A stretch of DNA of 64,000 nucleotides, taken from positions 555-64,554 of the forward strand of contig CAZODA010000012.1 in NCBI GenBank assembly GCA_964578485.1, written 5' to 3'. Numbering within the stretch: the stretch's first letter is position 1; every line of letters begins with the position of its first letter. Shown piece by piece: positions 1 through 64,000 of this stretch. Position numbers and translations under genes: made by a program. This DNA comes from an uncultured Alkalitalea sp. Its GTDB lineage: Bacteria; Bacteroidota; Bacteroidia; Bacteroidales; Marinilabiliaceae. A model generated the notes under the pieces. That model did no database searches. It saw only the letters and a program-made list of their open reading frames with translations, and had not been told where the DNA came from.

Positions 1-270
1 TACATATACCTTTTTTATTTTACCATCAAAAGGCATCAAGACTTCATTCATCATTTTCATAGCCTCCAGAATCAGGAGAGTTTGTCCTTCTTTCAGTATA
101 TCACCTTTTTTCACTTTAAGTTCAACTATGGTTCCCGGTATATAAGATTTAACCTCCTTAGGATTGGGGGCCTCATATGGTTTTCTCATGCCATATTTTA
201 CGGTAAGGAGGGTTTTATATTTTCTCGCAGTGACAGCAAAGTCAACTAATTCCATTTTTTTTTCTTCCAT
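1..270 (-). CDS. biotin carboxyl-carrier (biotinyl-domain) subunit of a biotin-dependent decarboxylase/carboxylase; partial, C-terminus runs off the window
   Basis: Own translation of the minus strand from ATG at 270-268 gives MEEKKMELVDFAVTARKYKTLL...GDILKEGQTLLILEAMKMMNEV... The E-A-M-K-M biotinylation motif is encoded at 66-52. The gene starts 11 nt downstream of the carboxyltransferase gene on the same strand. It is absent from the ORF track because it has no stop inside the window. Confidence 0.75.
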   Translation of the reverse strand, partial: MEEKKMELVDFAVTARKYKTLLTVKYGMRKPYEAPNPKEVKSYIPGTIVELKVKKGDILKEGQTLLILEAMKMMNEVLMPFDGKIKKVYV

Positions 271-281
271 GTTTTTGAATT

Positions 282-1835
282 TTAAAATGGTGGTAGTCCA
301 TGTTTTTTATGTGGTCTCTGATCGCTTTTATTAGCGGAAACCTCGATGGCATGCAATAAAAGTTCTCTTGTTTCTGATGGTTCAATAACCGAATCAATAT
401 ATCCCTTAGCCGCAGCTACATATGGATTTGCAAAACGCTCTATATACTCTTGGACTTTTGCCTGTCGCACTTCTTCCGGGTTTTCTGCTTCTTGAATTTC
501 TTTTTTAAATATTATATTGGCAGCTCCTTCCGGTCCCATAACCGCAATTTCGGCTGTAGGCCATGCAAACATAAAGTCGGCTCCAAGGTGTCGCGAGTTC
601 ATTGCAATATATCCACCTCCATATGCTTTTCTTAAAATAACTGTAATTTTTGGAACTGTTGCTTCAGAATATGCATATAATACTTTTGCACCATGTCGGA
701 TAACACCTGCATGTTCTTGATCAACTCCCGGCAGATAACCGGGCATATCTTCAAGGGTAATTATAGGGATATTAAATGCATTACAATACCTGATGAAGCG
801 AGCTGCTTTATCTGAGCTATCACAATCGAGTACTCCGGCGAGTACTAAGGGTTGATTGGCAACAAAGCCTGTCGTATGGCCATTCATACGTCCAAATCCT
901 ATCACAATATTAGGTGCGAAAAACTCATGCACTTCCAAAAAATCAGAGTCATCTACAATTGCATTTATAACATCTCTTACATCATAAGGAAGCTTTGGAT
1001 CGGCAGGAATAATATCCTCAATTTTTCCTTCAAATTTAGGTTCTCTTGGAGGGAAAGTTTTTGCTTTTTGTGAATTATTCCATGGTATAAAGGAAATAAG
1101 TTTTTTTATCTGTTCAAAACACTCCAGTTCACTTTCAGCAAAGAAGTGTGCATTGCCGGTAATTTCGGCATGAACTTTTGCTCCTCCAAGTTCTTCCATT
1201 GAAATCTCCTCACCCAATACAGTTTTTATCACATTAGGGCCTGTAATAAACATTTTTGAAATTTGATCAACAACAAAAACAAAATCTGTGAGAGCGGGTG
1301 AATAAACAGCACCTCCGGCACAGGGTCCCAGTATTACCGATATTTGTGGTATTACTCCTGATGCAATGGTATTACGATAGAATATTTCACCATATCCGGC
1401 GAGCGAATTAACGCCTTCCTGTATTCTTGCTCCTCCTGAATCGTTGATACCAATTAATGGCACTCTCATTTTTAATGCATGATCCATAATTTTTGTAATT
1501 TTACGGGCATGCATTAATCCAAGTGATCCTCCGGCCACTGTAAAGTCTTGTGCAAAAATGCAAACCGGAGCTCCATAAATAGTGCCGGTTCCAATAATTA
1601 CTCCATCACCATGTAATTCCTTTTTATCCATACCGAAGTCTCTTGCTTCGTGTTCAACAAAAAGGTCATACTCGGTAAATGATTCATTATCAAGAAGTGC
1701 TAAAATTCGGGAACGTGCAGTCATTTTCCCCATTGCCATTTGTTTTTCTATGGCTTTTTCACCACCTCCCATTTGAACTCTTTCTCTTCTTTTTCGAAGA
1801 TCCAAGATGTGTTTTTTCAATGACATACTATACAA
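282..1835 (-). CDS. acyl-CoA carboxyltransferase subunit (methylmalonyl-CoA decarboxylase alpha / propionyl-CoA carboxylase beta family)
   Basis: 517 aa. Length and sequence are typical of the two-domain carboxyltransferase family (MGGGEKAIEKQ..GKMTARSRI N-terminus, GGARIQEG, GPCAGGAVYSPALTDF blocks). It is followed directly by a biotin-carrier gene. Confidence 0.9.
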   Translation of the reverse strand: MYSMSLKKHILDLRKRRERVQMGGGEKAIEKQMAMGKMTARSRILALLDNESFTEYDLFVEHEARDFGMDKKELHGDGVIIGTGTIYGAPVCIFAQDFTVAGGSLGLMHARKITKIMDHALKMRVPLIGINDSGGARIQEGVNSLAGYGEIFYRNTIASGVIPQISVILGPCAGGAVYSPALTDFVFVVDQISKMFITGPNVIKTVLGEEISMEELGGAKVHAEITGNAHFFAESELECFEQIKKLISFIPWNNSQKAKTFPPREPKFEGKIEDIIPADPKLPYDVRDVINAIVDDSDFLEVHEFFAPNIVIGFGRMNGHTTGFVANQPLVLAGVLDCDSSDKAARFIRYCNAFNIPIITLEDMPGYLPGVDQEHAGVIRHGAKVLYAYSEATVPKITVILRKAYGGGYIAMNSRHLGADFMFAWPTAEIAVMGPEGAANIIFKKEIQEAENPEEVRQAKVQEYIERFANPYVAAAKGYIDSVIEPSETRELLLHAIEVSANKSDQRPHKKHGLPPF

Positions 1836-2139
1836 GTTTTAATTAACACGCTGTCTTACAATCAAATATGCATAAACAACGGACTTTTTAAAGTTACATA
1901 ATTACAAATTATAAGCTCAATTATCTGCATTTTTTGTATTTATTTTTTTCTTATCAAAGAACAACTTGATGCTCAACACTATTTGTTAAAGTCGTTCACA
2001 TATATTAAAAGCTTATATTTTTTCTAATTTTCAAATACAAATTTTGCAGAATTTTCAAGATCTACCCTTTCTATATTCACTTTTAATTAAATAATAATTA
2101 AAGTTCAAAATTAAAAATATAATTTCACTTAATAAAGGT

Positions 2140-3249
2140 TTATTTGGGTGCTTTATAATATAAGAATACTGAGATAGCGGCAAAGACAAAGTTAGGTATC
2201 CAAACGGCCAGCCATGGGCTCATATTTCCATTTACAGCAAAAGTTGTTGACACGGTCATAAAAAGTATGTATCCGAAACTCAGGGCTATGCCAATTCCAA
2301 TATGCAGTCCCATTCCTCCTCTAACCTTTCGTGATGCCAATGACAATCCCATAATAGATAAAATAAATGCAGAAAACGGAGATGCTCGTCGTCTATGTTT
2401 TTCAATAAGGAATTCTTCAACATTTCCCACTCCTCTTATTTGTTGTTCTTTAATATATGCATCTAATTCCGGCGAGGTCATTGTTTCAAAAAACTTTCTT
2501 TCTTCCTTAAAATCAGATGGTTTCATATTAAGAACAGTGTCCATTCTTTCACCTTCGGTAATAATTTGCTGATTTTGTGAGAGGTATTCACGTTTCACGA
2601 AATTCCGCAGCGACCATCCTGTTGTTGCCGTATCATAAACAGCCGATTGTGCAGAAATTTTCACTTTAAGTTTTTTACCATCAAATATTTCAAGGCTAAA
2701 GTCATCTCCCACCTCACGTAACGATGAATAGCGTCGGACATATACAAAAACTTCAGGTTCAATTTGCATATGTATATTTGTCATTCCTGTTTCTCGTCTC
2801 TTTTTTATATAGGTATTTTCAAAATCCAAACGCACTTTATTTGCCGGTGGGATTACATAGGCCCCAAGAACAAAAGAAAATGAACCTATAATAAAAGCTC
2901 CTACCAGGTAGGGTATTAACAATCGCCTAAAGCTTACGCCACTTGATAGGATAGCAATAATTTCGGTTTGATATGCCATTTTTGACGTAAAAAAAATTAC
3001 GGCAATAAACACAAACAATGGAGTAAATAAATTGGCAAAATATGGAATAAAATTGGCGTAATAATCAAAGATAACAGCCTGAAGGGGGGCAGAATTTTCA
3101 AGGAAATCATCAATTTTCTCTGCCATATCAAACACCACTGATATACTAATAATCAAAAGGATAGCGAAAAAAAATGTTCCTAAAAATTTTTTAAGAATAT
3201 ATATATCAAGAATTTTAAAGCACAAAAACTTGTTGGTTCTATTTTTCAT
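2140..3249 (-). CDS. LptF/LptG (YjgP/YjgQ) family LPS export permease
   Basis: 369 aa. The N-terminus ILDIYILKKFLGTFFF is typical of the family. It has three TM segments, a large central soluble insert, then three TM segments. Confidence 0.8.
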   Translation of the reverse strand: MKNRTNKFLCFKILDIYILKKFLGTFFFAILLIISISVVFDMAEKIDDFLENSAPLQAVIFDYYANFIPYFANLFTPLFVFIAVIFFTSKMAYQTEIIAILSSGVSFRRLLIPYLVGAFIIGSFSFVLGAYVIPPANKVRLDFENTYIKKRRETGMTNIHMQIEPEVFVYVRRYSSLREVGDDFSLEIFDGKKLKVKISAQSAVYDTATTGWSLRNFVKREYLSQNQQIITEGERMDTVLNMKPSDFKEERKFFETMTSPELDAYIKEQQIRGVGNVEEFLIEKHRRRASPFSAFILSIMGLSLASRKVRGGMGLHIGIGIALSFGYILFMTVSTTFAVNGNMSPWLAVWIPNFVFAAISVFLYYKAPK

Positions 3250-3291
3250 CCTATTGAACTTCTATTAGTCATTATTAAAGGGACAAAAATA

Positions 3292-4422
3292 TTATAATCT
3301 TTGCATAAATTGCCTAATGGCTTTCTCTTTCCATGCAATAAAGGTGCCTTTCACTATATTTTTACGTGCTTCTTTCATCAGCCATTGATAAAAAGCAAGG
3401 TTATGTATTGAGGCTAATTGCGGTCCCAACATTTCTCCTGCAACAAATAAGTGTCTCAAATAAGCCTTTGAATATAGAGTATCAAAGGTACAAATTCCCA
3501 TGGGATCTATATTTGAAAAATCATCTTTCCATTTTTTATTTTTAATATTAATTATTCCTTGTGAAGTAAAGAGCATTCCATTTCTTCCATTCCTTGTAGG
3601 CATTACACAGTCGAACATATCAACTCCCAAACTTATGGCTTCGAGTAAGTTTGCTGGATTTCCGACTCCCATAAGATATCGCGGTTTATCGGTAGGAAGT
3701 ATTTCATTTACTACTTCCACCATTTTATACATAAGATCTTCAGGTTCACCAACTGCAAGGCCTCCAATAGCATTTCCCACACATTGCTCTTCAGCAACAA
3801 ACTGTGCCGATTGTTTACGTAAATCCGAAAAAGCTCCTCCTTGAACAATAGGGAAAAAAGCCTGTGAATAGCCATACATGGGTTCGCTTAAACGAAATTG
3901 CTCAAGGCCTCTCAACAACCAACGATGTGTTAATTCCATTGATTTTTTCGCATATTGGTAATCAGAATCTCCCGGAGGACATTCATCAAAAGCCATTATT
4001 ATATCGGCTCCAATAGCACGTTGGATATCAACTATTTTTTCGGGAGAAAAAAAATGATATGACCCATCTATATGAGATTGGAATTGAGCACCCTCCTCGC
4101 TCAGTTTTCGTTTATGACTGAGCGAAAACACCTGAAAGCCTCCACTATCGGTCAAAATTGGTTTTTCCCATGCAATGAAGCGATGTAAGCCGCCTGCTTG
4201 TTGCAGGATTTCTATTCCCGGTCTAAGATATAAATGATAAGTATTTCCTAAAATTATCGTAGCATTTACTTGTTCTTTCAGATCCTTTACATGTATTCCC
4301 TTCACAGAACCTACAGTGCCAACAGGCATAAAAACCGGAGTTTCAATTGCTCCGTGTTCAGTAATAATTTCTCCTGCCCTGGCTTTAGAGCCGCTATCAT
4401 TTTTCAACAGTTTAAAATCCAT
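3292..4422 (-). CDS. tgt: tRNA-guanine(34) transglycosylase (queuine tRNA-ribosyltransferase)
   Basis: 376 aa with Tgt blocks FMPVGT, LTDSGGFQV, MAFDEC and FDCVMPTRNGRNG. Confidence 0.93.
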   Translation of the reverse strand: MDFKLLKNDSGSKARAGEIITEHGAIETPVFMPVGTVGSVKGIHVKDLKEQVNATIILGNTYHLYLRPGIEILQQAGGLHRFIAWEKPILTDSGGFQVFSLSHKRKLSEEGAQFQSHIDGSYHFFSPEKIVDIQRAIGADIIMAFDECPPGDSDYQYAKKSMELTHRWLLRGLEQFRLSEPMYGYSQAFFPIVQGGAFSDLRKQSAQFVAEEQCVGNAIGGLAVGEPEDLMYKMVEVVNEILPTDKPRYLMGVGNPANLLEAISLGVDMFDCVMPTRNGRNGMLFTSQGIINIKNKKWKDDFSNIDPMGICTFDTLYSKAYLRHLFVAGEMLGPQLASIHNLAFYQWLMKEARKNIVKGTFIAWKEKAIRQFMQRL

Positions 4423-4616
4423 TGATTTCTTTCAAATGAGTATTACAAAATTCCATCATTTTTTAATGATAATTATTTACAATATCTGATAAATAGTATC
4501 ATATCTGATTAAGACCGAAACTATTCTTTTTCCGGCAAAGATACAATTTGCCATCGAAATATTATTTATTTGCATGAAAAGGAAAAAAATTGCACTTTTG
4601 GCACAAAATATTGAAG

Positions 4617-5762
4617 ATGTTTACTGAATTTATATCCCTGTCACCGGTTCAATTGGCCATATTCTCTATATTCTTTATAAGTTGGCTAATTCAAATACGT
4701 TTTCTATTGGTTCGTGTTCGTCCTTTGGCATTTTTCAAACCCTGTTATGATGAAGTATCCAATTCAAAACGTCCTGTTTCAGTAATTATCTGTGCTAAAA
4801 ATGAAGCGGAAAATCTTCAAAAATTTTTACCTCTTATTTTAACTCAAAACTATCCTAATTACGAAGTAGTAGTAGTTAATGATTGTTCAGAGGATGATTC
4901 GGAATTAATCCTTGCCGGGTTAAAAGAAAAATATTCTCATCTATATTACACCAATATTCCCATTGACCGAAAGTTTCGTCACGGAAAGAAGCTTGCTTTA
5001 ACTATTGGTATAAAAGCAGCGCGTAATGAATATTTAGTACTTACTGATGCTGATTGTTATCCTAGATCTGAACATTGGTTATCTGAAATGATGAAAGGGT
5101 TTAATAATAGTGAGCGCGATATTGTTCTTGGTGTTGGTTGTTACAAAAAAGAAAGAGGTTTTACAAATCTCTTGACCCGTTATGATACATTTTTCACTGC
5201 CATTCAATATTTGGGTTTTGCTTTAAGCGGGAACCCATATATGGGAGTTGGTCGCAATCTTGCTTATAAGAAAAAATTATTTGTTAAAAATAATGGATTC
5301 AGAAACCACAGTCATATTCTCTCGGGCGATGACGATCTTTTTGTTCATGAAGTTGCCAACAAAAACAATGTATCAATTGTAATAAGGCCTAATGCTCAAA
5401 CACTTTCAATCGCACCCGAAAGTTTAAAACAATGGAAAAATCAAAAATCCAGGCATCTTTCAACAGCTCCGTATTACAAATTCAACATAAAAACTGAGTT
5501 AATAAGTGAATCATTATCCCGACAATTATTAATATACCTCGGTATAATATTAATTATTATTAATACTTTTGTTATTTTTACAGCAGTTACGATAATAATA
5601 AAGTATTTAATTCAGTTTTTTTTCTGGAAGCGTATTTCAAAAAAGCTGTCACAGAAAAGATTTGAATTAAAGATGTTTATTTTTGATATTATACATCCAT
5701 GGTTTTTACTATGGGCATATTCAGCTTACTTTTTTAGTAGAAATAGAAATAAATGGAAATAA
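4617..5762 (+). CDS. family 2 glycosyltransferase with C-terminal membrane segments
   Basis: The ORF track opens at a TTG (4590); the first ATG is 4617. GT-A/GT2 motifs are VSVIICAKNEAENL, VVVVNDCSEDDS and LTDADCYP. The C-terminus is hydrophobic. Confidence 0.75.
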   Translation: MFTEFISLSPVQLAIFSIFFISWLIQIRFLLVRVRPLAFFKPCYDEVSNSKRPVSVIICAKNEAENLQKFLPLILTQNYPNYEVVVVNDCSEDDSELILAGLKEKYSHLYYTNIPIDRKFRHGKKLALTIGIKAARNEYLVLTDADCYPRSEHWLSEMMKGFNNSERDIVLGVGCYKKERGFTNLLTRYDTFFTAIQYLGFALSGNPYMGVGRNLAYKKKLFVKNNGFRNHSHILSGDDDLFVHEVANKNNVSIVIRPNAQTLSIAPESLKQWKNQKSRHLSTAPYYKFNIKTELISESLSRQLLIYLGIILIIINTFVIFTAVTIIIKYLIQFFFWKRISKKLSQKRFELKMFIFDIIHPWFLLWAYSAYFFSRNRNKWK

Positions 5763-6358
5763 ATCCCAATCTTTCAGATAAGGCAAAATATGATCTAAAG
5801 CTTGTAATAAGAGCTAAGGATGGTGATCAAAAGGCGTATGCAGAATTGATGGCTCGCTACAAGGATGCCATATATTTTATGCTTTTAAAAATGATCAACA
5901 ATAAAACTGATGCAGAAGATTTGACAATAGAGGCCTTTGGAAAAGCTTTCAAGAATCTTGCTCAATATTCTCCCAAATATGCATTTAGTACTTGGCTTTT
6001 TAAAATTGCATCAAATAATTGTATTGATTATCTTAGGAAGAAGCGTTCGAACATGGTATCTATAGATAGTCAATATTACAGCGACAAAGAAACAGAATCC
6101 AGGATACACCTTAAAGATGACACTCCTGATCCTGAGGAGCATCTAATACGGGCTCAAAAGGCTGTTTTAATGCGTACTGTTGTCAAAAAGCTAAAGCCCA
6201 GATATCGCACATTAATAGAACTTCGTTATTTCAAAGAGTATTCTTATGATGAAATTTCCAAGGAGCTTGATTTACCTCTTGGAACAGTAAAAGCTCAACT
6301 TTTTAGGGCTCGTGAGCTCTTGTTCAACACTTTAAAAAACTCTGAAGTAAAAAAATAA
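5753..6358 (+). CDS. sigma-70 family (ECF-type) RNA polymerase sigma factor
   Basis: 201 aa. Region 2 is DAEDLTIEAFGKAF...FSTWLFKIASNNCIDYLRKK and the region 4 HTH is YSYDEISKELDLPLGTVKAQLFRARELL. It overlaps the upstream GT2 gene by 10 nt. No anti-sigma gene is adjacent. Confidence 0.85.
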   Translation: MEINPNLSDKAKYDLKLVIRAKDGDQKAYAELMARYKDAIYFMLLKMINNKTDAEDLTIEAFGKAFKNLAQYSPKYAFSTWLFKIASNNCIDYLRKKRSNMVSIDSQYYSDKETESRIHLKDDTPDPEEHLIRAQKAVLMRTVVKKLKPRYRTLIELRYFKEYSYDEISKELDLPLGTVKAQLFRARELLFNTLKNSEVKK

Positions 6359-6378
6359 TCTGCATAAGCCGGTTTAAT

Positions 6379-7002
6379 ATGAATCAGCTTTTAGTAAAAT
6401 ATTTTCCAAAGCTAAGCGATCAGCAGACAAAAAAGATCTTATCTCTTGAAGGAATTTATAGGGAATGGAACAATAAAATCAATCTTATTTCAAGAAAGGA
6501 TATAGACAATTTTTTTATTCATCATGTTTTACATTCTCTTTCTATTGCAAAACTCCTTCAATTCAAGTCTAAATCTCATGTTATTGATGTAGGAACGGGT
6601 GGAGGTTTTCCCGGTATTCCTTTATCCATAATATTTCCGGAAACTTCTTTTACCCTAATAGACTCAATTGGTAAAAAAATTAAAGCAGTAGAAGAAATAA
6701 TAAAACAATTGGAACTTAGCAATACTGTAGCAGTCAGGGTACGTTCAGAATCTTTTAAGGCAAAGTTTGATTTTGTTCTTGGTCGTGGCGTTTCCTCTTT
6801 ACCGGAATTTCATAAAAGAACCCGTCATTTAGTTTCCGCCCATCAAAAAAACGCTATTTCCAATGGTATTTTATATCTTAAGGGAGGTGATATTTCGGGT
6901 GAGCTAAAGTCTTTTGGTCGTATGGTATCAGTTATAGACCTAAGCAATTACTTTCAAGAGTCATTTTTTGAAACAAAGAAAATAGTTCATATTTCGGTTT
7001 AA
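6379..7002 (+). CDS. rsmG: 16S rRNA (guanine527-N7)-methyltransferase
   Basis: 207 aa, GidB length, with SAM-binding motif DVGTGGGFPGIPL. Confidence 0.88.
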   Translation: MNQLLVKYFPKLSDQQTKKILSLEGIYREWNNKINLISRKDIDNFFIHHVLHSLSIAKLLQFKSKSHVIDVGTGGGFPGIPLSIIFPETSFTLIDSIGKKIKAVEEIIKQLELSNTVAVRVRSESFKAKFDFVLGRGVSSLPEFHKRTRHLVSAHQKNAISNGILYLKGGDISGELKSFGRMVSVIDLSNYFQESFFETKKIVHISV

Positions 7003-7094
7003 TTTTATGTTGGTTTTATAATATTTCATTTATCTATTTTTCAAAATCTATCCTAACATAATTCTTATCTCATCATAAAAATAAAAGGAAAACT

Positions 7095-7125
7095 TTTGCT
7101 TTGAACAAAAAATAATCTATTTTTG
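7095..7125 (+). promoter_or_regulatory. candidate Bacteroidota sigma-A promoter for rpmH (-33 TTTG, -7 TAnnTTTG)
   Basis: TTTG lies at 7095-7098 and TATTTTTG at 7118-7125, with a 19-nt spacer. The site is about 45 nt upstream of the rpmH ATG. Confidence 0.4.
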
Positions 7126-7171
7126 CACTCCTGATTCTGAAGATTACATCTATATAAAATTAAAAATTACG

Positions 7172-7330
7172 ATGAAACGGACATTTCAACCATCAAACCG
7201 AAAAAGAAGAAACAAACATGGTTTCCGCAGCCGAATGGCTACTCCGAGTGGTCGGCGTATTATTGCCGCCAGGCGTGCAAAGGGACGTAAAAGTCTTTCG
7301 GTATCTGACAAGATGAGACAAAGATCATAA
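7172..7330 (+). CDS. rpmH: 50S ribosomal protein L34
   Basis: Not in the ORF track because it is under 60 aa. Own translation: [52 protein letters not shown], the canonical L34 sequence. Confidence 0.93.
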
Positions 7331-7358
7331 TAAAACCTTCTTTATCCTAAAATTTGAA

Positions 7359-7389
7359 AGGCTGCCTTAAGAGGCGGTCTTTTTTTTTA
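7359..7389 (+). terminator. rho-independent terminator after rpmH
   Basis: An 8-bp stem (AGGCTGCC / GGCGGTCT, two G-U pairs) with a 6-nt loop is followed by a run of 9 T. Confidence 0.55.
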
Positions 7390-7452
7390 TCTATGGATAA
7401 AAAGCTTAATAATTTATATTATTTTTGATCCTGATATTAAAAACAAACTGAT

Positions 7453-8304
7453 ATGTCACGTTGGAGTCTATTGGTTAATAAATCTATTTGGAAGCATATT
7501 GGAATATTGATTGGTATTTTTCTTATTCTTCTAATTTCTGTATTTTTCTTTTTTCGAGTTTACACTTTACATGGTCAAAGTGCTCCTGTTCCTGATTTTA
7601 CCGGTCTTACAGAATCACAGCTACAACATTTGATTAGCAGTCGTCAATTACGTTATACCATTATTGATTCTGTTCATATAAACGATTTGCCTCCCGGTAT
7701 TGTAATGGAGCAAGTGCCTACAGCCGGTGAGCATGTTAAAAAAAATCGTCGAATTTTTTTTACTATCAACGCATGGACGGAGGAACAGATTGCGGTGCCC
7801 GGTTTAAGTGATTACAGTTTACGCAATGCCAGGGTAATACTTGAATCTTTTGGATTGCAAACCGGGGAACTGGTTTACATACCCTCAGAATATACAAATC
7901 TGGTCTTGGGTCAGTTAAAAGATGGAAAGCCTATTGAGGCCGGCACTCTTGTTCCTCGTGGCACCCGTATTGATCTATTGGTTGGCAGAGGTCTGAGTCA
8001 GGAAACTACTGCTATACCGAATTTAATAGGATTGACACTTGAGGAAGCCGAGAAGTTGGCTAACAGTGTTTACCTCAACATCGGGGCTGTAATATATGCC
8101 GACACAGTAGCTACAGCGGAGGATACGGCCCAAGCCTTTATTTGGCGTCAAAAACCTCTTTCACATCAGGATATGGTACTTCATTTAGGTGCTTCCATAG
8201 ATATATGGTTATCTACCGATATAGATTTATTAGGAGTGAGGGATGAACCTATAACAAATACAGAAGAAGATATTATCAAGTCTTTTGAAGATGAGTTTTT
8301 TTAA
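7453..8304 (+). CDS. membrane-anchored PASTA-domain protein (three PASTA repeats, no catalytic domain)
   Basis: An N-terminal TM helix is followed by three repeats of about 65 aa. Each opens with [VI]P-x-[FL]-x-G-L (VPDFTGLTESQ, VPGLSDYSLRNA, IPNLIGLTLEEA). The tail is acidic. Confidence 0.8.
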   Translation: MSRWSLLVNKSIWKHIGILIGIFLILLISVFFFFRVYTLHGQSAPVPDFTGLTESQLQHLISSRQLRYTIIDSVHINDLPPGIVMEQVPTAGEHVKKNRRIFFTINAWTEEQIAVPGLSDYSLRNARVILESFGLQTGELVYIPSEYTNLVLGQLKDGKPIEAGTLVPRGTRIDLLVGRGLSQETTAIPNLIGLTLEEAEKLANSVYLNIGAVIYADTVATAEDTAQAFIWRQKPLSHQDMVLHLGASIDIWLSTDIDLLGVRDEPITNTEEDIIKSFEDEFF

Positions 8305-8351
8305 TGAAGTTTGTTTATTATATCACAAACTAAATTTTCATCTTTCAGGAA

Positions 8352-9446
8352 ATGGGGAGTTTCATGAATAGTTTGCACAAAGAAAATAAAAGAATTTCTA
8401 ACATCGACTTCAAGGAAGAACAAGAAAGCAATGAAAGCGACGAATTATTTGAACATTTTCGTTTTGTTGCTGATGCCGGGCAAAGGCCTTTGAGGATTGA
8501 TCGTTTTTTGGCAAACAGAATAATAAATGTCTCTCGCACTAAAATTCAAGATGCTGCACAAGCAGGTTATATACTTGTAAACAACAAAGCAGTTAAATCA
8601 AATTACAAAGTTAAGCCCGGAGATCATATTTCTGTAATGATGGATAATCCTCCAAGGGAGCTTGAAATCATTCCGGAGGATATTCCACTAAACATAGTTT
8701 TTGAAGATGACGCTTTCATCATCATCAATAAGGAGCCCGGCATGGTAGTGCATCCCGGCTACGGTAATTACTCCGGAACCCTTGTTAACGCTCTTGCTTG
8801 GCATTTTAAAGGTCAGGAATGGTTCAATACAAATGATCCCAGGCCCGGTCTTGTTCATAGGATTGACAAAGACACCTCCGGTCTTTTAGTTGTTGCCAAA
8901 ACTGAAAATGCTAAAATGAAACTTGCACAGCAATTTTTCGATAAAACCAGCAGACGTGTTTATCAAGCCATAGTTTGGGGGACACCAGAGCCTGAAGAAG
9001 GCACTATTTCAGGAAATATTGGAAGGAGTGTAAGAGATCGTAAACTTATGACAGTTTACGAGGATGGTGAACAGGGAAAGCCTGCCGTTACTCATTATAA
9101 AACGATAGAGAAATTAGGCTATATAAGTTTATTGGAATGTAATCTTGAGACAGGTCGCACCCATCAGATACGTACTCATCTAAAATTTATTGGTCATCCC
9201 ATTTTTAATGATGAAAAATATGGTGGCGGTCAAATTTTAAAAGGAACAACTTTTAGTAAATACAGGCTCTTTGTTCAAAACTGTTTTTCCATGCTTCCGC
9301 GGCAGGCTTTACATGCCGGCATTCTTGGTTTTAATCATCCTGTAAGTGGCAAATACATTGAGTTCAAATCTGATTTACCTGATGATATGGCTTCTGTTTT
9401 GGAGAAGTGGAGGACATATATATCTTCAAGAAATGAATGGAGATAA
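8352..9446 (+). CDS. rluD: RluA-family 23S rRNA pseudouridine synthase (RluD-like)
   Basis: It has an S4 domain (RIDRFLANRI..SRTKIQ) and the catalytic motif HRIDKDTSGLLVVAK. An alternative ATG lies at 8364. Confidence 0.88.
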   Translation: MGSFMNSLHKENKRISNIDFKEEQESNESDELFEHFRFVADAGQRPLRIDRFLANRIINVSRTKIQDAAQAGYILVNNKAVKSNYKVKPGDHISVMMDNPPRELEIIPEDIPLNIVFEDDAFIIINKEPGMVVHPGYGNYSGTLVNALAWHFKGQEWFNTNDPRPGLVHRIDKDTSGLLVVAKTENAKMKLAQQFFDKTSRRVYQAIVWGTPEPEEGTISGNIGRSVRDRKLMTVYEDGEQGKPAVTHYKTIEKLGYISLLECNLETGRTHQIRTHLKFIGHPIFNDEKYGGGQILKGTTFSKYRLFVQNCFSMLPRQALHAGILGFNHPVSGKYIEFKSDLPDDMASVLEKWRTYISSRNEWR

Positions 9447-9503
9447 TTTTTTAAAAAGATATATTTAAGTAAAAACAAAAAGGTATAACAAACGCTATAT
9501 TAC

Positions 9504-10493
9504 ATGAATAAAAAAAACATTGCAATTGTTTTTGGAGGCTATTCTTCTGAAGATGTAGTCAGTAGTAGGAGTGCCGAAGGTCTTCTTGGCTTTATTGATG
9601 AAGCAAGGTATAACTCCTACCTTTTACTTCTTAATCGCGAAAAATGGGTTGTGTTATTAAACAACAAAGAATACAGGGTCAACAAAAACGATTTCTCTTT
9701 CACCATTGACAACATTCATATCAAATTTGATTTTGCCTATATCACCATACATGGCACTCCCGGGGAAGATGGCATATTTCAGGGTTATTTAAAACTTCTA
9801 AACATTCCTCATTCCACCTGTAATGTTTTATCTTCTTCTTTAAGCTTTAATAAATACATGTGTAATCAATACCTAAAAAGTTTTGGTGTTAAAGCTGCGA
9901 GATCTGTATTAATTAAAAAAGACAGTTCCTATAACTTGCAAGAAATTGGCGAAGCAATAGGATTTCCATGTTTTGTGAAGCCTAATGCAGGAGGTTCAAG
10001 TTTTGGAATAAGTAAGGTTAAGCATTTCAAAAATCTGGAAGGGGCGATATCCAAAGCTTATAAGGAGCATGATGAAGTTATGATTGAGCAATTTATTGAT
10101 GGTATTGAAGTAACTTGTGGCTTATATAAGACTTTGAGCAAGAGTGTAGTTTTTCCGTTGACAGAAGTAATCAGCAAAAATGAATTCTTCGATTATGAAG
10201 CAAAATACACTCCCGAAAAGGTAACAGAAATCACTCCTGCCAGAATTAATGATGAATTAGCCACAGCTATTCAAAATACTTCATCCCGAATTTATGATTT
10301 ATTGGGGTGTAAGGGTATTATTCGTATAGATTATATCATACAAAGGGATGAATATTATATATTGGAGGTAAACACAACTCCGGGCATGACTGCTACCAGT
10401 TTTATTCCGCAGCAAGTAAATGCTATGAAGCTGAATATAAAGGATGTATTCTCAGAAGTTATTGATGATGCCTTTAACCGTAGTGATCATTAA
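9504..10493 (+). CDS. ddl: D-alanine--D-alanine ligase
   Basis: 329 aa ATP-grasp protein with IAIVFGGYSSEDVVSSRSA at the N-terminus, GSSFGISKV, and EVNTTPGMT near the C-terminus. Confidence 0.92.
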   Translation: MNKKNIAIVFGGYSSEDVVSSRSAEGLLGFIDEARYNSYLLLLNREKWVVLLNNKEYRVNKNDFSFTIDNIHIKFDFAYITIHGTPGEDGIFQGYLKLLNIPHSTCNVLSSSLSFNKYMCNQYLKSFGVKAARSVLIKKDSSYNLQEIGEAIGFPCFVKPNAGGSSFGISKVKHFKNLEGAISKAYKEHDEVMIEQFIDGIEVTCGLYKTLSKSVVFPLTEVISKNEFFDYEAKYTPEKVTEITPARINDELATAIQNTSSRIYDLLGCKGIIRIDYIIQRDEYYILEVNTTPGMTATSFIPQQVNAMKLNIKDVFSEVIDDAFNRSDH

Positions 10494-10509
10494 TTTATAT
10501 TATAACTAT

Positions 10510-11874
10510 TTATTTTGTTTGCATTTTTTTTCGTGTCAAGTGAAAAAAATAAGCAAGGACTAATACTATAACACCAATAAAAGGGAAAAATCGGGCTTCT
10601 CCCTCTGATAAAAAAGACTGTTTTATTGCTCCAACAAGAGCAAGGATAGAAAAAATCGGATAAAGAGCCGGCAACCATGGATACCATGAGGCCTTATATG
10701 GTCGCGTTTTGTCAGGATATTTTTTTCTTAATACAAATAATGATAATACGGTAAGTGTTCCTGTAATAAACATTGCAATGCTCGCCATTTCAATAATTGC
10801 GTAAAAGCTTCCTGTAAGTATCAGCGCCGAGGCAAACACTGCCTGGCTCCATAGGGCAATACCCGGTACCTTTCTTTTATTCAATTTTGCAGCACTCCTC
10901 CAGAAGGCACCATCTTTTGCCATGGCATAAGCTACTCTTGAACTTGTAAGTACCGTGGCATTAATAGAAGTGATTATTGCTATGGTAATTGTAATTAGTA
11001 CAAGTTTTGCCATCACAGGTTTATTTAAGGTTCCTGCCATTGCTGTACCGGCATCAACATTTATAAGTGATGCAAGTCCATCAAATCCAAGTGTTGTAAC
11101 AAAGGCTATATTCATAAGGAGATACACAAAAGTTACTACTGCCACAGCCCAAAACATTGCTTTTGGTATATTTTTACCCGGCTGTTTTACTTCTCCTGCC
11201 ACATAAATAATATTCAGCCATCCCGAAAAGGCGAAATTAACAAACAAAAATGCTGTTATAAAGGAGTTTAATGAGAAGGCTTTCATTTTTTCGGGTAATA
11301 GCGACTGATTCAAATCGGGTGCTGCAGTAAATACAGCATATCCTCCCAATAATAACAAAAGTATGACAGGTGTAAGAGTAAAAACGATCTGCATTCCTGT
11401 TGCTACACGTGTTCCGGCATTATTAACGAGAGTAATAACAAAAATCAAAATCACTGCTAAGAGATGAGCTATTGGGATTTGCAGAGTATTTCCTATTGCT
11501 GTCATCAAATCATAATTGATTAAGGCAGAGAGTTGATATTGAAATACAGCAACCGACATTCCTGCTATGGATCCGCCAAAGATAGAAACAAACAACACCC
11601 AACCGGCAGCAAAAGCAACTGAATCGCCATAAGCTTCACGTTGAAAGACATATTCTCCTCCGGCAAAAGGCAGCATAGCACCTAATTCTCCACAAGCAAC
11701 TGATCCTGAAAAGGCAAAAAGACCACCAAACAACCAAATCAATAAAAACAGTAACAATGAGCCTGTTTCTTGTGCAATAGCCGGGGGAAACAAAAAAATA
11801 CCAACTCCGATCATTGAGCCTGCTACAACAGTAAAACCGGCAAAGCGTCCAATTACCCGTGGTGTTTCACTCAT
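10510..11874 (-). CDS. APC-superfamily amino acid permease
   Basis: 454 aa with about 12 hydrophobic segments and glycine-rich TM1 (GVGIFLFP). Confidence 0.85.
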   Translation of the reverse strand: MSETPRVIGRFAGFTVVAGSMIGVGIFLFPPAIAQETGSLLLFLLIWLFGGLFAFSGSVACGELGAMLPFAGGEYVFQREAYGDSVAFAAGWVLFVSIFGGSIAGMSVAVFQYQLSALINYDLMTAIGNTLQIPIAHLLAVILIFVITLVNNAGTRVATGMQIVFTLTPVILLLLLGGYAVFTAAPDLNQSLLPEKMKAFSLNSFITAFLFVNFAFSGWLNIIYVAGEVKQPGKNIPKAMFWAVAVVTFVYLLMNIAFVTTLGFDGLASLINVDAGTAMAGTLNKPVMAKLVLITITIAIITSINATVLTSSRVAYAMAKDGAFWRSAAKLNKRKVPGIALWSQAVFASALILTGSFYAIIEMASIAMFITGTLTVLSLFVLRKKYPDKTRPYKASWYPWLPALYPIFSILALVGAIKQSFLSEGEARFFPFIGVIVLVLAYFFHLTRKKMQTK

Positions 11875-11912
11875 TCTTTCAGGTTTTGGGGATTGTTTCC
11901 TTATAAATCATT

Positions 11913-14108
11913 TTACCGGGCAAACAAAAGCTCACGATATTTTGGTAAGGGCCACATTTCGTTATCCACTATCAACTCAAGTTTATCAATATGGTCCCTG
12001 ATATCGTCTAAAAATGGTCTTACAGTGTTATCATAAAGAACTGCAGCCTTATAGAAATCTTCTTCTTTATTTGCTATTTTGCGTGCTTCTACCATATCCT
12101 GCACTTTATTTTTAATATTTTGAATATGAAAGGATATCGTTTTAATCAAATCCAATCTATCATCAGCCAGTTCATTATAATCTTCAGTTTCACCAAAGAT
12201 ATCTTTTAAGCCCTGAATATTAGCAATCAAGACATTCATATATTTAATGCCGGTAGGAATAATATGATTAAGCGCTATATCGCCCAGAACTCTAGACTCA
12301 ATCTGTATTTTTTTTGTAAACTTCTGCATTTCAACTTCCACACGTGCATCTAATTCCCTTGGGGCAAATACATCATTTTCGGAAAATATTCTTTTTGCAT
12401 TTTCAGTTAAATAAGCCTTTAATGCATCAGGTACGTTAGTAAATATATTCAATCCTCTTCTTCCGGCTTCTTCAACCCATTCGGGACTATAACCATTACC
12501 ATCAAAAAGTATGTTTTTTGTTTCTTTAATATAACGTTTCAATATTTGTAAAATAGCTTCATCCTTTTTAACTCCCTTAGTAATAAGTTCATCCACTTCT
12601 TTTTTAAAAGACTTAAGCTGCTCGGCTACAATAGTATTAAGAACTATGAGTGCTGAAGCACAGTTTGCAGAAGAACCCACTGCTCTGTATTCAAAGCGAT
12701 TTCCTGTAAAAGCAAAAGGAGAAGTACGATTGCGATCGGTATTATCAAGTAAGATTTCAGGTATTTTTCCGATATTTAATTTTATTGAGGTCTTTTCATC
12801 AGGTGTCATTTTCTTGTCCGGCACAGCCTCCTCCAACTCTTCCAACACTCTATTTAATTCATCTCCAAGAAAAACCGATATTATTGATGGTGGTGCCTCA
12901 TTTGCACCGAGTCTCAACATATTGCCGGCTGTTATAACACTTGCCAAAAGCAAATCTTGATTTTCATAAACTGCTTTTACCACATTCATTAAAAATGTAA
13001 GGAATTGCATGTTGGTGCGTGGATTCTTCCCCGGAGATAATACATTAATCCCTGTATTTGTACTTAATGACCAGTTATTATGTTTACCCGATCCATTTAT
13101 AGCTTTAAATGGTTTTTCATGAAAAAGCACTCTGAAATTATGCTTCCGGGCAAGCCTTTTCATCAGATCCATTATCAATTGATTATGATCATTGGCCAAA
13201 TTTGCTTCTTCGAATATAGGAGCAACTTCAAACTGATTTGGTGCAACTTCGTTATGTCTTGTTTTTACGGGTATGCCCAATAAATATGCTTCATGTTCAA
13301 AGTCTTCCATATAAGCAATTACTCGTTCAGGGATACTGCTAAAATAGTGATCCTCTAATTGCTGATCTTTACTGGAAGAGTGCCCCATCAAAGTACGCTC
13401 GGTCAACATTAAATCGGGTCTCGCAGTATAAAGAGCTTCATCTATTAAAAAATATTCTTGTTCCCAACCTAAGTTACATAAGACTTTATTCACATTTTTA
13501 TCAAAATACTGACATACATCAACAGCTGCCTTATCAATCGCACTAAGAGCTTTAAGCAAAGGGGTTTTGTAGTCGAGAGCCTCACCGGTATAAGATATAA
13601 AAATGGTAGGCAGACACAAAGTAGTACCCACTATAAAAGCAGGTGAAGAAACATCCCATGCAGTATAGCCTCTTGCTTCAAAAGTATTGCGCAATCCACC
13701 TGATGGCAGACTGGAAGCATCAGGCTCTTGTTGTACCAATAATTTACCACTGAAGCTTTCAACAACACCACCACCTACATCATTATGTACGATAAAAGCA
13801 TCATGTTTTTCAGCCGTAGCATCTGTCAGGGGATGAAACCAATGAGTATAATGGGTAGCCCCATTTTCAATAGCCCATGCTTTCATTCCAAGGGCAATTT
13901 GATCAGCCATTTTTCGATCGATACGAGTGCCTTTATCTATAGCCTCAATAACATGATTAAAGGCATCGTTTGAAAGGTATTTTCTCATCTTGGCCTTATC
14001 AAACACATTCTGCCCAAAATATTGTGAAGTAACAGGTCCGGGCGTATCAACATACAAGGGCTTTCTTGTATATAATTCCTTTAATGCAATAAATCTTAAT
14101 GTTGCCAT
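11913..14108 (-). CDS. glnN: type III glutamine synthetase
   Basis: 731 aa, the GSIII length class. It has the catalytic block HNEVAPNQFE and an N-terminus of GlnN type (FGQNVFDKAKMRKYL). Confidence 0.92.
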   Translation of the reverse strand: MATLRFIALKELYTRKPLYVDTPGPVTSQYFGQNVFDKAKMRKYLSNDAFNHVIEAIDKGTRIDRKMADQIALGMKAWAIENGATHYTHWFHPLTDATAEKHDAFIVHNDVGGGVVESFSGKLLVQQEPDASSLPSGGLRNTFEARGYTAWDVSSPAFIVGTTLCLPTIFISYTGEALDYKTPLLKALSAIDKAAVDVCQYFDKNVNKVLCNLGWEQEYFLIDEALYTARPDLMLTERTLMGHSSSKDQQLEDHYFSSIPERVIAYMEDFEHEAYLLGIPVKTRHNEVAPNQFEVAPIFEEANLANDHNQLIMDLMKRLARKHNFRVLFHEKPFKAINGSGKHNNWSLSTNTGINVLSPGKNPRTNMQFLTFLMNVVKAVYENQDLLLASVITAGNMLRLGANEAPPSIISVFLGDELNRVLEELEEAVPDKKMTPDEKTSIKLNIGKIPEILLDNTDRNRTSPFAFTGNRFEYRAVGSSANCASALIVLNTIVAEQLKSFKKEVDELITKGVKKDEAILQILKRYIKETKNILFDGNGYSPEWVEEAGRRGLNIFTNVPDALKAYLTENAKRIFSENDVFAPRELDARVEVEMQKFTKKIQIESRVLGDIALNHIIPTGIKYMNVLIANIQGLKDIFGETEDYNELADDRLDLIKTISFHIQNIKNKVQDMVEARKIANKEEDFYKAAVLYDNTVRPFLDDIRDHIDKLELIVDNEMWPLPKYRELLFAR

Positions 14109-14390
14109 TCCTAAAAATATTACAAAACATATTAATTATTGCAAAATTGGCTACTTTTATTTTAAACCCCTATATTTTTAGTGTTAAAAAATATGAAATT
14201 GCTGTTTTATTTTCAAACAACCCCCTTTTTTAGCCTTATTTTTATAAAAAAACAAGTTTTACATTTTAAATCGACACAATTATTGTTCGATTTTTCGCTT
14301 ATCAACAAGGAAAAAAAATCATATTAATAAGAACAGTGGGATTGCTTAACAAAGGCAATTTCTTTTCAAAGAAAAAGTTCAGAATCTAAA

Positions 14391-15101
14391 TCAGGCCATA
14401 TTATGAAAAACATTGGTAACGTCGTCATCTTCTTCAAATTTCTCAAGCAATTTTTCTATTTCAGCAAGTTGTTCTTCTTCCAAATCTTTTGTATCATGAG
14501 GTATTCTTTCAAACTCAGAATTTAAAATCTCAAATTCATTTTCTTCAAGATATTTTTGAAGAGGTCCATAAGATTCAAATTCTCCATATACCATAATTGT
14601 ATCATCTTCAACAAAAACTTCTTGAACACCATAGTCGATCATATCAAATTCAAGTTCTTCAACATCGATATCATCTTTAATTTTAACTTTAAAATTGCAT
14701 TTATGATCAAACATATAATCAACACTGCCGGAAGTTCCAAGTGAGCCATTGTGCTTGTTGAAATAACTACGAATATTTGCTACGGTACGAGTAGGATTAT
14801 CTGTAGCTGTTTCAACAATAATAGCGATGCCATAAGGTCCATAGCCCTCATACACCACTTCTTTATAATTGCTTTGATCTTTAGCTACTGCATTTTTTAT
14901 AGCTCTTTCAACATTATCTTTAGGCATATTCGCAGCCTTAGCATTCTGTATCAGCATTCTAAGCCGGGGATTAGCTTCCGGATCAGGCCCTCCGCTTTTT
15001 ACAGCTATGGAAATTTCTCGACCAAGTTTTGTAAAAGTTTTGGCCATATTACTCCAGCGTTTTAACTTTCGGGTTTTACGGTATTCAAATGCTCGTCCCA
15101 T
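14391..15101 (-). CDS. YebC/PmpR family DNA-binding transcriptional regulator
   Basis: 236 aa. The N-terminus MGRAFEYRKTRKLKRWSNMAKTFTKLGREI is diagnostic of the family. Confidence 0.92.
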   Translation of the reverse strand: MGRAFEYRKTRKLKRWSNMAKTFTKLGREISIAVKSGGPDPEANPRLRMLIQNAKAANMPKDNVERAIKNAVAKDQSNYKEVVYEGYGPYGIAIIVETATDNPTRTVANIRSYFNKHNGSLGTSGSVDYMFDHKCNFKVKIKDDIDVEELEFDMIDYGVQEVFVEDDTIMVYGEFESYGPLQKYLEENEFEILNSEFERIPHDTKDLEEEQLAEIEKLLEKFEEDDDVTNVFHNMA

Positions 15102-15183
15102 TGTATTAACTATTAAAATTTACTTCTTTCAAAAGCAAATTTACAGAAAAATCGCTAAGCTAAGTGTGAGATTTATCTTTTAA

Positions 15184-15235
15184 TAAAAAATTGCCATTCC
15201 CAAACAAGCTATTATCGGTTATTTGTGAATGGCAA
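15184..15235 (-). terminator. long-hairpin intrinsic terminator after gpmI
   Basis: ATTGCCATTC (15190-15199) pairs with GAATGGCAAT (15226-15235). On the minus strand the hairpin is followed by TTTTTT. Confidence 0.5.
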
Positions 15236-15276
15236 TAATATTAAATGAAACTTTTAGTACTTATAATGAAATTATC

Positions 15277-16824
15277 TTACTTCAATTTAATAAGACTTTT
15301 ACCTGTCATTTCTTTTGGTTGCTCAAGGCCCATAACATATAATATTGAAGGAGCAACATCCGACAAGATACCATCTTTAACGGTTCCTTCACGTTCGGTC
15401 ACCCATATGAAGGGAACCGGGTTTAATGAATGTGCAGTATTTGGTGAGCCATCTTCATTAAGGGCATGATCAGCATTACCATGATCTGCAATAACAATAA
15501 CCTCATAATTATTTCTTTTTGCTGCTTCCACTGTTTCTTTCAAGCAATTATCAACATCATTTACTGCTTTAATAATAGCTTCATAAACCCCTGTATGTCC
15601 TACCATATCACCATTAGCAAAATTAAGACAAATAAAATCATGGGCTTTTTTGTCTAATTCTGCTACAACAGCATCCTTTATTTCATAAGCGCTCATTTCG
15701 GGTTTCAGGTCATAAGTTGCCACTTTGGGGCTATTAATAAGTATTCGCGATTCTTGTGCAAACACCTCTTCTCTTCCACCGGAAAAGAAAAAAGTAACAT
15801 GTGCATATTTTTCTGTTTCTGCAATACGTAGTTGAGATAATCCCTTTGTTGATATTATTTCACCCAAGGTATTTGTCACATTATGTTTATCAAACAATAC
15901 GTGCAATCCTTTATAAGTAGCATCATATGGAGTCATTGTACAATAATGCAGGGGAATAGTTTTCATTTCGTATTCAGGCATATCCTGTTGGGTAAGCACT
16001 ACAGTTAACTCTCTTGCTCTATCGTTACGAAAATTAAAGAACACCACAACATCACCTTCCTCTATTGTAGCTATAGCTTTCCCATTTTCATCAACACGAA
16101 CAATAGGTTTAATAAATTCATCTGTAACACCATTATCATACGACTCTTGAATAGCGTTCAACACATTTGTGGTTTCATGTCCTTTTCCATGAACCATCAT
16201 ATCGTAAGCAAGCTTAATTCTTTCCCATCTTTTATCACGGTCCATTGCATAATAGCGTCCGATAACAGAAGCAACCTTGCCGGTATTATTCTTCATATGA
16301 TCGATAAGTTCTTTCAGGAACAATTTACCACTATTCGGATCTGTATCTCTACCATCCATAAAAGCATGCACAAACACATCCTCTATACCATAATCAGATA
16401 CAATATCCGTTAATTTGTATAGATGTTCCTGGCTACTATGGACTCCTCCTTTTGAAACTAAGCCTAAAAAATGTACTTTCTTTTTATTATCACGTGCATA
16501 AGTAAAAGCTTTTACCAGCTCCGGATTTTGCGATATAGAATTATCACGAATAGCAAGATTTATTTTTACAAGATCCTGATAAACAACTCTACCGGCCCCT
16601 ATATTAAGATGTCCGACTTCAGAGTTTCCCATTTGGCCTTCAGGAAGACCGACATTCTCACCGGAGGCTTTTAACTGAGAATGAGGGTAATTTGCTATCA
16701 GGCTGTCAAAATATGGAGTATCACCTTGATAAACAGCATCGGCTACACTTTTATCTCCACATCCCCAACCATCCAAAATTATCAGAATCGCTTTTTTATT
16801 CATAAATATATTATTTGTTTTCAT
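15277..16824 (-). CDS. gpmI: 2,3-bisphosphoglycerate-independent phosphoglycerate mutase
   Basis: 515 aa with [20 protein letters not shown] and ADHGNAD motifs. The true start may be the internal MNKKAIL at 16803. Confidence 0.93.
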
Positions 16825-17033
16825 TAATGATCAATAAATAATTTGTGTGTCTATAACACTATAAATCAAAGCCCTATATGCTAAAAAACCATGCATTCAT
16901 TATAACTATATGAAAATAATTTTGTTCAAAATTACCTAAAAATTATAGATAAATTAACACTCAAAGTGTTAATACATTCTAAAAAAAACAGAAAGAGACC
17001 AGCTCATAATTTTTTAAGCACCTTAAAATAGAA

Positions 17034-17540
17034 TTGTTAAATTGTTTTTCGGGAGTAAGAGCTCAAAAAAAACATCACCAACTTAAAAAAATGAGCAGAC
17101 TATTATTTTCAAACTTGTCCAAGAAAATACCAAAGGAAGAGCGTTCGTCAGCTATTCACCTTTCTAACAGAGGTTCACAGTATAGCAGTCATGAGTATAT
17201 TAACCTGCTAAAAAGGAATGAGATAAAGGTTAGCGTAGGTGAAATAACTCAGAATAATGCTTATGTAGAAAGGGTTAATGGAATAATAAAAAACGAATAT
17301 TTAAAATATTATGGCATATTCCTAATTTTAAAACTTTAAAACAAAAAAGGCAGTCAATAATTATAATAATAAAAAATTACATCAAGCATTTAAAAATAAA
17401 TGAACGCTTATAGGGTTCAAGGAAAAAACATTAAATTTAAGCACCCAAGAAAGACCAAAGGTGATTATTTATGCCGAAGGTAATTATAAAGTTAAAATGG
17501 CACTTTTACCTGAAAAAAGAAGAGCCTTAGGCTCATAGAT
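17034..17540 (+). pseudogene. decayed IS3-family transposase (rve/DDE integrase core) remnant
   Basis: The ORF fragment ...AIHLSNRGSQYSSHEYINLLKRNEIKVSVGEITQNNAYVERVNGIIKNEYL matches the HSDRGSQY...ERxNGxxKxE core of IS3-type transposases, but the DDE Asp reads N. The C-terminal AVNNYNNKKLHQAFKNK*TLIGF (about 17350-17420) continues in another frame and carries a stop. The N-terminal half is absent. Confidence 0.6.
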
Positions 17541-17660
17541 GTCTGATTGTAATATATAATAAAGAGAGAGATTTAATTAATTACTAATCAAAACGGTCAA
17601 CCCTATTTAGGGAAGATCAAAAATTGTTGAACGTACTTAATATTTAACAAGCAATAAATC

Positions 17661-19749
17661 ATGAAAAAATCAACAGTTAAATTATCCATGCTCTTTGGTT
17701 GTTTAATCTTAGTGACAACATTATTGGCTCAACAAGTATCACCGGAAACGGAAAATTTTGATCGGAAAATAACCCCAAGCTATGACCTAATTACCGGAGG
17801 GATAACACATATTATAATTGAAAACGATCCTTTTAATATGAATTGGATTATCGCTGCTGATGAAACACAATATCATTGGGTCGGGAAATCATACCAATGG
17901 GGATTGGGCAAGTTAGTTATCAACGATGGTGAAAATACCGAGCATATTAAATGGACACAGGCGGAAAAAATCGAAGATAATACGGTTGTTTACAATCTGA
18001 ATTCTAAAATAGAGTTAACTGTTACCAGGCATCATGAGGGGAATGATTTTATAGAAGAATATAACAGAACGAACATTGGAGCTTTCCAACATAGATATAA
18101 ACACCCCTTTCAATGACAATTATCCGGATGCCGCCACCTGTATGACAAACCGCGCACATGCACACATCTGGGCAGGAGGAAATGCTGCATATATTAATGC
18201 GATACGTATGGGAGACATTACTCCTCATATGGGCCTTATGTGCACAGAAGGGGCAATTACAGGATATTCGACCAAAGAAAATGCAAACGAAGGGCGATCC
18301 AATTTACGAGGAGTTATCTGTTTAAATCCGGAGAACAAAAGACTAAAGAAGGGTGAGTCTTATAGAATCGCATGGCGTCTTTTTTCTCACGGAGGGAATG
18401 AAGATTTTTATGCCCGGCTTAAGCAAAAAGGAGGGATAATAGGGCGTAGTTCCAAGTATGTTTATACAATAGGAGAAACCGCCGTAGTAACTTTCAAATC
18501 GGCAGGTGCCTTGAAAGAAGCAAAAATATTTGTCGAAGGCAAGCGGATAAAGTCATCTATTGACGACAACATGGTAACAGGCAGTTTTTTCATTGAAAAC
18601 ACAGGCACTATCACCGTTGAATGTAGGTACGGTGATGGTAAGCATACTACTATCGAGCTGTGGGGGATTTCCGATATTGAAAGCCTAATGAGGAAAAGGG
18701 CGGACTTTATAATCGACAAACAGCAATATGCAGAAAGGGCCAATCCCCGCTATGGAGCTTATCTTCCCTATGATAACGAAACCGGGGAGATTTATCTAAA
18801 CTTCAAAGCAGAAAGAAAAAGAACAGATTTAGATGAGGGTGCGGAACGAGTAGGAATGGGAGTGTTTTTGGCTAAAATGTATCGAAAGAATAAAGACCCA
18901 AAGATAATAGAGTCTTTGATGAAATACGTTCATTTTATACGTTCACAATTACAAAAGGAAAACTATGAAACATGGTCGATAATTGAAAGAAGCGGCCGTC
19001 ACCGTACTTATAATTATCCTTGGGTAGCTGTTTTCTATTTTGAAATGTTCGAAGCCACGGGTGATCGTCAATTTATTTATGACGGCTACCAGACTTTACG
19101 CGCTTTTTACCGTGCATTCGGATCCAATCCCAACACATTCGACACCCCTGTTGAACAAAGTATAACCTTGTTGCGTACGAACGGATTTGAAGAGGAAGCC
19201 GATACCTTATTGTCCGATTTTAAAAAAATGGCCGAAGTGTATATAAAAAACGGGGTGAATATCCCCAAATCGGAGGTAAATTACGAACAAGGCAACCTTG
19301 CCGCTTCCATTATCTTTCTGGAGCAAATGTACCTGTTGACAAAAGATCCAGAATATTTGGAATCTGTAAGTGCATTGATGCCCATTTTGGAAGCATTCAA
19401 CGGCCGGCAGTCCTCTTTCCATCTCAATGATATATCTATCCGTCATTGGGATGGATACTGGTTTGGGAAGTATCGTTATTGGGGCGACACTATGCCGCAC
19501 TACTGGAGTGTTTTAACCGCCGATGCATTTGCCTATTATGCCCGCTGTACGGGGAATCAGGCCTATGCGGATCGGGCAAGAAATATTCTGTTGAACAATC
19601 TGTGTCTTTTTGCGGAAAACGGTAGTGCATCGTGTGCCTATATTTATCCGGATTATGCAAATGGAGAAAAAACAGGGCTCTTCGACCCTATGGCTAATGA
19701 CCAAGATTGGGCTTTGGTTTTTTATTTGAAATGGAGTGATTTATTTTAA
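17661..19749 (+). pseudogene. secreted protein of unrecognised family, first gene of a glycoside-hydrolase operon, split by a +1 frameshift near 18058-18080
   Basis: ORFs 17661-18116 (signal peptide MKKSTVKLSMLFGCLILVTTLLAQQ) and 18076-19749 (opens at TTG) overlap by 41 nt in adjacent frames. Frame B reads through as ...NITERTLELSNIDINTPFND upstream of its nominal start. Together they would give a protein of about 695 aa. Confidence 0.6.
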
Positions 19750-19802
19750 ATCCATCCTATTTCAAGCATATTTGATATATAATAAAATTTGAAGATTTAC
19801 TT

Positions 19803-22800
19803 ATGAAAAAGTCCTTCTTCCTTTCTATTCTATTTGTTTTTTTCGGTATAAAGGATTTAGCTGCTAATCAATTTGAAAAAACGCCCTCTTTCGGGATAGA
19901 AAAATTAAAAGTTGAGTTTGTTGAAGAGCCCTTAGGGATCGACGTGGAAAAACCGCGTTTCAGTTGGAATATGAAATCTGATAATGTGGGTGCCCGTCAA
20001 AAAGCCTATCAAATAGTTGTTACATCCGAGGAAATGAAAGTTGTATGGAATTCCGGGAAAGTAAAAAGCGATATGTCGCTTAATATACAATATGAAGGAA
20101 GTCCTTTAAAACCTCAAACCCGATATTATTGGAAAGTTTTTGTATGGAATGAAAAAAACAAGAAAAACACAGCCGAGTCATGGTTCGAAACAGGGCTTAT
20201 GAATTCGGGATTGTCTGCTTGGAAAGATGCAAAATGGATAGGTTGCAGCGATGACGATTTAGTACTATACTCACATTATTTGCCCGTATTTCGTATTGAT
20301 TATGAATTGGAGCTGGACGAAGAAAGAAAATCAACACGTGCAGGTTTTATATATGGGGCAAATGACAACCGTTTGATGAATAAAAACATGAATATATTTC
20401 AACTTGAATCTAAGAGAGATGAATCCTATCTTATGCTTGAAGTTGATATAGCCCCTATGCTTTCAGGACAAGATGCAATTTTGAATGTTTATCGTGTAGG
20501 CTTTCATCCCGATGACTTAAAAGATAAACCATTTAAAAGTGTCTCCATACCATCCTCTGTAATAAATAAAAACAACAAATATCAAAAGCACCGGATAAGT
20601 TTTACGAATAATCTTGGGCATACCGCCATTGTAATAAATCAGAAAGAAATAATTCGCTTGGGGTTGAACCCCTTGGGACAGGGAGGTGACTTCATAGCTT
20701 TTCCTGTTTTAGGAGATATAGGATTTTACGTTCCTGAGAACCAAAAAGCAGTATTTTCAAATATTGAAATTCGTAACTACCGCAATCCTTCAAATCTTAT
20801 TGTCAAAGAAAAAGGTAGCGTAATTGTTAGCGATGATACGAGTATTTTCGCTACACATAACCCAAGCCGCAATTCCATGCCTATTTTGAGAACAAGGTTC
20901 GAAACCGGCAGCACTATCTCCAAAGCGAGGCTATACGTTACATCACGTGGCATTTATGATTTTTACATAAATGGAAAATTAGTGAATAAAGATTATTTTA
21001 ACCCCGGTTCCACCCAGTATAATAAGACCCATTTGTACCGTACCTTTGATGTTACAGATCTGCTTCGAAGTGGGGAAAATGCGATGGGAGCCGTACTTGG
21101 TGAAGGTTGGTGGAGCGGAGGGGCAACATTTATGGGAGAATACTGGAACTTTTTCGGTGACCGCCAATCTCTTTTGGCGAAATTAGTAATAACATATACC
21201 GATGGAAGAGAAGATGTTATCGTGACACATCCCGACAGTTGGAAATATTATAACGACGGGCCGCTCATTTATGGAAGTTTCTTCCAAGGAGAAGTTTACG
21301 ACGCAACAAAAGAAGCTAAGGTATTAAATTGGAGTAAGTCATCTTATGATGATTTAAGCTGGAAAAGGGCCACAGAGGTTCCCTTAGAAGGTACAAGCAG
21401 TTTTAAAGCAGGAGAATTCAACGATTTGAAACTTATAGGCCAAAGTAGTCCGCCGGTAAAAGCTATAATGGAACTCACAGCACAATCCGTCGAAGAGGTG
21501 CGCCCGGGAGTATTTGTATATGACATGGGACAGAACATGGTAGGAGTTCCCGGTATAAAATTAACGAATGTCGAACCTGGTCAAAGAATTACTCTTCGTT
21601 TTGCAGAAATGAAATATCCTGATCTGCCGGAATACGGTAACAATGTGGGAACTATCCTTCTTGAAAACATTCGGGCAGCCATGTCTCATGAAATTTACAC
21701 GGCCAAAGGGGAGAATGATATGATTCAACCGCGGTTTACCTTCCATGGTTATCGCTTTATAGAAATCACCGGCATTGATGTTCCCCTTCCTTTAGAATCG
21801 GTTAAAGGAATAGTCTTAAGCTCTGTACATGAGTTGGCTTCTTATTATGTAACATCGAATAAAAAGGTCAATAAACTTTGGGAAAATATAACTTGGTCAA
21901 CATATGGGAATTTTCTCTCTATCCCTACTGATTGTCCGCAACGCAACGAGCGTTTAGGCTGGGGAGGGGATATATCTGTATTTGCTCGTGCCTCTACATA
22001 TCTAGCAGATGTTTCCGGCTTCCTTCGCCAACACATGCAAGCAATACGTGACACACAGCAAAAGAACGGAAGATTTCCCGATATCGCTCCAATGGATGTC
22101 GGTTTCGGAGGCATACTTTGGGGGAGTGCAGGAATCACTGTGCCATGGGAGCTTTATCAACAATATAACGATATAGACCTGTTATCCGAACACTATGATG
22201 CAATGAAGCATTATATCCATTACATCCTCAATGAAACTATCGACAAAGAAACCGGGGTAATTGTTCAACAGCGTGCATGGGGTGATTTGGCAGACTGGCT
22301 GAGCCCTGAGGATGGGAAGAATGATAAATCATTGTTATGGGAAGCTTACTTCCTTTATGATTTAGCCATTATGAAAAAAACAGCAACAATATTGGGCAAG
22401 ATGGAAGATGTTGAATGGTTTACTAACATTTTTGACCATAGAAAAGACTTTTTTAACAATACTTATATTCAAAAAGAAAGCGGTAAGACTATTTTTTCCT
22501 CCTTCGACAAGGAAAGAAGGGGAAGATTAATAGATACTCAAACCTCTTACGTTCTACCATTGGTCTTCGATTTGTTAAATGAAGAAGATAAGCAAAAAAT
22601 AATTGCAAATCTTGTCGAAACAATCATTCGGGATCGAAAAGCCGATGACGGTAAAACCTATCCGCCTTATTCGTTAATGACCGGATTTATCGGAACCTCC
22701 TGGATCAATAAAGCCTTGTCGGATAATGGACATTCAGATATCGCATACAGATTATTACAACAAACATCCTATCCATCATGGCTTTATTCGGTTGAGCAGG

Positions 22801-23282
22801 GAGCAACAACTATTTGGGAACGTCTGAATTCATACAGCAATACAAACGGCTTTGGAGGAAACAACCAAATGAACTCCTTTAATCACTATTCATTCGGCGC
22901 GGTTGCATCATGGATGTATAATCATTCTTTAGGTATAGAACGTGATGAAAATTCTCCCGGTTTTAAACATTTCTTCTTAAAACCGGAAGTTGACTCCAGC
23001 GGTGAAATGACATTTGCCGGAGGATATTACGATTCAATGTACGGGCGAATCGAATCAGCTTGGGAACAAAAGGATGGCAAAATTTTCTATTCATTTAGCG
23101 TTCCTCCTAATACTTCCGCACACTTATTTTTGGATGCAGCAACAGAAACAAGCATTAAAAGTGAAGGTAAACCATTTAGAGCGATAAAAGGAGTGAAATA
23201 TTGGGGAGTTAAAGATGGAAAGCATATATTTAAGTTAGAATCAGGAAAATATAATGTAGAAATATTGATTAAAAAACAATAA
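19803..23282 (+). CDS. secreted alpha-L-rhamnosidase, glycoside hydrolase family 78
   Basis: 1159 aa with a signal peptide, the GH78 signature PTDCPQRNERLGWGGD, and a C-terminal six-hairpin region (ATTIWERL, FNHYSFGAV). Confidence 0.9.
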   Translation: MKKSFFLSILFVFFGIKDLAANQFEKTPSFGIEKLKVEFVEEPLGIDVEKPRFSWNMKSDNVGARQKAYQIVVTSEEMKVVWNSGKVKSDMSLNIQYEGSPLKPQTRYYWKVFVWNEKNKKNTAESWFETGLMNSGLSAWKDAKWIGCSDDDLVLYSHYLPVFRIDYELELDEERKSTRAGFIYGANDNRLMNKNMNIFQLESKRDESYLMLEVDIAPMLSGQDAILNVYRVGFHPDDLKDKPFKSVSIPSSVINKNNKYQKHRISFTNNLGHTAIVINQKEIIRLGLNPLGQGGDFIAFPVLGDIGFYVPENQKAVFSNIEIRNYRNPSNLIVKEKGSVIVSDDTSIFATHNPSRNSMPILRTRFETGSTISKARLYVTSRGIYDFYINGKLVNKDYFNPGSTQYNKTHLYRTFDVTDLLRSGENAMGAVLGEGWWSGGATFMGEYWNFFGDRQSLLAKLVITYTDGREDVIVTHPDSWKYYNDGPLIYGSFFQGEVYDATKEAKVLNWSKSSYDDLSWKRATEVPLEGTSSFKAGEFNDLKLIGQSSPPVKAIMELTAQSVEEVRPGVFVYDMGQNMVGVPGIKLTNVEPGQRITLRFAEMKYPDLPEYGNNVGTILLENIRAAMSHEIYTAKGENDMIQPRFTFHGYRFIEITGIDVPLPLESVKGIVLSSVHELASYYVTSNKKVNKLWENITWSTYGNFLSIPTDCPQRNERLGWGGDISVFARASTYLADVSGFLRQHMQAIRDTQQKNGRFPDIAPMDVGFGGILWGSAGITVPWELYQQYNDIDLLSEHYDAMKHYIHYILNETIDKETGVIVQQRAWGDLADWLSPEDGKNDKSLLWEAYFLYDLAIMKKTATILGKMEDVEWFTNIFDHRKDFFNNTYIQKESGKTIFSSFDKERRGRLIDTQTSYVLPLVFDLLNEEDKQKIIANLVETIIRDRKADDGKTYPPYSLMTGFIGTSWINKALSDNGHSDIAYRLLQQTSYPSWLYSVEQGATTIWERLNSYSNTNGFGGNNQMNSFNHYSFGAVASWMYNHSLGIERDENSPGFKHFFLKPEVDSSGEMTFAGGYYDSMYGRIESAWEQKDGKIFYSFSVPPNTSAHLFLDAATETSIKSEGKPFRAIKGVKYWGVKDGKHIFKLESGKYNVEILIKKQ

Positions 23283-23283
23283 A

Positions 23284-24753
23284 ATGAAAAAAATTTTTTT
23301 GATTAGTTTGTTTATGGTATTTGTGTTGAATATTCAAGCACAAAACGTTAAATGGATAAGCAGTAAGGATAATGATTTCTGGCAGCAGAAAAGCCTTAGA
23401 CTACAAAACAAATCGGATAAGACTCCGGATATAGAAGTGGATAAGGCCTTTGAAACGCTTATATTCAAAGCATGGGGAACTTGCTTTAATGAATTGGGAT
23501 GGGATGCCTTGAACATCCTTCCTGAAGAAAAACAGGAAGAGATTGTTAAGAATCTTTTTTCACCCGAAGGAGACCTCAAATTCACTATGGGGCGTTTTTC
23601 TATGAATGCCAATGATTACTCTCGTGATTGGTATAGTTGTGATGAGGTTCCGGGGGACTTTCAATTGAAATACTTTAATATCGACCGAGATAAGACGACT
23701 TTAATACCTTTTATTAAATTCGCCCAAAAATACAACCCTGAGTTAAACTTCTGGGCCTCACCTTGGTCTCCCCCGTCATGGATGAAAGTAAATCATTATT
23801 ATTCTGTTCGCAGCAACAAGGAGCATAATCAAATGAATCCTTTATCAGATATCATATTATTTGAAGACAGTAAAGAGGAAAACAAGCAATATTTCCCACC
23901 CAGACTGGCTGTAAATGATTATTTCATACAAGATCCGCGCTATTTGACATCCTACGCCAACTACTTTTGTAAGTTTATCACGGCATATAAGGAACAAGGT
24001 ATTCCTATCAGTATGATTATGTATCAGAATGAAGCGTACAGCTATACTAATTATCCGGGTTGTGCCTGGACTCCTGAAGGAACCATACGTTTCAACGCCG
24101 AATATTTGGCTCCGGCTCTCAAAGAACAACATCCTGAAGTTAAACTATATCTGGGGACTATCAATACCAACCGTTTCGAACTCATCGATCAAATACTTTC
24201 CGACCCTCTTTTAAACAAATCAATTGAAGGCGTGGGCTTTCAATGGGAAGGAGGCCAGATTTTACCCCTAATCCGTGCCAAATATCCGCAATTCAAGTAC
24301 GTCCAAGCAGAAAGCGAGTGTGGATGGGGAAGCTTTGACTGGGGAGCTGCTGAGCATACTTTCGGCCTTATAAACCATTATCTAAGTAATGGTTGCGAGG
24401 AATATACTTTTTGGAATGCAATTTTGGCAGATGACGGTATGAGTGGTTGGGGCTGGAGACAGAATGCTCTGATCCGTGTTGACTCAAAAGCTAAAACCGC
24501 AACCTATACTCCTGAATATTATGCCGTAAAACATTATGCAAACTTCATTGTTCCGGGTTCGGAATTGATATCATGGAAACACTCAGGAAACGATAAAAAA
24601 CCGATAATGGTATATATAACTCCACAAGGAGAACATGTTATAATTGCCGGAAATTTTCAAGACCAAACACAGCAATTAAACCTTAAGATTGGGAAAAAAT
24701 TTCTGGTTGCCACTTTAGAACCTCACTCCTTAAACACCTTTATTTATAAGTAA
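23284..24753 (+). CDS. secreted glycoside hydrolase family 30 (glucosylceramidase/xylanase-like)
   Basis: 489 aa with a signal peptide. GH30 blocks are WASPWSPPSWMK and MYQNEA (acid/base Glu region). It starts 1 nt after the GH78 stop. Confidence 0.85.
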   Translation: MKKIFLISLFMVFVLNIQAQNVKWISSKDNDFWQQKSLRLQNKSDKTPDIEVDKAFETLIFKAWGTCFNELGWDALNILPEEKQEEIVKNLFSPEGDLKFTMGRFSMNANDYSRDWYSCDEVPGDFQLKYFNIDRDKTTLIPFIKFAQKYNPELNFWASPWSPPSWMKVNHYYSVRSNKEHNQMNPLSDIILFEDSKEENKQYFPPRLAVNDYFIQDPRYLTSYANYFCKFITAYKEQGIPISMIMYQNEAYSYTNYPGCAWTPEGTIRFNAEYLAPALKEQHPEVKLYLGTINTNRFELIDQILSDPLLNKSIEGVGFQWEGGQILPLIRAKYPQFKYVQAESECGWGSFDWGAAEHTFGLINHYLSNGCEEYTFWNAILADDGMSGWGWRQNALIRVDSKAKTATYTPEYYAVKHYANFIVPGSELISWKHSGNDKKPIMVYITPQGEHVIIAGNFQDQTQQLNLKIGKKFLVATLEPHSLNTFIYK

Positions 24754-25053
24754 ATGCCAATAAGATAATCTCTTATTTTTGTATAGCTGAAATAGTTCAT
24801 TTTAAACATTTAACAAAAAATGAAATAATAATTATCTGTATTTATCATTCATCGTTTACCCAATTTTTGCGTTCTTACACTTCCCGCAGCTCACCACTCA
24901 TCAACTTCGGGAATAAGGTATCGTGCAATTGGGTAAGGGTGCGGGTTTGAAATTGGTTTTACCGAGCGTTCCATTCCTACGGAATGGCTTTATTCTATTT
25001 CCTTAAAAACATACTAATCACTATATTCAACTTCAAAAAACATGTAAACTCCA

Positions 25054-25237
25054 GTAGAGACGTTGCATGCAAGGTCTCTACGTTTATTCATTGTTGACTG
25101 TTAACTGATAACTGAACCCAAAACCTGTTCCGTTGTTACCTGTCCCGACTTGGCGGGAAACGGGAACCTGTCCCGTTGCAAACGGGATTTCGCTGCGCTC
25201 AAAAACCCGAAACTCTAAACTCGAAACACAAAACCAA
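25054..25237 (-). repeat. mosaic intergenic repeat, copy A (inverted orientation, permuted modules)
   Basis: It holds a 28-nt palindrome GTAGAGACGTTGCA/TGCAAGGTCTCTAC (25054-25081, one G.G mismatch) and three CAGTNAN heptads (minus-strand reading, 25094-25114). A GC-rich segment carries three ACCTGTYCCG direct repeats and the hairpin TCCCGTT-GCA-AACGGGA (25171-25187). The box GGGATTTCGCTGCGCTCAAA lies at 25184-25203, followed by about 5 AAACNNN heptads (25203-25237). Confidence 0.7.
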
Positions 25238-25263
25238 TTATGAATTAAAAATGGAAGATTTTT

Positions 25264-25306
25264 CCGAAAAAGAAAAACCCCTGAAATTATCAATATTCCA
25301 GGGGTT
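25264..25306 (-). terminator. rho-independent terminator after tRNA-Phe
   Basis: AACCCCTG (25276-25283) pairs with CAGGGGTT (25299-25306). On the minus strand the hairpin is followed by TTTTCTTTTT. Confidence 0.6.
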
Positions 25307-25326
25307 TGTTTACTATCTTCTTTAAG

Positions 25327-25399
<73 letters not shown>

Positions 25400-25621
25400 T
25401 TTTTTATTGCGCTGCAAATATAAGCAAAGATTTTTATTTGCAAAACAACAGCTAATTTTTAATCCACATCACAAACTCTCACAATTCACATATCTTTCAA
25501 GCTATCAGCCACTTGCATTTCAACTATAATATCAAATATTTTTTATGTCAAAATATTGTTATAAAGAATCTCTTTGGTACTTATCTAAGAAATTTACTAA
25601 TTTGCGCCAAATTTTACAAGA

Positions 25622-26848
25622 ATGTTCTTTTATACTCACACATTATCAAACGGCATACGATTAATTCATCATCCAATAGATTCACCGGTAGGCTATTGTA
25701 GTTTACTAATCAATGCCGGTTCACGCGATGAAAGTGAGGATGAGCATGGTTTGGCACATTTCATTGAGCATGTCATTTTTAAGGGTACCCAAAAGCGCAA
25801 GGCTTATCATATTCTTAGTAGGATAGACGATGTTGGTGGTGAATTAAATGCTTATACAACCAAGGAAGAAACCTGTGTCTATGCTTCATTTTTAAAAGAG
25901 GATTTCAGAAGGGCAATAGAATTACTCTACGATATAGTTTTCAATTCAACTTTTCCTATTAAAGAGCTTCAGAAGGAAAAGGAAGTCATCTTAGATGAGA
26001 TTAATTCCTACAAAGACAGTCCTTCTGATTTAATTTTAGATGATTTTGAGGAATTAATTTTTCAAAACGATCCTATTGGGAGAAATATTCTTGGACGGCC
26101 TGAGACTATCAGTAAGTTTACTCGCAGCAACATTCACAATTTTATAAATAACAATTACCATACCGATCAGATGGTACTTTGTACCGTTGGTAAGATAAAG
26201 CACGAAAAACTATATAAAATTATCGGCGAATATTTCAACCGTGTTCCTTCTAACATACGCAACAACAATCGTGTTCCCATTCTTCCCTATCATCCTCAAA
26301 CTTTGAATAAGAAGATGGATACTTTTCAAAGTCATATTGTTATTGGCAACAGGGCATATGATTTTAACCATTCGAGCAGATTGGGTTTACTGTTATTAAC
26401 GAATCTATTAGGAGGGCCTGGATTGAACAGTCGCCTTAATATGTCTTTACGTGAAAAAAATGGTATAGCCTATAACATTGAATCTATTTATACACCATAT
26501 TTTGGGACAGGAGCCTTCAGTATTTATTTTGGTTCTGATCATAACAATCTTGAAAAAAGTATCAAGATAGTATTAAAGGAGTTAAAAAAATTACGTGAAA
26601 AAAAGCTTGGTAAAATTCAAATTCACAATGCCCGTCGCCAGCTTAAGGGTCAAATTACCATAGCCGGTGAGAACAAAGAAAACCTTATGCTATCAATAGG
26701 AAGGAGTTTTTTACTGTATAATAAAGTTGACACATTGGAAGAGATCTACTCCAAAATTGATAATTTAAGTCCTGAAGGCTTAATATCAATTGCCAATGAG
26801 ATTTTCGATCCTTCTCTTTTATCATATCTCATTTATAATCAAGGCTGA
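25622..26848 (+). CDS. M16 family (pitrilysin/insulinase-like) zinc peptidase
   Basis: 408 aa with the inverted zincin motif HFIEH (GLAHFIEHVIFKGT) and a downstream Glu region (LNAYTTKEET). Confidence 0.88.
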   Translation: MFFYTHTLSNGIRLIHHPIDSPVGYCSLLINAGSRDESEDEHGLAHFIEHVIFKGTQKRKAYHILSRIDDVGGELNAYTTKEETCVYASFLKEDFRRAIELLYDIVFNSTFPIKELQKEKEVILDEINSYKDSPSDLILDDFEELIFQNDPIGRNILGRPETISKFTRSNIHNFINNNYHTDQMVLCTVGKIKHEKLYKIIGEYFNRVPSNIRNNNRVPILPYHPQTLNKKMDTFQSHIVIGNRAYDFNHSSRLGLLLLTNLLGGPGLNSRLNMSLREKNGIAYNIESIYTPYFGTGAFSIYFGSDHNNLEKSIKIVLKELKKLREKKLGKIQIHNARRQLKGQITIAGENKENLMLSIGRSFLLYNKVDTLEEIYSKIDNLSPEGLISIANEIFDPSLLSYLIYNQG

Positions 26849-27483
26849 TGTTTAAAAATCTTGAAGATTATATTTTAGAGCACAGTGATGATGAGGATCC
26901 TGTTCTTAGTGAGCTAAGCAGGTTTACACATTTAAATGTGCTTCGTCCCCGCATGTTATCAGGTCATATTCAAGGTTCTTTATTAAGAATGATATGCAGG
27001 ATGTTAAGTCCCTCAAGAATTCTTGAAATAGGAACTTATACCGGATATTCTTCTATTTGTATGGCATTTGGGACTCATGATAATGCCAGAATATATACCA
27101 TTGAAAAGAATGATGAATTAAAAGATATCATTCTAAGTTTTTTTCAAAAAGCCGGAGTCCAAAACAGGATTGATCTATTTATTGGAGATGCTTTAGCAAT
27201 AACACCGGATATCGATGAGACTTTCGATTTAGTATTCATTGATGGTGACAAAAGATATTATTGTGATTACTACGAGGCTATTTTTCCCAAATTAAAACCG
27301 GGTGGTTTCATCGTTGCCGATAATACTTTATGGGGAGGAAAGGTGGGTGATCCATCTAAAGCCACTGATGAATACACTAAGGGCATAATGCTTTTCAACC
27401 AGCTAATAAAGAACGATTTACGTGTTGAGAAAATAATCCTTCCACTTCGGGATGGTTTAAGTCTAATTCAAAAAACCATCTAA
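26848..27483 (+). CDS. class I SAM-dependent O-methyltransferase (caffeoyl-CoA OMT-like)
   Basis: 211 aa with the SAM-binding loop EIGTYTGYSS and DLVFIDGDKRYY. Its ATG overlaps the stop of the M16 gene (TGATG). Confidence 0.85.
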   Translation: MFKNLEDYILEHSDDEDPVLSELSRFTHLNVLRPRMLSGHIQGSLLRMICRMLSPSRILEIGTYTGYSSICMAFGTHDNARIYTIEKNDELKDIILSFFQKAGVQNRIDLFIGDALAITPDIDETFDLVFIDGDKRYYCDYYEAIFPKLKPGGFIVADNTLWGGKVGDPSKATDEYTKGIMLFNQLIKNDLRVEKIILPLRDGLSLIQKTI

Positions 27484-27547
27484 CAAAAGATACTGTTAAA
27501 TATAAATTTTTTATCTTTAATCCGCCAAAATCAAAACTTTATCTATA

Positions 27548-29365
27548 ATGATTACAATTGAACGAACCTTTGATCTGTTGGATAACCTCAGACAAAACCA
27601 TAACCGCCCTGACATACTTATGGCCAAGCGTGAAGGCTATTGGGTCAATTTCAGCGCTGAAGATTACAACCGTACCTCAAGACATTTTAGTTACGGCTTG
27701 ATGGCTAAGGGTTTAAAAAAGGGGGATACTATTGCCACTGTTTCCAACAATCGTCCTGAGTGGAATATTGCTGATATGGGCATGTCTATGATCGGAGTTA
27801 TCCATGTTCCCGTTTATCCCAACATAGGAGATGATGAATATCAATTTATCCTTGACCATTCTGATATAAAAATTCTCCTTGTCTCCGACTTGGCAAATTA
27901 CAAAAAATTAAAGCCCATTTGTGACAGTTTAAATAAAGACATAGAAGTTTATTCCTTCGATTACCACAGTGGTATTCCCCATTGGGGTGAGATCACCCGC
28001 TTAGGAATTGCTAACAGGGTAGCTTTTAAGGATGAGCTAAAAAAAATACGTGCATCCATTTCTCCTTCAGATGTTGTTTCTATTATATATACGTCAGGAA
28101 CAACAGGCATGCCAAAGGGAGTAATGCTTACACATGAAAACTTCCTTTCAAATGTGAAAGCCTGCGCCGTTCTTTTCGATTTAAACTCTGAAGATCGTAT
28201 TTTAAGTTTTCTTCCTTTGTGTCATGTATTTGAACGTATGGTTAATTATCTGTTTCAATACCTTGGTTGCGCTATTTATTATGCTGAAAGTCTTGGCACC
28301 ATATCTCAAAACTTAGCTGAGGTTCAGGCTAATGCTTTCGCCACTGTTCCAAGGGTTATCGAAAGGATTTACGACAGGATAGTATCTAAGGGAGAAGACC
28401 TTACAGGCTTAAAGAAAGTTATATTTTTTCAGGCTCTTAAATTAGGTGAAAAATATCGCCATAACGGTAAGCATCATTTTTGGTATGGATTTCGCTTATG
28501 GTTAGCTCGCAAGCTGGTTTTTTCGAAATGGCAGAAGGCTTTTGGTGGTTGTCTAAAGTTTGTTGTTTCCGGTGGTGCTTCATTACAACCCCGCTTAAGC
28601 AGGTTATTTTTTGCAGCCGGAATTCCTTTGTTGGAAGGTTATGGTCTTACCGAAACCTCACCGGTTATAGCTGTAAATCACCTTAGCAAGTCAAATTCCT
28701 TATTAATTGGCACTGTAGGGCCTATAATAAAAGATGTAGAGGTTAAAATTGATGAAGACGGAGAAATTCTTGTTAAGGGGCCTAATATAATGAAGGGTTA
28801 TTATAAAGACGAAAAAACAACTCAAGAGGTCATAGACAGCCAAGGTTGGTTTCATACCGGAGACATAGGCAGTTTAATCAATAATCGCTTTTTAAAGATA
28901 ACCGATCGCAAGAAAGAAATGTTTAAAACTTCCAGCGGTAAATATATTGCTCCCCAAGTTATTGAAAATTTACTAAAAGAATCCTTTTTTATTGAGCAAG
29001 CAATGGTAGTTGGTGAAAATGAAAAATTTGCCAGTGCATTGATATTGCCAAATTTTGAGTATTTACATATATGGGCAAATGAAAGGCGCATTTTATTCAG
29101 AGACAATATGGAACTTATTTCTTTATCTGAAGTAAAGAAACTCTTTCAAAAGGAAATTGATTTTTACAACAAACAACTTGGGAAATTTGAACAAATAAGT
29201 CGTTTCAGACTTGTTTATGAAGAATGGAATGCCCATACTGGTGAATTATCACCAACACTTAAGCTCAAAAGGCGAGTGTTATATAAGAAATATGCACCTA
29301 TTTTACGTGAGATTTATTCTTATGCGGAAGGTGAAGAAAATAGAGGTAAACATAAATTTGAGTAA
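27548..29365 (+). CDS. long-chain fatty acid--CoA ligase (AMP-forming)
   Basis: 605 aa with AMP-binding motifs IIYTSGTTGMPKGVMLTH, EGYGLTETS and GWFHTGDIG. Confidence 0.88.
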   Translation: MITIERTFDLLDNLRQNHNRPDILMAKREGYWVNFSAEDYNRTSRHFSYGLMAKGLKKGDTIATVSNNRPEWNIADMGMSMIGVIHVPVYPNIGDDEYQFILDHSDIKILLVSDLANYKKLKPICDSLNKDIEVYSFDYHSGIPHWGEITRLGIANRVAFKDELKKIRASISPSDVVSIIYTSGTTGMPKGVMLTHENFLSNVKACAVLFDLNSEDRILSFLPLCHVFERMVNYLFQYLGCAIYYAESLGTISQNLAEVQANAFATVPRVIERIYDRIVSKGEDLTGLKKVIFFQALKLGEKYRHNGKHHFWYGFRLWLARKLVFSKWQKAFGGCLKFVVSGGASLQPRLSRLFFAAGIPLLEGYGLTETSPVIAVNHLSKSNSLLIGTVGPIIKDVEVKIDEDGEILVKGPNIMKGYYKDEKTTQEVIDSQGWFHTGDIGSLINNRFLKITDRKKEMFKTSSGKYIAPQVIENLLKESFFIEQAMVVGENEKFASALILPNFEYLHIWANERRILFRDNMELISLSEVKKLFQKEIDFYNKQLGKFEQISRFRLVYEEWNAHTGELSPTLKLKRRVLYKKYAPILREIYSYAEGEENRGKHKFE

Positions 29366-29454
29366 GTTTAGCTAAAATATTGAGGAAAGGAAATTCTCTT
29401 TTTTTATATTTTCGACATTTTTTTAAAATTATAGCTATTCTTTTAAAAAAATTT

Positions 29455-29462
29455 TACCTTTG
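29455..29462 (+). promoter_or_regulatory. candidate -7 box (TAccTTTG) for the cold-shock gene
   Basis: TACCTTTG lies 31 nt upstream of the ATG. No clear -33 TTTG is present. Confidence 0.3.
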
Positions 29463-29492
29463 AATATCTATTTATTTTTTTTTTAATTTATT

Positions 29493-29684
29493 ATGAACAA
29501 AGGAATCGTAAAATTTTTTAATGACACCAAAGGTTTCGGTTTCATTAAAGATGAAGAATCAGGCGAAGAATACTTCGTACATGTCACTGGACTAATTGAC
29601 AAAATCAGAGAAAATGATGAAGTAACGTATGACCTTCAAGAAGGAAGAAAAGGTCTTAACGCTGTAAATGTTAAGCTGGCTTAG
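29493..29684 (+). CDS. cold-shock protein (CspA family)
   Basis: 63 aa with RNP1 KGFGFI and RNP2 FVH motifs. Confidence 0.93.
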   Translation: MNKGIVKFFNDTKGFGFIKDEESGEEYFVHVTGLIDKIRENDEVTYDLQEGRKGLNAVNVKLA

Positions 29685-29723
29685 TTGTAGAAAAATACAC
29701 TATAACTTCCGAAATTTGGAAAC

Positions 29724-29757
29724 GGGGCTGTCTGTAGAAGGCAGCCCCTTATTTTTT
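29724..29757 (+). terminator. rho-independent terminator after csp (sits between convergent csp and ispF)
   Basis: A 9-bp stem GGGGCTGTC / GGCAGCCCC with a 7-nt loop is followed by TTATTTTTT. Confidence 0.65.
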
Positions 29758-29777
29758 GCTAATAATTAATAAGCGTT

Positions 29778-30260
29778 CTATTTTTTCTTGTAAATAAGAG
29801 CAACCACATAGGCGCTGAGTCCTTCTTCTCTACCTACAAAGCCCATTTTTTCGGAAGTACTTGCTTTAATTGATATATCATTTTCACTTATCTGCATTTC
29901 TTCCGACAGTATTTTCTGCATTTTTGGAATAAAGGGATTAATTTTGGGACTTTCTAAACAAACAGTAGAATCAATATTGCCAATTTCATAACCTGCATTT
30001 CTAATTACAGTCATTGTATTGCGCAAAATTATTTTGCTATCTATTCCTTTCAATTCAGGGTCATTATCGGGAAAATGAACTCCTATATCTCTCTGGTTTG
30101 CAGCTCCAAGCAGTGCATCACAAATGGCATGTATAAGTACATCACCATCTGAATGACCTACCGAACCCTTAGTAAAAGGTATTTTAATTCCTCCCAACCA
30201 AAGGTCGTAGCCTTGTTCCAGTTTATGCACATCATATCCCAGTCCTATACGGAAATCCAT
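29778..30260 (-). CDS. ispF: 2-C-methyl-D-erythritol 2,4-cyclodiphosphate synthase
   Basis: 160 aa with GLGYDVHKL and GHSDGDVLIHAICDALLGA motifs. Confidence 0.93.
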   Translation of the reverse strand: MDFRIGLGYDVHKLEQGYDLWLGGIKIPFTKGSVGHSDGDVLIHAICDALLGAANQRDIGVHFPDNDPELKGIDSKIILRNTMTVIRNAGYEIGNIDSTVCLESPKINPFIPKMQKILSEEMQISENDISIKASTSEKMGFVGREEGLSAYVVALIYKKK

Positions 30261-30330
30261 TTACATAAAAATTGACAGTAACAATATATTTATCAGAAAA
30301 CAAACAATTATATACAATACTACTAATATC

Positions 30331-31497
30331 TTAAAACATATCAAGATCAAACCCTAAGGTAAAGCGGATAGTATTTGCTAATGGATTGTTTTGCACCACC
30401 GGTATCAAATAAGAAGCATCTAAGGTAAGCATATTAAATTTGAGGCCTATACCTGTAGTAAATAGTTTCCTATTTCCTTTATTTTCATGTTCATGGAAAT
30501 AACCTGCACGTATTGCAAACTGTTTATCATACCAGTATTCAAATCCAAAGGCGAAATTTATTTCCCTCAATTCTTCTTGCAATCCGCCCGGCGCATCGCT
30601 AAATGACTTGAACATAGCACTGGTAACTGACATATTCTGATATTCACGTCCATAATCAGCTGATGTTTCAGCTGTTTTACCAGGTGTAGGCACCAACAAT
30701 TTATTAAGGTCCAACAATATTGAAATACTGTTATATAGGTCTAGATCGGTAGATAAACCTACACCTAATCTTAAATTGGTAGGAATAAATTGTCTAACAT
30801 CACCTCCATCATAGGAGATTTTGTTACCAATATTTGAAATATTAATTCCTGAAGAAAAAACGGAATTATTACCTATAATGTCGGTAGGGGTATGAAAATA
30901 AAAAGCCAGATCAGCGGCAAAAGAATTTCCCGGCTCCATATCTTGGACAAAGCCTCCTCCTAAATCTGATCTTATATATCTGAAGGCGACAGCTCCTGAA
31001 AATTTTTCCGACAACATTCTGCTATATCCGATATCCAATGCAAATTCATTAGGTTTAACCTGCATTGTAACTTCATTTATATCGGGTGTTTCTCTAAAAA
31101 TAATTTCACCTAAGGTAAAATATCTAATTGAAGCACTTACTGCCTGTAATTCATCAATTTTAGTGAATCCTGTTAAATAATACATATTAATATCATTCAC
31201 CAAGTTTCTCAACCATGGGGTATATGACATAGAGGCTCCGGTTTTATTTTCAATAAAAACGAATTTTGCCGGATTCCAATGTTGAGAATTAATATCCGGT
31301 ACGGAAGCCACTCCGGCATTTCCCATTGCTCCAGCCCTTGAATCCGGTGTAATTCCAAGAAAAGGAACTGCAGTACTGATAATATTCACTTGCCCTCCCA
31401 ATTGATTGGGATTAATTTCTTTTTGGCTAAAAAGGGCCGGCAATATCATCATTAAAAAAACAAAAAAACACACTCCCCTTTTCAAGACTAACTTCAT
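30331..31497 (-). CDS. porV: type IX secretion system outer-membrane channel/shuttle protein PorV (LptO)
   Basis: 388 aa with a signal peptide. The PorV-typical N-terminal block is TAVPFLGITPDSRAGAMGNAGVASVPDINSQHWNPAKF. It has beta-barrel character and sits directly downstream of porU. Confidence 0.88.
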   Translation of the reverse strand: MKLVLKRGVCFFVFLMMILPALFSQKEINPNQLGGQVNIISTAVPFLGITPDSRAGAMGNAGVASVPDINSQHWNPAKFVFIENKTGASMSYTPWLRNLVNDINMYYLTGFTKIDELQAVSASIRYFTLGEIIFRETPDINEVTMQVKPNEFALDIGYSRMLSEKFSGAVAFRYIRSDLGGGFVQDMEPGNSFAADLAFYFHTPTDIIGNNSVFSSGINISNIGNKISYDGGDVRQFIPTNLRLGVGLSTDLDLYNSISILLDLNKLLVPTPGKTAETSADYGREYQNMSVTSAMFKSFSDAPGGLQEELREINFAFGFEYWYDKQFAIRAGYFHEHENKGNRKLFTTGIGLKFNMLTLDASYLIPVVQNNPLANTIRFTLGFDLDMF

Positions 31498-31579
31498 GTG
31501 ATTACTTTTTTTATATATAAAATTATTACTTACAAATTATACTCTACTCTTTGCTAATAACTACAAAACCTTTATTTTA

Positions 31580-34500
31580 TTATGGTCGAACAATTATTTT
31601 TTTTATTATTTGTGTTTCTTTTCCTCTATATCCCTTAATTTTAAACCTTAAGTAATATATTCCGGATTTTTTTATGCCAAGGCTCTCCAAAGATAATAGA
31701 ATTGGTTCAATAAATCCTTCTATGGCTGGAGCATCTTTTCTTTGTTGTCCGATGATATATCCCTGTGAATTAACTGCACTAACATTAATAAAGACCTCTG
31801 AATCAGGAGGGTTTGTTTTAAATGAGAATGAAATCATTTTTTGAAAATCATCAGGATTATATGAAAAATTAAAATCATTTATATCCGCTTGATTTTTGTT
31901 ATCCACGGTAAATGACAAAATACGGGAGGCGGAATTATTATAAGTATCCCACACTCTAAATTTTAATTGATGTTTACCCGGAGCAAATGTGGGCAATTGG
32001 TAAATCACTGTACCCTTCTTGTAATTATCGGGGCAGATATTAAAATAATCATTCAAAATAATTGTATTATTTATATCATCATCAATTATTATGATAATAT
32101 CATGGCCTATACCTGCGCCGAAGCTGTTTATTCCTGATTCATCGTACACCTCAGCATAAAGAATAGGATTTGTACCAACCAGTCCGTCGGCTTTAAATTC
32201 CGGGTGATCGAGATAAATGTTGATGTCGGGGCCTAAAGTATCGGCTAAGGCATCGGTATTTAATCCTCCGACAATAAAGCCATCATAAACACCTACGGCA
32301 CTATTATATTCATTTGAATATGCATAATAAGATATTCTTCCTTCACCAAAATTATAACGAATATCATAAGGCACCACAAACTCTGTTTCAAATTCACCGG
32401 ATGAGACAGTCGCCTTTCCTTTAAAAATTAAATTTGAATATTGGCTGTATTCAAAGGGATCATTTCCATGATTTCCAAGAGTTGTATGTTTTGCTTTTTT
32501 ATCATAAACTGTGATTTCTATCTCACCTTCATAATTTTCAAATTTAATTCCTTGATCATTGACAATTTCACCTGAAATATGAATTTTCGACAAAGCTTTC
32601 AAGGTATCAATCGGTTCATCTACAGCTTTGTGATTAATTTTCCTTGTTTCAACATTAAACTCAGGATGTAACATTTTAATTGCAGGATCTCCTAACAAAA
32701 CAAAATTTAGTTTATTGCTGTGATTGGCAGAATTATTCTTTGTATTCTTAATAATATCTCCTAATGAAGGCCATTCTCCTTCATTATTTTTATTAAACGC
32801 ATAATTAAAAAAGGTGCTGTTGAGGTTAAAATTCAAGCTGGAAAACACAACCCTAGTGGTAGTAAGTAAAGCTATTCCACCTCCTTTTGGATTTAAAAAC
32901 ACTTTTTCACCTGCCGACAAGATATTATGGTCGTCATAGCGTGTGAATTCACAAGTAGCAATAACAAAAACAGGTAAACGGTATAAATTATTCCATTTTT
33001 CAATTGATGCAGAGGTCACCACTCTTTCTGCCGTTAAAGCATCGGAACCTCCATGTCCAACAAAATTCAATAAAAGTGTCCCCTCCTCAATCATTTTATC
33101 AATGGCCTTTTCAGCCTCGGGGGATCGAAATCCTGTTGAAACCGGTATTATTGGATAGTTATCGAGATATAATTTATTCAAGTCAAATATGGGATGGTTT
33201 ATTTCCACTTTTTCGGCCAGAATGTCTGAATCTATCATATGTACATTATAATCATCATCATCGGCAAAAAAGCTTATTCTTTTTGTCCACTCTCCCATAT
33301 CTTGTTCTTCCAGATATATTCTTACTTTTTCTACTGCAATTTCAGCCTCTTGTGGTGTATTTACAGGGAATCTTCCTATACCGATGTTCAATTTATCATA
33401 TTTTTCCTCTCCTCCTTCATTATCATTCAAATGTCCAAAATAATCATCAGTAACATAAGAATTAGCATAATGAATAGAATTTTCAGACTGATATGTTACA
33501 ATTCCACTTTCTACTCCCGGAACTTTTGACCGGTTATCATATGAACCTCCTCCAAAAAGGAGTAAGTATTTTGGAGCTTTATAATTATCCCCATCAGCTC
33601 TTTTATACAACATTCTAACAAAGGAACGTATTGCAGTTGGATCCTGATGCCCCCATGAAAACTCATTATATATCTGCTGCACAGGAGCAACTGCTACCGA
33701 CAGCTCGCTATGTAGTTCGTGTAATTCGGCCAATTGATTGGCATAAAGTTCCAGGCCATTTGCAACAACAATAACATAATCGGCTTGTTGTATATAATGA
33801 AGGTTTTGATTTTCAATGTGTCCGACAGATTTAGGTGAAGGAAAGTCAGCTGAAGGATTAAAGGCAATATATTCCTTTATATTATCTGAAGTATCGATAA
33901 ATTCAAGCTTAGAACCAGTTAATTTTGAATTTATTTTTTTTGGACTTGTAATATCTGTTACATCCCAAATTATTGTTTCTCCTTGTGCTCCTTCAATCTT
34001 AAATTTAGAAATTTTCCCTTCGCCTATTGTTTTATGATCTCTAAACTGCAACTCATCTCCATTCATTATAGGGAAGCTTCTTGCATTAAGAGTAATAAAA
34101 TCCATGTATCCTGTTGCCTGCGCTGTCCCTTCATTAAAGACAAGTTTGATATTTAAATCTTTTTCATCAGCAATAAAATCAGCAAATGCAATATTTTCAT
34201 GGGCATAATCACTATCTGTTCGGTTCATCGTTAAAACAGCTTCTATATCGATAGTGAGAATTGCTTGTTCATTATTATTTACAAAAAACTCAAAATAATT
34301 ATTATCTGCGGACCTACCTGCAACTTTAGATAGAATTTTTATGGATTTTAAAGGGTCTCGATATTTAAAAGGGAAATAATAATTATGCTTATACTGATAT
34401 AAACTCCCGAATCTTTCACCAAACCAAGTCCTTCCTGATTTTAAAATATTTATTAACTCTTCTTCATGATATTGCAATTCATCGAAATGCGTACTCACAT

Positions 34501-34981
34501 AATTTGCTTCACCTAATTCAGCAGGTAAAATCTCAATTCCCTTTATATCTCCATTTTTTTCTGTTAAAAAATAATAAGAATAGTCAGACCAGTTATGTAG
34601 GCTATGCGTGAACAAATCTTTATTTTCATCCCATGACCATGAAACCGGTCCATGTGCATAAAAATACACAGTATTATTATAATGCCAGACTCCCACTTCC
34701 GGCAAATCATCCATTCTGGGTTCATTATTCATTCTTGGCAGCATCTGCCCTCCATACCCATAAACGGCAACTTGCGATGGTTCGTTAAAGCCCCATTCCA
34801 ATAATGTTTCATAAGTCAGCGTATGAATTCCCGTTTTTGTAACATACACTTTATGCCATTTACCTGTCGATAAAACAGAATTTATGTTATCAACATTATT
34901 AGCGGAAGATTTACGTGATGCTTCAACATAATGAAGTAAAAAACCAACAAAAAAAACAATGATAAAGAAAAGCTTTCTCAT
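31580..34981 (-). CDS. porU: type IX secretion system sortase PorU (C25-type cysteine peptidase), copy 1
   Basis: 1133 aa with a signal peptide and putative catalytic His (NFVGHGGSD) and Cys (FVIATCEFTRYDD). The C-terminal beta-rich CTD-like end is ...YYLRFKIKGYRGKETQIIKKIIVRP. It lies between porV and gldJ. Confidence 0.85.
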   Translation of the reverse strand: MRKLFFIIVFFVGFLLHYVEASRKSSANNVDNINSVLSTGKWHKVYVTKTGIHTLTYETLLEWGFNEPSQVAVYGYGGQMLPRMNNEPRMDDLPEVGVWHYNNTVYFYAHGPVSWSWDENKDLFTHSLHNWSDYSYYFLTEKNGDIKGIEILPAELGEANYVSTHFDELQYHEEELINILKSGRTWFGERFGSLYQYKHNYYFPFKYRDPLKSIKILSKVAGRSADNNYFEFFVNNNEQAILTIDIEAVLTMNRTDSDYAHENIAFADFIADEKDLNIKLVFNEGTAQATGYMDFITLNARSFPIMNGDELQFRDHKTIGEGKISKFKIEGAQGETIIWDVTDITSPKKINSKLTGSKLEFIDTSDNIKEYIAFNPSADFPSPKSVGHIENQNLHYIQQADYVIVVANGLELYANQLAELHELHSELSVAVAPVQQIYNEFSWGHQDPTAIRSFVRMLYKRADGDNYKAPKYLLLFGGGSYDNRSKVPGVESGIVTYQSENSIHYANSYVTDDYFGHLNDNEGGEEKYDKLNIGIGRFPVNTPQEAEIAVEKVRIYLEEQDMGEWTKRISFFADDDDYNVHMIDSDILAEKVEINHPIFDLNKLYLDNYPIIPVSTGFRSPEAEKAIDKMIEEGTLLLNFVGHGGSDALTAERVVTSASIEKWNNLYRLPVFVIATCEFTRYDDHNILSAGEKVFLNPKGGGIALLTTTRVVFSSLNFNLNSTFFNYAFNKNNEGEWPSLGDIIKNTKNNSANHSNKLNFVLLGDPAIKMLHPEFNVETRKINHKAVDEPIDTLKALSKIHISGEIVNDQGIKFENYEGEIEITVYDKKAKHTTLGNHGNDPFEYSQYSNLIFKGKATVSSGEFETEFVVPYDIRYNFGEGRISYYAYSNEYNSAVGVYDGFIVGGLNTDALADTLGPDINIYLDHPEFKADGLVGTNPILYAEVYDESGINSFGAGIGHDIIIIIDDDINNTIILNDYFNICPDNYKKGTVIYQLPTFAPGKHQLKFRVWDTYNNSASRILSFTVDNKNQADINDFNFSYNPDDFQKMISFSFKTNPPDSEVFINVSAVNSQGYIIGQQRKDAPAIEGFIEPILLSLESLGIKKSGIYYLRFKIKGYRGKETQIIKKIIVRP

Positions 34982-35058
34982 CTATTTTTATGCTATATAT
35001 ATATCAAAATTTCTAATTATTATCGGATTTTAAATTGCTTTATTTGTCGGATAAAATT

Positions 35059-38000
35059 TTATGGTCTTAGCATTATTTTTTCAACAATTTGTGCTTTTTT
35101 CCCTTCCGGAGTTCGAATGCTAAATCTGACAAAATAAAGTCCCGGAGTTTTAGCTCCCATATTCATGAGTGACAGTCCTGAATCTGCTACATAATTACCT
35201 CGGGCAACGGTTTCAATTCTATGCTTTCCAACAACTAAACCATCAATTGTATATAAGTCGATATCTATTTCAAGTGCAGAATTAGGCTCACCCGTTTCAA
35301 ATGCAAAGCCACCATTGGCATTAAATGAAATTGGATTTGGATACCAAATAAAATTCCATATTTTCAAATCCTTTCCTTTTCCAACAAAAAACTCAAGCTC
35401 TTCTGTTGTAGAATTATTATAGGTATCCCATACACGAATACTAAGATTATTCAATCCTTCAGGGACTTCAGGTAACTGATATTCAATCACTCCTTCTTTA
35501 TAGGTATCAGATTTTGCCTTAAAATAATCATTTAAGATAAGAGCTTGATTGTAATTTTCATTAAGGATTAAAATTATGTCATGCCCAATACCTGTCCCTG
35601 AAGTATTTATTCCGGAATCATCGAACAATTCTGCATATAATATGGGGGTTGAACCTGTAACATCACCATTTTTAAACTCCGGATGATTAAGGTATAATTT
35701 AACTTCCGGGCCCTTGTCATCAGGATTAAAGTCTGTATTAAAACCTCCGATTTTAAGTTTCTCGAAGGCACCAAATGCATCTCCATAATCATTGGATTGT
35801 GCATAATAACTAATTTTTCCATCCCCATAATTGTATCTGATATCAAATGGGATAATAAACTCCATTTCGAATCTCCCTTCACGGACGCTTGCCTTACCTT
35901 TAAACAAAACACTAAAAAAGTTTTTAAATTGAAAGGGTTCTATGCCTTCATGTCCGAGGGTAGCAACTTCCTGCTGCTTATCATAAACAGTAATCTCCAT
36001 TTCCCCATTATAGTCGTCAATTCTCAAGCCTTTACCGTCAACCACCTCACCTTCAATGCTTACTGAAGACAATGCCTTTATAGTATCGCCAAATTCTTCA
36101 ATATTTTGATGATTTATTTTTGTTGTTTTAACATTATGTGAAGGATAGATTAGTTTAATAGCAGGGTCACCAAGCAGAACAAAGTTTAATTTATTAACAC
36201 CGGATGCCAATCCATTTTTTGTATATCTTGTAATATCTCCTAAAGCGGGTCGTTTACCATTTTCATCATAATTAAACACGAAATCAAAAAACCTATTATT
36301 AAGAATAAAATTTTGATTGGCAAAAACAACTCTTGTGGTGCTCAATAAAGCGATAGCTCCACCTCTTGTATTAAAAAACACCAGTTCACCTGCCGATGGT
36401 TCTCCATCATGGTCGTCGAAGCGGCTAAAAGTACAAGTTGCTGTAACAAAAAGAGGTAAGCGTCTAATATTATTTAGTTCTTTAACACTAGTTCTATTTA
36501 CTACTTCCTTTTTTGTAAGTGCATGTGATCCTCCATGTCCGACAAAATTAAATAAAACTGTTCCTTCTGAAATTGCTCTGTTAACTGCATCTTCTGCTTC
36601 AGGCGATCTATTTCCTGTAGATATTGTTGTTTCGGGGTAACTATCCAAATAAATTTTTTTAATATCATATTCGGGATAATTTTCGGCAACTTTTTTTGAT
36701 AACATGTCTGCCTGACTCATATGCAAATGGTTATCTCCGTCTTCAGCAAAAAAAGTAATATTCTTGCGCCATGCTCCTACATCTTGTTCTTCAAAATATT
36801 TTCTCACCTTTTCCACTGCATTTTTTGCTTGTGTGATGTTTCGTACAGGGAATCTGCCTATTCCAAGGTATAGAATATCATTCACATCATCTCCACCTTG
36901 TTCACAATCTAAAAACCCAAAATAGTCATCTGTTACATAAGTATTTGTGTGATGAGTTGAGTTCTCCGACTGGTAAGTTACAATACCATTTTCTACACCC
37001 GGTATTTTTGATTTGTTGTTATATGATCCACTCCCAAAAAGTAAAAGATAGCGGGGCTTTTTATCATTATCATCAGCTGCTCTAAGATATAACATCCTCA
37101 TAAATAAACGAATAGCAGTAGGATCCTGATGTCCCCATGAAAACTCATTATAAATTTTGCTTACAGGTACCACAAGTGGTGTTAAATTATTGTAAGCTTG
37201 GTGTAATTCGGCAAGTTCTTCTGCATAAGGTTGAAAATCATCAGCTACAACAATTACATAATCAGCCTGCTGATGAGAATGAAGATTTTGGTTTTCTATT
37301 TTCCCTATCCTTTGTGGCACGGGAAATTCGCCCCCCGGATTAAATGCTATAAATTCGTATGCCTTATCAGTTTTCATTTTAAATTCCACCCTTCCCGAAA
37401 CAAATGAAGAAGGGATTAAAACAGGGCTTTCAATATGAGTTATATCCCATACTACGGTTTCGGATTTACCATTTTCGATGCTGAACAATGCTAATTCACC
37501 TTTTTCATATGATTCACGATCTCTGAAACTTAACTGATGAGCATTTAATATTAATTTGCTTCTGGCATTAATGGTGATATAATCCATGTATCCCGTTGCA
37601 ATAGCAGTTGTAGGATTATATCTGACCTTTAAATTTAAATCTTTCTCATCAGAAATCACATTAGTTATAAAAGAGTTTTCAACAGCAAAATTTCCACTTT
37701 CACGAGACATGTCCTGAACCGGTAATATCGACATAGAATAGAAAGCACTTTTCGAATCATTTAAAAAAAAGCTAAAAGAACTAGAGCTTCCCGAACGTGC
37801 TGCCATACTTGAAGTAATTCGGACAGCTTGGCTTACATCACGATTATTAAGGGTAAATTTAAAGCTATGCTCAAGGCGACCGGAAGAAGCATCAAAGCGT
37901 TCTCCAAACCATTTTCGTCCTGATTTCATAATATTAATCAACTCAGCCTCATGATAATGCCTTTCGTCATAATGTGTAACATTTACAGTTGGGATTCCAT

Positions 38001-38583
38001 CTAAAGGAGGCATTTGAATTGGCTCTTTAATTTTATCATTTTTTTCTGTCAGGAAATAAAATGAAAAACTTGACCAATAATGAAGTTTTTGAAGGAACAT
38101 TTTTTTTTCATCATCCCAATACCATGAAGCCGGGCCATTAGCATAAAAATATATAGCATTATTATAATGCCATATTCCTACTTCAGGCAAGTCGTCGGGT
38201 CGTTCTATATTATTTTGTGAGGGTAGCATCTGCCCTCCGTAGCCATATACAGCTACCTTTGAAGGCTGGCTGAATCCCCACGATTGAAGCATTGAATACG
38301 GTATTCTGTGAATTCCACTTTCATTCACAGATATTTTCTGCCAGTTTCCTGAACCTAAAACTGAAGAAGTAGAAAATCCACAGCCATCATTTTGTGATTT
38401 TAATTCTGCAAGCGACAAATCAAGGTCATCAGTCTTTATAGAAGTCGCGTTATGCCCTATGATTTGATTTTCTGTAATTAATTTATCTTTTTGTTGTTTT
38501 TCAGCATAATTAATGGCTCCATTTACAATAACTGGAGACAGAAAAGAGAAAATACAGAAAAAATAAAAAATCCTTAGCTTCAC
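35059..38583 (-). CDS. porU: type IX secretion system sortase PorU paralogue, copy 2
   Basis: 1174 aa, alignable by eye with copy 1 along its whole length. It keeps NFVGHGGSH and FVTATCTFSRFDD, and the CTD-like end ...LYFVRFSIRTPEGKKAQIVEKIMLRP. Confidence 0.8.
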   Translation of the reverse strand: MKLRIFYFFCIFSFLSPVIVNGAINYAEKQQKDKLITENQIIGHNATSIKTDDLDLSLAELKSQNDGCGFSTSSVLGSGNWQKISVNESGIHRIPYSMLQSWGFSQPSKVAVYGYGGQMLPSQNNIERPDDLPEVGIWHYNNAIYFYANGPASWYWDDEKKMFLQKLHYWSSFSFYFLTEKNDKIKEPIQMPPLDGIPTVNVTHYDERHYHEAELINIMKSGRKWFGERFDASSGRLEHSFKFTLNNRDVSQAVRITSSMAARSGSSSSFSFFLNDSKSAFYSMSILPVQDMSRESGNFAVENSFITNVISDEKDLNLKVRYNPTTAIATGYMDYITINARSKLILNAHQLSFRDRESYEKGELALFSIENGKSETVVWDITHIESPVLIPSSFVSGRVEFKMKTDKAYEFIAFNPGGEFPVPQRIGKIENQNLHSHQQADYVIVVADDFQPYAEELAELHQAYNNLTPLVVPVSKIYNEFSWGHQDPTAIRLFMRMLYLRAADDNDKKPRYLLLFGSGSYNNKSKIPGVENGIVTYQSENSTHHTNTYVTDDYFGFLDCEQGGDDVNDILYLGIGRFPVRNITQAKNAVEKVRKYFEEQDVGAWRKNITFFAEDGDNHLHMSQADMLSKKVAENYPEYDIKKIYLDSYPETTISTGNRSPEAEDAVNRAISEGTVLFNFVGHGGSHALTKKEVVNRTSVKELNNIRRLPLFVTATCTFSRFDDHDGEPSAGELVFFNTRGGAIALLSTTRVVFANQNFILNNRFFDFVFNYDENGKRPALGDITRYTKNGLASGVNKLNFVLLGDPAIKLIYPSHNVKTTKINHQNIEEFGDTIKALSSVSIEGEVVDGKGLRIDDYNGEMEITVYDKQQEVATLGHEGIEPFQFKNFFSVLFKGKASVREGRFEMEFIIPFDIRYNYGDGKISYYAQSNDYGDAFGAFEKLKIGGFNTDFNPDDKGPEVKLYLNHPEFKNGDVTGSTPILYAELFDDSGINTSGTGIGHDIILILNENYNQALILNDYFKAKSDTYKEGVIEYQLPEVPEGLNNLSIRVWDTYNNSTTEELEFFVGKGKDLKIWNFIWYPNPISFNANGGFAFETGEPNSALEIDIDLYTIDGLVVGKHRIETVARGNYVADSGLSLMNMGAKTPGLYFVRFSIRTPEGKKAQIVEKIMLRP

Positions 38584-39049
38584 TTATTAACAATTTTAGA
38601 AATACCTTATTCACAAATAACGCAAAAATATTAATCTTGTTTCTTATAGTTGGTCAAAAAATATATTTTTCATATCAAAGTGTAGCTTTTTCGGCAGTTG
38701 ATCAACTATGAATTTTATTCAACACCATCAAGATTAAAAAAAATGCTTATCTTCTCATCTCCGGAAAGCATTAAGGATTAAATTATCAGCGATAAATTTA
38801 TTATTACTTATTTTGCTTTTTGATATATTAGATATAATAATATACCAAAACCAACAGTTTAGCGTTAATATTGTTTACAAGATAGCAGTATTGTGCTTTA
38901 GTTAAAAAAATATATTAAGAAGGCATTTTTAATATAACCTTTTTCTATTTTTACAGTATAAAGCAAAAGAAGAAAGAAGTATCATAAGCAAAAGTTTATG
39001 ATAAATATATGTTTAATATTATGCAACTTAGAATTCAAGAACATAAGCT

Positions 39050-40537
39050 ATGAAATTTAGAGCAAGCTCATTACTAATTATTTTTGCCTCTGCATTGGTT
39101 ATTACTTCATGTTCCAGAGGTCGAAACGTTTCTTCCACTACCGGTTGGGCATATAATGATCCCGCCTATGGAGGTTTCGAGTATAAATCCGGATTTGAAC
39201 AAGCAACCGGTCCCGGACTTGTTTTTATTGAAGGCGGTACTTTTATTATGGGTCAGGTAGATGAAGATGTAATGCGTGATTGGAACAATGTACCACGTCG
39301 TGTTACTGTACCATCTTTTTATATGGATGAAACCGAAGTAAGAAATGTTGATTACAGGGAGTATCTATATTGGATTAGAAGGGTTTTTACCGACTATCCT
39401 GAAGTTTATCGCAACGCTCTTCCCGACACTTTAGTTTGGCGAAGGCCTCTTGCTTATAATGAGCCCCTGGTTGAAAATTATTTCCGCCATCCTGCTTATA
39501 GTGACTACCCGGTAGTAGGCGTCAATTGGCTGCAGGCAAATAATTACTGTTCGTGGCGTACCGATCGTGTGAACGAGGTAATTTTGATCAAACGAGGAGT
39601 TCTCGAAATGGACGTTAATCAACAAAACGAAAACAATTTTAATACCGAGGCTTATTTATTAGGTCAATATGATGGTATTGAAGGCAGACGTCCAATGCCG
39701 GATCTTGATCCTAACAGAGACACACGCCGTGTGAGAGCCGACGACGGAATACTTTTACCCCGTTATCGTTTACCAACAGAAGCTGAGTGGGAATATGCCG
39801 CTGTTGGTCTTATTGGTAACTCTTATGAAGAACGTCTTACCCATCGTAGGATTTATCCTTGGGATGGCCATATTGTAAGGAATCCAAGTAGAAAAGAACG
39901 CGGTCAGATGATGGCCAACTTTGTACGCGGGCGTGGTGACTATATGGGAATGGCAGGTTCTTTAAATGATGGAGGTGATGTTACTGTACACGTAAGATCC
40001 TACTATCCTAATGATTACGGCTTATATTGCATGGCGGGTAATGTTAATGAGTGGGTTGCTGATGTTTATCGTCCTCTTTCACACCAGGATGTTGATGAGT
40101 TCAGTCCTTTTAGGGGCAACATTTTCGAAACTAAGGTCTTAGATGAAGAGGGTATGGTGGTTGACAAGGACGAATTCGGACGTATCCGCTACCGTGAAGA
40201 GACAGATGAGGATATATTGGAGAGACCTAATTATCGTCACCCCGACAACAGGAATTTCCGTGATGGTGATGCTATTTCAAATTTATCCTCTGCAGAAGGA
40301 TGGGTTGATTCCGATTATGAAACAACAAATATGTATTCTGCCGCTCCTACCGATGAGCTAAGTAGTGGTATATCCGACCGTTCACGTGTTTATAAGGGTG
40401 GGGGCTGGCGCGACAGGGCCTATTGGCTAAGTCCGGGTACTCGTAGATTCTTAGACGAACGTGATGCCAGGGATGACCTTGGATTCCGTTGTGCAATGAC
40501 AAGAGTGGGTTCTCCCTCTTCAAATAAAAAAAGATAG
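39050..40537 (+). CDS. gldJ: gliding-motility/T9SS lipoprotein GldJ (FGE-sulfatase fold, GldK/PorK paralogue)
   Basis: 495 aa with a lipoprotein signal ...LVITSCS and the N-terminal STTGWAYNDPAYGGFEY. FGE-like blocks are RLPTEAEWEYAA and GFRCAM. It is divergent from porU and upstream of murF. As I recall, gldJ also neighbours porU, porV and murF in Flavobacterium johnsoniae. No gldLMN follows, which argues against GldK. Confidence 0.8.
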   Translation: MKFRASSLLIIFASALVITSCSRGRNVSSTTGWAYNDPAYGGFEYKSGFEQATGPGLVFIEGGTFIMGQVDEDVMRDWNNVPRRVTVPSFYMDETEVRNVDYREYLYWIRRVFTDYPEVYRNALPDTLVWRRPLAYNEPLVENYFRHPAYSDYPVVGVNWLQANNYCSWRTDRVNEVILIKRGVLEMDVNQQNENNFNTEAYLLGQYDGIEGRRPMPDLDPNRDTRRVRADDGILLPRYRLPTEAEWEYAAVGLIGNSYEERLTHRRIYPWDGHIVRNPSRKERGQMMANFVRGRGDYMGMAGSLNDGGDVTVHVRSYYPNDYGLYCMAGNVNEWVADVYRPLSHQDVDEFSPFRGNIFETKVLDEEGMVVDKDEFGRIRYREETDEDILERPNYRHPDNRNFRDGDAISNLSSAEGWVDSDYETTNMYSAAPTDELSSGISDRSRVYKGGGWRDRAYWLSPGTRRFLDERDARDDLGFRCAMTRVGSPSSNKKR

Positions 40538-40556
40538 AATTAACTATATAAAGAAA

Positions 40557-40586
40557 AGGCTGATATAATCTCAGCCTTTTTTTTTG
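40557..40586 (+). terminator. rho-independent terminator after gldJ
   Basis: AGGCTGA / TCAGCCT is a 7-bp stem with a 7-nt loop, followed by 9 T. Confidence 0.7.
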
Positions 40587-40602
40587 CCTAAATTCTAAAC
40601 AT

Positions 40603-41913
40603 TTGATAATCATGAATATTCATGAAATATATGAATTCTATCTAAAGTCGGGACAAGTAACTATCGACAGCCGAAAATGTCTTCCCGGAACAATATTTTT
40701 TGCACTCAAGGGTGATAAATTTGATGGTAATAATTTTGCATCCGACGCTCTCAAAAATGGATGTAGTTATGCTATAGTTGATAATCCTGAGCTTAAGAAT
40801 AAAGCCGATCATATTTGGGTACCGGATGCTCTAAAAACATTACAACAATTAGCCACCTTACATCGTCTTAAAAGTGAGCTTAAAGTAATAGCCATTACAG
40901 GTTCGAATGGCAAAACCACTACTAAAGAACTTATTTCGGTAATACTTACTGAAAAATACAGGGTTTGGAGTACTCAGGGAAATTTAAATAATCATATTGG
41001 TGTTCCTCTTACTCTTTTGTCTATTCCTCCGGGCACTCAAATAGCTGTTGTAGAAATGGGAGCCAACCATAAGGGTGAAATTTCAGATTTATGTGAAATA
41101 GCTCAGCCTGATATGGGTTTAATTACAAATATAGGAAAGGCACATCTCGAAGGTTTTGGATCTCTTGAAGGTGTAAAGCAGGCAAAAAAGGAGCTATATA
41201 GCTACTTGATTAAACACGGTGGTGAAATATTTATAAATGATGACAATCCCATATTAAAAGATTTGTTGGGAGATCATCAATCAGGTGTTTACCGTTATGG
41301 TAGCGATAAAAGTTGTGAAGTTTGTGGCAGCTATCTCAAATCAGATCCTTTAATGAGTTTTCAATGGAAATCTCCTTTCTCGGAATGGACAAATGTTCAA
41401 ACTCAATTAACAGGAACTTATAATTTCGAAAATGCCTTGGCTGCTGTAATAGTTGGGGTTCACTTTGCTGTTCCACAGAACTTAATTAATTCTGCACTAA
41501 CACGATATAAACCTCTTAACTATCGTTCTCAACTGCTTCAAACAAAAACCAATAAAATTGTTCTGGATGCCTATAATGCCAATCCATCGAGTATGCAAGT
41601 TGCTCTAAAGCATTTCGACACTATGAAGGCTTCAAATAAAATAGTAATCCTTGGAGAAATGAAAGAAGTTGGTAAAGAAAGTCATGCAGAACACAAAAAG
41701 ATAATTGCACAGCTACAAACTATGAGTATTAATAAATGTATCCTCATAGGTAATGAATTTAAAAACACTTTTCCTCACGACGAAAAATTCCTTTGGTTCC
41801 TGAATTCCGAAGACTTATTATCTTTTATTAATCGTCAGCCCCTATCCCATTCACTTATTCTGATAAAAGGAAGCAGGATAAACAAGCTTGAAAAGTTAAG
41901 CGAATTTTTATAG
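40603..41913 (+). CDS. murF: UDP-N-acetylmuramoyl-tripeptide--D-alanyl-D-alanine ligase
   Basis: 436 aa with the Mur ligase P-loop ITGSNGKTTTKE and DAYNANPSSM. An alternative ATG lies at 40612. Confidence 0.9.
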   Translation: MIIMNIHEIYEFYLKSGQVTIDSRKCLPGTIFFALKGDKFDGNNFASDALKNGCSYAIVDNPELKNKADHIWVPDALKTLQQLATLHRLKSELKVIAITGSNGKTTTKELISVILTEKYRVWSTQGNLNNHIGVPLTLLSIPPGTQIAVVEMGANHKGEISDLCEIAQPDMGLITNIGKAHLEGFGSLEGVKQAKKELYSYLIKHGGEIFINDDNPILKDLLGDHQSGVYRYGSDKSCEVCGSYLKSDPLMSFQWKSPFSEWTNVQTQLTGTYNFENALAAVIVGVHFAVPQNLINSALTRYKPLNYRSQLLQTKTNKIVLDAYNANPSSMQVALKHFDTMKASNKIVILGEMKEVGKESHAEHKKIIAQLQTMSINKCILIGNEFKNTFPHDEKFLWFLNSEDLLSFINRQPLSHSLILIKGSRINKLEKLSEFL

Positions 41914-41933
41914 CTAAACTTTTATATCTATTG

Positions 41934-42974
41934 TTACAAATGATCAGGATGATTTATTTGGGAGAAATAACGTTTTTTACGAACAAAAAAATCAAAAACT
42001 ACAGAACCTTTATATATTTCAGGATGATTTGTATGAGAAACTTTTGCAGCTAAAAGTTTCCTTTGACCATAAAAATGTCTAAACTTTTTTATAAAGCTCC
42101 AATGAGCTTTATATACGGCAAGAAAATAATTCCATTCCTTTCTAAATAAAAAATGAATACTTGCCAAATAATCCAAACACATTCTAAATATCAATAAACA
42201 ATAAACTCCCGATCCCATTCGATTTTTAATAATAAGAAAAAGATTATTCCTAAAATTTAAATACGTTTTTGAAGGATTATTGTAGTTTAAAGTTCCACCC
42301 CCAAGATGGAGCACTTCGCTATCAGGGACATACATCACCTTATACCCCATATTTTTAACTCTCCAACACCAATCTATTTCCTCCATATGTGCGAAAAAGA
42401 GAGGATCGAAGCCCCCGGATTTGAGGAATAAATTTGTTTTGACCATTAAAGCCGACCCACTGCCCCAAAAAACAGAATCGGCTTGATTATATTGATTTTC
42501 ATCTTTTTCAATGACATTAAACATTCTTCCTCTACAAAAGGTGTAGCCAAATATATCTATAAAGCCTCCTGCAGCACCGGCATACTCAAAATAATCAGGA
42601 CGATTTGCATCTTTAATCTTAGGCACAGCTGCAGCAACAGAGCGGCTGTTTTTCATTGTCTTCACCATTGGTAGTAACCATCCGGGTTGAGGAGCCACAT
42701 CCGAATTCAACATCACTACATATTCTGTATCAAGAAATGTAAGTGCTTTATTATATCCTCCGGCAAATCCCAGATTTTCATCAAAGCGTATTACATTAAT
42801 TTTAGGATAATTTTCTTTGAGCCATTCTACTGAATCATCAGTAGAACCATTATCTGCAACCACGATTTTAACACCTTCAATATTTGAATTTTTTACAACT
42901 TCAGGTAAAAACTTTTCAAGTAAGTTTCGTGTATTCCAGTTTAATATTACAATTGATACAGAGAATCGAAGCAT
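41934..42974 (-). CDS. family 2 glycosyltransferase
   Basis: 346 aa with VSIVILNWNTRNLL, VVADNGSTDDS and NSDV motifs, and C-terminal hydrophobic segments. Confidence 0.85.
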   Translation of the reverse strand: MLRFSVSIVILNWNTRNLLEKFLPEVVKNSNIEGVKIVVADNGSTDDSVEWLKENYPKINVIRFDENLGFAGGYNKALTFLDTEYVVMLNSDVAPQPGWLLPMVKTMKNSRSVAAAVPKIKDANRPDYFEYAGAAGGFIDIFGYTFCRGRMFNVIEKDENQYNQADSVFWGSGSALMVKTNLFLKSGGFDPLFFAHMEEIDWCWRVKNMGYKVMYVPDSEVLHLGGGTLNYNNPSKTYLNFRNNLFLIIKNRMGSGVYCLLIFRMCLDYLASIHFLFRKEWNYFLAVYKAHWSFIKKFRHFYGQRKLLAAKVSHTNHPEIYKGSVVFDFFVRKKRYFSQINHPDHL

Positions 42975-42976
42975 TA

Positions 42977-43867
42977 TTAAGTTTCTTTATACAAATGCTG
43001 ATGTTTCCATCGGCGATGAGACCATAGCCAGTATTCAGGCTTTTTCCTAATTTGTCTTTCAAGCATTCTTACATGCCATTCGGTAATTTCAAACTCCTCT
43101 GCTGTCTTCACATCTCCGGGAAAAGGAATGAAAGATAATTGATATTGACCTCTTTTAATTTTCTCCATATCCCAGAATAATACTACAGCATCAGTTAAAC
43201 GAGCCATTTTCTCAGGCCCTAAGATTATTGGAGTATTTTGACCTAAGAAAATGGTCCAATAATCAAGTTCGTTTTTTCCCGGACTTTGATCACAAATAAG
43301 CCCTAATACAAAGCGTATATTCTTACGTTTATGTTGAATAACTTCCCGAGCGGTAAGTTTCTTCTCTACATTAATTGTTCCAAAACGATTTCGCAGACGC
43401 AACATATAACGATCGAAGTAAGGATTTTTTAAAGGTCGATATACAGAAATACCGGCTACCTGAAAAGACAAATTAATTGATGGCACCCATTCCCAGTTTC
43501 CATAATGCCCAAGTACAGCTATTATATCTTTTCCTTCATTAAGATATTCCTCAATAATTTCAGGATTAACAGCCCTCAATCTGAACTTCATTTCTTCAAG
43601 AGGAATATTTTCAATAACGATGGTTTCTACTATCAAATCACAAAAATGCCTATAAAATCGCAAACGTATCTTACGAAGATCTTTAGAACTTTTGTCGGGA
43701 AATGCCCTGGACAGATTATCGTTAATAATCTTTTTACGATATCCTACTATTAATATTATCAAGAATAGAAAATCTGATAGCCTGTAAAGAACAAACATAG
43801 GCAACCAGCTTAACACCCAAAGCAATGGATAAACAATATAAAATCCGACTGCTTGAAGTACTTTCAT
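42977..43867 (-). CDS. lipid A biosynthesis (Kdo2-lipid IVA) late acyltransferase / lysophospholipid acyltransferase family
   Basis: 296 aa with an N-terminal TM anchor and an HtrB/LpxL-type active-site block LGHYGNWEW. Confidence 0.8.
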   Translation of the reverse strand: MKVLQAVGFYIVYPLLWVLSWLPMFVLYRLSDFLFLIILIVGYRKKIINDNLSRAFPDKSSKDLRKIRLRFYRHFCDLIVETIVIENIPLEEMKFRLRAVNPEIIEEYLNEGKDIIAVLGHYGNWEWVPSINLSFQVAGISVYRPLKNPYFDRYMLRLRNRFGTINVEKKLTAREVIQHKRKNIRFVLGLICDQSPGKNELDYWTIFLGQNTPIILGPEKMARLTDAVVLFWDMEKIKRGQYQLSFIPFPGDVKTAEEFEITEWHVRMLERQIRKKPEYWLWSHRRWKHQHLYKET

Positions 43868-43868
43868 A

Positions 43869-44669
43869 TTATTTTTGCTTTAAGTAAAAAGAGACTTTTT
43901 TGAAAAATTCATTAAAAACCAAGGTGTTAGATGCAATTATTTCTCGTTTTTCAAAATAATTTTCTTCACCTGAAAAATCAGAAACTTTACCTCCTGCTTG
44001 TTTCACCAAAAATAGTCCGGCAGCTATATCCCAATCATTCAAATTATATTCATAAAAAGCATCAAAACGTCCACAGGCTACATAGGCTAAATCAACAGCT
44101 GCAGATCCCATTCGGCGCATGCCATGACTGTTTCGCATAAAGTAATGCAATGATTCGATAAAACTGTCAATTAAGTCAAAGTTAGTGTACGGAAAACCTG
44201 TGGCAATAAGGCTGTCTGAAATATTTTCATTGCTTGACACATGAATTTCTTTTTCATTCATTAAAGCAGGGCCATCTTTCCATGAATAGAAGCATTCGTC
44301 AAGTCCAATTTCATAAATTACTCCTAACACAATTTCATCGTACTCCTTCAAAGCTATACTTATACTAAAGGGATATAATCCATGAATAAAATTTGTAGTA
44401 CCATCAATGGGATCAATTACCCAATTAAATCTTTCACTTTTTTTGGAAATTGTTTCTTCTTCAGTAATAAATCCGGCTTCGGGCAAAACTGCTGAAAGGT
44501 CGGCAACTATTCTTTTTTCAGCCTCTTGATCGTACTTCGTTACAAAGTCATTTTTGCCCTTTTCATGTATTTCAGGCTCGTGATTTAATCTGGCTTCTCG
44601 AATAAAAGCACCTGTTGTTCGTGCAGATATTACAGCATGTAAACACAATTCTCTGTAATTTATTTTCAT
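43869..44669 (-). CDS. inositol monophosphatase family protein (SuhB-like)
   Basis: 266 aa with the metal-binding motifs WVIDPIDGTTNF and WDIAAG. Confidence 0.88.
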   Translation of the reverse strand: MKINYRELCLHAVISARTTGAFIREARLNHEPEIHEKGKNDFVTKYDQEAEKRIVADLSAVLPEAGFITEEETISKKSERFNWVIDPIDGTTNFIHGLYPFSISIALKEYDEIVLGVIYEIGLDECFYSWKDGPALMNEKEIHVSSNENISDSLIATGFPYTNFDLIDSFIESLHYFMRNSHGMRRMGSAAVDLAYVACGRFDAFYEYNLNDWDIAAGLFLVKQAGGKVSDFSGEENYFEKREIIASNTLVFNEFFKKVSFYLKQK

Positions 44670-44816
44670 TTTAACACATTAAAATTTAAAAATATCCCAA
44701 AGATACTAAAATGAATTATTACTTTACGCAACAAAATTTGTTAGTGATCAGCTGCCAAAACGAAAAATAGTAATTTTATTATCATAAGAATAAAATGAGC
44801 AAATGATTTTAAAGAT

Positions 44817-46103
44817 ATGAACTATCATCAAACTCTTCAGTTTCTTTTCGACCAGCTGCCTATGTATCAGCGCATTGGCGCGAAAGCTTATAAGAGCGAT
44901 TTAAATAATATTAAACTATTGGTTAAACATTTAGGCCATCCTCACAAACAGTTTAAAAGCATACATATTGCCGGCACTAATGGAAAAGGGTCTGTTTCAA
45001 ACATGCTTGCCTCAATTTTTATGGAGGCAGGTTATAAAACGGGACTTCATACATCACCCCATTTAAATGATTTTCGTGAGCGTATCCGTATCGGTAAAAA
45101 AATGGTGCCTAAAATATTTGTTATAAATTTTATCGCTGATAACAAACAAATTATCCGCGAGCTTCAGCCCTCATTTTTTGAATTAACAGTGGCAATGGCC
45201 TTTTATTATTTTGCAGAGAAAAAAGTTGATATTGCCATTATTGAAACAGGTTTGGGAGGGCGTCTGGATTCTACCAATATTATAACTCCCCAATTATCAA
45301 TTATAACAAATATAGCTTTAGATCATACTGCCTTTCTCGGTAATACACAGGAAAAAATTGCCTATGAAAAAGCAGGAATTATAAAACACGGGATTCCTGT
45401 CGTTGTTGGAAGAAAACAAGTTGAAACAACAACAATATTTAAAAATGCAGCAAATGCCAAACAAACAAAAGTGATATATGCCGATGATCTATATTCGGTG
45501 GCAATTAAAAAAGATAATCCAAACCAAAAACTTATTTCTATCTTAAAAAATGGAATAAAATATGGTGAGGATATTAATATGCCCTTATTAGGTAATCACC
45601 AGAATGAAAACATTAAAACTGTCGCAGCTTCAGTAGAAATATTGAAAGAATCAGGCTTTAAATTAAATTTTGATTCATTTAAAAAAGGCCTTGAAAATAT
45701 TATTTCAAACACATCATTTAAAGGACGATGGCAAATAATAAATAAAAATCCGTTAATTATTTGCGATACAGGACACAACGAAGATGGACTAAAATTAAGC
45801 ATGCAACAATTAAGTGAAACACCACATGATAAATTGTTCATAATTTTTGGCTTAGTAGATGACAAAGATGCTCAAGCACTTCTAAAACATCTTCCCATGC
45901 ATGCTCAAATCTATTTTACAAAAGCAAATAATCCAAGATCCCTAAATCCGGAAAAACTCAAAAAAGTTGGTGACTTAATGGGATTAAATAGTAAAATATA
46001 TCCGAATGTAATGGATGCCCTGCAACAAGCAAAAGAAAAAGCCAGCCCTAAAGATTTGATTTTCATTGGAGGAAGCACATTTATAGTAGCTGAAGTAGTT
46101 TAA
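44817..46103 (+). CDS. folC: bifunctional folylpolyglutamate synthase / dihydrofolate synthase
   Basis: 428 aa with the Mur-ligase-type P-loop HIAGTNGKGS and ETGLGGRLDSTN. Confidence 0.9.
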   Translation: MNYHQTLQFLFDQLPMYQRIGAKAYKSDLNNIKLLVKHLGHPHKQFKSIHIAGTNGKGSVSNMLASIFMEAGYKTGLHTSPHLNDFRERIRIGKKMVPKIFVINFIADNKQIIRELQPSFFELTVAMAFYYFAEKKVDIAIIETGLGGRLDSTNIITPQLSIITNIALDHTAFLGNTQEKIAYEKAGIIKHGIPVVVGRKQVETTTIFKNAANAKQTKVIYADDLYSVAIKKDNPNQKLISILKNGIKYGEDINMPLLGNHQNENIKTVAASVEILKESGFKLNFDSFKKGLENIISNTSFKGRWQIINKNPLIICDTGHNEDGLKLSMQQLSETPHDKLFIIFGLVDDKDAQALLKHLPMHAQIYFTKANNPRSLNPEKLKKVGDLMGLNSKIYPNVMDALQQAKEKASPKDLIFIGGSTFIVAEVV

Positions 46104-46115
46104 TTTGACAAAATG

Positions 46116-46147
46116 TTTGTCTGTTCACCAAAACTCTTCTATATTTG
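46116..46147 (+). promoter_or_regulatory. candidate promoter for tRNA-Val (-33 TTTG, -7 TATATTTG)
   Basis: TTTG lies at 46116-46119 and TATATTTG at 46140-46147, with a 20-nt spacer. The site is 23 nt before the tRNA 5' end. Confidence 0.4.
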
Positions 46148-46170
46148 CATCGATTTTTAAAAATAATAAC

Positions 46171-46245
46171 GGGCGCTTAGCTCAGCTGGTTCAGAGCACC
46201 TGGTTTACACCCAGGGGGTCAGCGGTTCGAATCCGTTAGCGCCCA
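46171..46245 (+). tRNA. tRNA-Val (anticodon TAC)
   Basis: Read: GGGCGCT TA GCTC AGCTGGTTCA GAGC A CCTGG TTTACAC CCAGG GGGTC AGCGG TTCGAAT CCGTT AGCGCCC A. The cloverleaf is canonical. Confidence 0.93.
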
Positions 46246-46252
46246 CAACAAG

Positions 46253-46280
46253 AAGCTGTCTTACAAGGACAGCTTTTTTT
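46253..46280 (+). terminator. rho-independent terminator after tRNA-Val
   Basis: AAGCTGTC / GACAGCTT is an 8-bp stem with a 7-nt loop, and the T-run continues to 46280. Confidence 0.7.
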
Positions 46281-46282
46281 GT

Positions 46283-46530
46283 CAGTGATCAGGAATCAGT
46301 TATCAGTCATCAGTCATCAGTAAACAGTTAATAGTGATCAGTCATCAATGAAAATGATCGACAATGTAGAGACGCACGGCCGTGCGTCTTTTAATTTCAT
46401 GACATGTCGCATTCGTTTGGGGTTTTGAGTTTGGAGTTTTGAGTTTAGGGTTTTGAGTTTGGGTATTTCGCTTCGCTCAAAATAATCGAAACTGGTCGTT
46501 GAGCGGAGCCGAAACGCCCTGTTTCGAATC
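46283..46530 (+). repeat. mosaic intergenic repeat, copy B1
   Basis: Modules in order: 10 CAGTNAT heptads (46283-46352); GATCGACAATG; the perfect 20-nt palindrome AGACGCACGG/CCGTGCGTCT (46370-46389) followed by TTTTAATTT; 7 GAGTTTK-type heptads (46419-46467); the box reading TTTGAGCGAAGCGAAATACC on the minus strand (46462-46481); and a degenerate inverted partner TTGAGCGGAGCCGAAACGCCC (46499-46519). Confidence 0.8.
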
Positions 46531-46720
46531 ATCAATGATCAGTAAACAGTCATCAATGAAAATGATCGACAATGTAGAGACGCACGGCCGTGCGTCTTTT
46601 AATTTCATGACATGTCGCATTCGTTTGGGGTTTTGAGTTTGGAGTTTTGAGTTTGGAGTTTTGAGTTTGGAGTTTTGAGTTTAGGGTTTTGAGTTTAGGG
46701 ATTTCACTCCGCTCAAAAAC
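46531..46720 (+). repeat. mosaic intergenic repeat, copy B2 (tandem duplicate of B1)
   Basis: 46547-46654 is identical over 108 nt to 46339-46446. The palindrome lies at 46578-46597. There are 11 GAGTTTK-type heptads (46627-46703) against 7 in B1. The box reading TTTGAGCGGAGTGAAATCCC on the minus strand lies at 46698-46717. Confidence 0.8.
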
Positions 46721-46999
46721 CATACGCCTTGAAGAGGCAGCATAATACTCTCCCTTTGTACTCAAGTCGGTTTCAATTAACAATATTAATTTTTGTAGGT
46801 CTTTTTTACACAAGTTATTTTTATTAAAGAAAAATTTCTTTAATGTTTTGTTTTTTTTATTTTTGTGAATTCTATTTTCGAATATTTATTATGGATTATT
46901 TAACTGCAAAAATATATCTGCAGCCATATATCAATTCAAAGCAAGGAAGAAATCTCAATCTTTTTAAGAGCATTATTTTTAAAATAAATCGTATTTATT

Positions 47000-47662
47000 A
47001 TGGCTAAAAGCAAGTCAGGGAAAAAAAAGATTCAAGTACCCGAACCATCTTTACATCGTTTACCTTGTTATCTTGCCTATTTAAAAATGGAGCATCTTAA
47101 GGGCAGTCGATATGTTTCATCTAAATTAATTGCGCGTTACAATGGTGTTGCTGCCACGCAAGTAATAAAAGATTTGGCACATACAGGATTTAGCGGAAAA
47201 ACTAAAGTAGGTTATGAAGTTGATCCACTTATTAATGCATTAGAGGATTTTCTTGGTTTCCAAGAAATGAGTGAAGCTTGTTTATTTGGTGCGGGTAGTT
47301 TAGGGACTGCTTTGCTTCATGATCACGGATTAATACAATATGGTCTCAAGATTACTGCTGCCTATGATATAGATACTGAAATTATTGGCAAAAAAATTGG
47401 GGGTGTTGAAATCCATCATTTAAATGATTTCATCCAAAACAAAAATCAGAGTATTCATATAGGCATATTAACTGTACCTTTGGAGAGTGCTCGAGACACT
47501 GCTCAAATAATGATTAAGAACGGTATTCGTGCAATATGGAACTTCACGCCTGTACGCATGACTCTCCCCGACCATATTGTTGTTCAGAACACTTCCCTTT
47601 ATGCTCATCTCGCTGTTATTTTTAATCGTTTAAAAAGCAATGAAAAGGGTGATTCACAATAG
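47000..47662 (+). CDS. rex: redox-sensing transcriptional repressor Rex
   Basis: 220 aa with an N-terminal winged helix (PSLHRLPCYLAYL) and a Rossmann loop GAGSLGTAL. Confidence 0.9.
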   Translation: MAKSKSGKKKIQVPEPSLHRLPCYLAYLKMEHLKGSRYVSSKLIARYNGVAATQVIKDLAHTGFSGKTKVGYEVDPLINALEDFLGFQEMSEACLFGAGSLGTALLHDHGLIQYGLKITAAYDIDTEIIGKKIGGVEIHHLNDFIQNKNQSIHIGILTVPLESARDTAQIMIKNGIRAIWNFTPVRMTLPDHIVVQNTSLYAHLAVIFNRLKSNEKGDSQ

Positions 47663-47663
47663 C

Positions 47664-49025
47664 TTAAAACATCAAGGTGAATTTAGTCTCTCTCCCCGGC
47701 ACTGAAAAAGCACTGATACTACCGGCATGCAATCGCATAATTTGACGCGAGAGGCTTAATCCTATTCCTGAGCCATTTTGTTTAGTTGAAAAAAATGGGA
47801 TAAAGATTTTATCCAATACTTCAGGCAAGATTCCTCTGCCATTATCAACTACTTGGATTGCAATTTTCCCTCTACGGTTTAAATATGCACTTAGTAAAAT
47901 ATTATTTCCTTCATTTTTTTCAAAAGCATAAATTGAATTTCTAAGCAAATTTATCAGAACTTGTTCTATTAGTTTTTCATCTGCCGAGAGTTCCAAAGTT
48001 GGGGGTTCAACAACAATTTGACAATGAATATTTTTCTTTTCAAAGTCATTTTGATGCAGACGATATATATTTTTTAATAATTTTTCAACAGGAAAGATTG
48101 AAAATTCCGGAGTTGGAATACTTGTTAAATTTCTATAGGTATTAACAAAATATATAAGGCCTTCGGTTCTTTTATCTATTGTTGATAATGCTTCAAGAAT
48201 TTCAAGCAAGTTGTTTTGTTCTTCCTTACAGCTGTTTTTTCCTTCAAGTTTTTGTATTACATCTTTCATTAGATGTGTTATTGTAGATGATAAAGATGAA
48301 ATAGGAGTAATAGAATTCATTATTTCATGAGTCAATACCCTTATCAACTTCTGCCATGATTCCATTTCTTGTTCATCCAATTCTGACTGAATATTCTTAA
48401 TTGAAACTAAGGTAATATCCCGATTATGGATTTTAAAACCTGTTCCGTATATCGACAATTGCAAAAACCCATCATTATCGCGCACCTTTACCAACACATT
48501 TTCTCCATTTCTGATAGTCAGAAGTTTATTAACAAGTTCAGGGCTATAATCTTGTAACATTTGTATGTTATTAAGGTTTCTAAGCTGAAACATTCTTTTT
48601 GTTGCACTATTGATAAACTCAACGGATCCATCTTTTTGATAGGCAATTAGAGCAATTCCAATATGTTGAATAACTGTTTGGAGGTAATAATAGCTTTCTT
48701 CTTTTTCTTCGCGAACTGCTTTAAAATCACTAATCACATCATTTAAGGTCAACTTTAGTCTCTCCAATGAGGATTCATCATTTTCAACCTGAAAAGTGCG
48801 CGAAAAATCGGAATATCTAATTGATTGCAGGAAACTGTTAAGCAGTCTGTTAGTTTTGTCAACATAATGAAAAAGTGCCCATATTTGTATCAACACCAAC
48901 ACAGCTAACACTCCGGCAGTAAGTATGAGATTTGTTTTTACCAACAAATAAATAAACACAAAAATATTAGCGCTTAATAATAATATTCTTGCAAGCAGTT
49001 TGATCCGAAAATAATTAAAGCCCAT
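47664..49025 (-). CDS. membrane sensor histidine kinase (NtrB/AtoS-like)
   Basis: The start is taken at MGFNYFRIK (49025). The ORF track extends to 49091, but that would overlap the regulator gene by 77 nt. It has two N-terminal TM helices, a PAS-like region, the H-box LTHEIMNSITPI, and N/G boxes LLRNSIYAF, DNGRGI and GSGIGLSL. Confidence 0.85.
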   Translation of the reverse strand: MGFNYFRIKLLARILLLSANIFVFIYLLVKTNLILTAGVLAVLVLIQIWALFHYVDKTNRLLNSFLQSIRYSDFSRTFQVENDESSLERLKLTLNDVISDFKAVREEKEESYYYLQTVIQHIGIALIAYQKDGSVEFINSATKRMFQLRNLNNIQMLQDYSPELVNKLLTIRNGENVLVKVRDNDGFLQLSIYGTGFKIHNRDITLVSIKNIQSELDEQEMESWQKLIRVLTHEIMNSITPISSLSSTITHLMKDVIQKLEGKNSCKEEQNNLLEILEALSTIDKRTEGLIYFVNTYRNLTSIPTPEFSIFPVEKLLKNIYRLHQNDFEKKNIHCQIVVEPPTLELSADEKLIEQVLINLLRNSIYAFEKNEGNNILLSAYLNRRGKIAIQVVDNGRGILPEVLDKIFIPFFSTKQNGSGIGLSLSRQIMRLHAGSISAFSVPGRETKFTLMF

Positions 49026-50391
49026 ATTTTTCCATTCGGCGATACAGAGATGTACGCGTAAGACCGAGCTCGGATGCTGCCTTAGATACATTTCCGTGAT
49101 TATTTTTCAACACTTTACGTATAATTTGCCTTTCAATTTCCTCCAAGTTATAGCTTTCTAATTTAAAGCTGCCACTTGCTCCATCCGGTGCACTTAATTG
49201 AAAGTCATTTTCACTCAAAGAATCTGATTCACTCATAATCAAAGCTCTTTCAATGACATGCTGTAGTTCCCTAACATTTCCCGGCCAGTGATAAGCCGAC
49301 AACTTTCTTATAACACTTGAATTTAAACGATTAACTTTCCTGTTATATTTTTTACTGTAAATATTAATAAAATGATCTGCCAATAAAGGTATATCCTCAA
49401 TTCTATCACGCAAAGGAGGCAAATCAATTTCAACGGTATTTATTCTATATAACAAATCTTGCCGAAACTCATTATTTACAGCCATTTCTTTAATTCCCAT
49501 ATTCGTTGCACAAATGAGTCTGATATCAACAGGAATTGCCTTATTTGCCCCCACGCGTGTAACTTCACGTCGTTCTAATACGGTAAGTAATTTCGCCTGT
49601 AAGGGAAGTGACAAATTCCCAATCTCATCCAGAAAGATTGTCCCTCCCGAAGCAAGCTCAAAACGTCCGGGTCTGTCAACTCTTGCATCAGTAAATGCTC
49701 CTTTGACATGTCCAAACAATTCACTCTCAAAAAGGGATTCACTTAAAGCACCAAGGTCAATGCTGATAAAAACTTCGTTATTACGTGTTGACTGCCGATG
49801 AAGTGCACGAGCCACAAGTTCTTTTCCAGTACCATTTTCTCCTAAAATAAGCACATTAGCGTCTGTAGCAGCTACTTTTCTAATAGAATTAAACACTTTT
49901 TGCATACCCTCCGATACTCCAATGAAATCGGCAAAAGGCTGATCCAGGATAGTATTAATTTCTCTTTGTCGTTCACGTAAATTTGATGCTTCTTTTCTGG
50001 ATTCTTTCAAATTTATGGCCGACCAAATTGTAGCAAGCAATTTTTCATTTTGCCATGGCTTAACAATAAAATCGGCAGCACCGGCTTTAATTGCCTTAAC
50101 CGATTTTTCAACATCTCCATAAGCAGTAATAAATAAAACAACAGCAGAAGGATCTATTTCAAGAATTTGTTTAAGCCAAGAGAAGCCCTCACTTCCACTT
50201 ATTGCATCCTTGTCAAAATTCATATCAAGGAGAATTGCATCAAAGTCCTCTTCAGCCATATACTGAGGTATTCGTTTTGGATTTGTGGTAGTTCGGATTA
50301 ATTCAACATGCGGCTTTAACAACATATTCAATGCAAAAAGTATATCTGCATTATCATCAACAGCTAATATTTTTCCTTTTTTTTTAGTCAT
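49015..50391 (-). CDS. sigma-54-dependent response regulator (NtrC family)
   Basis: 458 aa with a receiver domain (ILAVDDN..., LLDMNF), an AAA+ domain (GENGTGKE, GAFTDA, Walker B IFLDEIG) and a C-terminal Fis-type HTH NVSKAASELGLTRTSLYRRMEKYGL. Confidence 0.9.
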   Translation of the reverse strand: MTKKKGKILAVDDNADILFALNMLLKPHVELIRTTTNPKRIPQYMAEEDFDAILLDMNFDKDAISGSEGFSWLKQILEIDPSAVVLFITAYGDVEKSVKAIKAGAADFIVKPWQNEKLLATIWSAINLKESRKEASNLRERQREINTILDQPFADFIGVSEGMQKVFNSIRKVAATDANVLILGENGTGKELVARALHRQSTRNNEVFISIDLGALSESLFESELFGHVKGAFTDARVDRPGRFELASGGTIFLDEIGNLSLPLQAKLLTVLERREVTRVGANKAIPVDIRLICATNMGIKEMAVNNEFRQDLLYRINTVEIDLPPLRDRIEDIPLLADHFINIYSKKYNRKVNRLNSSVIRKLSAYHWPGNVRELQHVIERALIMSESDSLSENDFQLSAPDGASGSFKLESYNLEEIERQIIRKVLKNNHGNVSKAASELGLTRTSLYRRMEKYGL

Positions 50392-50522
50392 CTTTGAACT
50401 TAGATCAAATTTTATAAAACACAGCCAACTTTGAAATTATATTATGTGGAGCCCCACAAATTTACTTATAAATATTAAATATGACGGGCTATTCCTCTTA
50501 ATTTCAATAAAATAGTTTTGAT

Positions 50523-50550
50523 GGCATAATTTCTGTTCATAAATTATGCC
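50523..50550. promoter_or_regulatory. perfect 10-bp inverted repeat in the divergent regulator/ABC intergenic region (candidate operator or enhancer site)
   Basis: GGCATAATTT (50523-50532), an 8-nt spacer, then AAATTATGCC (50541-50550). Confidence 0.35.
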
Positions 50551-50717
50551 GAAGCGATTTATCAAAATACTTTTTTATTAAAAGACAAAACATTTATGAC
50601 CTATACGCTATTTTTCAAGGTTATAAGCTAAGCTTAATCAATAGAATCATAAAATCAAAGTAGTTTCTACTGTCCGTTTTAGGACAGTTGGTGTACAATT
50701 TCGAACACTTTTTAAAA

Positions 50718-51380
50718 ATGATACATACCAGGAATTTAATAAAAACATTCAAGACCTCCGAAGTTGAAACCATGGCCCTAATTAATATAAATATTGATAT
50801 TGGTAAAGGAGAGTTTGTTTCTGTCAGCGGTCCTGCCGGTAGTGGAAAATCCTCTTTATTTAACATTCTTGGCTTATTGGATAAGCCCGACAGTGGTGAG
50901 ATATATTTTATGGGGAAAGAATGTGCCGGGCTAAGTCTTAATCAATTAGAAAAACTCAGGAAGGGAAACATTGGTTATATATTCAAGAACTCCGGGTTGG
51001 TAGATGAGTTAACGATATTCTCCAATATAGAATTACCTTTATTATATTTGAATGTTTCCCGAAAAAAAAGGAAAGAAATGGTCAATGAATTATTGTCAGA
51101 ATATAAACTTGAGCATAAAAGAAACAGTTATCCTGACGAGTTAACCAAATTTCAGCAACAGATGGTAAGCATTGCCAGGGCTATAGTATTCAAGCCGGGT
51201 CTATTATTGGCAGATGAGCCTGCCGGTAGTTTAAATTCACTTGAAGGTGGTGAAATACTTGAAACATTATCATTAATAAATCAGGACGGTACTTCTGTTT
51301 TATTTTTCACCAATTCTATGCAGGAGGCGCAAAGAGCGGGTCGTGTCATTCAGCTCTTTGATGGTCATACTATCAGCTAA
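50718..51380 (+). CDS. MacB/LolD-type ABC transporter ATP-binding protein with degenerate catalytic motifs
   Basis: The start is taken at the first ATG (MIHTRNL); the ORF track opens at TTG 50688. Walker A is GPAGSGKSS and Walker B is LLLADEP. The Q-loop reads IFK, the signature reads LTKFQ and the H-loop reads FTNS (see finding). Confidence 0.85.
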   Translation: MIHTRNLIKTFKTSEVETMALININIDIGKGEFVSVSGPAGSGKSSLFNILGLLDKPDSGEIYFMGKECAGLSLNQLEKLRKGNIGYIFKNSGLVDELTIFSNIELPLLYLNVSRKKRKEMVNELLSEYKLEHKRNSYPDELTKFQQQMVSIARAIVFKPGLLLADEPAGSLNSLEGGEILETLSLINQDGTSVLFFTNSMQEAQRAGRVIQLFDGHTIS

Positions 51381-51441
51381 TTCAAACAATAAAATTTGTT
51401 CATAATAATATAATCTGATAAATAAGTACAAATTTGTTTTT

Positions 51442-53892
51442 ATGCGTTTTTTGAATTTTATATCGACTTTTTTCAGAAACATTACTTTAAATCGTACTAT
51501 TTCACTATTAACGCTCCTTGGTCTTTCTTTGGGTATTGCCATGAGTTTGTTAATGATTATATATATATCTTATGAAACAAATTATGACAGGCATTTTCCG
51601 GATTCAGAGAATATTTACCGTATATATAGTTATGGCAATATTGGCGAGGACAGCATTAAAAGTGCATTAAGTCCTATTCCCCTTTCCGAAGAGTTACAAC
51701 ACTTACAGGGCATACAAAATGCAACCCGTCTAACACCCGCAACAAGCAAAATCATTTCAAGTAGTAGTATGAAGTCGCTTGAATCATTTTTTTTCTATGC
51801 TGATTCTAATTTTTTCAAGGTATTTGAAGTTCCCTTTTTACTGGGTATTCCGGATACAGTTTTCTCTTGTAAAAATTATGCAGTTATAACATTATCGGCA
51901 GCACAACGCCTTTTTGGCCAGGAAAATCCTATAGGCAACAGCATTAGTATTGATAATGATCTTGAATATATTATTTCAGGTGTTATATCAGATATTCCTT
52001 CAAATACACATTTCAACATAGATATATTAGGGAACTGGTCTCTTTTGGAGAAAAAAATTCTTTCAGATTCAAAGGATGACACTGCAACAATTATAAACAA
52101 CTGGCTACATCTTAACAGTTATACTTATTATAGAACAGATTCTGATATTTCTAACTCTGACCTAAGCGATAATATTTCTGAGTTCACAGATGAGATAATA
52201 AAAGCGCAGATATCCAAAACTTTTGGAAACAACGACAATTTTGAAGACAAAGTAAGTTTGAATTTTGCTTCTCAACCCATCCACGACATACATCTTCATT
52301 CGCATCTTGATTACGAAATTCTTCAAACTGCCAATCCCCATTATATCAAATTATTCACTTGGATAGCAATATTGGTATTAATAGTAACAACAATAAATTT
52401 CATGCATCTTTCAACAGCAAAGTCCTTTGTTCGTTTCAAGGAAATAAGCATGCGTAAAATTTACTTTTCAAGACGCCAAGACATTGCAATTCAGCTAATA
52501 ACTGAGGCTATTTTATATTCTTTTATGGCACTTCTGATAGCTCTTGTTTTAGTAGAACTACTTTTCCCTTTATTTACCTATCTTTTTGATATAAATATTT
52601 CTTCCTACAGTTTTCTCGATCACCCCGATTTGATCTCCTTATTTTTAATTGCCTTGATTGTAGGAATATTATCAGGTAGTTATCCTGCCATTTTTTATAG
52701 TAGCTTAAAACCTATATCCATACTTCAAGGTAATATCCGAATTAAAAAAAACAGTTTGTTTTTTCGAGGTATAATGGTAACAATTCAGGTTGGATTATTC
52801 ATTTCATTAATTTCTGTTACCATCATTATTAACAGACAATATAATTTTCTAATAAAATCTGATCATGGTTTCAATACCGAGAATCTTCTTGTTATTGAAC
52901 GTGGTTTTGCTACCATGGAAGAGCAAAAAGTTTTTAAAGACACTCTGTTACATAACATACCCATACAACATGCAGGTATTATACAACACATTCCGGGTGA
53001 AGAACCCGGTATGATATCATTTAAAAAAGATGATCCAAACGAAGGAGTCATGCTTCTGGCAATAAATTATGCGGATTCCGATTTTTTCAAAACTATGGGA
53101 GTCGATTTCCTTCATGGCAGGTCTTTCAATGAATCTGACACAGCAAACCCTTCAAACATTATAATTAATGAATCTGCTGCACGATTAATAGCCTATGATA
53201 CTGCCGGTGCCGGAAGGATTGAATTAATTGGTGGCCGCGATAACACAACTATCCATAAATATGAAATCATTGGAGTTATCAATGACATTCATTTTGAAAG
53301 TATGAAAGCTCCTGTTCGCCCTATGGTATATATGCAGTTGGATCAAAGCAGCATGTCTGGTCATATAATCATAAATACCGGAAATATACCTTCGGCAGAA
53401 ATTTTGTCTAAAATACAAGAGTTATTGAACGATCATTTTCAAGCTAATATTATTCCCCCCTATCCAATGGAAAAAATAAGGGAAGGCTTTTATTCTGATG
53501 AGAAGAAATTTGCCCGCTTAGGACTTATATTTACTATTTTGACCTATTCTCTTGCCTTATTGAGTCAGATTGGAATGGCCACTTTTTTGTTACATTATCA
53601 TCAAAAAAGAAATTATATAAAAAAAACTTATTTTGCTTCAACTTTTCGGTTAATTACAGGTACTTTCAAGTTTTCAGGGCTTTTTATTTTAACAGCAATA
53701 CTGATTTCCCTGCCTCTTTCAATACTTACAACACAGATATGGCTTTCTGAGTTCCACAGCATTTTGAGGCCTACTATAATATATTATCTCATACCAATAT
53801 TAATCACCATTAGCACTTTCTGTTTAACTGTATTTATCATCGGCAATAGGGCCTTTAAAAAGCAACATGATTTTTTTATCGAATATGGTTGA
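51442..53892 (+). CDS. MacB-like ABC transporter permease (double FtsX domain)
   Basis: 816 aa. Two repeats each consist of one TM helix, a large extracytoplasmic domain and a three-TM FtsX-type bundle. This is the typical Bacteroidota about-800-aa FtsX permease. Confidence 0.85.
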   Translation: MRFLNFISTFFRNITLNRTISLLTLLGLSLGIAMSLLMIIYISYETNYDRHFPDSENIYRIYSYGNIGEDSIKSALSPIPLSEELQHLQGIQNATRLTPATSKIISSSSMKSLESFFFYADSNFFKVFEVPFLLGIPDTVFSCKNYAVITLSAAQRLFGQENPIGNSISIDNDLEYIISGVISDIPSNTHFNIDILGNWSLLEKKILSDSKDDTATIINNWLHLNSYTYYRTDSDISNSDLSDNISEFTDEIIKAQISKTFGNNDNFEDKVSLNFASQPIHDIHLHSHLDYEILQTANPHYIKLFTWIAILVLIVTTINFMHLSTAKSFVRFKEISMRKIYFSRRQDIAIQLITEAILYSFMALLIALVLVELLFPLFTYLFDINISSYSFLDHPDLISLFLIALIVGILSGSYPAIFYSSLKPISILQGNIRIKKNSLFFRGIMVTIQVGLFISLISVTIIINRQYNFLIKSDHGFNTENLLVIERGFATMEEQKVFKDTLLHNIPIQHAGIIQHIPGEEPGMISFKKDDPNEGVMLLAINYADSDFFKTMGVDFLHGRSFNESDTANPSNIIINESAARLIAYDTAGAGRIELIGGRDNTTIHKYEIIGVINDIHFESMKAPVRPMVYMQLDQSSMSGHIIINTGNIPSAEILSKIQELLNDHFQANIIPPYPMEKIREGFYSDEKKFARLGLIFTILTYSLALLSQIGMATFLLHYHQKRNYIKKTYFASTFRLITGTFKFSGLFILTAILISLPLSILTTQIWLSEFHSILRPTIIYYLIPILITISTFCLTVFIIGNRAFKKQHDFFIEYG

Positions 53893-54106
53893 TTATTCTT
53901 CAAAATTAAATTCAGAGCTACAAAGATGATTTGCTATTTCTTTTTAACAGTTTTAACATAAACTTGGGACATCCACAAAAAATAATATCCAAATCCGGTA
54001 AAAATCTATTAATTTATTAGTCGTTGATTTTGAAAAAAATGAATATATTTGCGCCTTAATGATAAGTAACTAGAATAAAGAAAAAGAAAAGATAAAAGTT
54101 AAACAA

Positions 54107-57100
54107 ATGCAAAACAAAGGAGCGATCAGGCTATTTGCCATACTTTTGGCATTAGTTAGTTTATATCAATTAATTTTTACATACAAGACCCGTAGTATTG
54201 AGGCCGATGCAAAAGAATATGCTATTACCCGGGCGGGAGAAGATGATGATTTAGAGCTAATCCGAAGTTATGAAGTTCATTATCTCGATTCAATGTCCCA
54301 TGAAATAGCTTATAATTTCCTTTTTGGTCTCAGGCATTATACTTATATGGAATGTAAGGCCAGAGAGATCAATTTTGGTCTTGATTTAAAGGGAGGTATG
54401 AACCTGGTACTTGAAGTTAAAGTAGCAGACATTTTAGAAGCCTTATCAAATCATAGTCAGGATGAGAACTTTTTAAAAGCAATTGAGCAGGCTAAAGAAA
54501 GGGAGCTGACCTCAACCCGTGATTTTATCACCTTATTTGAAGAGGAATTCAACAGAATTGCACCTAACGCTAATTTAGCTGCTATTTTTCACACTGCCGA
54601 ATTGCGTGATCGCATTCCATACGATTCCACTAACGATGAAGTAATAAGGGTGTTACGCAGGGAATCGGAATCTGCTATTAGCAATGCTTTTAATATTATA
54701 CGTACCAGGATAGATCGTTTTGGGGTTGTTCAACCTAACGTACAACGTTTACCACAAAATCCCGGTCGCGTTTTAATTGAGCTTCCCGGTGTAACTGATC
54801 CCAATAGAGTAAGGGAATTACTACGCGGTACAGCTAATCTCGAATTTTGGGAGACTCATGAAAGCGAGGCAATTTATCCTTATCTGGCGCAAGCAAATCA
54901 GATTATTGTTCGTCACGAACAAAGTAAAAGATTAAGTTCTTCAACTGATTATGAAGATGTTGAATTATCAAAAGTCACAGCTGAAACTGAAGAAAGTTTA
55001 GATTTACTTGAAGAGCTTGGCGATGATATTGATGAGCCCGAAGAAGATATTCGTTCATTATTCACTTTACTTCAGCCAATGCCACAAGCTTCAGGCCCTA
55101 TTGTTGGTATTGCCAGAAGCCGTGATATGTCACAAATTAATGAATGGTTAGAACAGGAAGAAATTCGTTCGGTATTACCTCGTGATCTAAAATTATTATG
55201 GACGGTAAAACCTATTCCACGTGATAATTTAAGATATTGGGTTCCTGATGCGGGTGATACTCGTGAAGAGTTCTATCAATTAATAGCTATTCGTTCAACC
55301 AGCCATGATGGTCGTGCTCCTCTTGAAGGAAATGTTATAACCAATGCCAGTGACCGCGTTAGTCAAACCGGCACTTTTGAAGTTGAGATGTCTATGAGCA
55401 GTGAAGGTGGCAGGACTTGGGCTCGACTTACTAAGGCGAATATAGGAAAATCTATTGCCATTGTTATGGATGGCTACGTTTATAGTTTCCCTACTGTACA
55501 AAACGAAATTAAAGGAGGTAGAAGCTCCATCACGGGCAACTTTTCCCCGGAGGAGGCTAAAGACCTTGCAAACATTTTAAAATCAGGTTCCCTACCTGCT
55601 CCTGCTCACATTATTGAAGACACTGTTGTTGGGCCTTCACTTGGACAGGAAGCTGTAGATGCCGGTTTAAAATCATTTTTATGGGCTTTTATTGCGATAC
55701 TGGTCTTTGTAATTTTCTATTATGGTTTTAAAGCCGGAGTAGTTGCCGATATTGCATTATTGACAAACGTATTTTTCATCATGGGGGTTTTGGCAGCTTT
55801 TAATGCTGTACTAACCTTGCCGGGCATTGCCGGTATTGTTCTTACCATTGGAATGTCAATTGATGCCAACGTGCTTATTTATGAAAGGATACGTGAGGAA
55901 TTGCGTGCCGGCAAGGGCTTGCGTCTTGCAGTGAATGATGGTTATAAAAATGCTTTTTCTGCCATTATCGACTCCAACGTAACTACCTTTTTAACAGGTT
56001 TAATATTATTCATATTCGGTACCGGCCCTATTAAAGGTTTTGCTACCACTCTTATGATAGGTATTGCTACTTCGTTTTTCACAGCTATTTATGTTACTCG
56101 TCTAATTTATGAATCTTTGCTTGATTCAAAAGTTGACATAAAATTTTCTTCTAAATGGACCGGCAACTTATTTACTAACCTCAAGTTTAAATTCATAGAA
56201 AAGAGTAAAATATTTTTCATAGGATCGGGAGCTATATTATTAATTTTTGTTGTATCACTGTTTACCCGAGGTTTGGAACAAGGTATTGATTTTACCGGTG
56301 GCCGTACTTTTGTTGTTCGCTTTGAAGAACCTGTTAATGCCTCCAATATACTTTCTTCTTTACATGGATCATTTGAGGGCTCCAACGTTGAAGTAAAGAC
56401 CTATGGTACGGCCAATCAAGTTCGTATAGCAACCAACTATCTCGTTTATGAAACTGAAGAATCGGCAGATCAAAAAGTTGATGAAGCCCTTTTTACAGGC
56501 TTACAGGATTTCTTGCCTGCTGGTACATCAAACGAGACTTTTCAAAGGGATTATGAGATGAGTTCACAAAAGGTTGGTCCAACTATGGCAACCGATATAA
56601 GGAATAAAGCGACAACAGCAGTAATTCTTGCATTAATAGTGATGTTTCTTTATATTTTGGTTCGTTTCCGTGGATGGCAACTGGGTTTAGGGGCTATTGG
56701 TGCTCTCGTTCATGACGTTTTGATGGTTTTAGGTGTTTTCTCGCTTACCAACAAAATCATGCCGTTTTCTATGGAGGTCGATCAATCTTTTATTGCTGCA
56801 ATATTAACGGTAATAGGATATTCTATTAACGATACTGTTGTAATCTTTGACCGTTTTCGTGAATTCCGTCAATTATATCCCAAGCGACAGCTCAAGGATG
56901 TATTTAATTTATCGATTAACTCAATTATCAGTCGTACTATAATAACTTCTGTTACAACATTTATGGTTCTACTTGTAATCTTCCTTTTCGGAGGCGAGGT
57001 GATTCGTGGTTTCATCTTTGCTTTAGGCCTGGGAGTAATTGTTGGGACATATTCTTCTGTTTTTATTGCCTCTCCACTTGCTTATACATTTATGAAAAAA

Positions 57101-57136
57101 ACTGAAGCAGGCAAAAAAGGTAGAACAAAGAAATAG
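54107..57136 (+). CDS. secDF: protein translocase subunit SecDF (fused)
   Basis: 1009 aa. The SecD part (GLDLKGGMNLVLEV, large periplasmic domain, 6 TM) is followed by the SecF part (GIDFTGGRTF..., 6 TM). Confidence 0.93.
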   Translation: MQNKGAIRLFAILLALVSLYQLIFTYKTRSIEADAKEYAITRAGEDDDLELIRSYEVHYLDSMSHEIAYNFLFGLRHYTYMECKAREINFGLDLKGGMNLVLEVKVADILEALSNHSQDENFLKAIEQAKERELTSTRDFITLFEEEFNRIAPNANLAAIFHTAELRDRIPYDSTNDEVIRVLRRESESAISNAFNIIRTRIDRFGVVQPNVQRLPQNPGRVLIELPGVTDPNRVRELLRGTANLEFWETHESEAIYPYLAQANQIIVRHEQSKRLSSSTDYEDVELSKVTAETEESLDLLEELGDDIDEPEEDIRSLFTLLQPMPQASGPIVGIARSRDMSQINEWLEQEEIRSVLPRDLKLLWTVKPIPRDNLRYWVPDAGDTREEFYQLIAIRSTSHDGRAPLEGNVITNASDRVSQTGTFEVEMSMSSEGGRTWARLTKANIGKSIAIVMDGYVYSFPTVQNEIKGGRSSITGNFSPEEAKDLANILKSGSLPAPAHIIEDTVVGPSLGQEAVDAGLKSFLWAFIAILVFVIFYYGFKAGVVADIALLTNVFFIMGVLAAFNAVLTLPGIAGIVLTIGMSIDANVLIYERIREELRAGKGLRLAVNDGYKNAFSAIIDSNVTTFLTGLILFIFGTGPIKGFATTLMIGIATSFFTAIYVTRLIYESLLDSKVDIKFSSKWTGNLFTNLKFKFIEKSKIFFIGSGAILLIFVVSLFTRGLEQGIDFTGGRTFVVRFEEPVNASNILSSLHGSFEGSNVEVKTYGTANQVRIATNYLVYETEESADQKVDEALFTGLQDFLPAGTSNETFQRDYEMSSQKVGPTMATDIRNKATTAVILALIVMFLYILVRFRGWQLGLGAIGALVHDVLMVLGVFSLTNKIMPFSMEVDQSFIAAILTVIGYSINDTVVIFDRFREFRQLYPKRQLKDVFNLSINSIISRTIITSVTTFMVLLVIFLFGGEVIRGFIFALGLGVIVGTYSSVFIASPLAYTFMKKTEAGKKGRTKK

Positions 57137-57151
57137 CTGAAAAATTAATTA

Positions 57152-57296
57152 ACATTATCAGTCATCAGTTAACAGTTAATAGTGATCAGTAATCAATAGG
57201 AATGATCGACAATGAATAATCGTAGAGACCTTGCATGCAAGGTCTTTTTACGTGATATGTCGCGTCTGTTTAGGGTTTTTGAGCGAAGCGAAATCT
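57152..57296 (+). repeat. mosaic intergenic repeat, copy C
   Basis: About 6 CAGTNAN heptads (57159-57200) are followed by AATGATCGACAATG and the perfect 20-nt palindrome AGACCTTGCA/TGCAAGGTCT (57226-57245). Next come the segment GATATGTCGCGTCTGTTTAGGG (homologous to B1 and B2) and the box TTTGAGCGAAGCGAAATC (57278-57295) in forward orientation. Confidence 0.75.
57226..57250 (+). terminator. palindrome module of repeat C acting as the likely secDF terminator
   Basis: The stem AGACCTTG/CAAGGTCT with central CATG is followed directly by TTTTT. It lies 90 nt after the secDF stop, and no other hairpin occurs in between. Confidence 0.5.
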
Positions 57297-57521
57297 AATT
57301 ACAAAAATGTGGGAAAATGAAGTTCCCAATTACAATGAACGGTAATCGTAGAAATAATAGGCTGAAAACCTTATATATATGCTTCTACTCGGCGGATTTT
57401 TCCACCCCGCACAGAAGATTCTATTATTTAAAATCATCTTTTAAATATTTTTTTTAATTCACATTAGAAAATATCCTTTATTTAATATTGACTGTATCAA
57501 AATTATTCGCAGCGTATTTTA

Positions 57522-57529
57522 TATCTTTG
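57522..57529 (+). promoter_or_regulatory. candidate -7 box (TATCTTTG) for tatA
   Basis: TATCTTTG lies 17 nt before ATG 57546. No well-spaced -33 TTTG is present. Confidence 0.35.
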
Positions 57530-57545
57530 CATAAAAGCAGAAAAT

Positions 57546-57980
57546 ATGGTTGTATTTCTTTTTGGGATATCAATGGGTGAAATTTTAATAATTTTCCTTG
57601 TTGCCTTAATGCTTTTTGGCTCGAAAAAGATTCCCGATCTGGCGCGTTCACTTGGTAAAGGATTAAACGAACTTCGTAAAGCAAGCGAGGATATCAAGCG
57701 TGAGTTTATGGAAAGCACAGAAGAAATAAGAGAAGACCTCTCAGAGTTTGAAAAAGATTTACATCAAAACAATTTGGAGATAAAAAATATTGTTGATGAT
57801 TTTAATCACAACATAAATACAACAAACAGCGGGGAAAATATTTCTGGAGCTCACGATACTGACACATTTAAGTCGTCGGAAGCTGATAAATTACCGGATA
57901 AAAAGACATCCGCAAAAGATAACAGTAATCAGTTGGAATCATCCAACAATTCAACCGAAGACCAAGTCCCTGATAGTTAA
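57546..57980 (+). CDS. tatA: twin-arginine translocase TatA/TatE family subunit with a long polar C-terminal tail
   Basis: It has the TatA core MGEILIIFLVALMLFGSKKIPDLARSLGKGLNELRKA (a canonical start would be the internal ATG at 57573). About 95 acidic or polar residues follow. Confidence 0.85.
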   Translation: MVVFLFGISMGEILIIFLVALMLFGSKKIPDLARSLGKGLNELRKASEDIKREFMESTEEIREDLSEFEKDLHQNNLEIKNIVDDFNHNINTTNSGENISGAHDTDTFKSSEADKLPDKKTSAKDNSNQLESSNNSTEDQVPDS

Positions 57981-58048
57981 TTACTAAACTTGCATTTTTC
58001 TTTTATACAAAATTAAAAATACAGCTCCCAACTTTATAACTTCTCCTT

Positions 58049-58984
58049 ATGGCATATATTTGGCTAATATCAGGATTAATACTTTTATTTTTTAGTGGTA
58101 ATTGGCTCATAAAAAGTAGCGTTAACTTATCAAAGCACTTTAAGATAAGCACATTCGTAATTGGTCTCACAGTTGTTGCATTTGGCACTTCTGCTCCTGA
58201 GCTTTTTGTTAGCTTGAAGGCTGCATATACAGGTGTTCAGGATATTGCCATAGGAAATATTGTTGGTTCCAACATAGCAAATATTGGTTTAGTCTTAGGA
58301 TTAGTAGTCATTTTTATGCCTATTGCCATTAAAAACAGGGCTATTTTATTTGATTGGTCTGTGATGCTCTTAGCCACTATAATACTTTTTATTTTCGCTT
58401 ATAACGGGATATTGGGAGTTTGGGAGGGCATAATTTTTCTAGTATTATTTGTTCTTTATTTGCTTCATTCTATATTTAAATCACATAAAAAGACTATTTC
58501 GGAGGAGCAAGAATCTGTAGCCCCATCAATGAAGGTTATACCTGCCATTTTAATTGTTCTTGCTTCCATTATAGGTCTATATTATGGTGCCGACTTTTTA
58601 ATTAATGGTGCGCATGACATAGCACTTTCGTGGGGAGTGAGCGATCGTGTTATAGGAGTTTCAATTGTTGCTGTCGGCACAAGTTTGCCGGAATTAGCAG
58701 CTTCTTTAATTGCAGTTTTTAGAAAAGAAAATGATATTTCAGTCGGCAATATCATTGGTTCAAATATATTCAACATTTTAGGTATTTTAGGTGTCACTGC
58801 CACCGTAAGACCTCTCTATATCAACGACACCTCAATGTTTAGACTTGATTTAATCTTATGTTTGCTTCTTGCTGTAATTTTGCTCATTTTCATGACTCCT
58901 CTCAGCAGAGGCAATATAAGCCGATGGAAAGGTTTTATTATGTTTTTTATTTACTTTATGTATATTTATTTTATTTTTAAATAG
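58049..58984 (+). CDS. calcium/sodium antiporter (CaCA family, YrbG-like)
   Basis: 311 aa with about 10 TM segments and two alpha-repeats, [10 protein letters not shown] and [10 protein letters not shown]. Confidence 0.88.
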
Positions 58985-58989
58985 AACTC

Positions 58990-59640
58990 ATGGTTGAAGG
59001 CAAAGGAATTCGAAAGTCATTTGGAGATTTGGAGGTGCTGAAAGGAATTGACATTTTTATTGAAGCTGCAGAAATTGTAACCATATTAGGAGCCAGCGGA
59101 GCAGGAAAAACTACATTGTTACAAATTTTAGGCTCTTTAGATTTACCATCTCAGGGTGAAGTTTTTATCAATAATCAAGCTCTTCACCAATTAAATGAAA
59201 AGCAACTTGCAAAATTCAGAAATCAAAATATAGGCTTTGTTTTTCAGTTTCATCAATTATTACCTGAATTCACAGCAGAAGAAAACTGTATGCTTCCTGC
59301 ACTTATTGGAAATAAAACAAAATATGCTGCCCGTGATAAAGCTCGTGAGCTATTAATTTTTTTGGGGCTCGGTCATCGCCTTGATCACAAACCCGGTCAG
59401 TTAAGTGGCGGAGAAAAACAAAGAGTGGCAGTAGCACGTGCCCTTATCAACGATCCTTTAGTAGTTTTTGCTGATGAGCCATCAGGCAATCTTGACTCGA
59501 AAAACCAAGAAGAGCTTATGGAACTTCTTTTTTCTTTAAGGGAACAATTTAAACAAACTTTTGTAATCGTAACCCACGATGAACATCTCGCAGAAAAATC
59601 GGACAGAATAATTCATATAAAAGATGGCTATATAATTTAA
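58990..59640 (+). CDS. lolD: ABC transporter ATP-binding protein, LolD-like
   Basis: 216 aa with a fully canonical motif set: [30 protein letters not shown] and VTHD. Confidence 0.8.
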
Positions 59641-59701
59641 CCGGCCTACCCCTACCCGATATAAGATTTTACTTTAACGATTAAAAAGTAATGGCAACTT
59701 T

Positions 59702-60463
59702 TTAAAAATCTTCAAATATTCCAAGTCCAAACAAAGCAAAATCATATTTTACAGGATCAATTGCATCCATAATTCTAAGGTTTCGGTCTAATTCATGCAA
59801 GCTTTTTATATCATTTTGTTTCCTTGTTATCAACCCGAGCTTACGTGCCACATTCCCTGAATGAATATCTAATGGGCATGAAAGAATGGAAGGCGAAATA
59901 GATTTCCACAGGCCAAAATCAACTCCTTTATTATCATTTCGAACCATCCACCGAAGGAACATATTTATTCTCTTGGCTGCAGATCCTCTTGCCGGACTGC
60001 TTATATGTTTTCTGGTACGTGAAAGATGAGGTATAGAAAAAAAAATAATATTTAAAGCATTAATGGCAGGAATTATAGAATTATCATCTGAATAAGTCGA
60101 AAAAATCCCTTCAAGTCCATTATGATACTCATAAATATTTTTTAAAGATCTTACAAAGGTTTTAAGATCATCTGAATTAAATGTACGATGAACAAAGTTG
60201 TCAAATACTTTCAAGTCGTTTTTTTGATGGTTCATAACAAAATCATAGGGTGCATTATCCATTAAGGACATCATTTTTAGTGCATTTCTAATAATTACAG
60301 AACGTTGTCCCCATGCAATTATGGCAGTTAAAAAGCCTGCAATTTCAATATCTTTTTTTTCTGAAAATTGATGTGGAATAAATATAGGATCTGTTTCTAT
60401 GAAAGTGGGCTTGTTGTATTGAACAACCTTTTCATCAAGGAATTCTTTAACTTCTATCAGCAT
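59702..60463 (-). CDS. TIGR02757 (DUF2400) family protein of unknown function
   Basis: 253 aa. The assignment rests on recollection of family-typical blocks (DPIFIPH, FLTAIIAWGQR, FLRWMVRNDNKGVDFGLW) and is moderately certain. Confidence 0.65.
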   Translation of the reverse strand: MLIEVKEFLDEKVVQYNKPTFIETDPIFIPHQFSEKKDIEIAGFLTAIIAWGQRSVIIRNALKMMSLMDNAPYDFVMNHQKNDLKVFDNFVHRTFNSDDLKTFVRSLKNIYEYHNGLEGIFSTYSDDNSIIPAINALNIIFFSIPHLSRTRKHISSPARGSAAKRINMFLRWMVRNDNKGVDFGLWKSISPSILSCPLDIHSGNVARKLGLITRKQNDIKSLHELDRNLRIMDAIDPVKYDFALFGLGIFEDF

Positions 60464-60790
60464 TAAGTTTTAAATTTGGTACAAAACATGTTTTCCACCA
60501 TAATTTGCTCTACTCACAAGCAGCTAAATATTTTCACCTTTATAAAGTTTGTCTTAGGCGGCTTTACAATATCTTCTATAATTTTTCTCTTCAAAAGTAA
60601 ACTACAGTTTTCTTGCCTTAGATATAAAATGCAGGTGCCACCAAAAAAGAAGGGATAAAACTTACAATATTTTAGTGGCAACCTGCAGGAAGAGACTTTT
60701 ATCTGTTTACCACAGATTTATAAGCTTCAAAAATTATTGATCAAGTTTTTTATTTTTAGGGCTAAACTTAGAGTACTGCAAAATTTCCTT

Positions 60791-60961
60791 TTATTCTAAG
60801 TAGCGGTTTAAAAGGATATAAGCTACCACTCCTAATATAATTAGCAAGCCTCCGACAGCTAAGAAGGTATTATTGGTTAAGTTATTAATAATATACACAC
60901 TCAAGAGGATCACTCCTACAAGGATCAGAAAGACCCCTGAAAATTTCAAAAAGTTCTTCAT
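60791..60961 (-). CDS. possible small two-TM membrane protein (56 aa)
   Basis: Below the ORF-track cutoff. Own translation: MKNFLKFSGVFLILVGVILLSVYIINNLTNNTFLAVGGLLIILGVVAYILLNRYLE. It has two clean hydrophobic helices joined by a polar turn, ATG and TAA, and a strong hairpin about 100 nt downstream. Confidence 0.4.
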   Translation of the reverse strand: MKNFLKFSGVFLILVGVILLSVYIINNLTNNTFLAVGGLLIILGVVAYILLNRYLE

Positions 60962-61208
60962 AACAGATTATTTTTCATTTTTGTTAAATTTACAAACAGC
61001 TAAGGATTTTTCAAATTATTTTCATAATAAAAACTTTAAATCTTATATTCAAAGGTCTCATTCTATCAATAATTTTTTATTCACTAATTTGAATTTTATA
61101 TTTGCATTATAGCCGATATTAAAAAAACATATTCTATCTTAAAGCATTCAGTCTATAATAATCAAAAAATTATCAATACCTTAAAATCTCAATTATTCTA
61201 ATACTAAG

Positions 61209-63821
61209 ATGGCACGAAAACAACCTGTTCAAACACCTTTGATGAAGCAATATTACAGTATCAAGAATAAACATCCTGATGCAATTTTGCTTTTCCGGGT
61301 TGGTGATTTTTATGAAACATTCTCGGATGATGCCATCAAGGTATCCGGCATTTTAGGTATCACTTTAACCCGCCGTGCCAATGGTGCTGCTCAGCACATA
61401 GAGTTAGCCGGTTTTCCTCATCATGCACTTGACACCTATTTACCAAAGCTTGTACGCGCAGGAGAACGTGTTGCTGTTTGTGACCAGCTTGAAGATCCGA
61501 AACTTGCTAAAACCATTGTTAAACGTGGTGTTACTGAATTAGTGACTCCCGGGGTTGCTATTAACGACAATATTTTAGAACACCGTGAAAATAATTTTTT
61601 GGCTGCTGTTCATCTTGATACAAGATACGGAGGCATAGCATTTTTAGACCTTTCAACCGGGGAGTTTCTTACTACTGAAGGAACACATGAGCATTTAGAA
61701 AAATTACTTTCCAGCTTTAAGCCCAAAGAAGTATTATATGAAAAAGCCAGGCGCTCATTGTTTACCGAAGTATTTGGTTCAAAATATTATATCTACCCCC
61801 TTGATGATTGGATTTTCACTGCTGAGACGGCTGATGATCGTTTATTAAAACATTTTGAAGCACGCTCTTTAAAAGGATTTGGGGTTCAGAACCTAAGGCT
61901 TGGCACAATTGCTGCGGGTGCTATTCTTCATTATCTTGATCTCACTCAGCATCATCAGATCAGCCATATCACCTCATTATCACGTATTGAAGAGGAAAAA
62001 TATGTATGGCTTGACAAATTTACAATTCGCAATCTTGAACTTTTTCAGTCAATAAATGAGGGAGGAAAAACATTGATTGATGTAATGGATAAAACCATTA
62101 CATCTATGGGAAGTCGTATGTTAAAACGTTGGCTTGCCATGCCTTTAAAAGATGTACAGCCTATTATAGATCGTCATGAGGCTGTTGAATATTTTTTCAG
62201 AGAGCCCGGGCTAAGGAGCAGTCTTGAAAATCATTTACGTCCTATTGGTGATTTAGAAAGGTTGGTATCGAAGGTTTCAGTTGGTCGTCTTACTCCAAGA
62301 GAAATGAATCAGCTTAAAACTGCCCTTGAAAATATAGAACCTATTAAAGAATACTGCATGCTTTCTAAAAACAAAAGCTTGCAAAATATTGGTGAACAGT
62401 TAAATCCTTGTCAATCGATTTATAAAAGGATAAAACATGAGATTGAAGCCGACCCCCCTGTTCAAATTAACAAAGGCGGTGTTATTCGCCCAGGTATTTC
62501 ACAAGAATTGGATGATCTGCGTGAAATAGCATTTTCGGGTAAAGATTATCTCTCGAAATTACAAAAGCGAGAAAGTGAAAGAACAGATATTCCAAGTTTA
62601 AAAATTGGCTTTAACAATGTATTTGGCTATTATATTGAAGTTCGCAATACTCATAAAGACAAAGTTCCTGAAAACTGGATTCGCAAACAAACTCTTGTTA
62701 GCGCCGAACGCTACATTACTGAAGAATTAAAAGAGTATGAATCAAAAATACTTGGAGCTGAAGAAAAAATACTTGCACTTGAAAGTCGCCTTTACATGCA
62801 ATTATTAATGGCTGTATCAGAATTTATACCGGCTATTCAGCTTAACGCCACTCTTCTTGCCCGTTTAGACTGTTTAATTTCTTTTGCAGTTTTAGCTTCT
62901 GAAAACAATTATATAAGGCCGGAAATTAATGATACAGACGAAATAAATATTCGCTCCGGGCGTCATCCTGTTATTGAAAAAGAACTTCCTCCGGGTGAGG
63001 CTTATATTCCCAACGACATTCTACTAAATAACAGTCAACAACAGATAATAATAATAACGGGGCCTAATATGGCAGGTAAATCAGCCTTATTACGTCAAAC
63101 AGCTCTAATAATTCTTATGGCACAAACCGGCAGCTTTGTTCCTGTAGAAGCAGCATCCATAGGAGTAGTTGATAAAATTTTTACTCGCGTAGGCGCTTCC
63201 GATAATATATCGCGTGGTGAATCCACTTTTATGGTTGAAATGAATGAGGCAGCCAGCATACTCAATAACTTGTCGGATCGAAGCCTTGTATTATTTGATG
63301 AGCTGGGGCGAGGCACAAGTACTTACGATGGCATTTCAATAGCTTGGAGTATAGTTGAATATATCCACGAAAACAAAAAGGCCTTAGCTAAAACTCTATT
63401 TGCCACCCACTATCATGAGCTTAACGAAATGGCTAAAACATATAAAAGATGTAAGAACTTTAATGTTTCAGTAAAGGAAATTGATAACAAAGTGATCTTC
63501 CTTCGTAAATTAATACCCGGGGGAAGCAATCATAGTTTTGGAATTCATGTTGCACAAATGGCCGGAATGCCGAAAAGTGTGGTAAATCGTGCCAATGATA
63601 TTTTAAAAGAATTAGAAAACTCACATAAAAAAGGCAGCTTAAGCAAGCCCGTAGGTGATTTAGCACAACAGCGCGAAGGCTTTCAGCTAAGCTTTTTTCA
63701 GTTAGACGATCCTGTTCTCAAACAAATTCGTGACCGCATTGCAGGTATTGATATCAACAATCTTACACCTATGGATGCACTTAATCAGTTAAATGAAATT
63801 AAAAAAATAGCAGGCTTATAA
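61209..63821 (+). CDS. mutS: DNA mismatch repair protein MutS
   Basis: 870 aa with the mismatch-binding GDFYETF, Walker A GPNMAGKS, and [12 protein letters not shown]. Confidence 0.95.
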
Positions 63822-63921
63822 ATTAAGATACATTAATGTTAGATATTTGTTATAATTAAACTTTCATATGATTTAAAATGCTTTTTCATAGCATAAATCG
63901 GATAAAATTTCTTGGTGTGAT

Positions 63922-63951
63922 TTTGGAAAAAAGAAAAAAGATGTATCTTTG
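63922..63951 (+). promoter_or_regulatory. candidate promoter for tRNA-Gly (-33 TTTG, -7 TATCTTTG)
   Basis: TTTG lies at 63922-63925 and TATCTTTG at 63944-63951, with an 18-nt spacer. The site is 11 nt before the tRNA 5' end. Confidence 0.4.
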
Positions 63952-63962
63952 TAGCAGAAAAT

Positions 63963-64000
<38 letters not shown>

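Follow-up and report, generated by a model that had tools for sequence, protein, structure and literature searches.

PorU performs the final step of type IX secretion (T9SS): it removes the sorting domain from the cargo, which afterwards ends up either attached to lipopolysaccharide or released. To our knowledge, all mechanistic work on PorU has been carried out on single-copy systems. How the choice between anchoring of cargo to lipopolysaccharide and its release is made has been stated to be unresolved (PMC10202324). The locus described here, which lies in a 64,000-nt stretch of DNA (the window), carries two adjacent porU genes beside a single porV.

Two porU genes upstream of one porV

The locus has the order gldJ <> porU-B, porU-A, porV, ispF, with the porU, porV and ispF genes co-oriented on the reverse strand and gldJ (39,050–40,537, + strand; TIGR03524, 477 bits against a cutoff of 458) divergently transcribed. 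porU-B (35,059–38,583, − strand; 1174 aa, GTG start) is the gldJ-proximal, more conservative copy, and porU-A (31,580–34,981, − strand; 1133 aa, ATG start) is the porV-proximal, faster-evolving one. A spacer of 77 nt (34,982–35,058, − strand) separates the two, and one of 82 nt (31,498–31,579, − strand) separates porU-A from porV (30,331–31,497, − strand; 388 aa; NF033710, 500 bits against a cutoff of 250; PF19572), which stands directly downstream of both porU genes on the same strand and is the one PorV-family gene found in the window. The co-oriented block ends with ispF (29,778–30,260, − strand; TIGR00151, 200 bits). The ORFs agree exactly with the coordinates of the first-pass annotation, and the profile matches confirm the neighbours given there, two co-oriented porU paralogues having been placed between porV and gldJ. 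No terminator-like site was found on the coding strand of either the 77-nt or the 82-nt spacer, and, judging from the layout, porU-A and porU-B are probably co-expressed. The host of the window is a Bacteroidia bacterium of marine-sediment type.

The synteny of gldJ, porV and ispF around porU is kept in most of 80 related loci. Natronoflexus pectinivorans, Geofilum and Flavobacterium johnsoniae (Fjoh_1556/1555) have a single-copy porU-porV, the common architecture being murF-gldJ <> porU-porV-ispF. In the single-copy loci compared, porU is one gene of approximately 1255–1261 aa with an extra N-terminal domain, in contrast to the 1174 and 1133 aa of the window genes. Likewise, P. gingivalis has one porU, whereas the window has two diverged tandem copies upstream of one porV.

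Both genes are true PorU sortases by homology, as had been proposed. PorU-A scores 1149.1 bits against the NCBIfam PorU model NF033707, covering model positions 1–1094 of 1095, and PorU-B scores 1173.9 bits (cutoff 420), while the Peptidase C25 domain (PF01364) is matched with 320 and about 332–333 bits, respectively. With phmmer, residues 34–1131 of PorU-A match the sequence of crystallised PorU from P. gingivalis (6za2) with E = 4.2e-150, PorU being the sole match in a search of PDB sequences. The AlphaFold model of PorU-A (pLDDT 83.5, pTM 0.77) finds 6za2_B and 6za2_A as its best PDB matches, with E = 1e-82 and a TM-score of 0.51–0.53 over approximately 1160 columns; the gingipains RgpB and Kgp rank next. 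This fold comparison was made for PorU-A alone; PorU-B is 52% identical to it without large gaps (BLASTP, 569/1102 identities, 71% positives, 2 gaps, E = 0), and all ten shared sequence blocks listed in the first-pass annotation occur in both at corresponding positions. Two other assignments were rejected. A gingipain-type C25 protease (RgpB/Kgp) matches the catalytic part alone (E = 1e-15 to 1e-19, TMq 0.25) and far below 6za2. The distant PorU2 family (NCBIfam NF052324), a putative second family of T9SS sortases, does not include either protein, since PorU-A and PorU-B reach only 135.5 and 136.2 bits against a cutoff of 450.

The two proteins share with P. gingivalis PorU, to which they are about 26–27% identical, a full-length homology, the His/Cys dyad, a gene that adjoins porV, and a layout of N-terminal beta domains, C25 catalytic domain, Ig-like domains and a predicted C-terminal beta-sandwich. 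The alignment to 6za2, with the translations checked, bears out the earlier claim that the dyad is kept in both copies. In PorU-A, His643 (codon at 33,053–33,055, − strand) corresponds to P. gingivalis PorU His657 and Cys677 (32,951–32,953, − strand) to Cys690, which has been named the catalytic cysteine (PMC5121618). The catalytic residues of PorU-B are His683 (36,535–36,537, − strand) and Cys717 (36,433–36,435, − strand). The motif FVGHGG stands at A640 and B680, and the cysteine motif reads ATCEF at A675 and ATCTF at B715. N-terminal Sec signal peptides, also noted previously, are judged present on both copies by inspection and hydropathy alone: MRKLFFIIVFFVGFLLHYVEA/S in PorU-A (mean Kyte-Doolittle value of 3.2 in a 12-aa window) and (M)KLRIFYFFCIFSFLSPVIVNG/A in PorU-B (2.4). 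By homology, both enzymes may be expected to remove the CTD of their cargo and to transfer the cargo to anionic LPS.

Age and origin of the pair

The first-pass annotation had suggested a recent duplication or gene conversion, on the basis of a near-identical block (33,639–33,670 versus 37,121–37,152). The identity of 31 of 32 nt in this block is real, but its interpretation is not sustained. porU-A and porU-B are 60% identical overall at the DNA level, with 70–72% in the best ungapped stretches, and synonymous sites between them are saturated. The block itself encodes the invariant motif YNEFSWGHQD. Among conserved residues, the fraction with identical codons is 0.53, versus 0.49 expected from codon usage alone, and no local cluster of identical codons between the two genes is significant (permutation P = 0.68). 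The invariant motif and codon bias suffice to explain the block, so that nothing in it points to gene conversion.

The same divergence bears on whether the tandem is a falsely duplicated region of the assembly, an idea for which nothing speaks but the general risk of metagenome assemblies, and which is already refuted. Besides their 60% DNA identity, the two genes were assembled as the same tandem in three further datasets (SRR8925751, SRR8925752 and ERZ15185968), and the tandem also occurs in a diverged genome (GCA_040436515.1, dS ~0.35).

The duplication appears to date from roughly the time at which the lineage diverged from the genus Natronoflexus. Among the nearest relatives, Natronoflexus, P0007 and P0017 have a single porU in a fully syntenic locus. 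A set of 5.8 billion proteins holds no PorU-A-type orthologue above 53% identity, except for one of 89% in L085, a relative whose genome carries this tandem too. PorU-B and PorU-A are 57% and 53% identical, respectively, to Natronoflexus PorU, versus 52% to each other. In quartet analyses, PorU-A and PorU-B come out as sisters with bootstraps of 96–100% when the third sequence is P0007 or P0017, for seven of eight outgroups, and of 80–91% when it is Natronoflexus and near outgroups are used. The full neighbour-joining (NJ) tree, in contrast, places PorU-A basal to the Natronoflexus/Geofilum clade and outside PorU-B plus Natronoflexus, with the two copies as sisters in 20% of bootstraps.

This last topology would suit a second copy that came from another Bacteroidia lineage and was inserted beside the resident porU, or an ancient duplication that was lost in all sampled relatives, and the slightly greater closeness of PorU-A to Natronoflexus PorU than to PorU-B points the same way; given the 20% figure, the data are also compatible with an earlier duplication and later losses. 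We nevertheless consider such an origin distinctly improbable. PorU-A falls inside the same Marinilabiliaceae clade as its partner (35 leaves, 100% bootstrap), the near-outgroup quartets favour sisterhood, and GC3 is equal in the two copies (0.243 and 0.244). No donor-like sequence exceeds 53% identity among the 5.8 billion proteins, and unequal recombination yields a perfect in-register tandem such as the one seen here. Duplication of a single porU in place, in a Marinilabiliaceae ancestor and around the time when the lineage split from Natronoflexus, is the more probable course of events.

A conservative PorU-B and a PorU-A with a remodelled CTD

Selection on the two genes was measured against L085, at a dS of about 0.3–0.4. 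dN/dS is 0.138 for porU-A and 0.064 for porU-B, the latter over the C-terminal 403 codons, with 0.047 for porV, 0.063 for ispF and 0.039 for fadD as neighbouring genes. PorU-A thus evolves approximately twice as fast as PorU-B. Its catalytic domain is nevertheless strongly constrained (dN/dS 0.09 versus 0.22 in its CTD), whereas the CTD of PorU-B has a value of 0.057. Of 171 family-conserved positions, PorU-A keeps 159 and PorU-B 160, within the range of other PorUs (154–171). These values uphold the earlier view that neither copy is decaying.

A decaying or inactive remnant, that is, a pseudo-enzyme, would fit the doubled rate of PorU-A and the failure of its CTD to match the type-A model, as well as the lack, in both copies, of an N-terminal domain of approximately 90–125 aa that their closest relatives possess. 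However, this domain is also absent from the PorU of P. gingivalis and from many others that are single-copy, retention of conserved residues lies within the range of single-copy PorUs, and both genes have uninterrupted ORFs, intact dyads and low dN/dS values, including that of the PorU-A catalytic domain. The selection data essentially refute this explanation, which we regard as very improbable. It is, on the other hand, highly likely that the window holds two intact PorU paralogues under purifying selection that stem from an old duplication within the family.

The asymmetry between the copies is most marked at their C-termini. The CTD of PorU-B (residues 1071–1174; 35,062–35,373, − strand) is a canonical type-A T9SS sorting domain, with 23.5 bits and E = 4e-5 against TIGR04183 (cutoff 23), and scores 38.1 bits against the CTD segment of NF033707, versus 18.8 bits for PorU-A. 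Profile searches with the CTD of PorU-A (residues 1031–1133; 31,583–31,891, − strand) gave no match to TIGR04183 or PF18962, and seven beta strands are predicted in it (pLDDT 72–86). Hence, of two CTD-like C-termini annotated in the first pass, the one in PorU-B was confirmed by profile, whilst that of PorU-A was not, despite its predicted strands. The PorU-A CTD aligns gap-free to that of PorU-B, keeps the C-terminal motifs GIYYLRF and KKIIVRP and, as does PorU-B, ends in RP. In its first half, however, SYNP replaces the otherwise invariant YPNP, with Y1041 in place of a proline at an alignment column that is 100% conserved; these changes are also present in the L085 orthologue. PorU-B is thus near the ancestral sequence, and PorU-A has a remodelled first CTD half and a strongly constrained catalytic domain. 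In P. gingivalis, the CTD of PorU stays on the protein, bound to PorV (PMC10202324).

PorU-B carries a distinctive change of its own, beside the catalytic cysteine. The residue that follows this cysteine is Thr718 in PorU-B versus Glu in 99% of 114 other PorUs and Asp in P. gingivalis PorU, and the replacement of Glu by Thr is unique to PorU-B.

One reading of such a pair is a PorU-A/PorU-B heterodimer in which one protein is mainly a regulator or partner of the other. The structure 6ZA2 is described as a "dimeric latent PorU", in which one monomer blocks the active site of the other, PorU dimerisation is inhibitory through a beta-hairpin (PMC10202324), and the two genes are adjacent and probably co-expressed. 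A pure regulator, however, would not need a constrained catalytic domain with its dyad intact, and since both copies have one, a heteromeric pair of this kind seems improbable.

Tandem pairs in related bacteria and the role of a second PorU

Of 80 related species representatives, 10 carry tandem porU genes at the same site, namely at loci L054, L055, L056, L060, L066, L068, L074, L077 and L084, in uncultured Bacteroidales or Lentimicrobiaceae-like MAGs, and at L023. As in the window, two intact co-oriented genes occupy the same site, with spacers of 0–130 bp, and all nine complete tandem pairs are intact, with GHGG...ATCEF in every copy. Unlike in the window, both copies have the long N-terminus (about 1260–1280 aa), and at L060, L066 and L068 the pair is not followed by porV. 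The earlier remark that such an arrangement was not known to have been described holds in so far as no paper was found on two PorU copies in tandem; the arrangement is not unique, given the ten related species.

The tree places the window pair inside its 35-leaf clade, eight tandem pairs inside a 21-leaf clade (86% bootstrap) and one copy of the L023 pair (L023_b) with the single-copy locus L047 (77% bootstrap). According to this topology, porU has been duplicated in tandem at least three times independently, once in the window lineage and otherwise in two or more further lineages of Bacteroidia. The persistence of these separate pairs, with their active sites intact, speaks for selection having repeatedly favoured a second PorU. 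The large tandem clade, in which the more divergent copy tends to be the downstream one, does not carry a conserved signature of two functional classes, since one alignment column alone cleanly separates upstream from downstream copies and since identity between the copies of a genome (0.42) is not lower than that among downstream copies across genomes (0.40).

This lack of a signature speaks for a redundant or dosage duplicate, in which both PorUs would perform one task on one set of cargo, with the pair kept only for the usefulness of extra sortase and the asymmetry reflecting neutral drift within tolerated limits. The dyad is kept in both window copies, the counts of family-conserved residues are nearly equal, both genes share a co-oriented block with porV, no terminator-like site being found between them, and a dosage benefit alone is also compatible with purifying selection. 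Yet pure duplicates rarely stay intact through approximately 48% amino-acid divergence, the PorU-A CTD has changed at otherwise invariant positions and the changes are fixed in both PorU-A orthologues, PorU-B has its unique change beside the catalytic cysteine, and the copies differ twofold in rate. Redundancy is thus unlikely, in our estimation, to be the explanation; if it applied, PorU would be one more duplicated T9SS component, as with GldN and GldO, which are adjacent and partly redundant in F. johnsoniae (PMC9127263; PMC10202324).

Under the account of an old in-place duplication, selection on both copies and specialisation, both products are full-length, predicted secreted and predicted catalytically competent PorU-type C25 cysteine peptidases/sortases that purifying selection has kept ever since; they would be exported by the T9SS and work on the cell surface together with the one PorV encoded next to them. 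The ancestral job, i.e., cutting cargo CTDs and then either passing the cargo on to lipopolysaccharide or letting it go, may have been split or specialised, either through different docking (the PorU-A CTD) or through a different active-site environment (Thr718 of PorU-B). For example, one PorU could sit on PorV via a canonical CTD and anchor cargo to LPS, while the other, with different docking, could serve a different cargo set or release its cargo. We lean towards this account taken as a whole. Specialisation of the two enzymes, considered for itself, is put forward tentatively, and somewhat more doubtful is the broader proposal that the two PorUs are not interchangeable, the ancestral role having been divided and the same solution having evolved repeatedly in Bacteroidia through the three or more tandem duplications.

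Precedents for duplication of T9SS components followed by specialisation or partial redundancy are GldK/GldJ, GldN/GldO, PorV/PorQ and the NCBIfam families PorU2/PorV2, none of which comprises two canonical PorU enzymes, unlike the window. The selective value of PorU itself differs among lineages, since F. johnsoniae secretes several cargoes without the need for PorU (PMC9127263). What the window adds is that two PorUs, catalytically intact as far as their sequences tell, can coexist under selection, their divergence including the PorV-docking domain and the site beside the catalytic cysteine. If the copies are specialised, their comparison would reveal the parts of PorU that set the choice of cargo or acceptor, and truly divided roles would offer a natural genetic handle on the decision of PorU to attach or release. 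None of the other tandem loci is from a cultured organism, and every copy in them is annotated as plain PorU; porU copy number is therefore invisible unless looked for, because annotation pipelines label both copies "PorU".

Two complete porU genes beside one porV

Two adjacent, co-oriented porU genes lie on the minus strand between porV and gldJ, where the first-pass annotation had placed them: porU-A (31580-34981), the porV-proximal copy, is a complete ORF of 1133 aa with an ATG start, and porU-B (35059-38583), the gldJ-proximal copy, is a complete ORF of 1174 aa with a GTG start. The flanking genes bear out this placement, with porV (30331-31497; NF033710, 500 bits) and then ispF downstream of the pair, and with the divergent gldJ (39050-40537; TIGR03524, 477 bits) and then murF upstream. 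The co-oriented block of porU-B, porU-A and porV is interrupted by spacers of 77 and 82 nt, on the coding strand of which no terminator-like site was found, and a scan with sigma-70 promoter models that do not cover Bacteroidia promoters returned 48 sites against 43 expected. The products are homologous over their whole length, as had been seen by eye, aligning end to end in BLASTP with 569/1102 identities (52%), 71% similarity and two gaps; each of the sequence blocks listed as shared was found in both proteins at matching positions. No T9SS cargo, porZ, porQ or second porV was found within the window, the remaining genes of which are housekeeping genes.

Both genes code for ordinary T9SS sortases of the PorU family. 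The curated PorU model NF033707 (cutoff 420) is matched over its whole length by PorU-A with 1149 bits and by PorU-B with 1174 bits, and both copies contain a complete Pfam C25 peptidase domain; neither belongs to the PorU2 family, because each reaches only about 135 bits against a cutoff of 450. The sole solved structure matched by sequence is that of Porphyromonas gingivalis PorU (6ZA2; E = 4e-150, PorU-A residues 34-1131), which is also the top structural match (E = 1e-82, about 1160 aligned columns) of an AlphaFold model of PorU-A (pLDDT 83.5, pTM 0.77), followed by the gingipains RgpB and Kgp in the catalytic part only. Both copies have the catalytic His and Cys that had been postulated: PorU-A Cys677, in the ATCEF motif, aligns with Cys690, the catalytic cysteine of P. 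gingivalis PorU (PMC5121618), and His643 with the GHGG histidine, the PorU-B dyad is His683 and Cys717, and the codons of both dyads were confirmed by translation. The N-termini are Sec-like when judged by charge and hydropathy, in agreement with the putative signal peptides annotated on both.

The suggestion that neither copy is decaying also holds. In an alignment of 116 PorU sequences with 171 columns conserved at 90% or more, PorU-A keeps 159 of these columns and PorU-B 160 (other PorUs 154-171, median 166). Comparison with the orthologues in L085, the same tandem in the related genome GCA_040436515.1 (dS about 0.3-0.4), gave dN/dS values of 0.138 for the whole of porU-A and 0.064 for the C-terminal 403 codons of porU-B, the rest being lost to the end of the L085 contig, next to 0.047 for porV, 0.063 for ispF and 0.039 for fadD. 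By domain, PorU-A shows 0.09 in the catalytic domain, 0.21 in the N-terminal domains and 0.22 in the C-terminal T9SS sorting domain (CTD), and PorU-B shows 0.057 in its CTD. Purifying selection acts on both genes, with PorU-A evolving at about twice the rate of PorU-B, and the conserved columns that are kept, together with the dN/dS values, including those per domain, rule out a pseudo-enzyme or a decaying copy. Shown at this locus are two PorU-type genes of full length, each with its dyad intact and under selection, that form one co-oriented block with porV.

Age, origin and recurrence of the pair

An assembly duplication is impossible, since the copies are just 60% identical in DNA by codon alignment (70-72% in the best ungapped stretches); the same tandem was moreover assembled separately in SRR8925751, SRR8925752 and ERZ15185968, and is present in the diverged relative GCA_040436515.1, so that an artefact is ruled out. 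Recent duplication or gene conversion had been proposed on account of a nearly identical DNA block (31/32 nt), which is real but codes for the invariant motif YNEFSWGHQD. The two genes use the same codon in a fraction of 0.53 of 561 conserved, degenerate codons, where their codon usage predicts 0.49, and identical codons are nowhere significantly clustered along them (permutation P = 0.68); with 60% nucleotide identity, these values rule out both proposals. Synonymous sites between the copies are saturated, and the duplication is thus old.

Regarding its origin, the window organism is one of the Marinilabiliaceae, with Natronoflexus and Geofilum as its nearest named relatives. Exactly one porU is found in its closest relatives, Natronoflexus pectinivorans and the genomes encoding the PorU proteins P0007 and P0017, the locus being otherwise syntenic gene for gene, and among 5.8 billion clustered proteins no PorU-A-type orthologue above 53% identity was found except that of L085 (89%). 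In an NJ tree (1080 columns, 200 bootstraps), both copies fall inside a Marinilabiliaceae clade with 100% support, PorU-A being basal in the Natronoflexus/Geofilum subclade; 20% of bootstraps unite PorU-A and PorU-B as sisters, and 52% unite PorU-B with Natronoflexus. Less probably, the pair would stem from an older duplication with subsequent losses or from transfer out of a close relative, and the basal position of PorU-A could be taken for proof of the former. It is not accepted as such, because four-point quartets with near outgroups favour the two copies as sisters. With P0007 or P0017 as third taxon, this pairing receives 96-100% for seven of eight outgroups, and 39% and 55% with the distant outgroup P0065; against Natronoflexus, it receives 80-91% with near outgroups and 38-55% with more distant ones, and is reversed with P0065 (2%), a loss of support as expected for a long-branch effect. 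This suggests that such an effect lies behind the basal NJ position. GC3 is alike in both copies (0.243 and 0.244), and identity between window and Natronoflexus is, for scale, 71% for PorV, 85% for GldJ, 82% for FadD and 57% for PorU-B. Judged from the sequences, the most economical history would be a tandem duplication in situ within this lineage, at about the age of the Natronoflexus split, with faster evolution of PorU-A thereafter.

Related loci were surveyed with one genome per GTDB species, taking the 80 closest to PorU-A. The block of murF-gldJ diverging from porU-porV-ispF (window 29778-41913) is kept in order and orientation in most of them; the gene after porV is nearly always ispF, for isoprenoid synthesis, across these Bacteroidia loci (L005-L084). 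Ten (L023, L054, L055, L056, L060, L066, L068, L074, L077 and L084) have a porU tandem at the same position, a 12% share that is merely indicative, since the 80 are best-scoring relatives and no random sample. The second copy of L077 is cut by a contig end; both ORFs are intact in all nine complete pairs (1137-1283 aa, spacers of 0-130 bp), and GHGG...ATCEF is retained in every copy.

A single clade of MAGs from uncultured Bacteroidales or Lentimicrobiaceae-like organisms (86% bootstrap) contains eight of the pairs and also L077. The a copies of L060 and L066 pair with each other, as do the b copies, both with 100% support, and the duplication in this clade predates at least the split of these two; support for a deep split between upstream and downstream copies is weak (about 20%). 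A third clade unites L023_b with the single-copy L047 (77%). Counting the window pair, there have been at least three independent duplications, and a single ancient duplication common to all tandem genomes is rejected, as the pairs are spread over three distinct clades. Just one column was found to split upstream cleanly from downstream copies in the large clade, which therefore has no conserved two-class signature, and a shared two-class model finds no support there. A search with one downstream copy returned solely proteins from uncultured MAGs, with no label beyond 'PorU', and all carriers of a tandem pair found are uncultured.

Four further pairs of PorU proteins come with longest contigs of equal size (P0126/P0137, 51989 bp; P0124/P0139, 26514 bp; P0132/P0174, 66335 bp; P0135/P0184, 102182 bp); each pair is therefore probably on one contig, representing tandem or same-contig porU beyond the ten loci counted. 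In L060 (13397-18729), L066 and L068, neither porV nor ispF comes after the tandem, no PorV was found at E <= 1e-3 anywhere in the locus, and the pair is followed by two ORFs (298 and 186 aa) that are unrelated; the single-porU loci L030, L040 and L071 also have no adjacent porV.

The window documents a tandem duplication that is real, old and under selection; it concerns a well-known enzyme and has evolved repeatedly. In reviews, PorU figures as one component only (PGN_0022 or Fjoh_1556; PMC9127263), a dedicated phylogenetic study of T9SS components uses neither 'paralog' nor any form of 'duplicat' (PMC7323717), and searches of the literature on PorU duplication, paralogy, copies and Marinilabiliales found no paper describing two PorU genes. 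The tandem pair accordingly appears to be undescribed so far, as had been claimed, but the arrangement is not unique, given the ten tandem loci among the 80. Duplication has precedents among other T9SS components (GldN/GldO, GldK/GldJ); the tandem adds a two-sortase version of the established attachment module.

Divergence of the two copies

PorU-B is the conservative copy, with 57% identity to Natronoflexus pectinivorans PorU against 53% for PorU-A, and the clearest contrast between the two is in the CTD. Both C-termini had been described as CTD-like. For PorU-B this stands, its last 107 residues reaching 23.5 bits on TIGR04183, the type-A CTD model (cutoff 23), and 38 bits on that stretch of the PorU model which covers the CTD; the last 106 residues of PorU-A, however, match neither TIGR04183 nor PF18962 and score 18.8 bits on the PorU model, although the seven strands predicted for this domain would fit the 3+4 beta-sandwich given for CTDs in one account (PMC11285876). 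The YPNP proline, 100% conserved elsewhere, is altered in PorU-A (SYNP), as is the VAxGN segment, and the C-terminal half of the domain is retained (GIYYLRF...KKIIVRP); these changes are common to the L085 orthologue.

PorU-B in turn departs from the family close to the active site. Directly after its catalytic Cys stands Thr718 (codon 36430-36432, minus strand), a site where 99% of 114 other PorUs, all copies from the nine further tandem pairs among them, have Glu and P. gingivalis PorU has Asp; further departures at near-invariant positions near the active site are Lys692, Glu614 and Leu703. At the N-terminus (34880-34981 in porU-A, 38380-38583 in porU-B), both copies lack a domain of about 90-125 aa that their closest single-copy relatives possess (Natronoflexus, 1261 aa; P0007, 1255 aa; P0017, 1257 aa), as do P. 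gingivalis PorU and many single-copy PorUs. PorU-A begins almost directly at the conserved core, and PorU-B has about 40 extra residues. By length, PorUs form two classes (about 1125-1160 aa and about 1250-1290 aa), the N-terminal domain having been lost repeatedly.

The T9SS would export both enzymes, and both would work at the surface as CTD peptidases or sortases. The CTD of PorU itself is uncleaved and stays bound to PorV, activity is restrained in the dimer, and the choice of PorU between release and attachment of cargo is stated to be unresolved (PMC10202324). Specialisation of some kind between PorU-A and PorU-B is a tentative reading of the sequence differences, preferred to pure redundancy because of the long retention, the twofold rate asymmetry, the remodelled docking domain of PorU-A and the unique change adjacent to the active site in PorU-B. 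A division of cargo classes between the two enzymes, as had been suggested, may be one specific form of it. Dosage or redundancy of two PorUs, against which the same features speak, is rather doubtful, and a heteromeric or regulatory pairing of the two would be improbable. Tandem pairs such as this one constitute a natural experiment on PorU specificity.

Other genes of the window

Two tRNA genes (25327-25399, minus; 46171-46245, plus; Rfam RF00005, 72 and 69 bits) were identified, and no other Rfam family was found in the window at gathering score. In the closest relatives, a small thioredoxin gene directly follows ispF (L086:11530-11847, L087:11549-11887, L088:11723-12064); in the window lineage (L001 and L085; window about 29400-29778) no thioredoxin gene is called, and a cold-shock-domain gene occupies this position. 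Two plus-strand ORFs, 17661-18116 (151 aa) and 18076-19749 (557 aa), match no Pfam family at E <= 1e-5. Immediately downstream of them come genes for a GH78 alpha-L-rhamnosidase (19803-23282) and a GH30-like glycosidase (23284-24753); the two ORFs may belong, as yet uncharacterised, to a cluster for glycan utilisation. Finally, envelope and LPS genes flank the locus (41934-44669, minus; 2140-3249, minus) and are syntenic in relatives: a GT2 glycosyltransferase, a lipid A acyltransferase and an inositol monophosphatase-family gene stand beside murF, and an LptF/LptG permease farther off. These genes are possibly relevant to the attachment of cargo to LPS by PorU.
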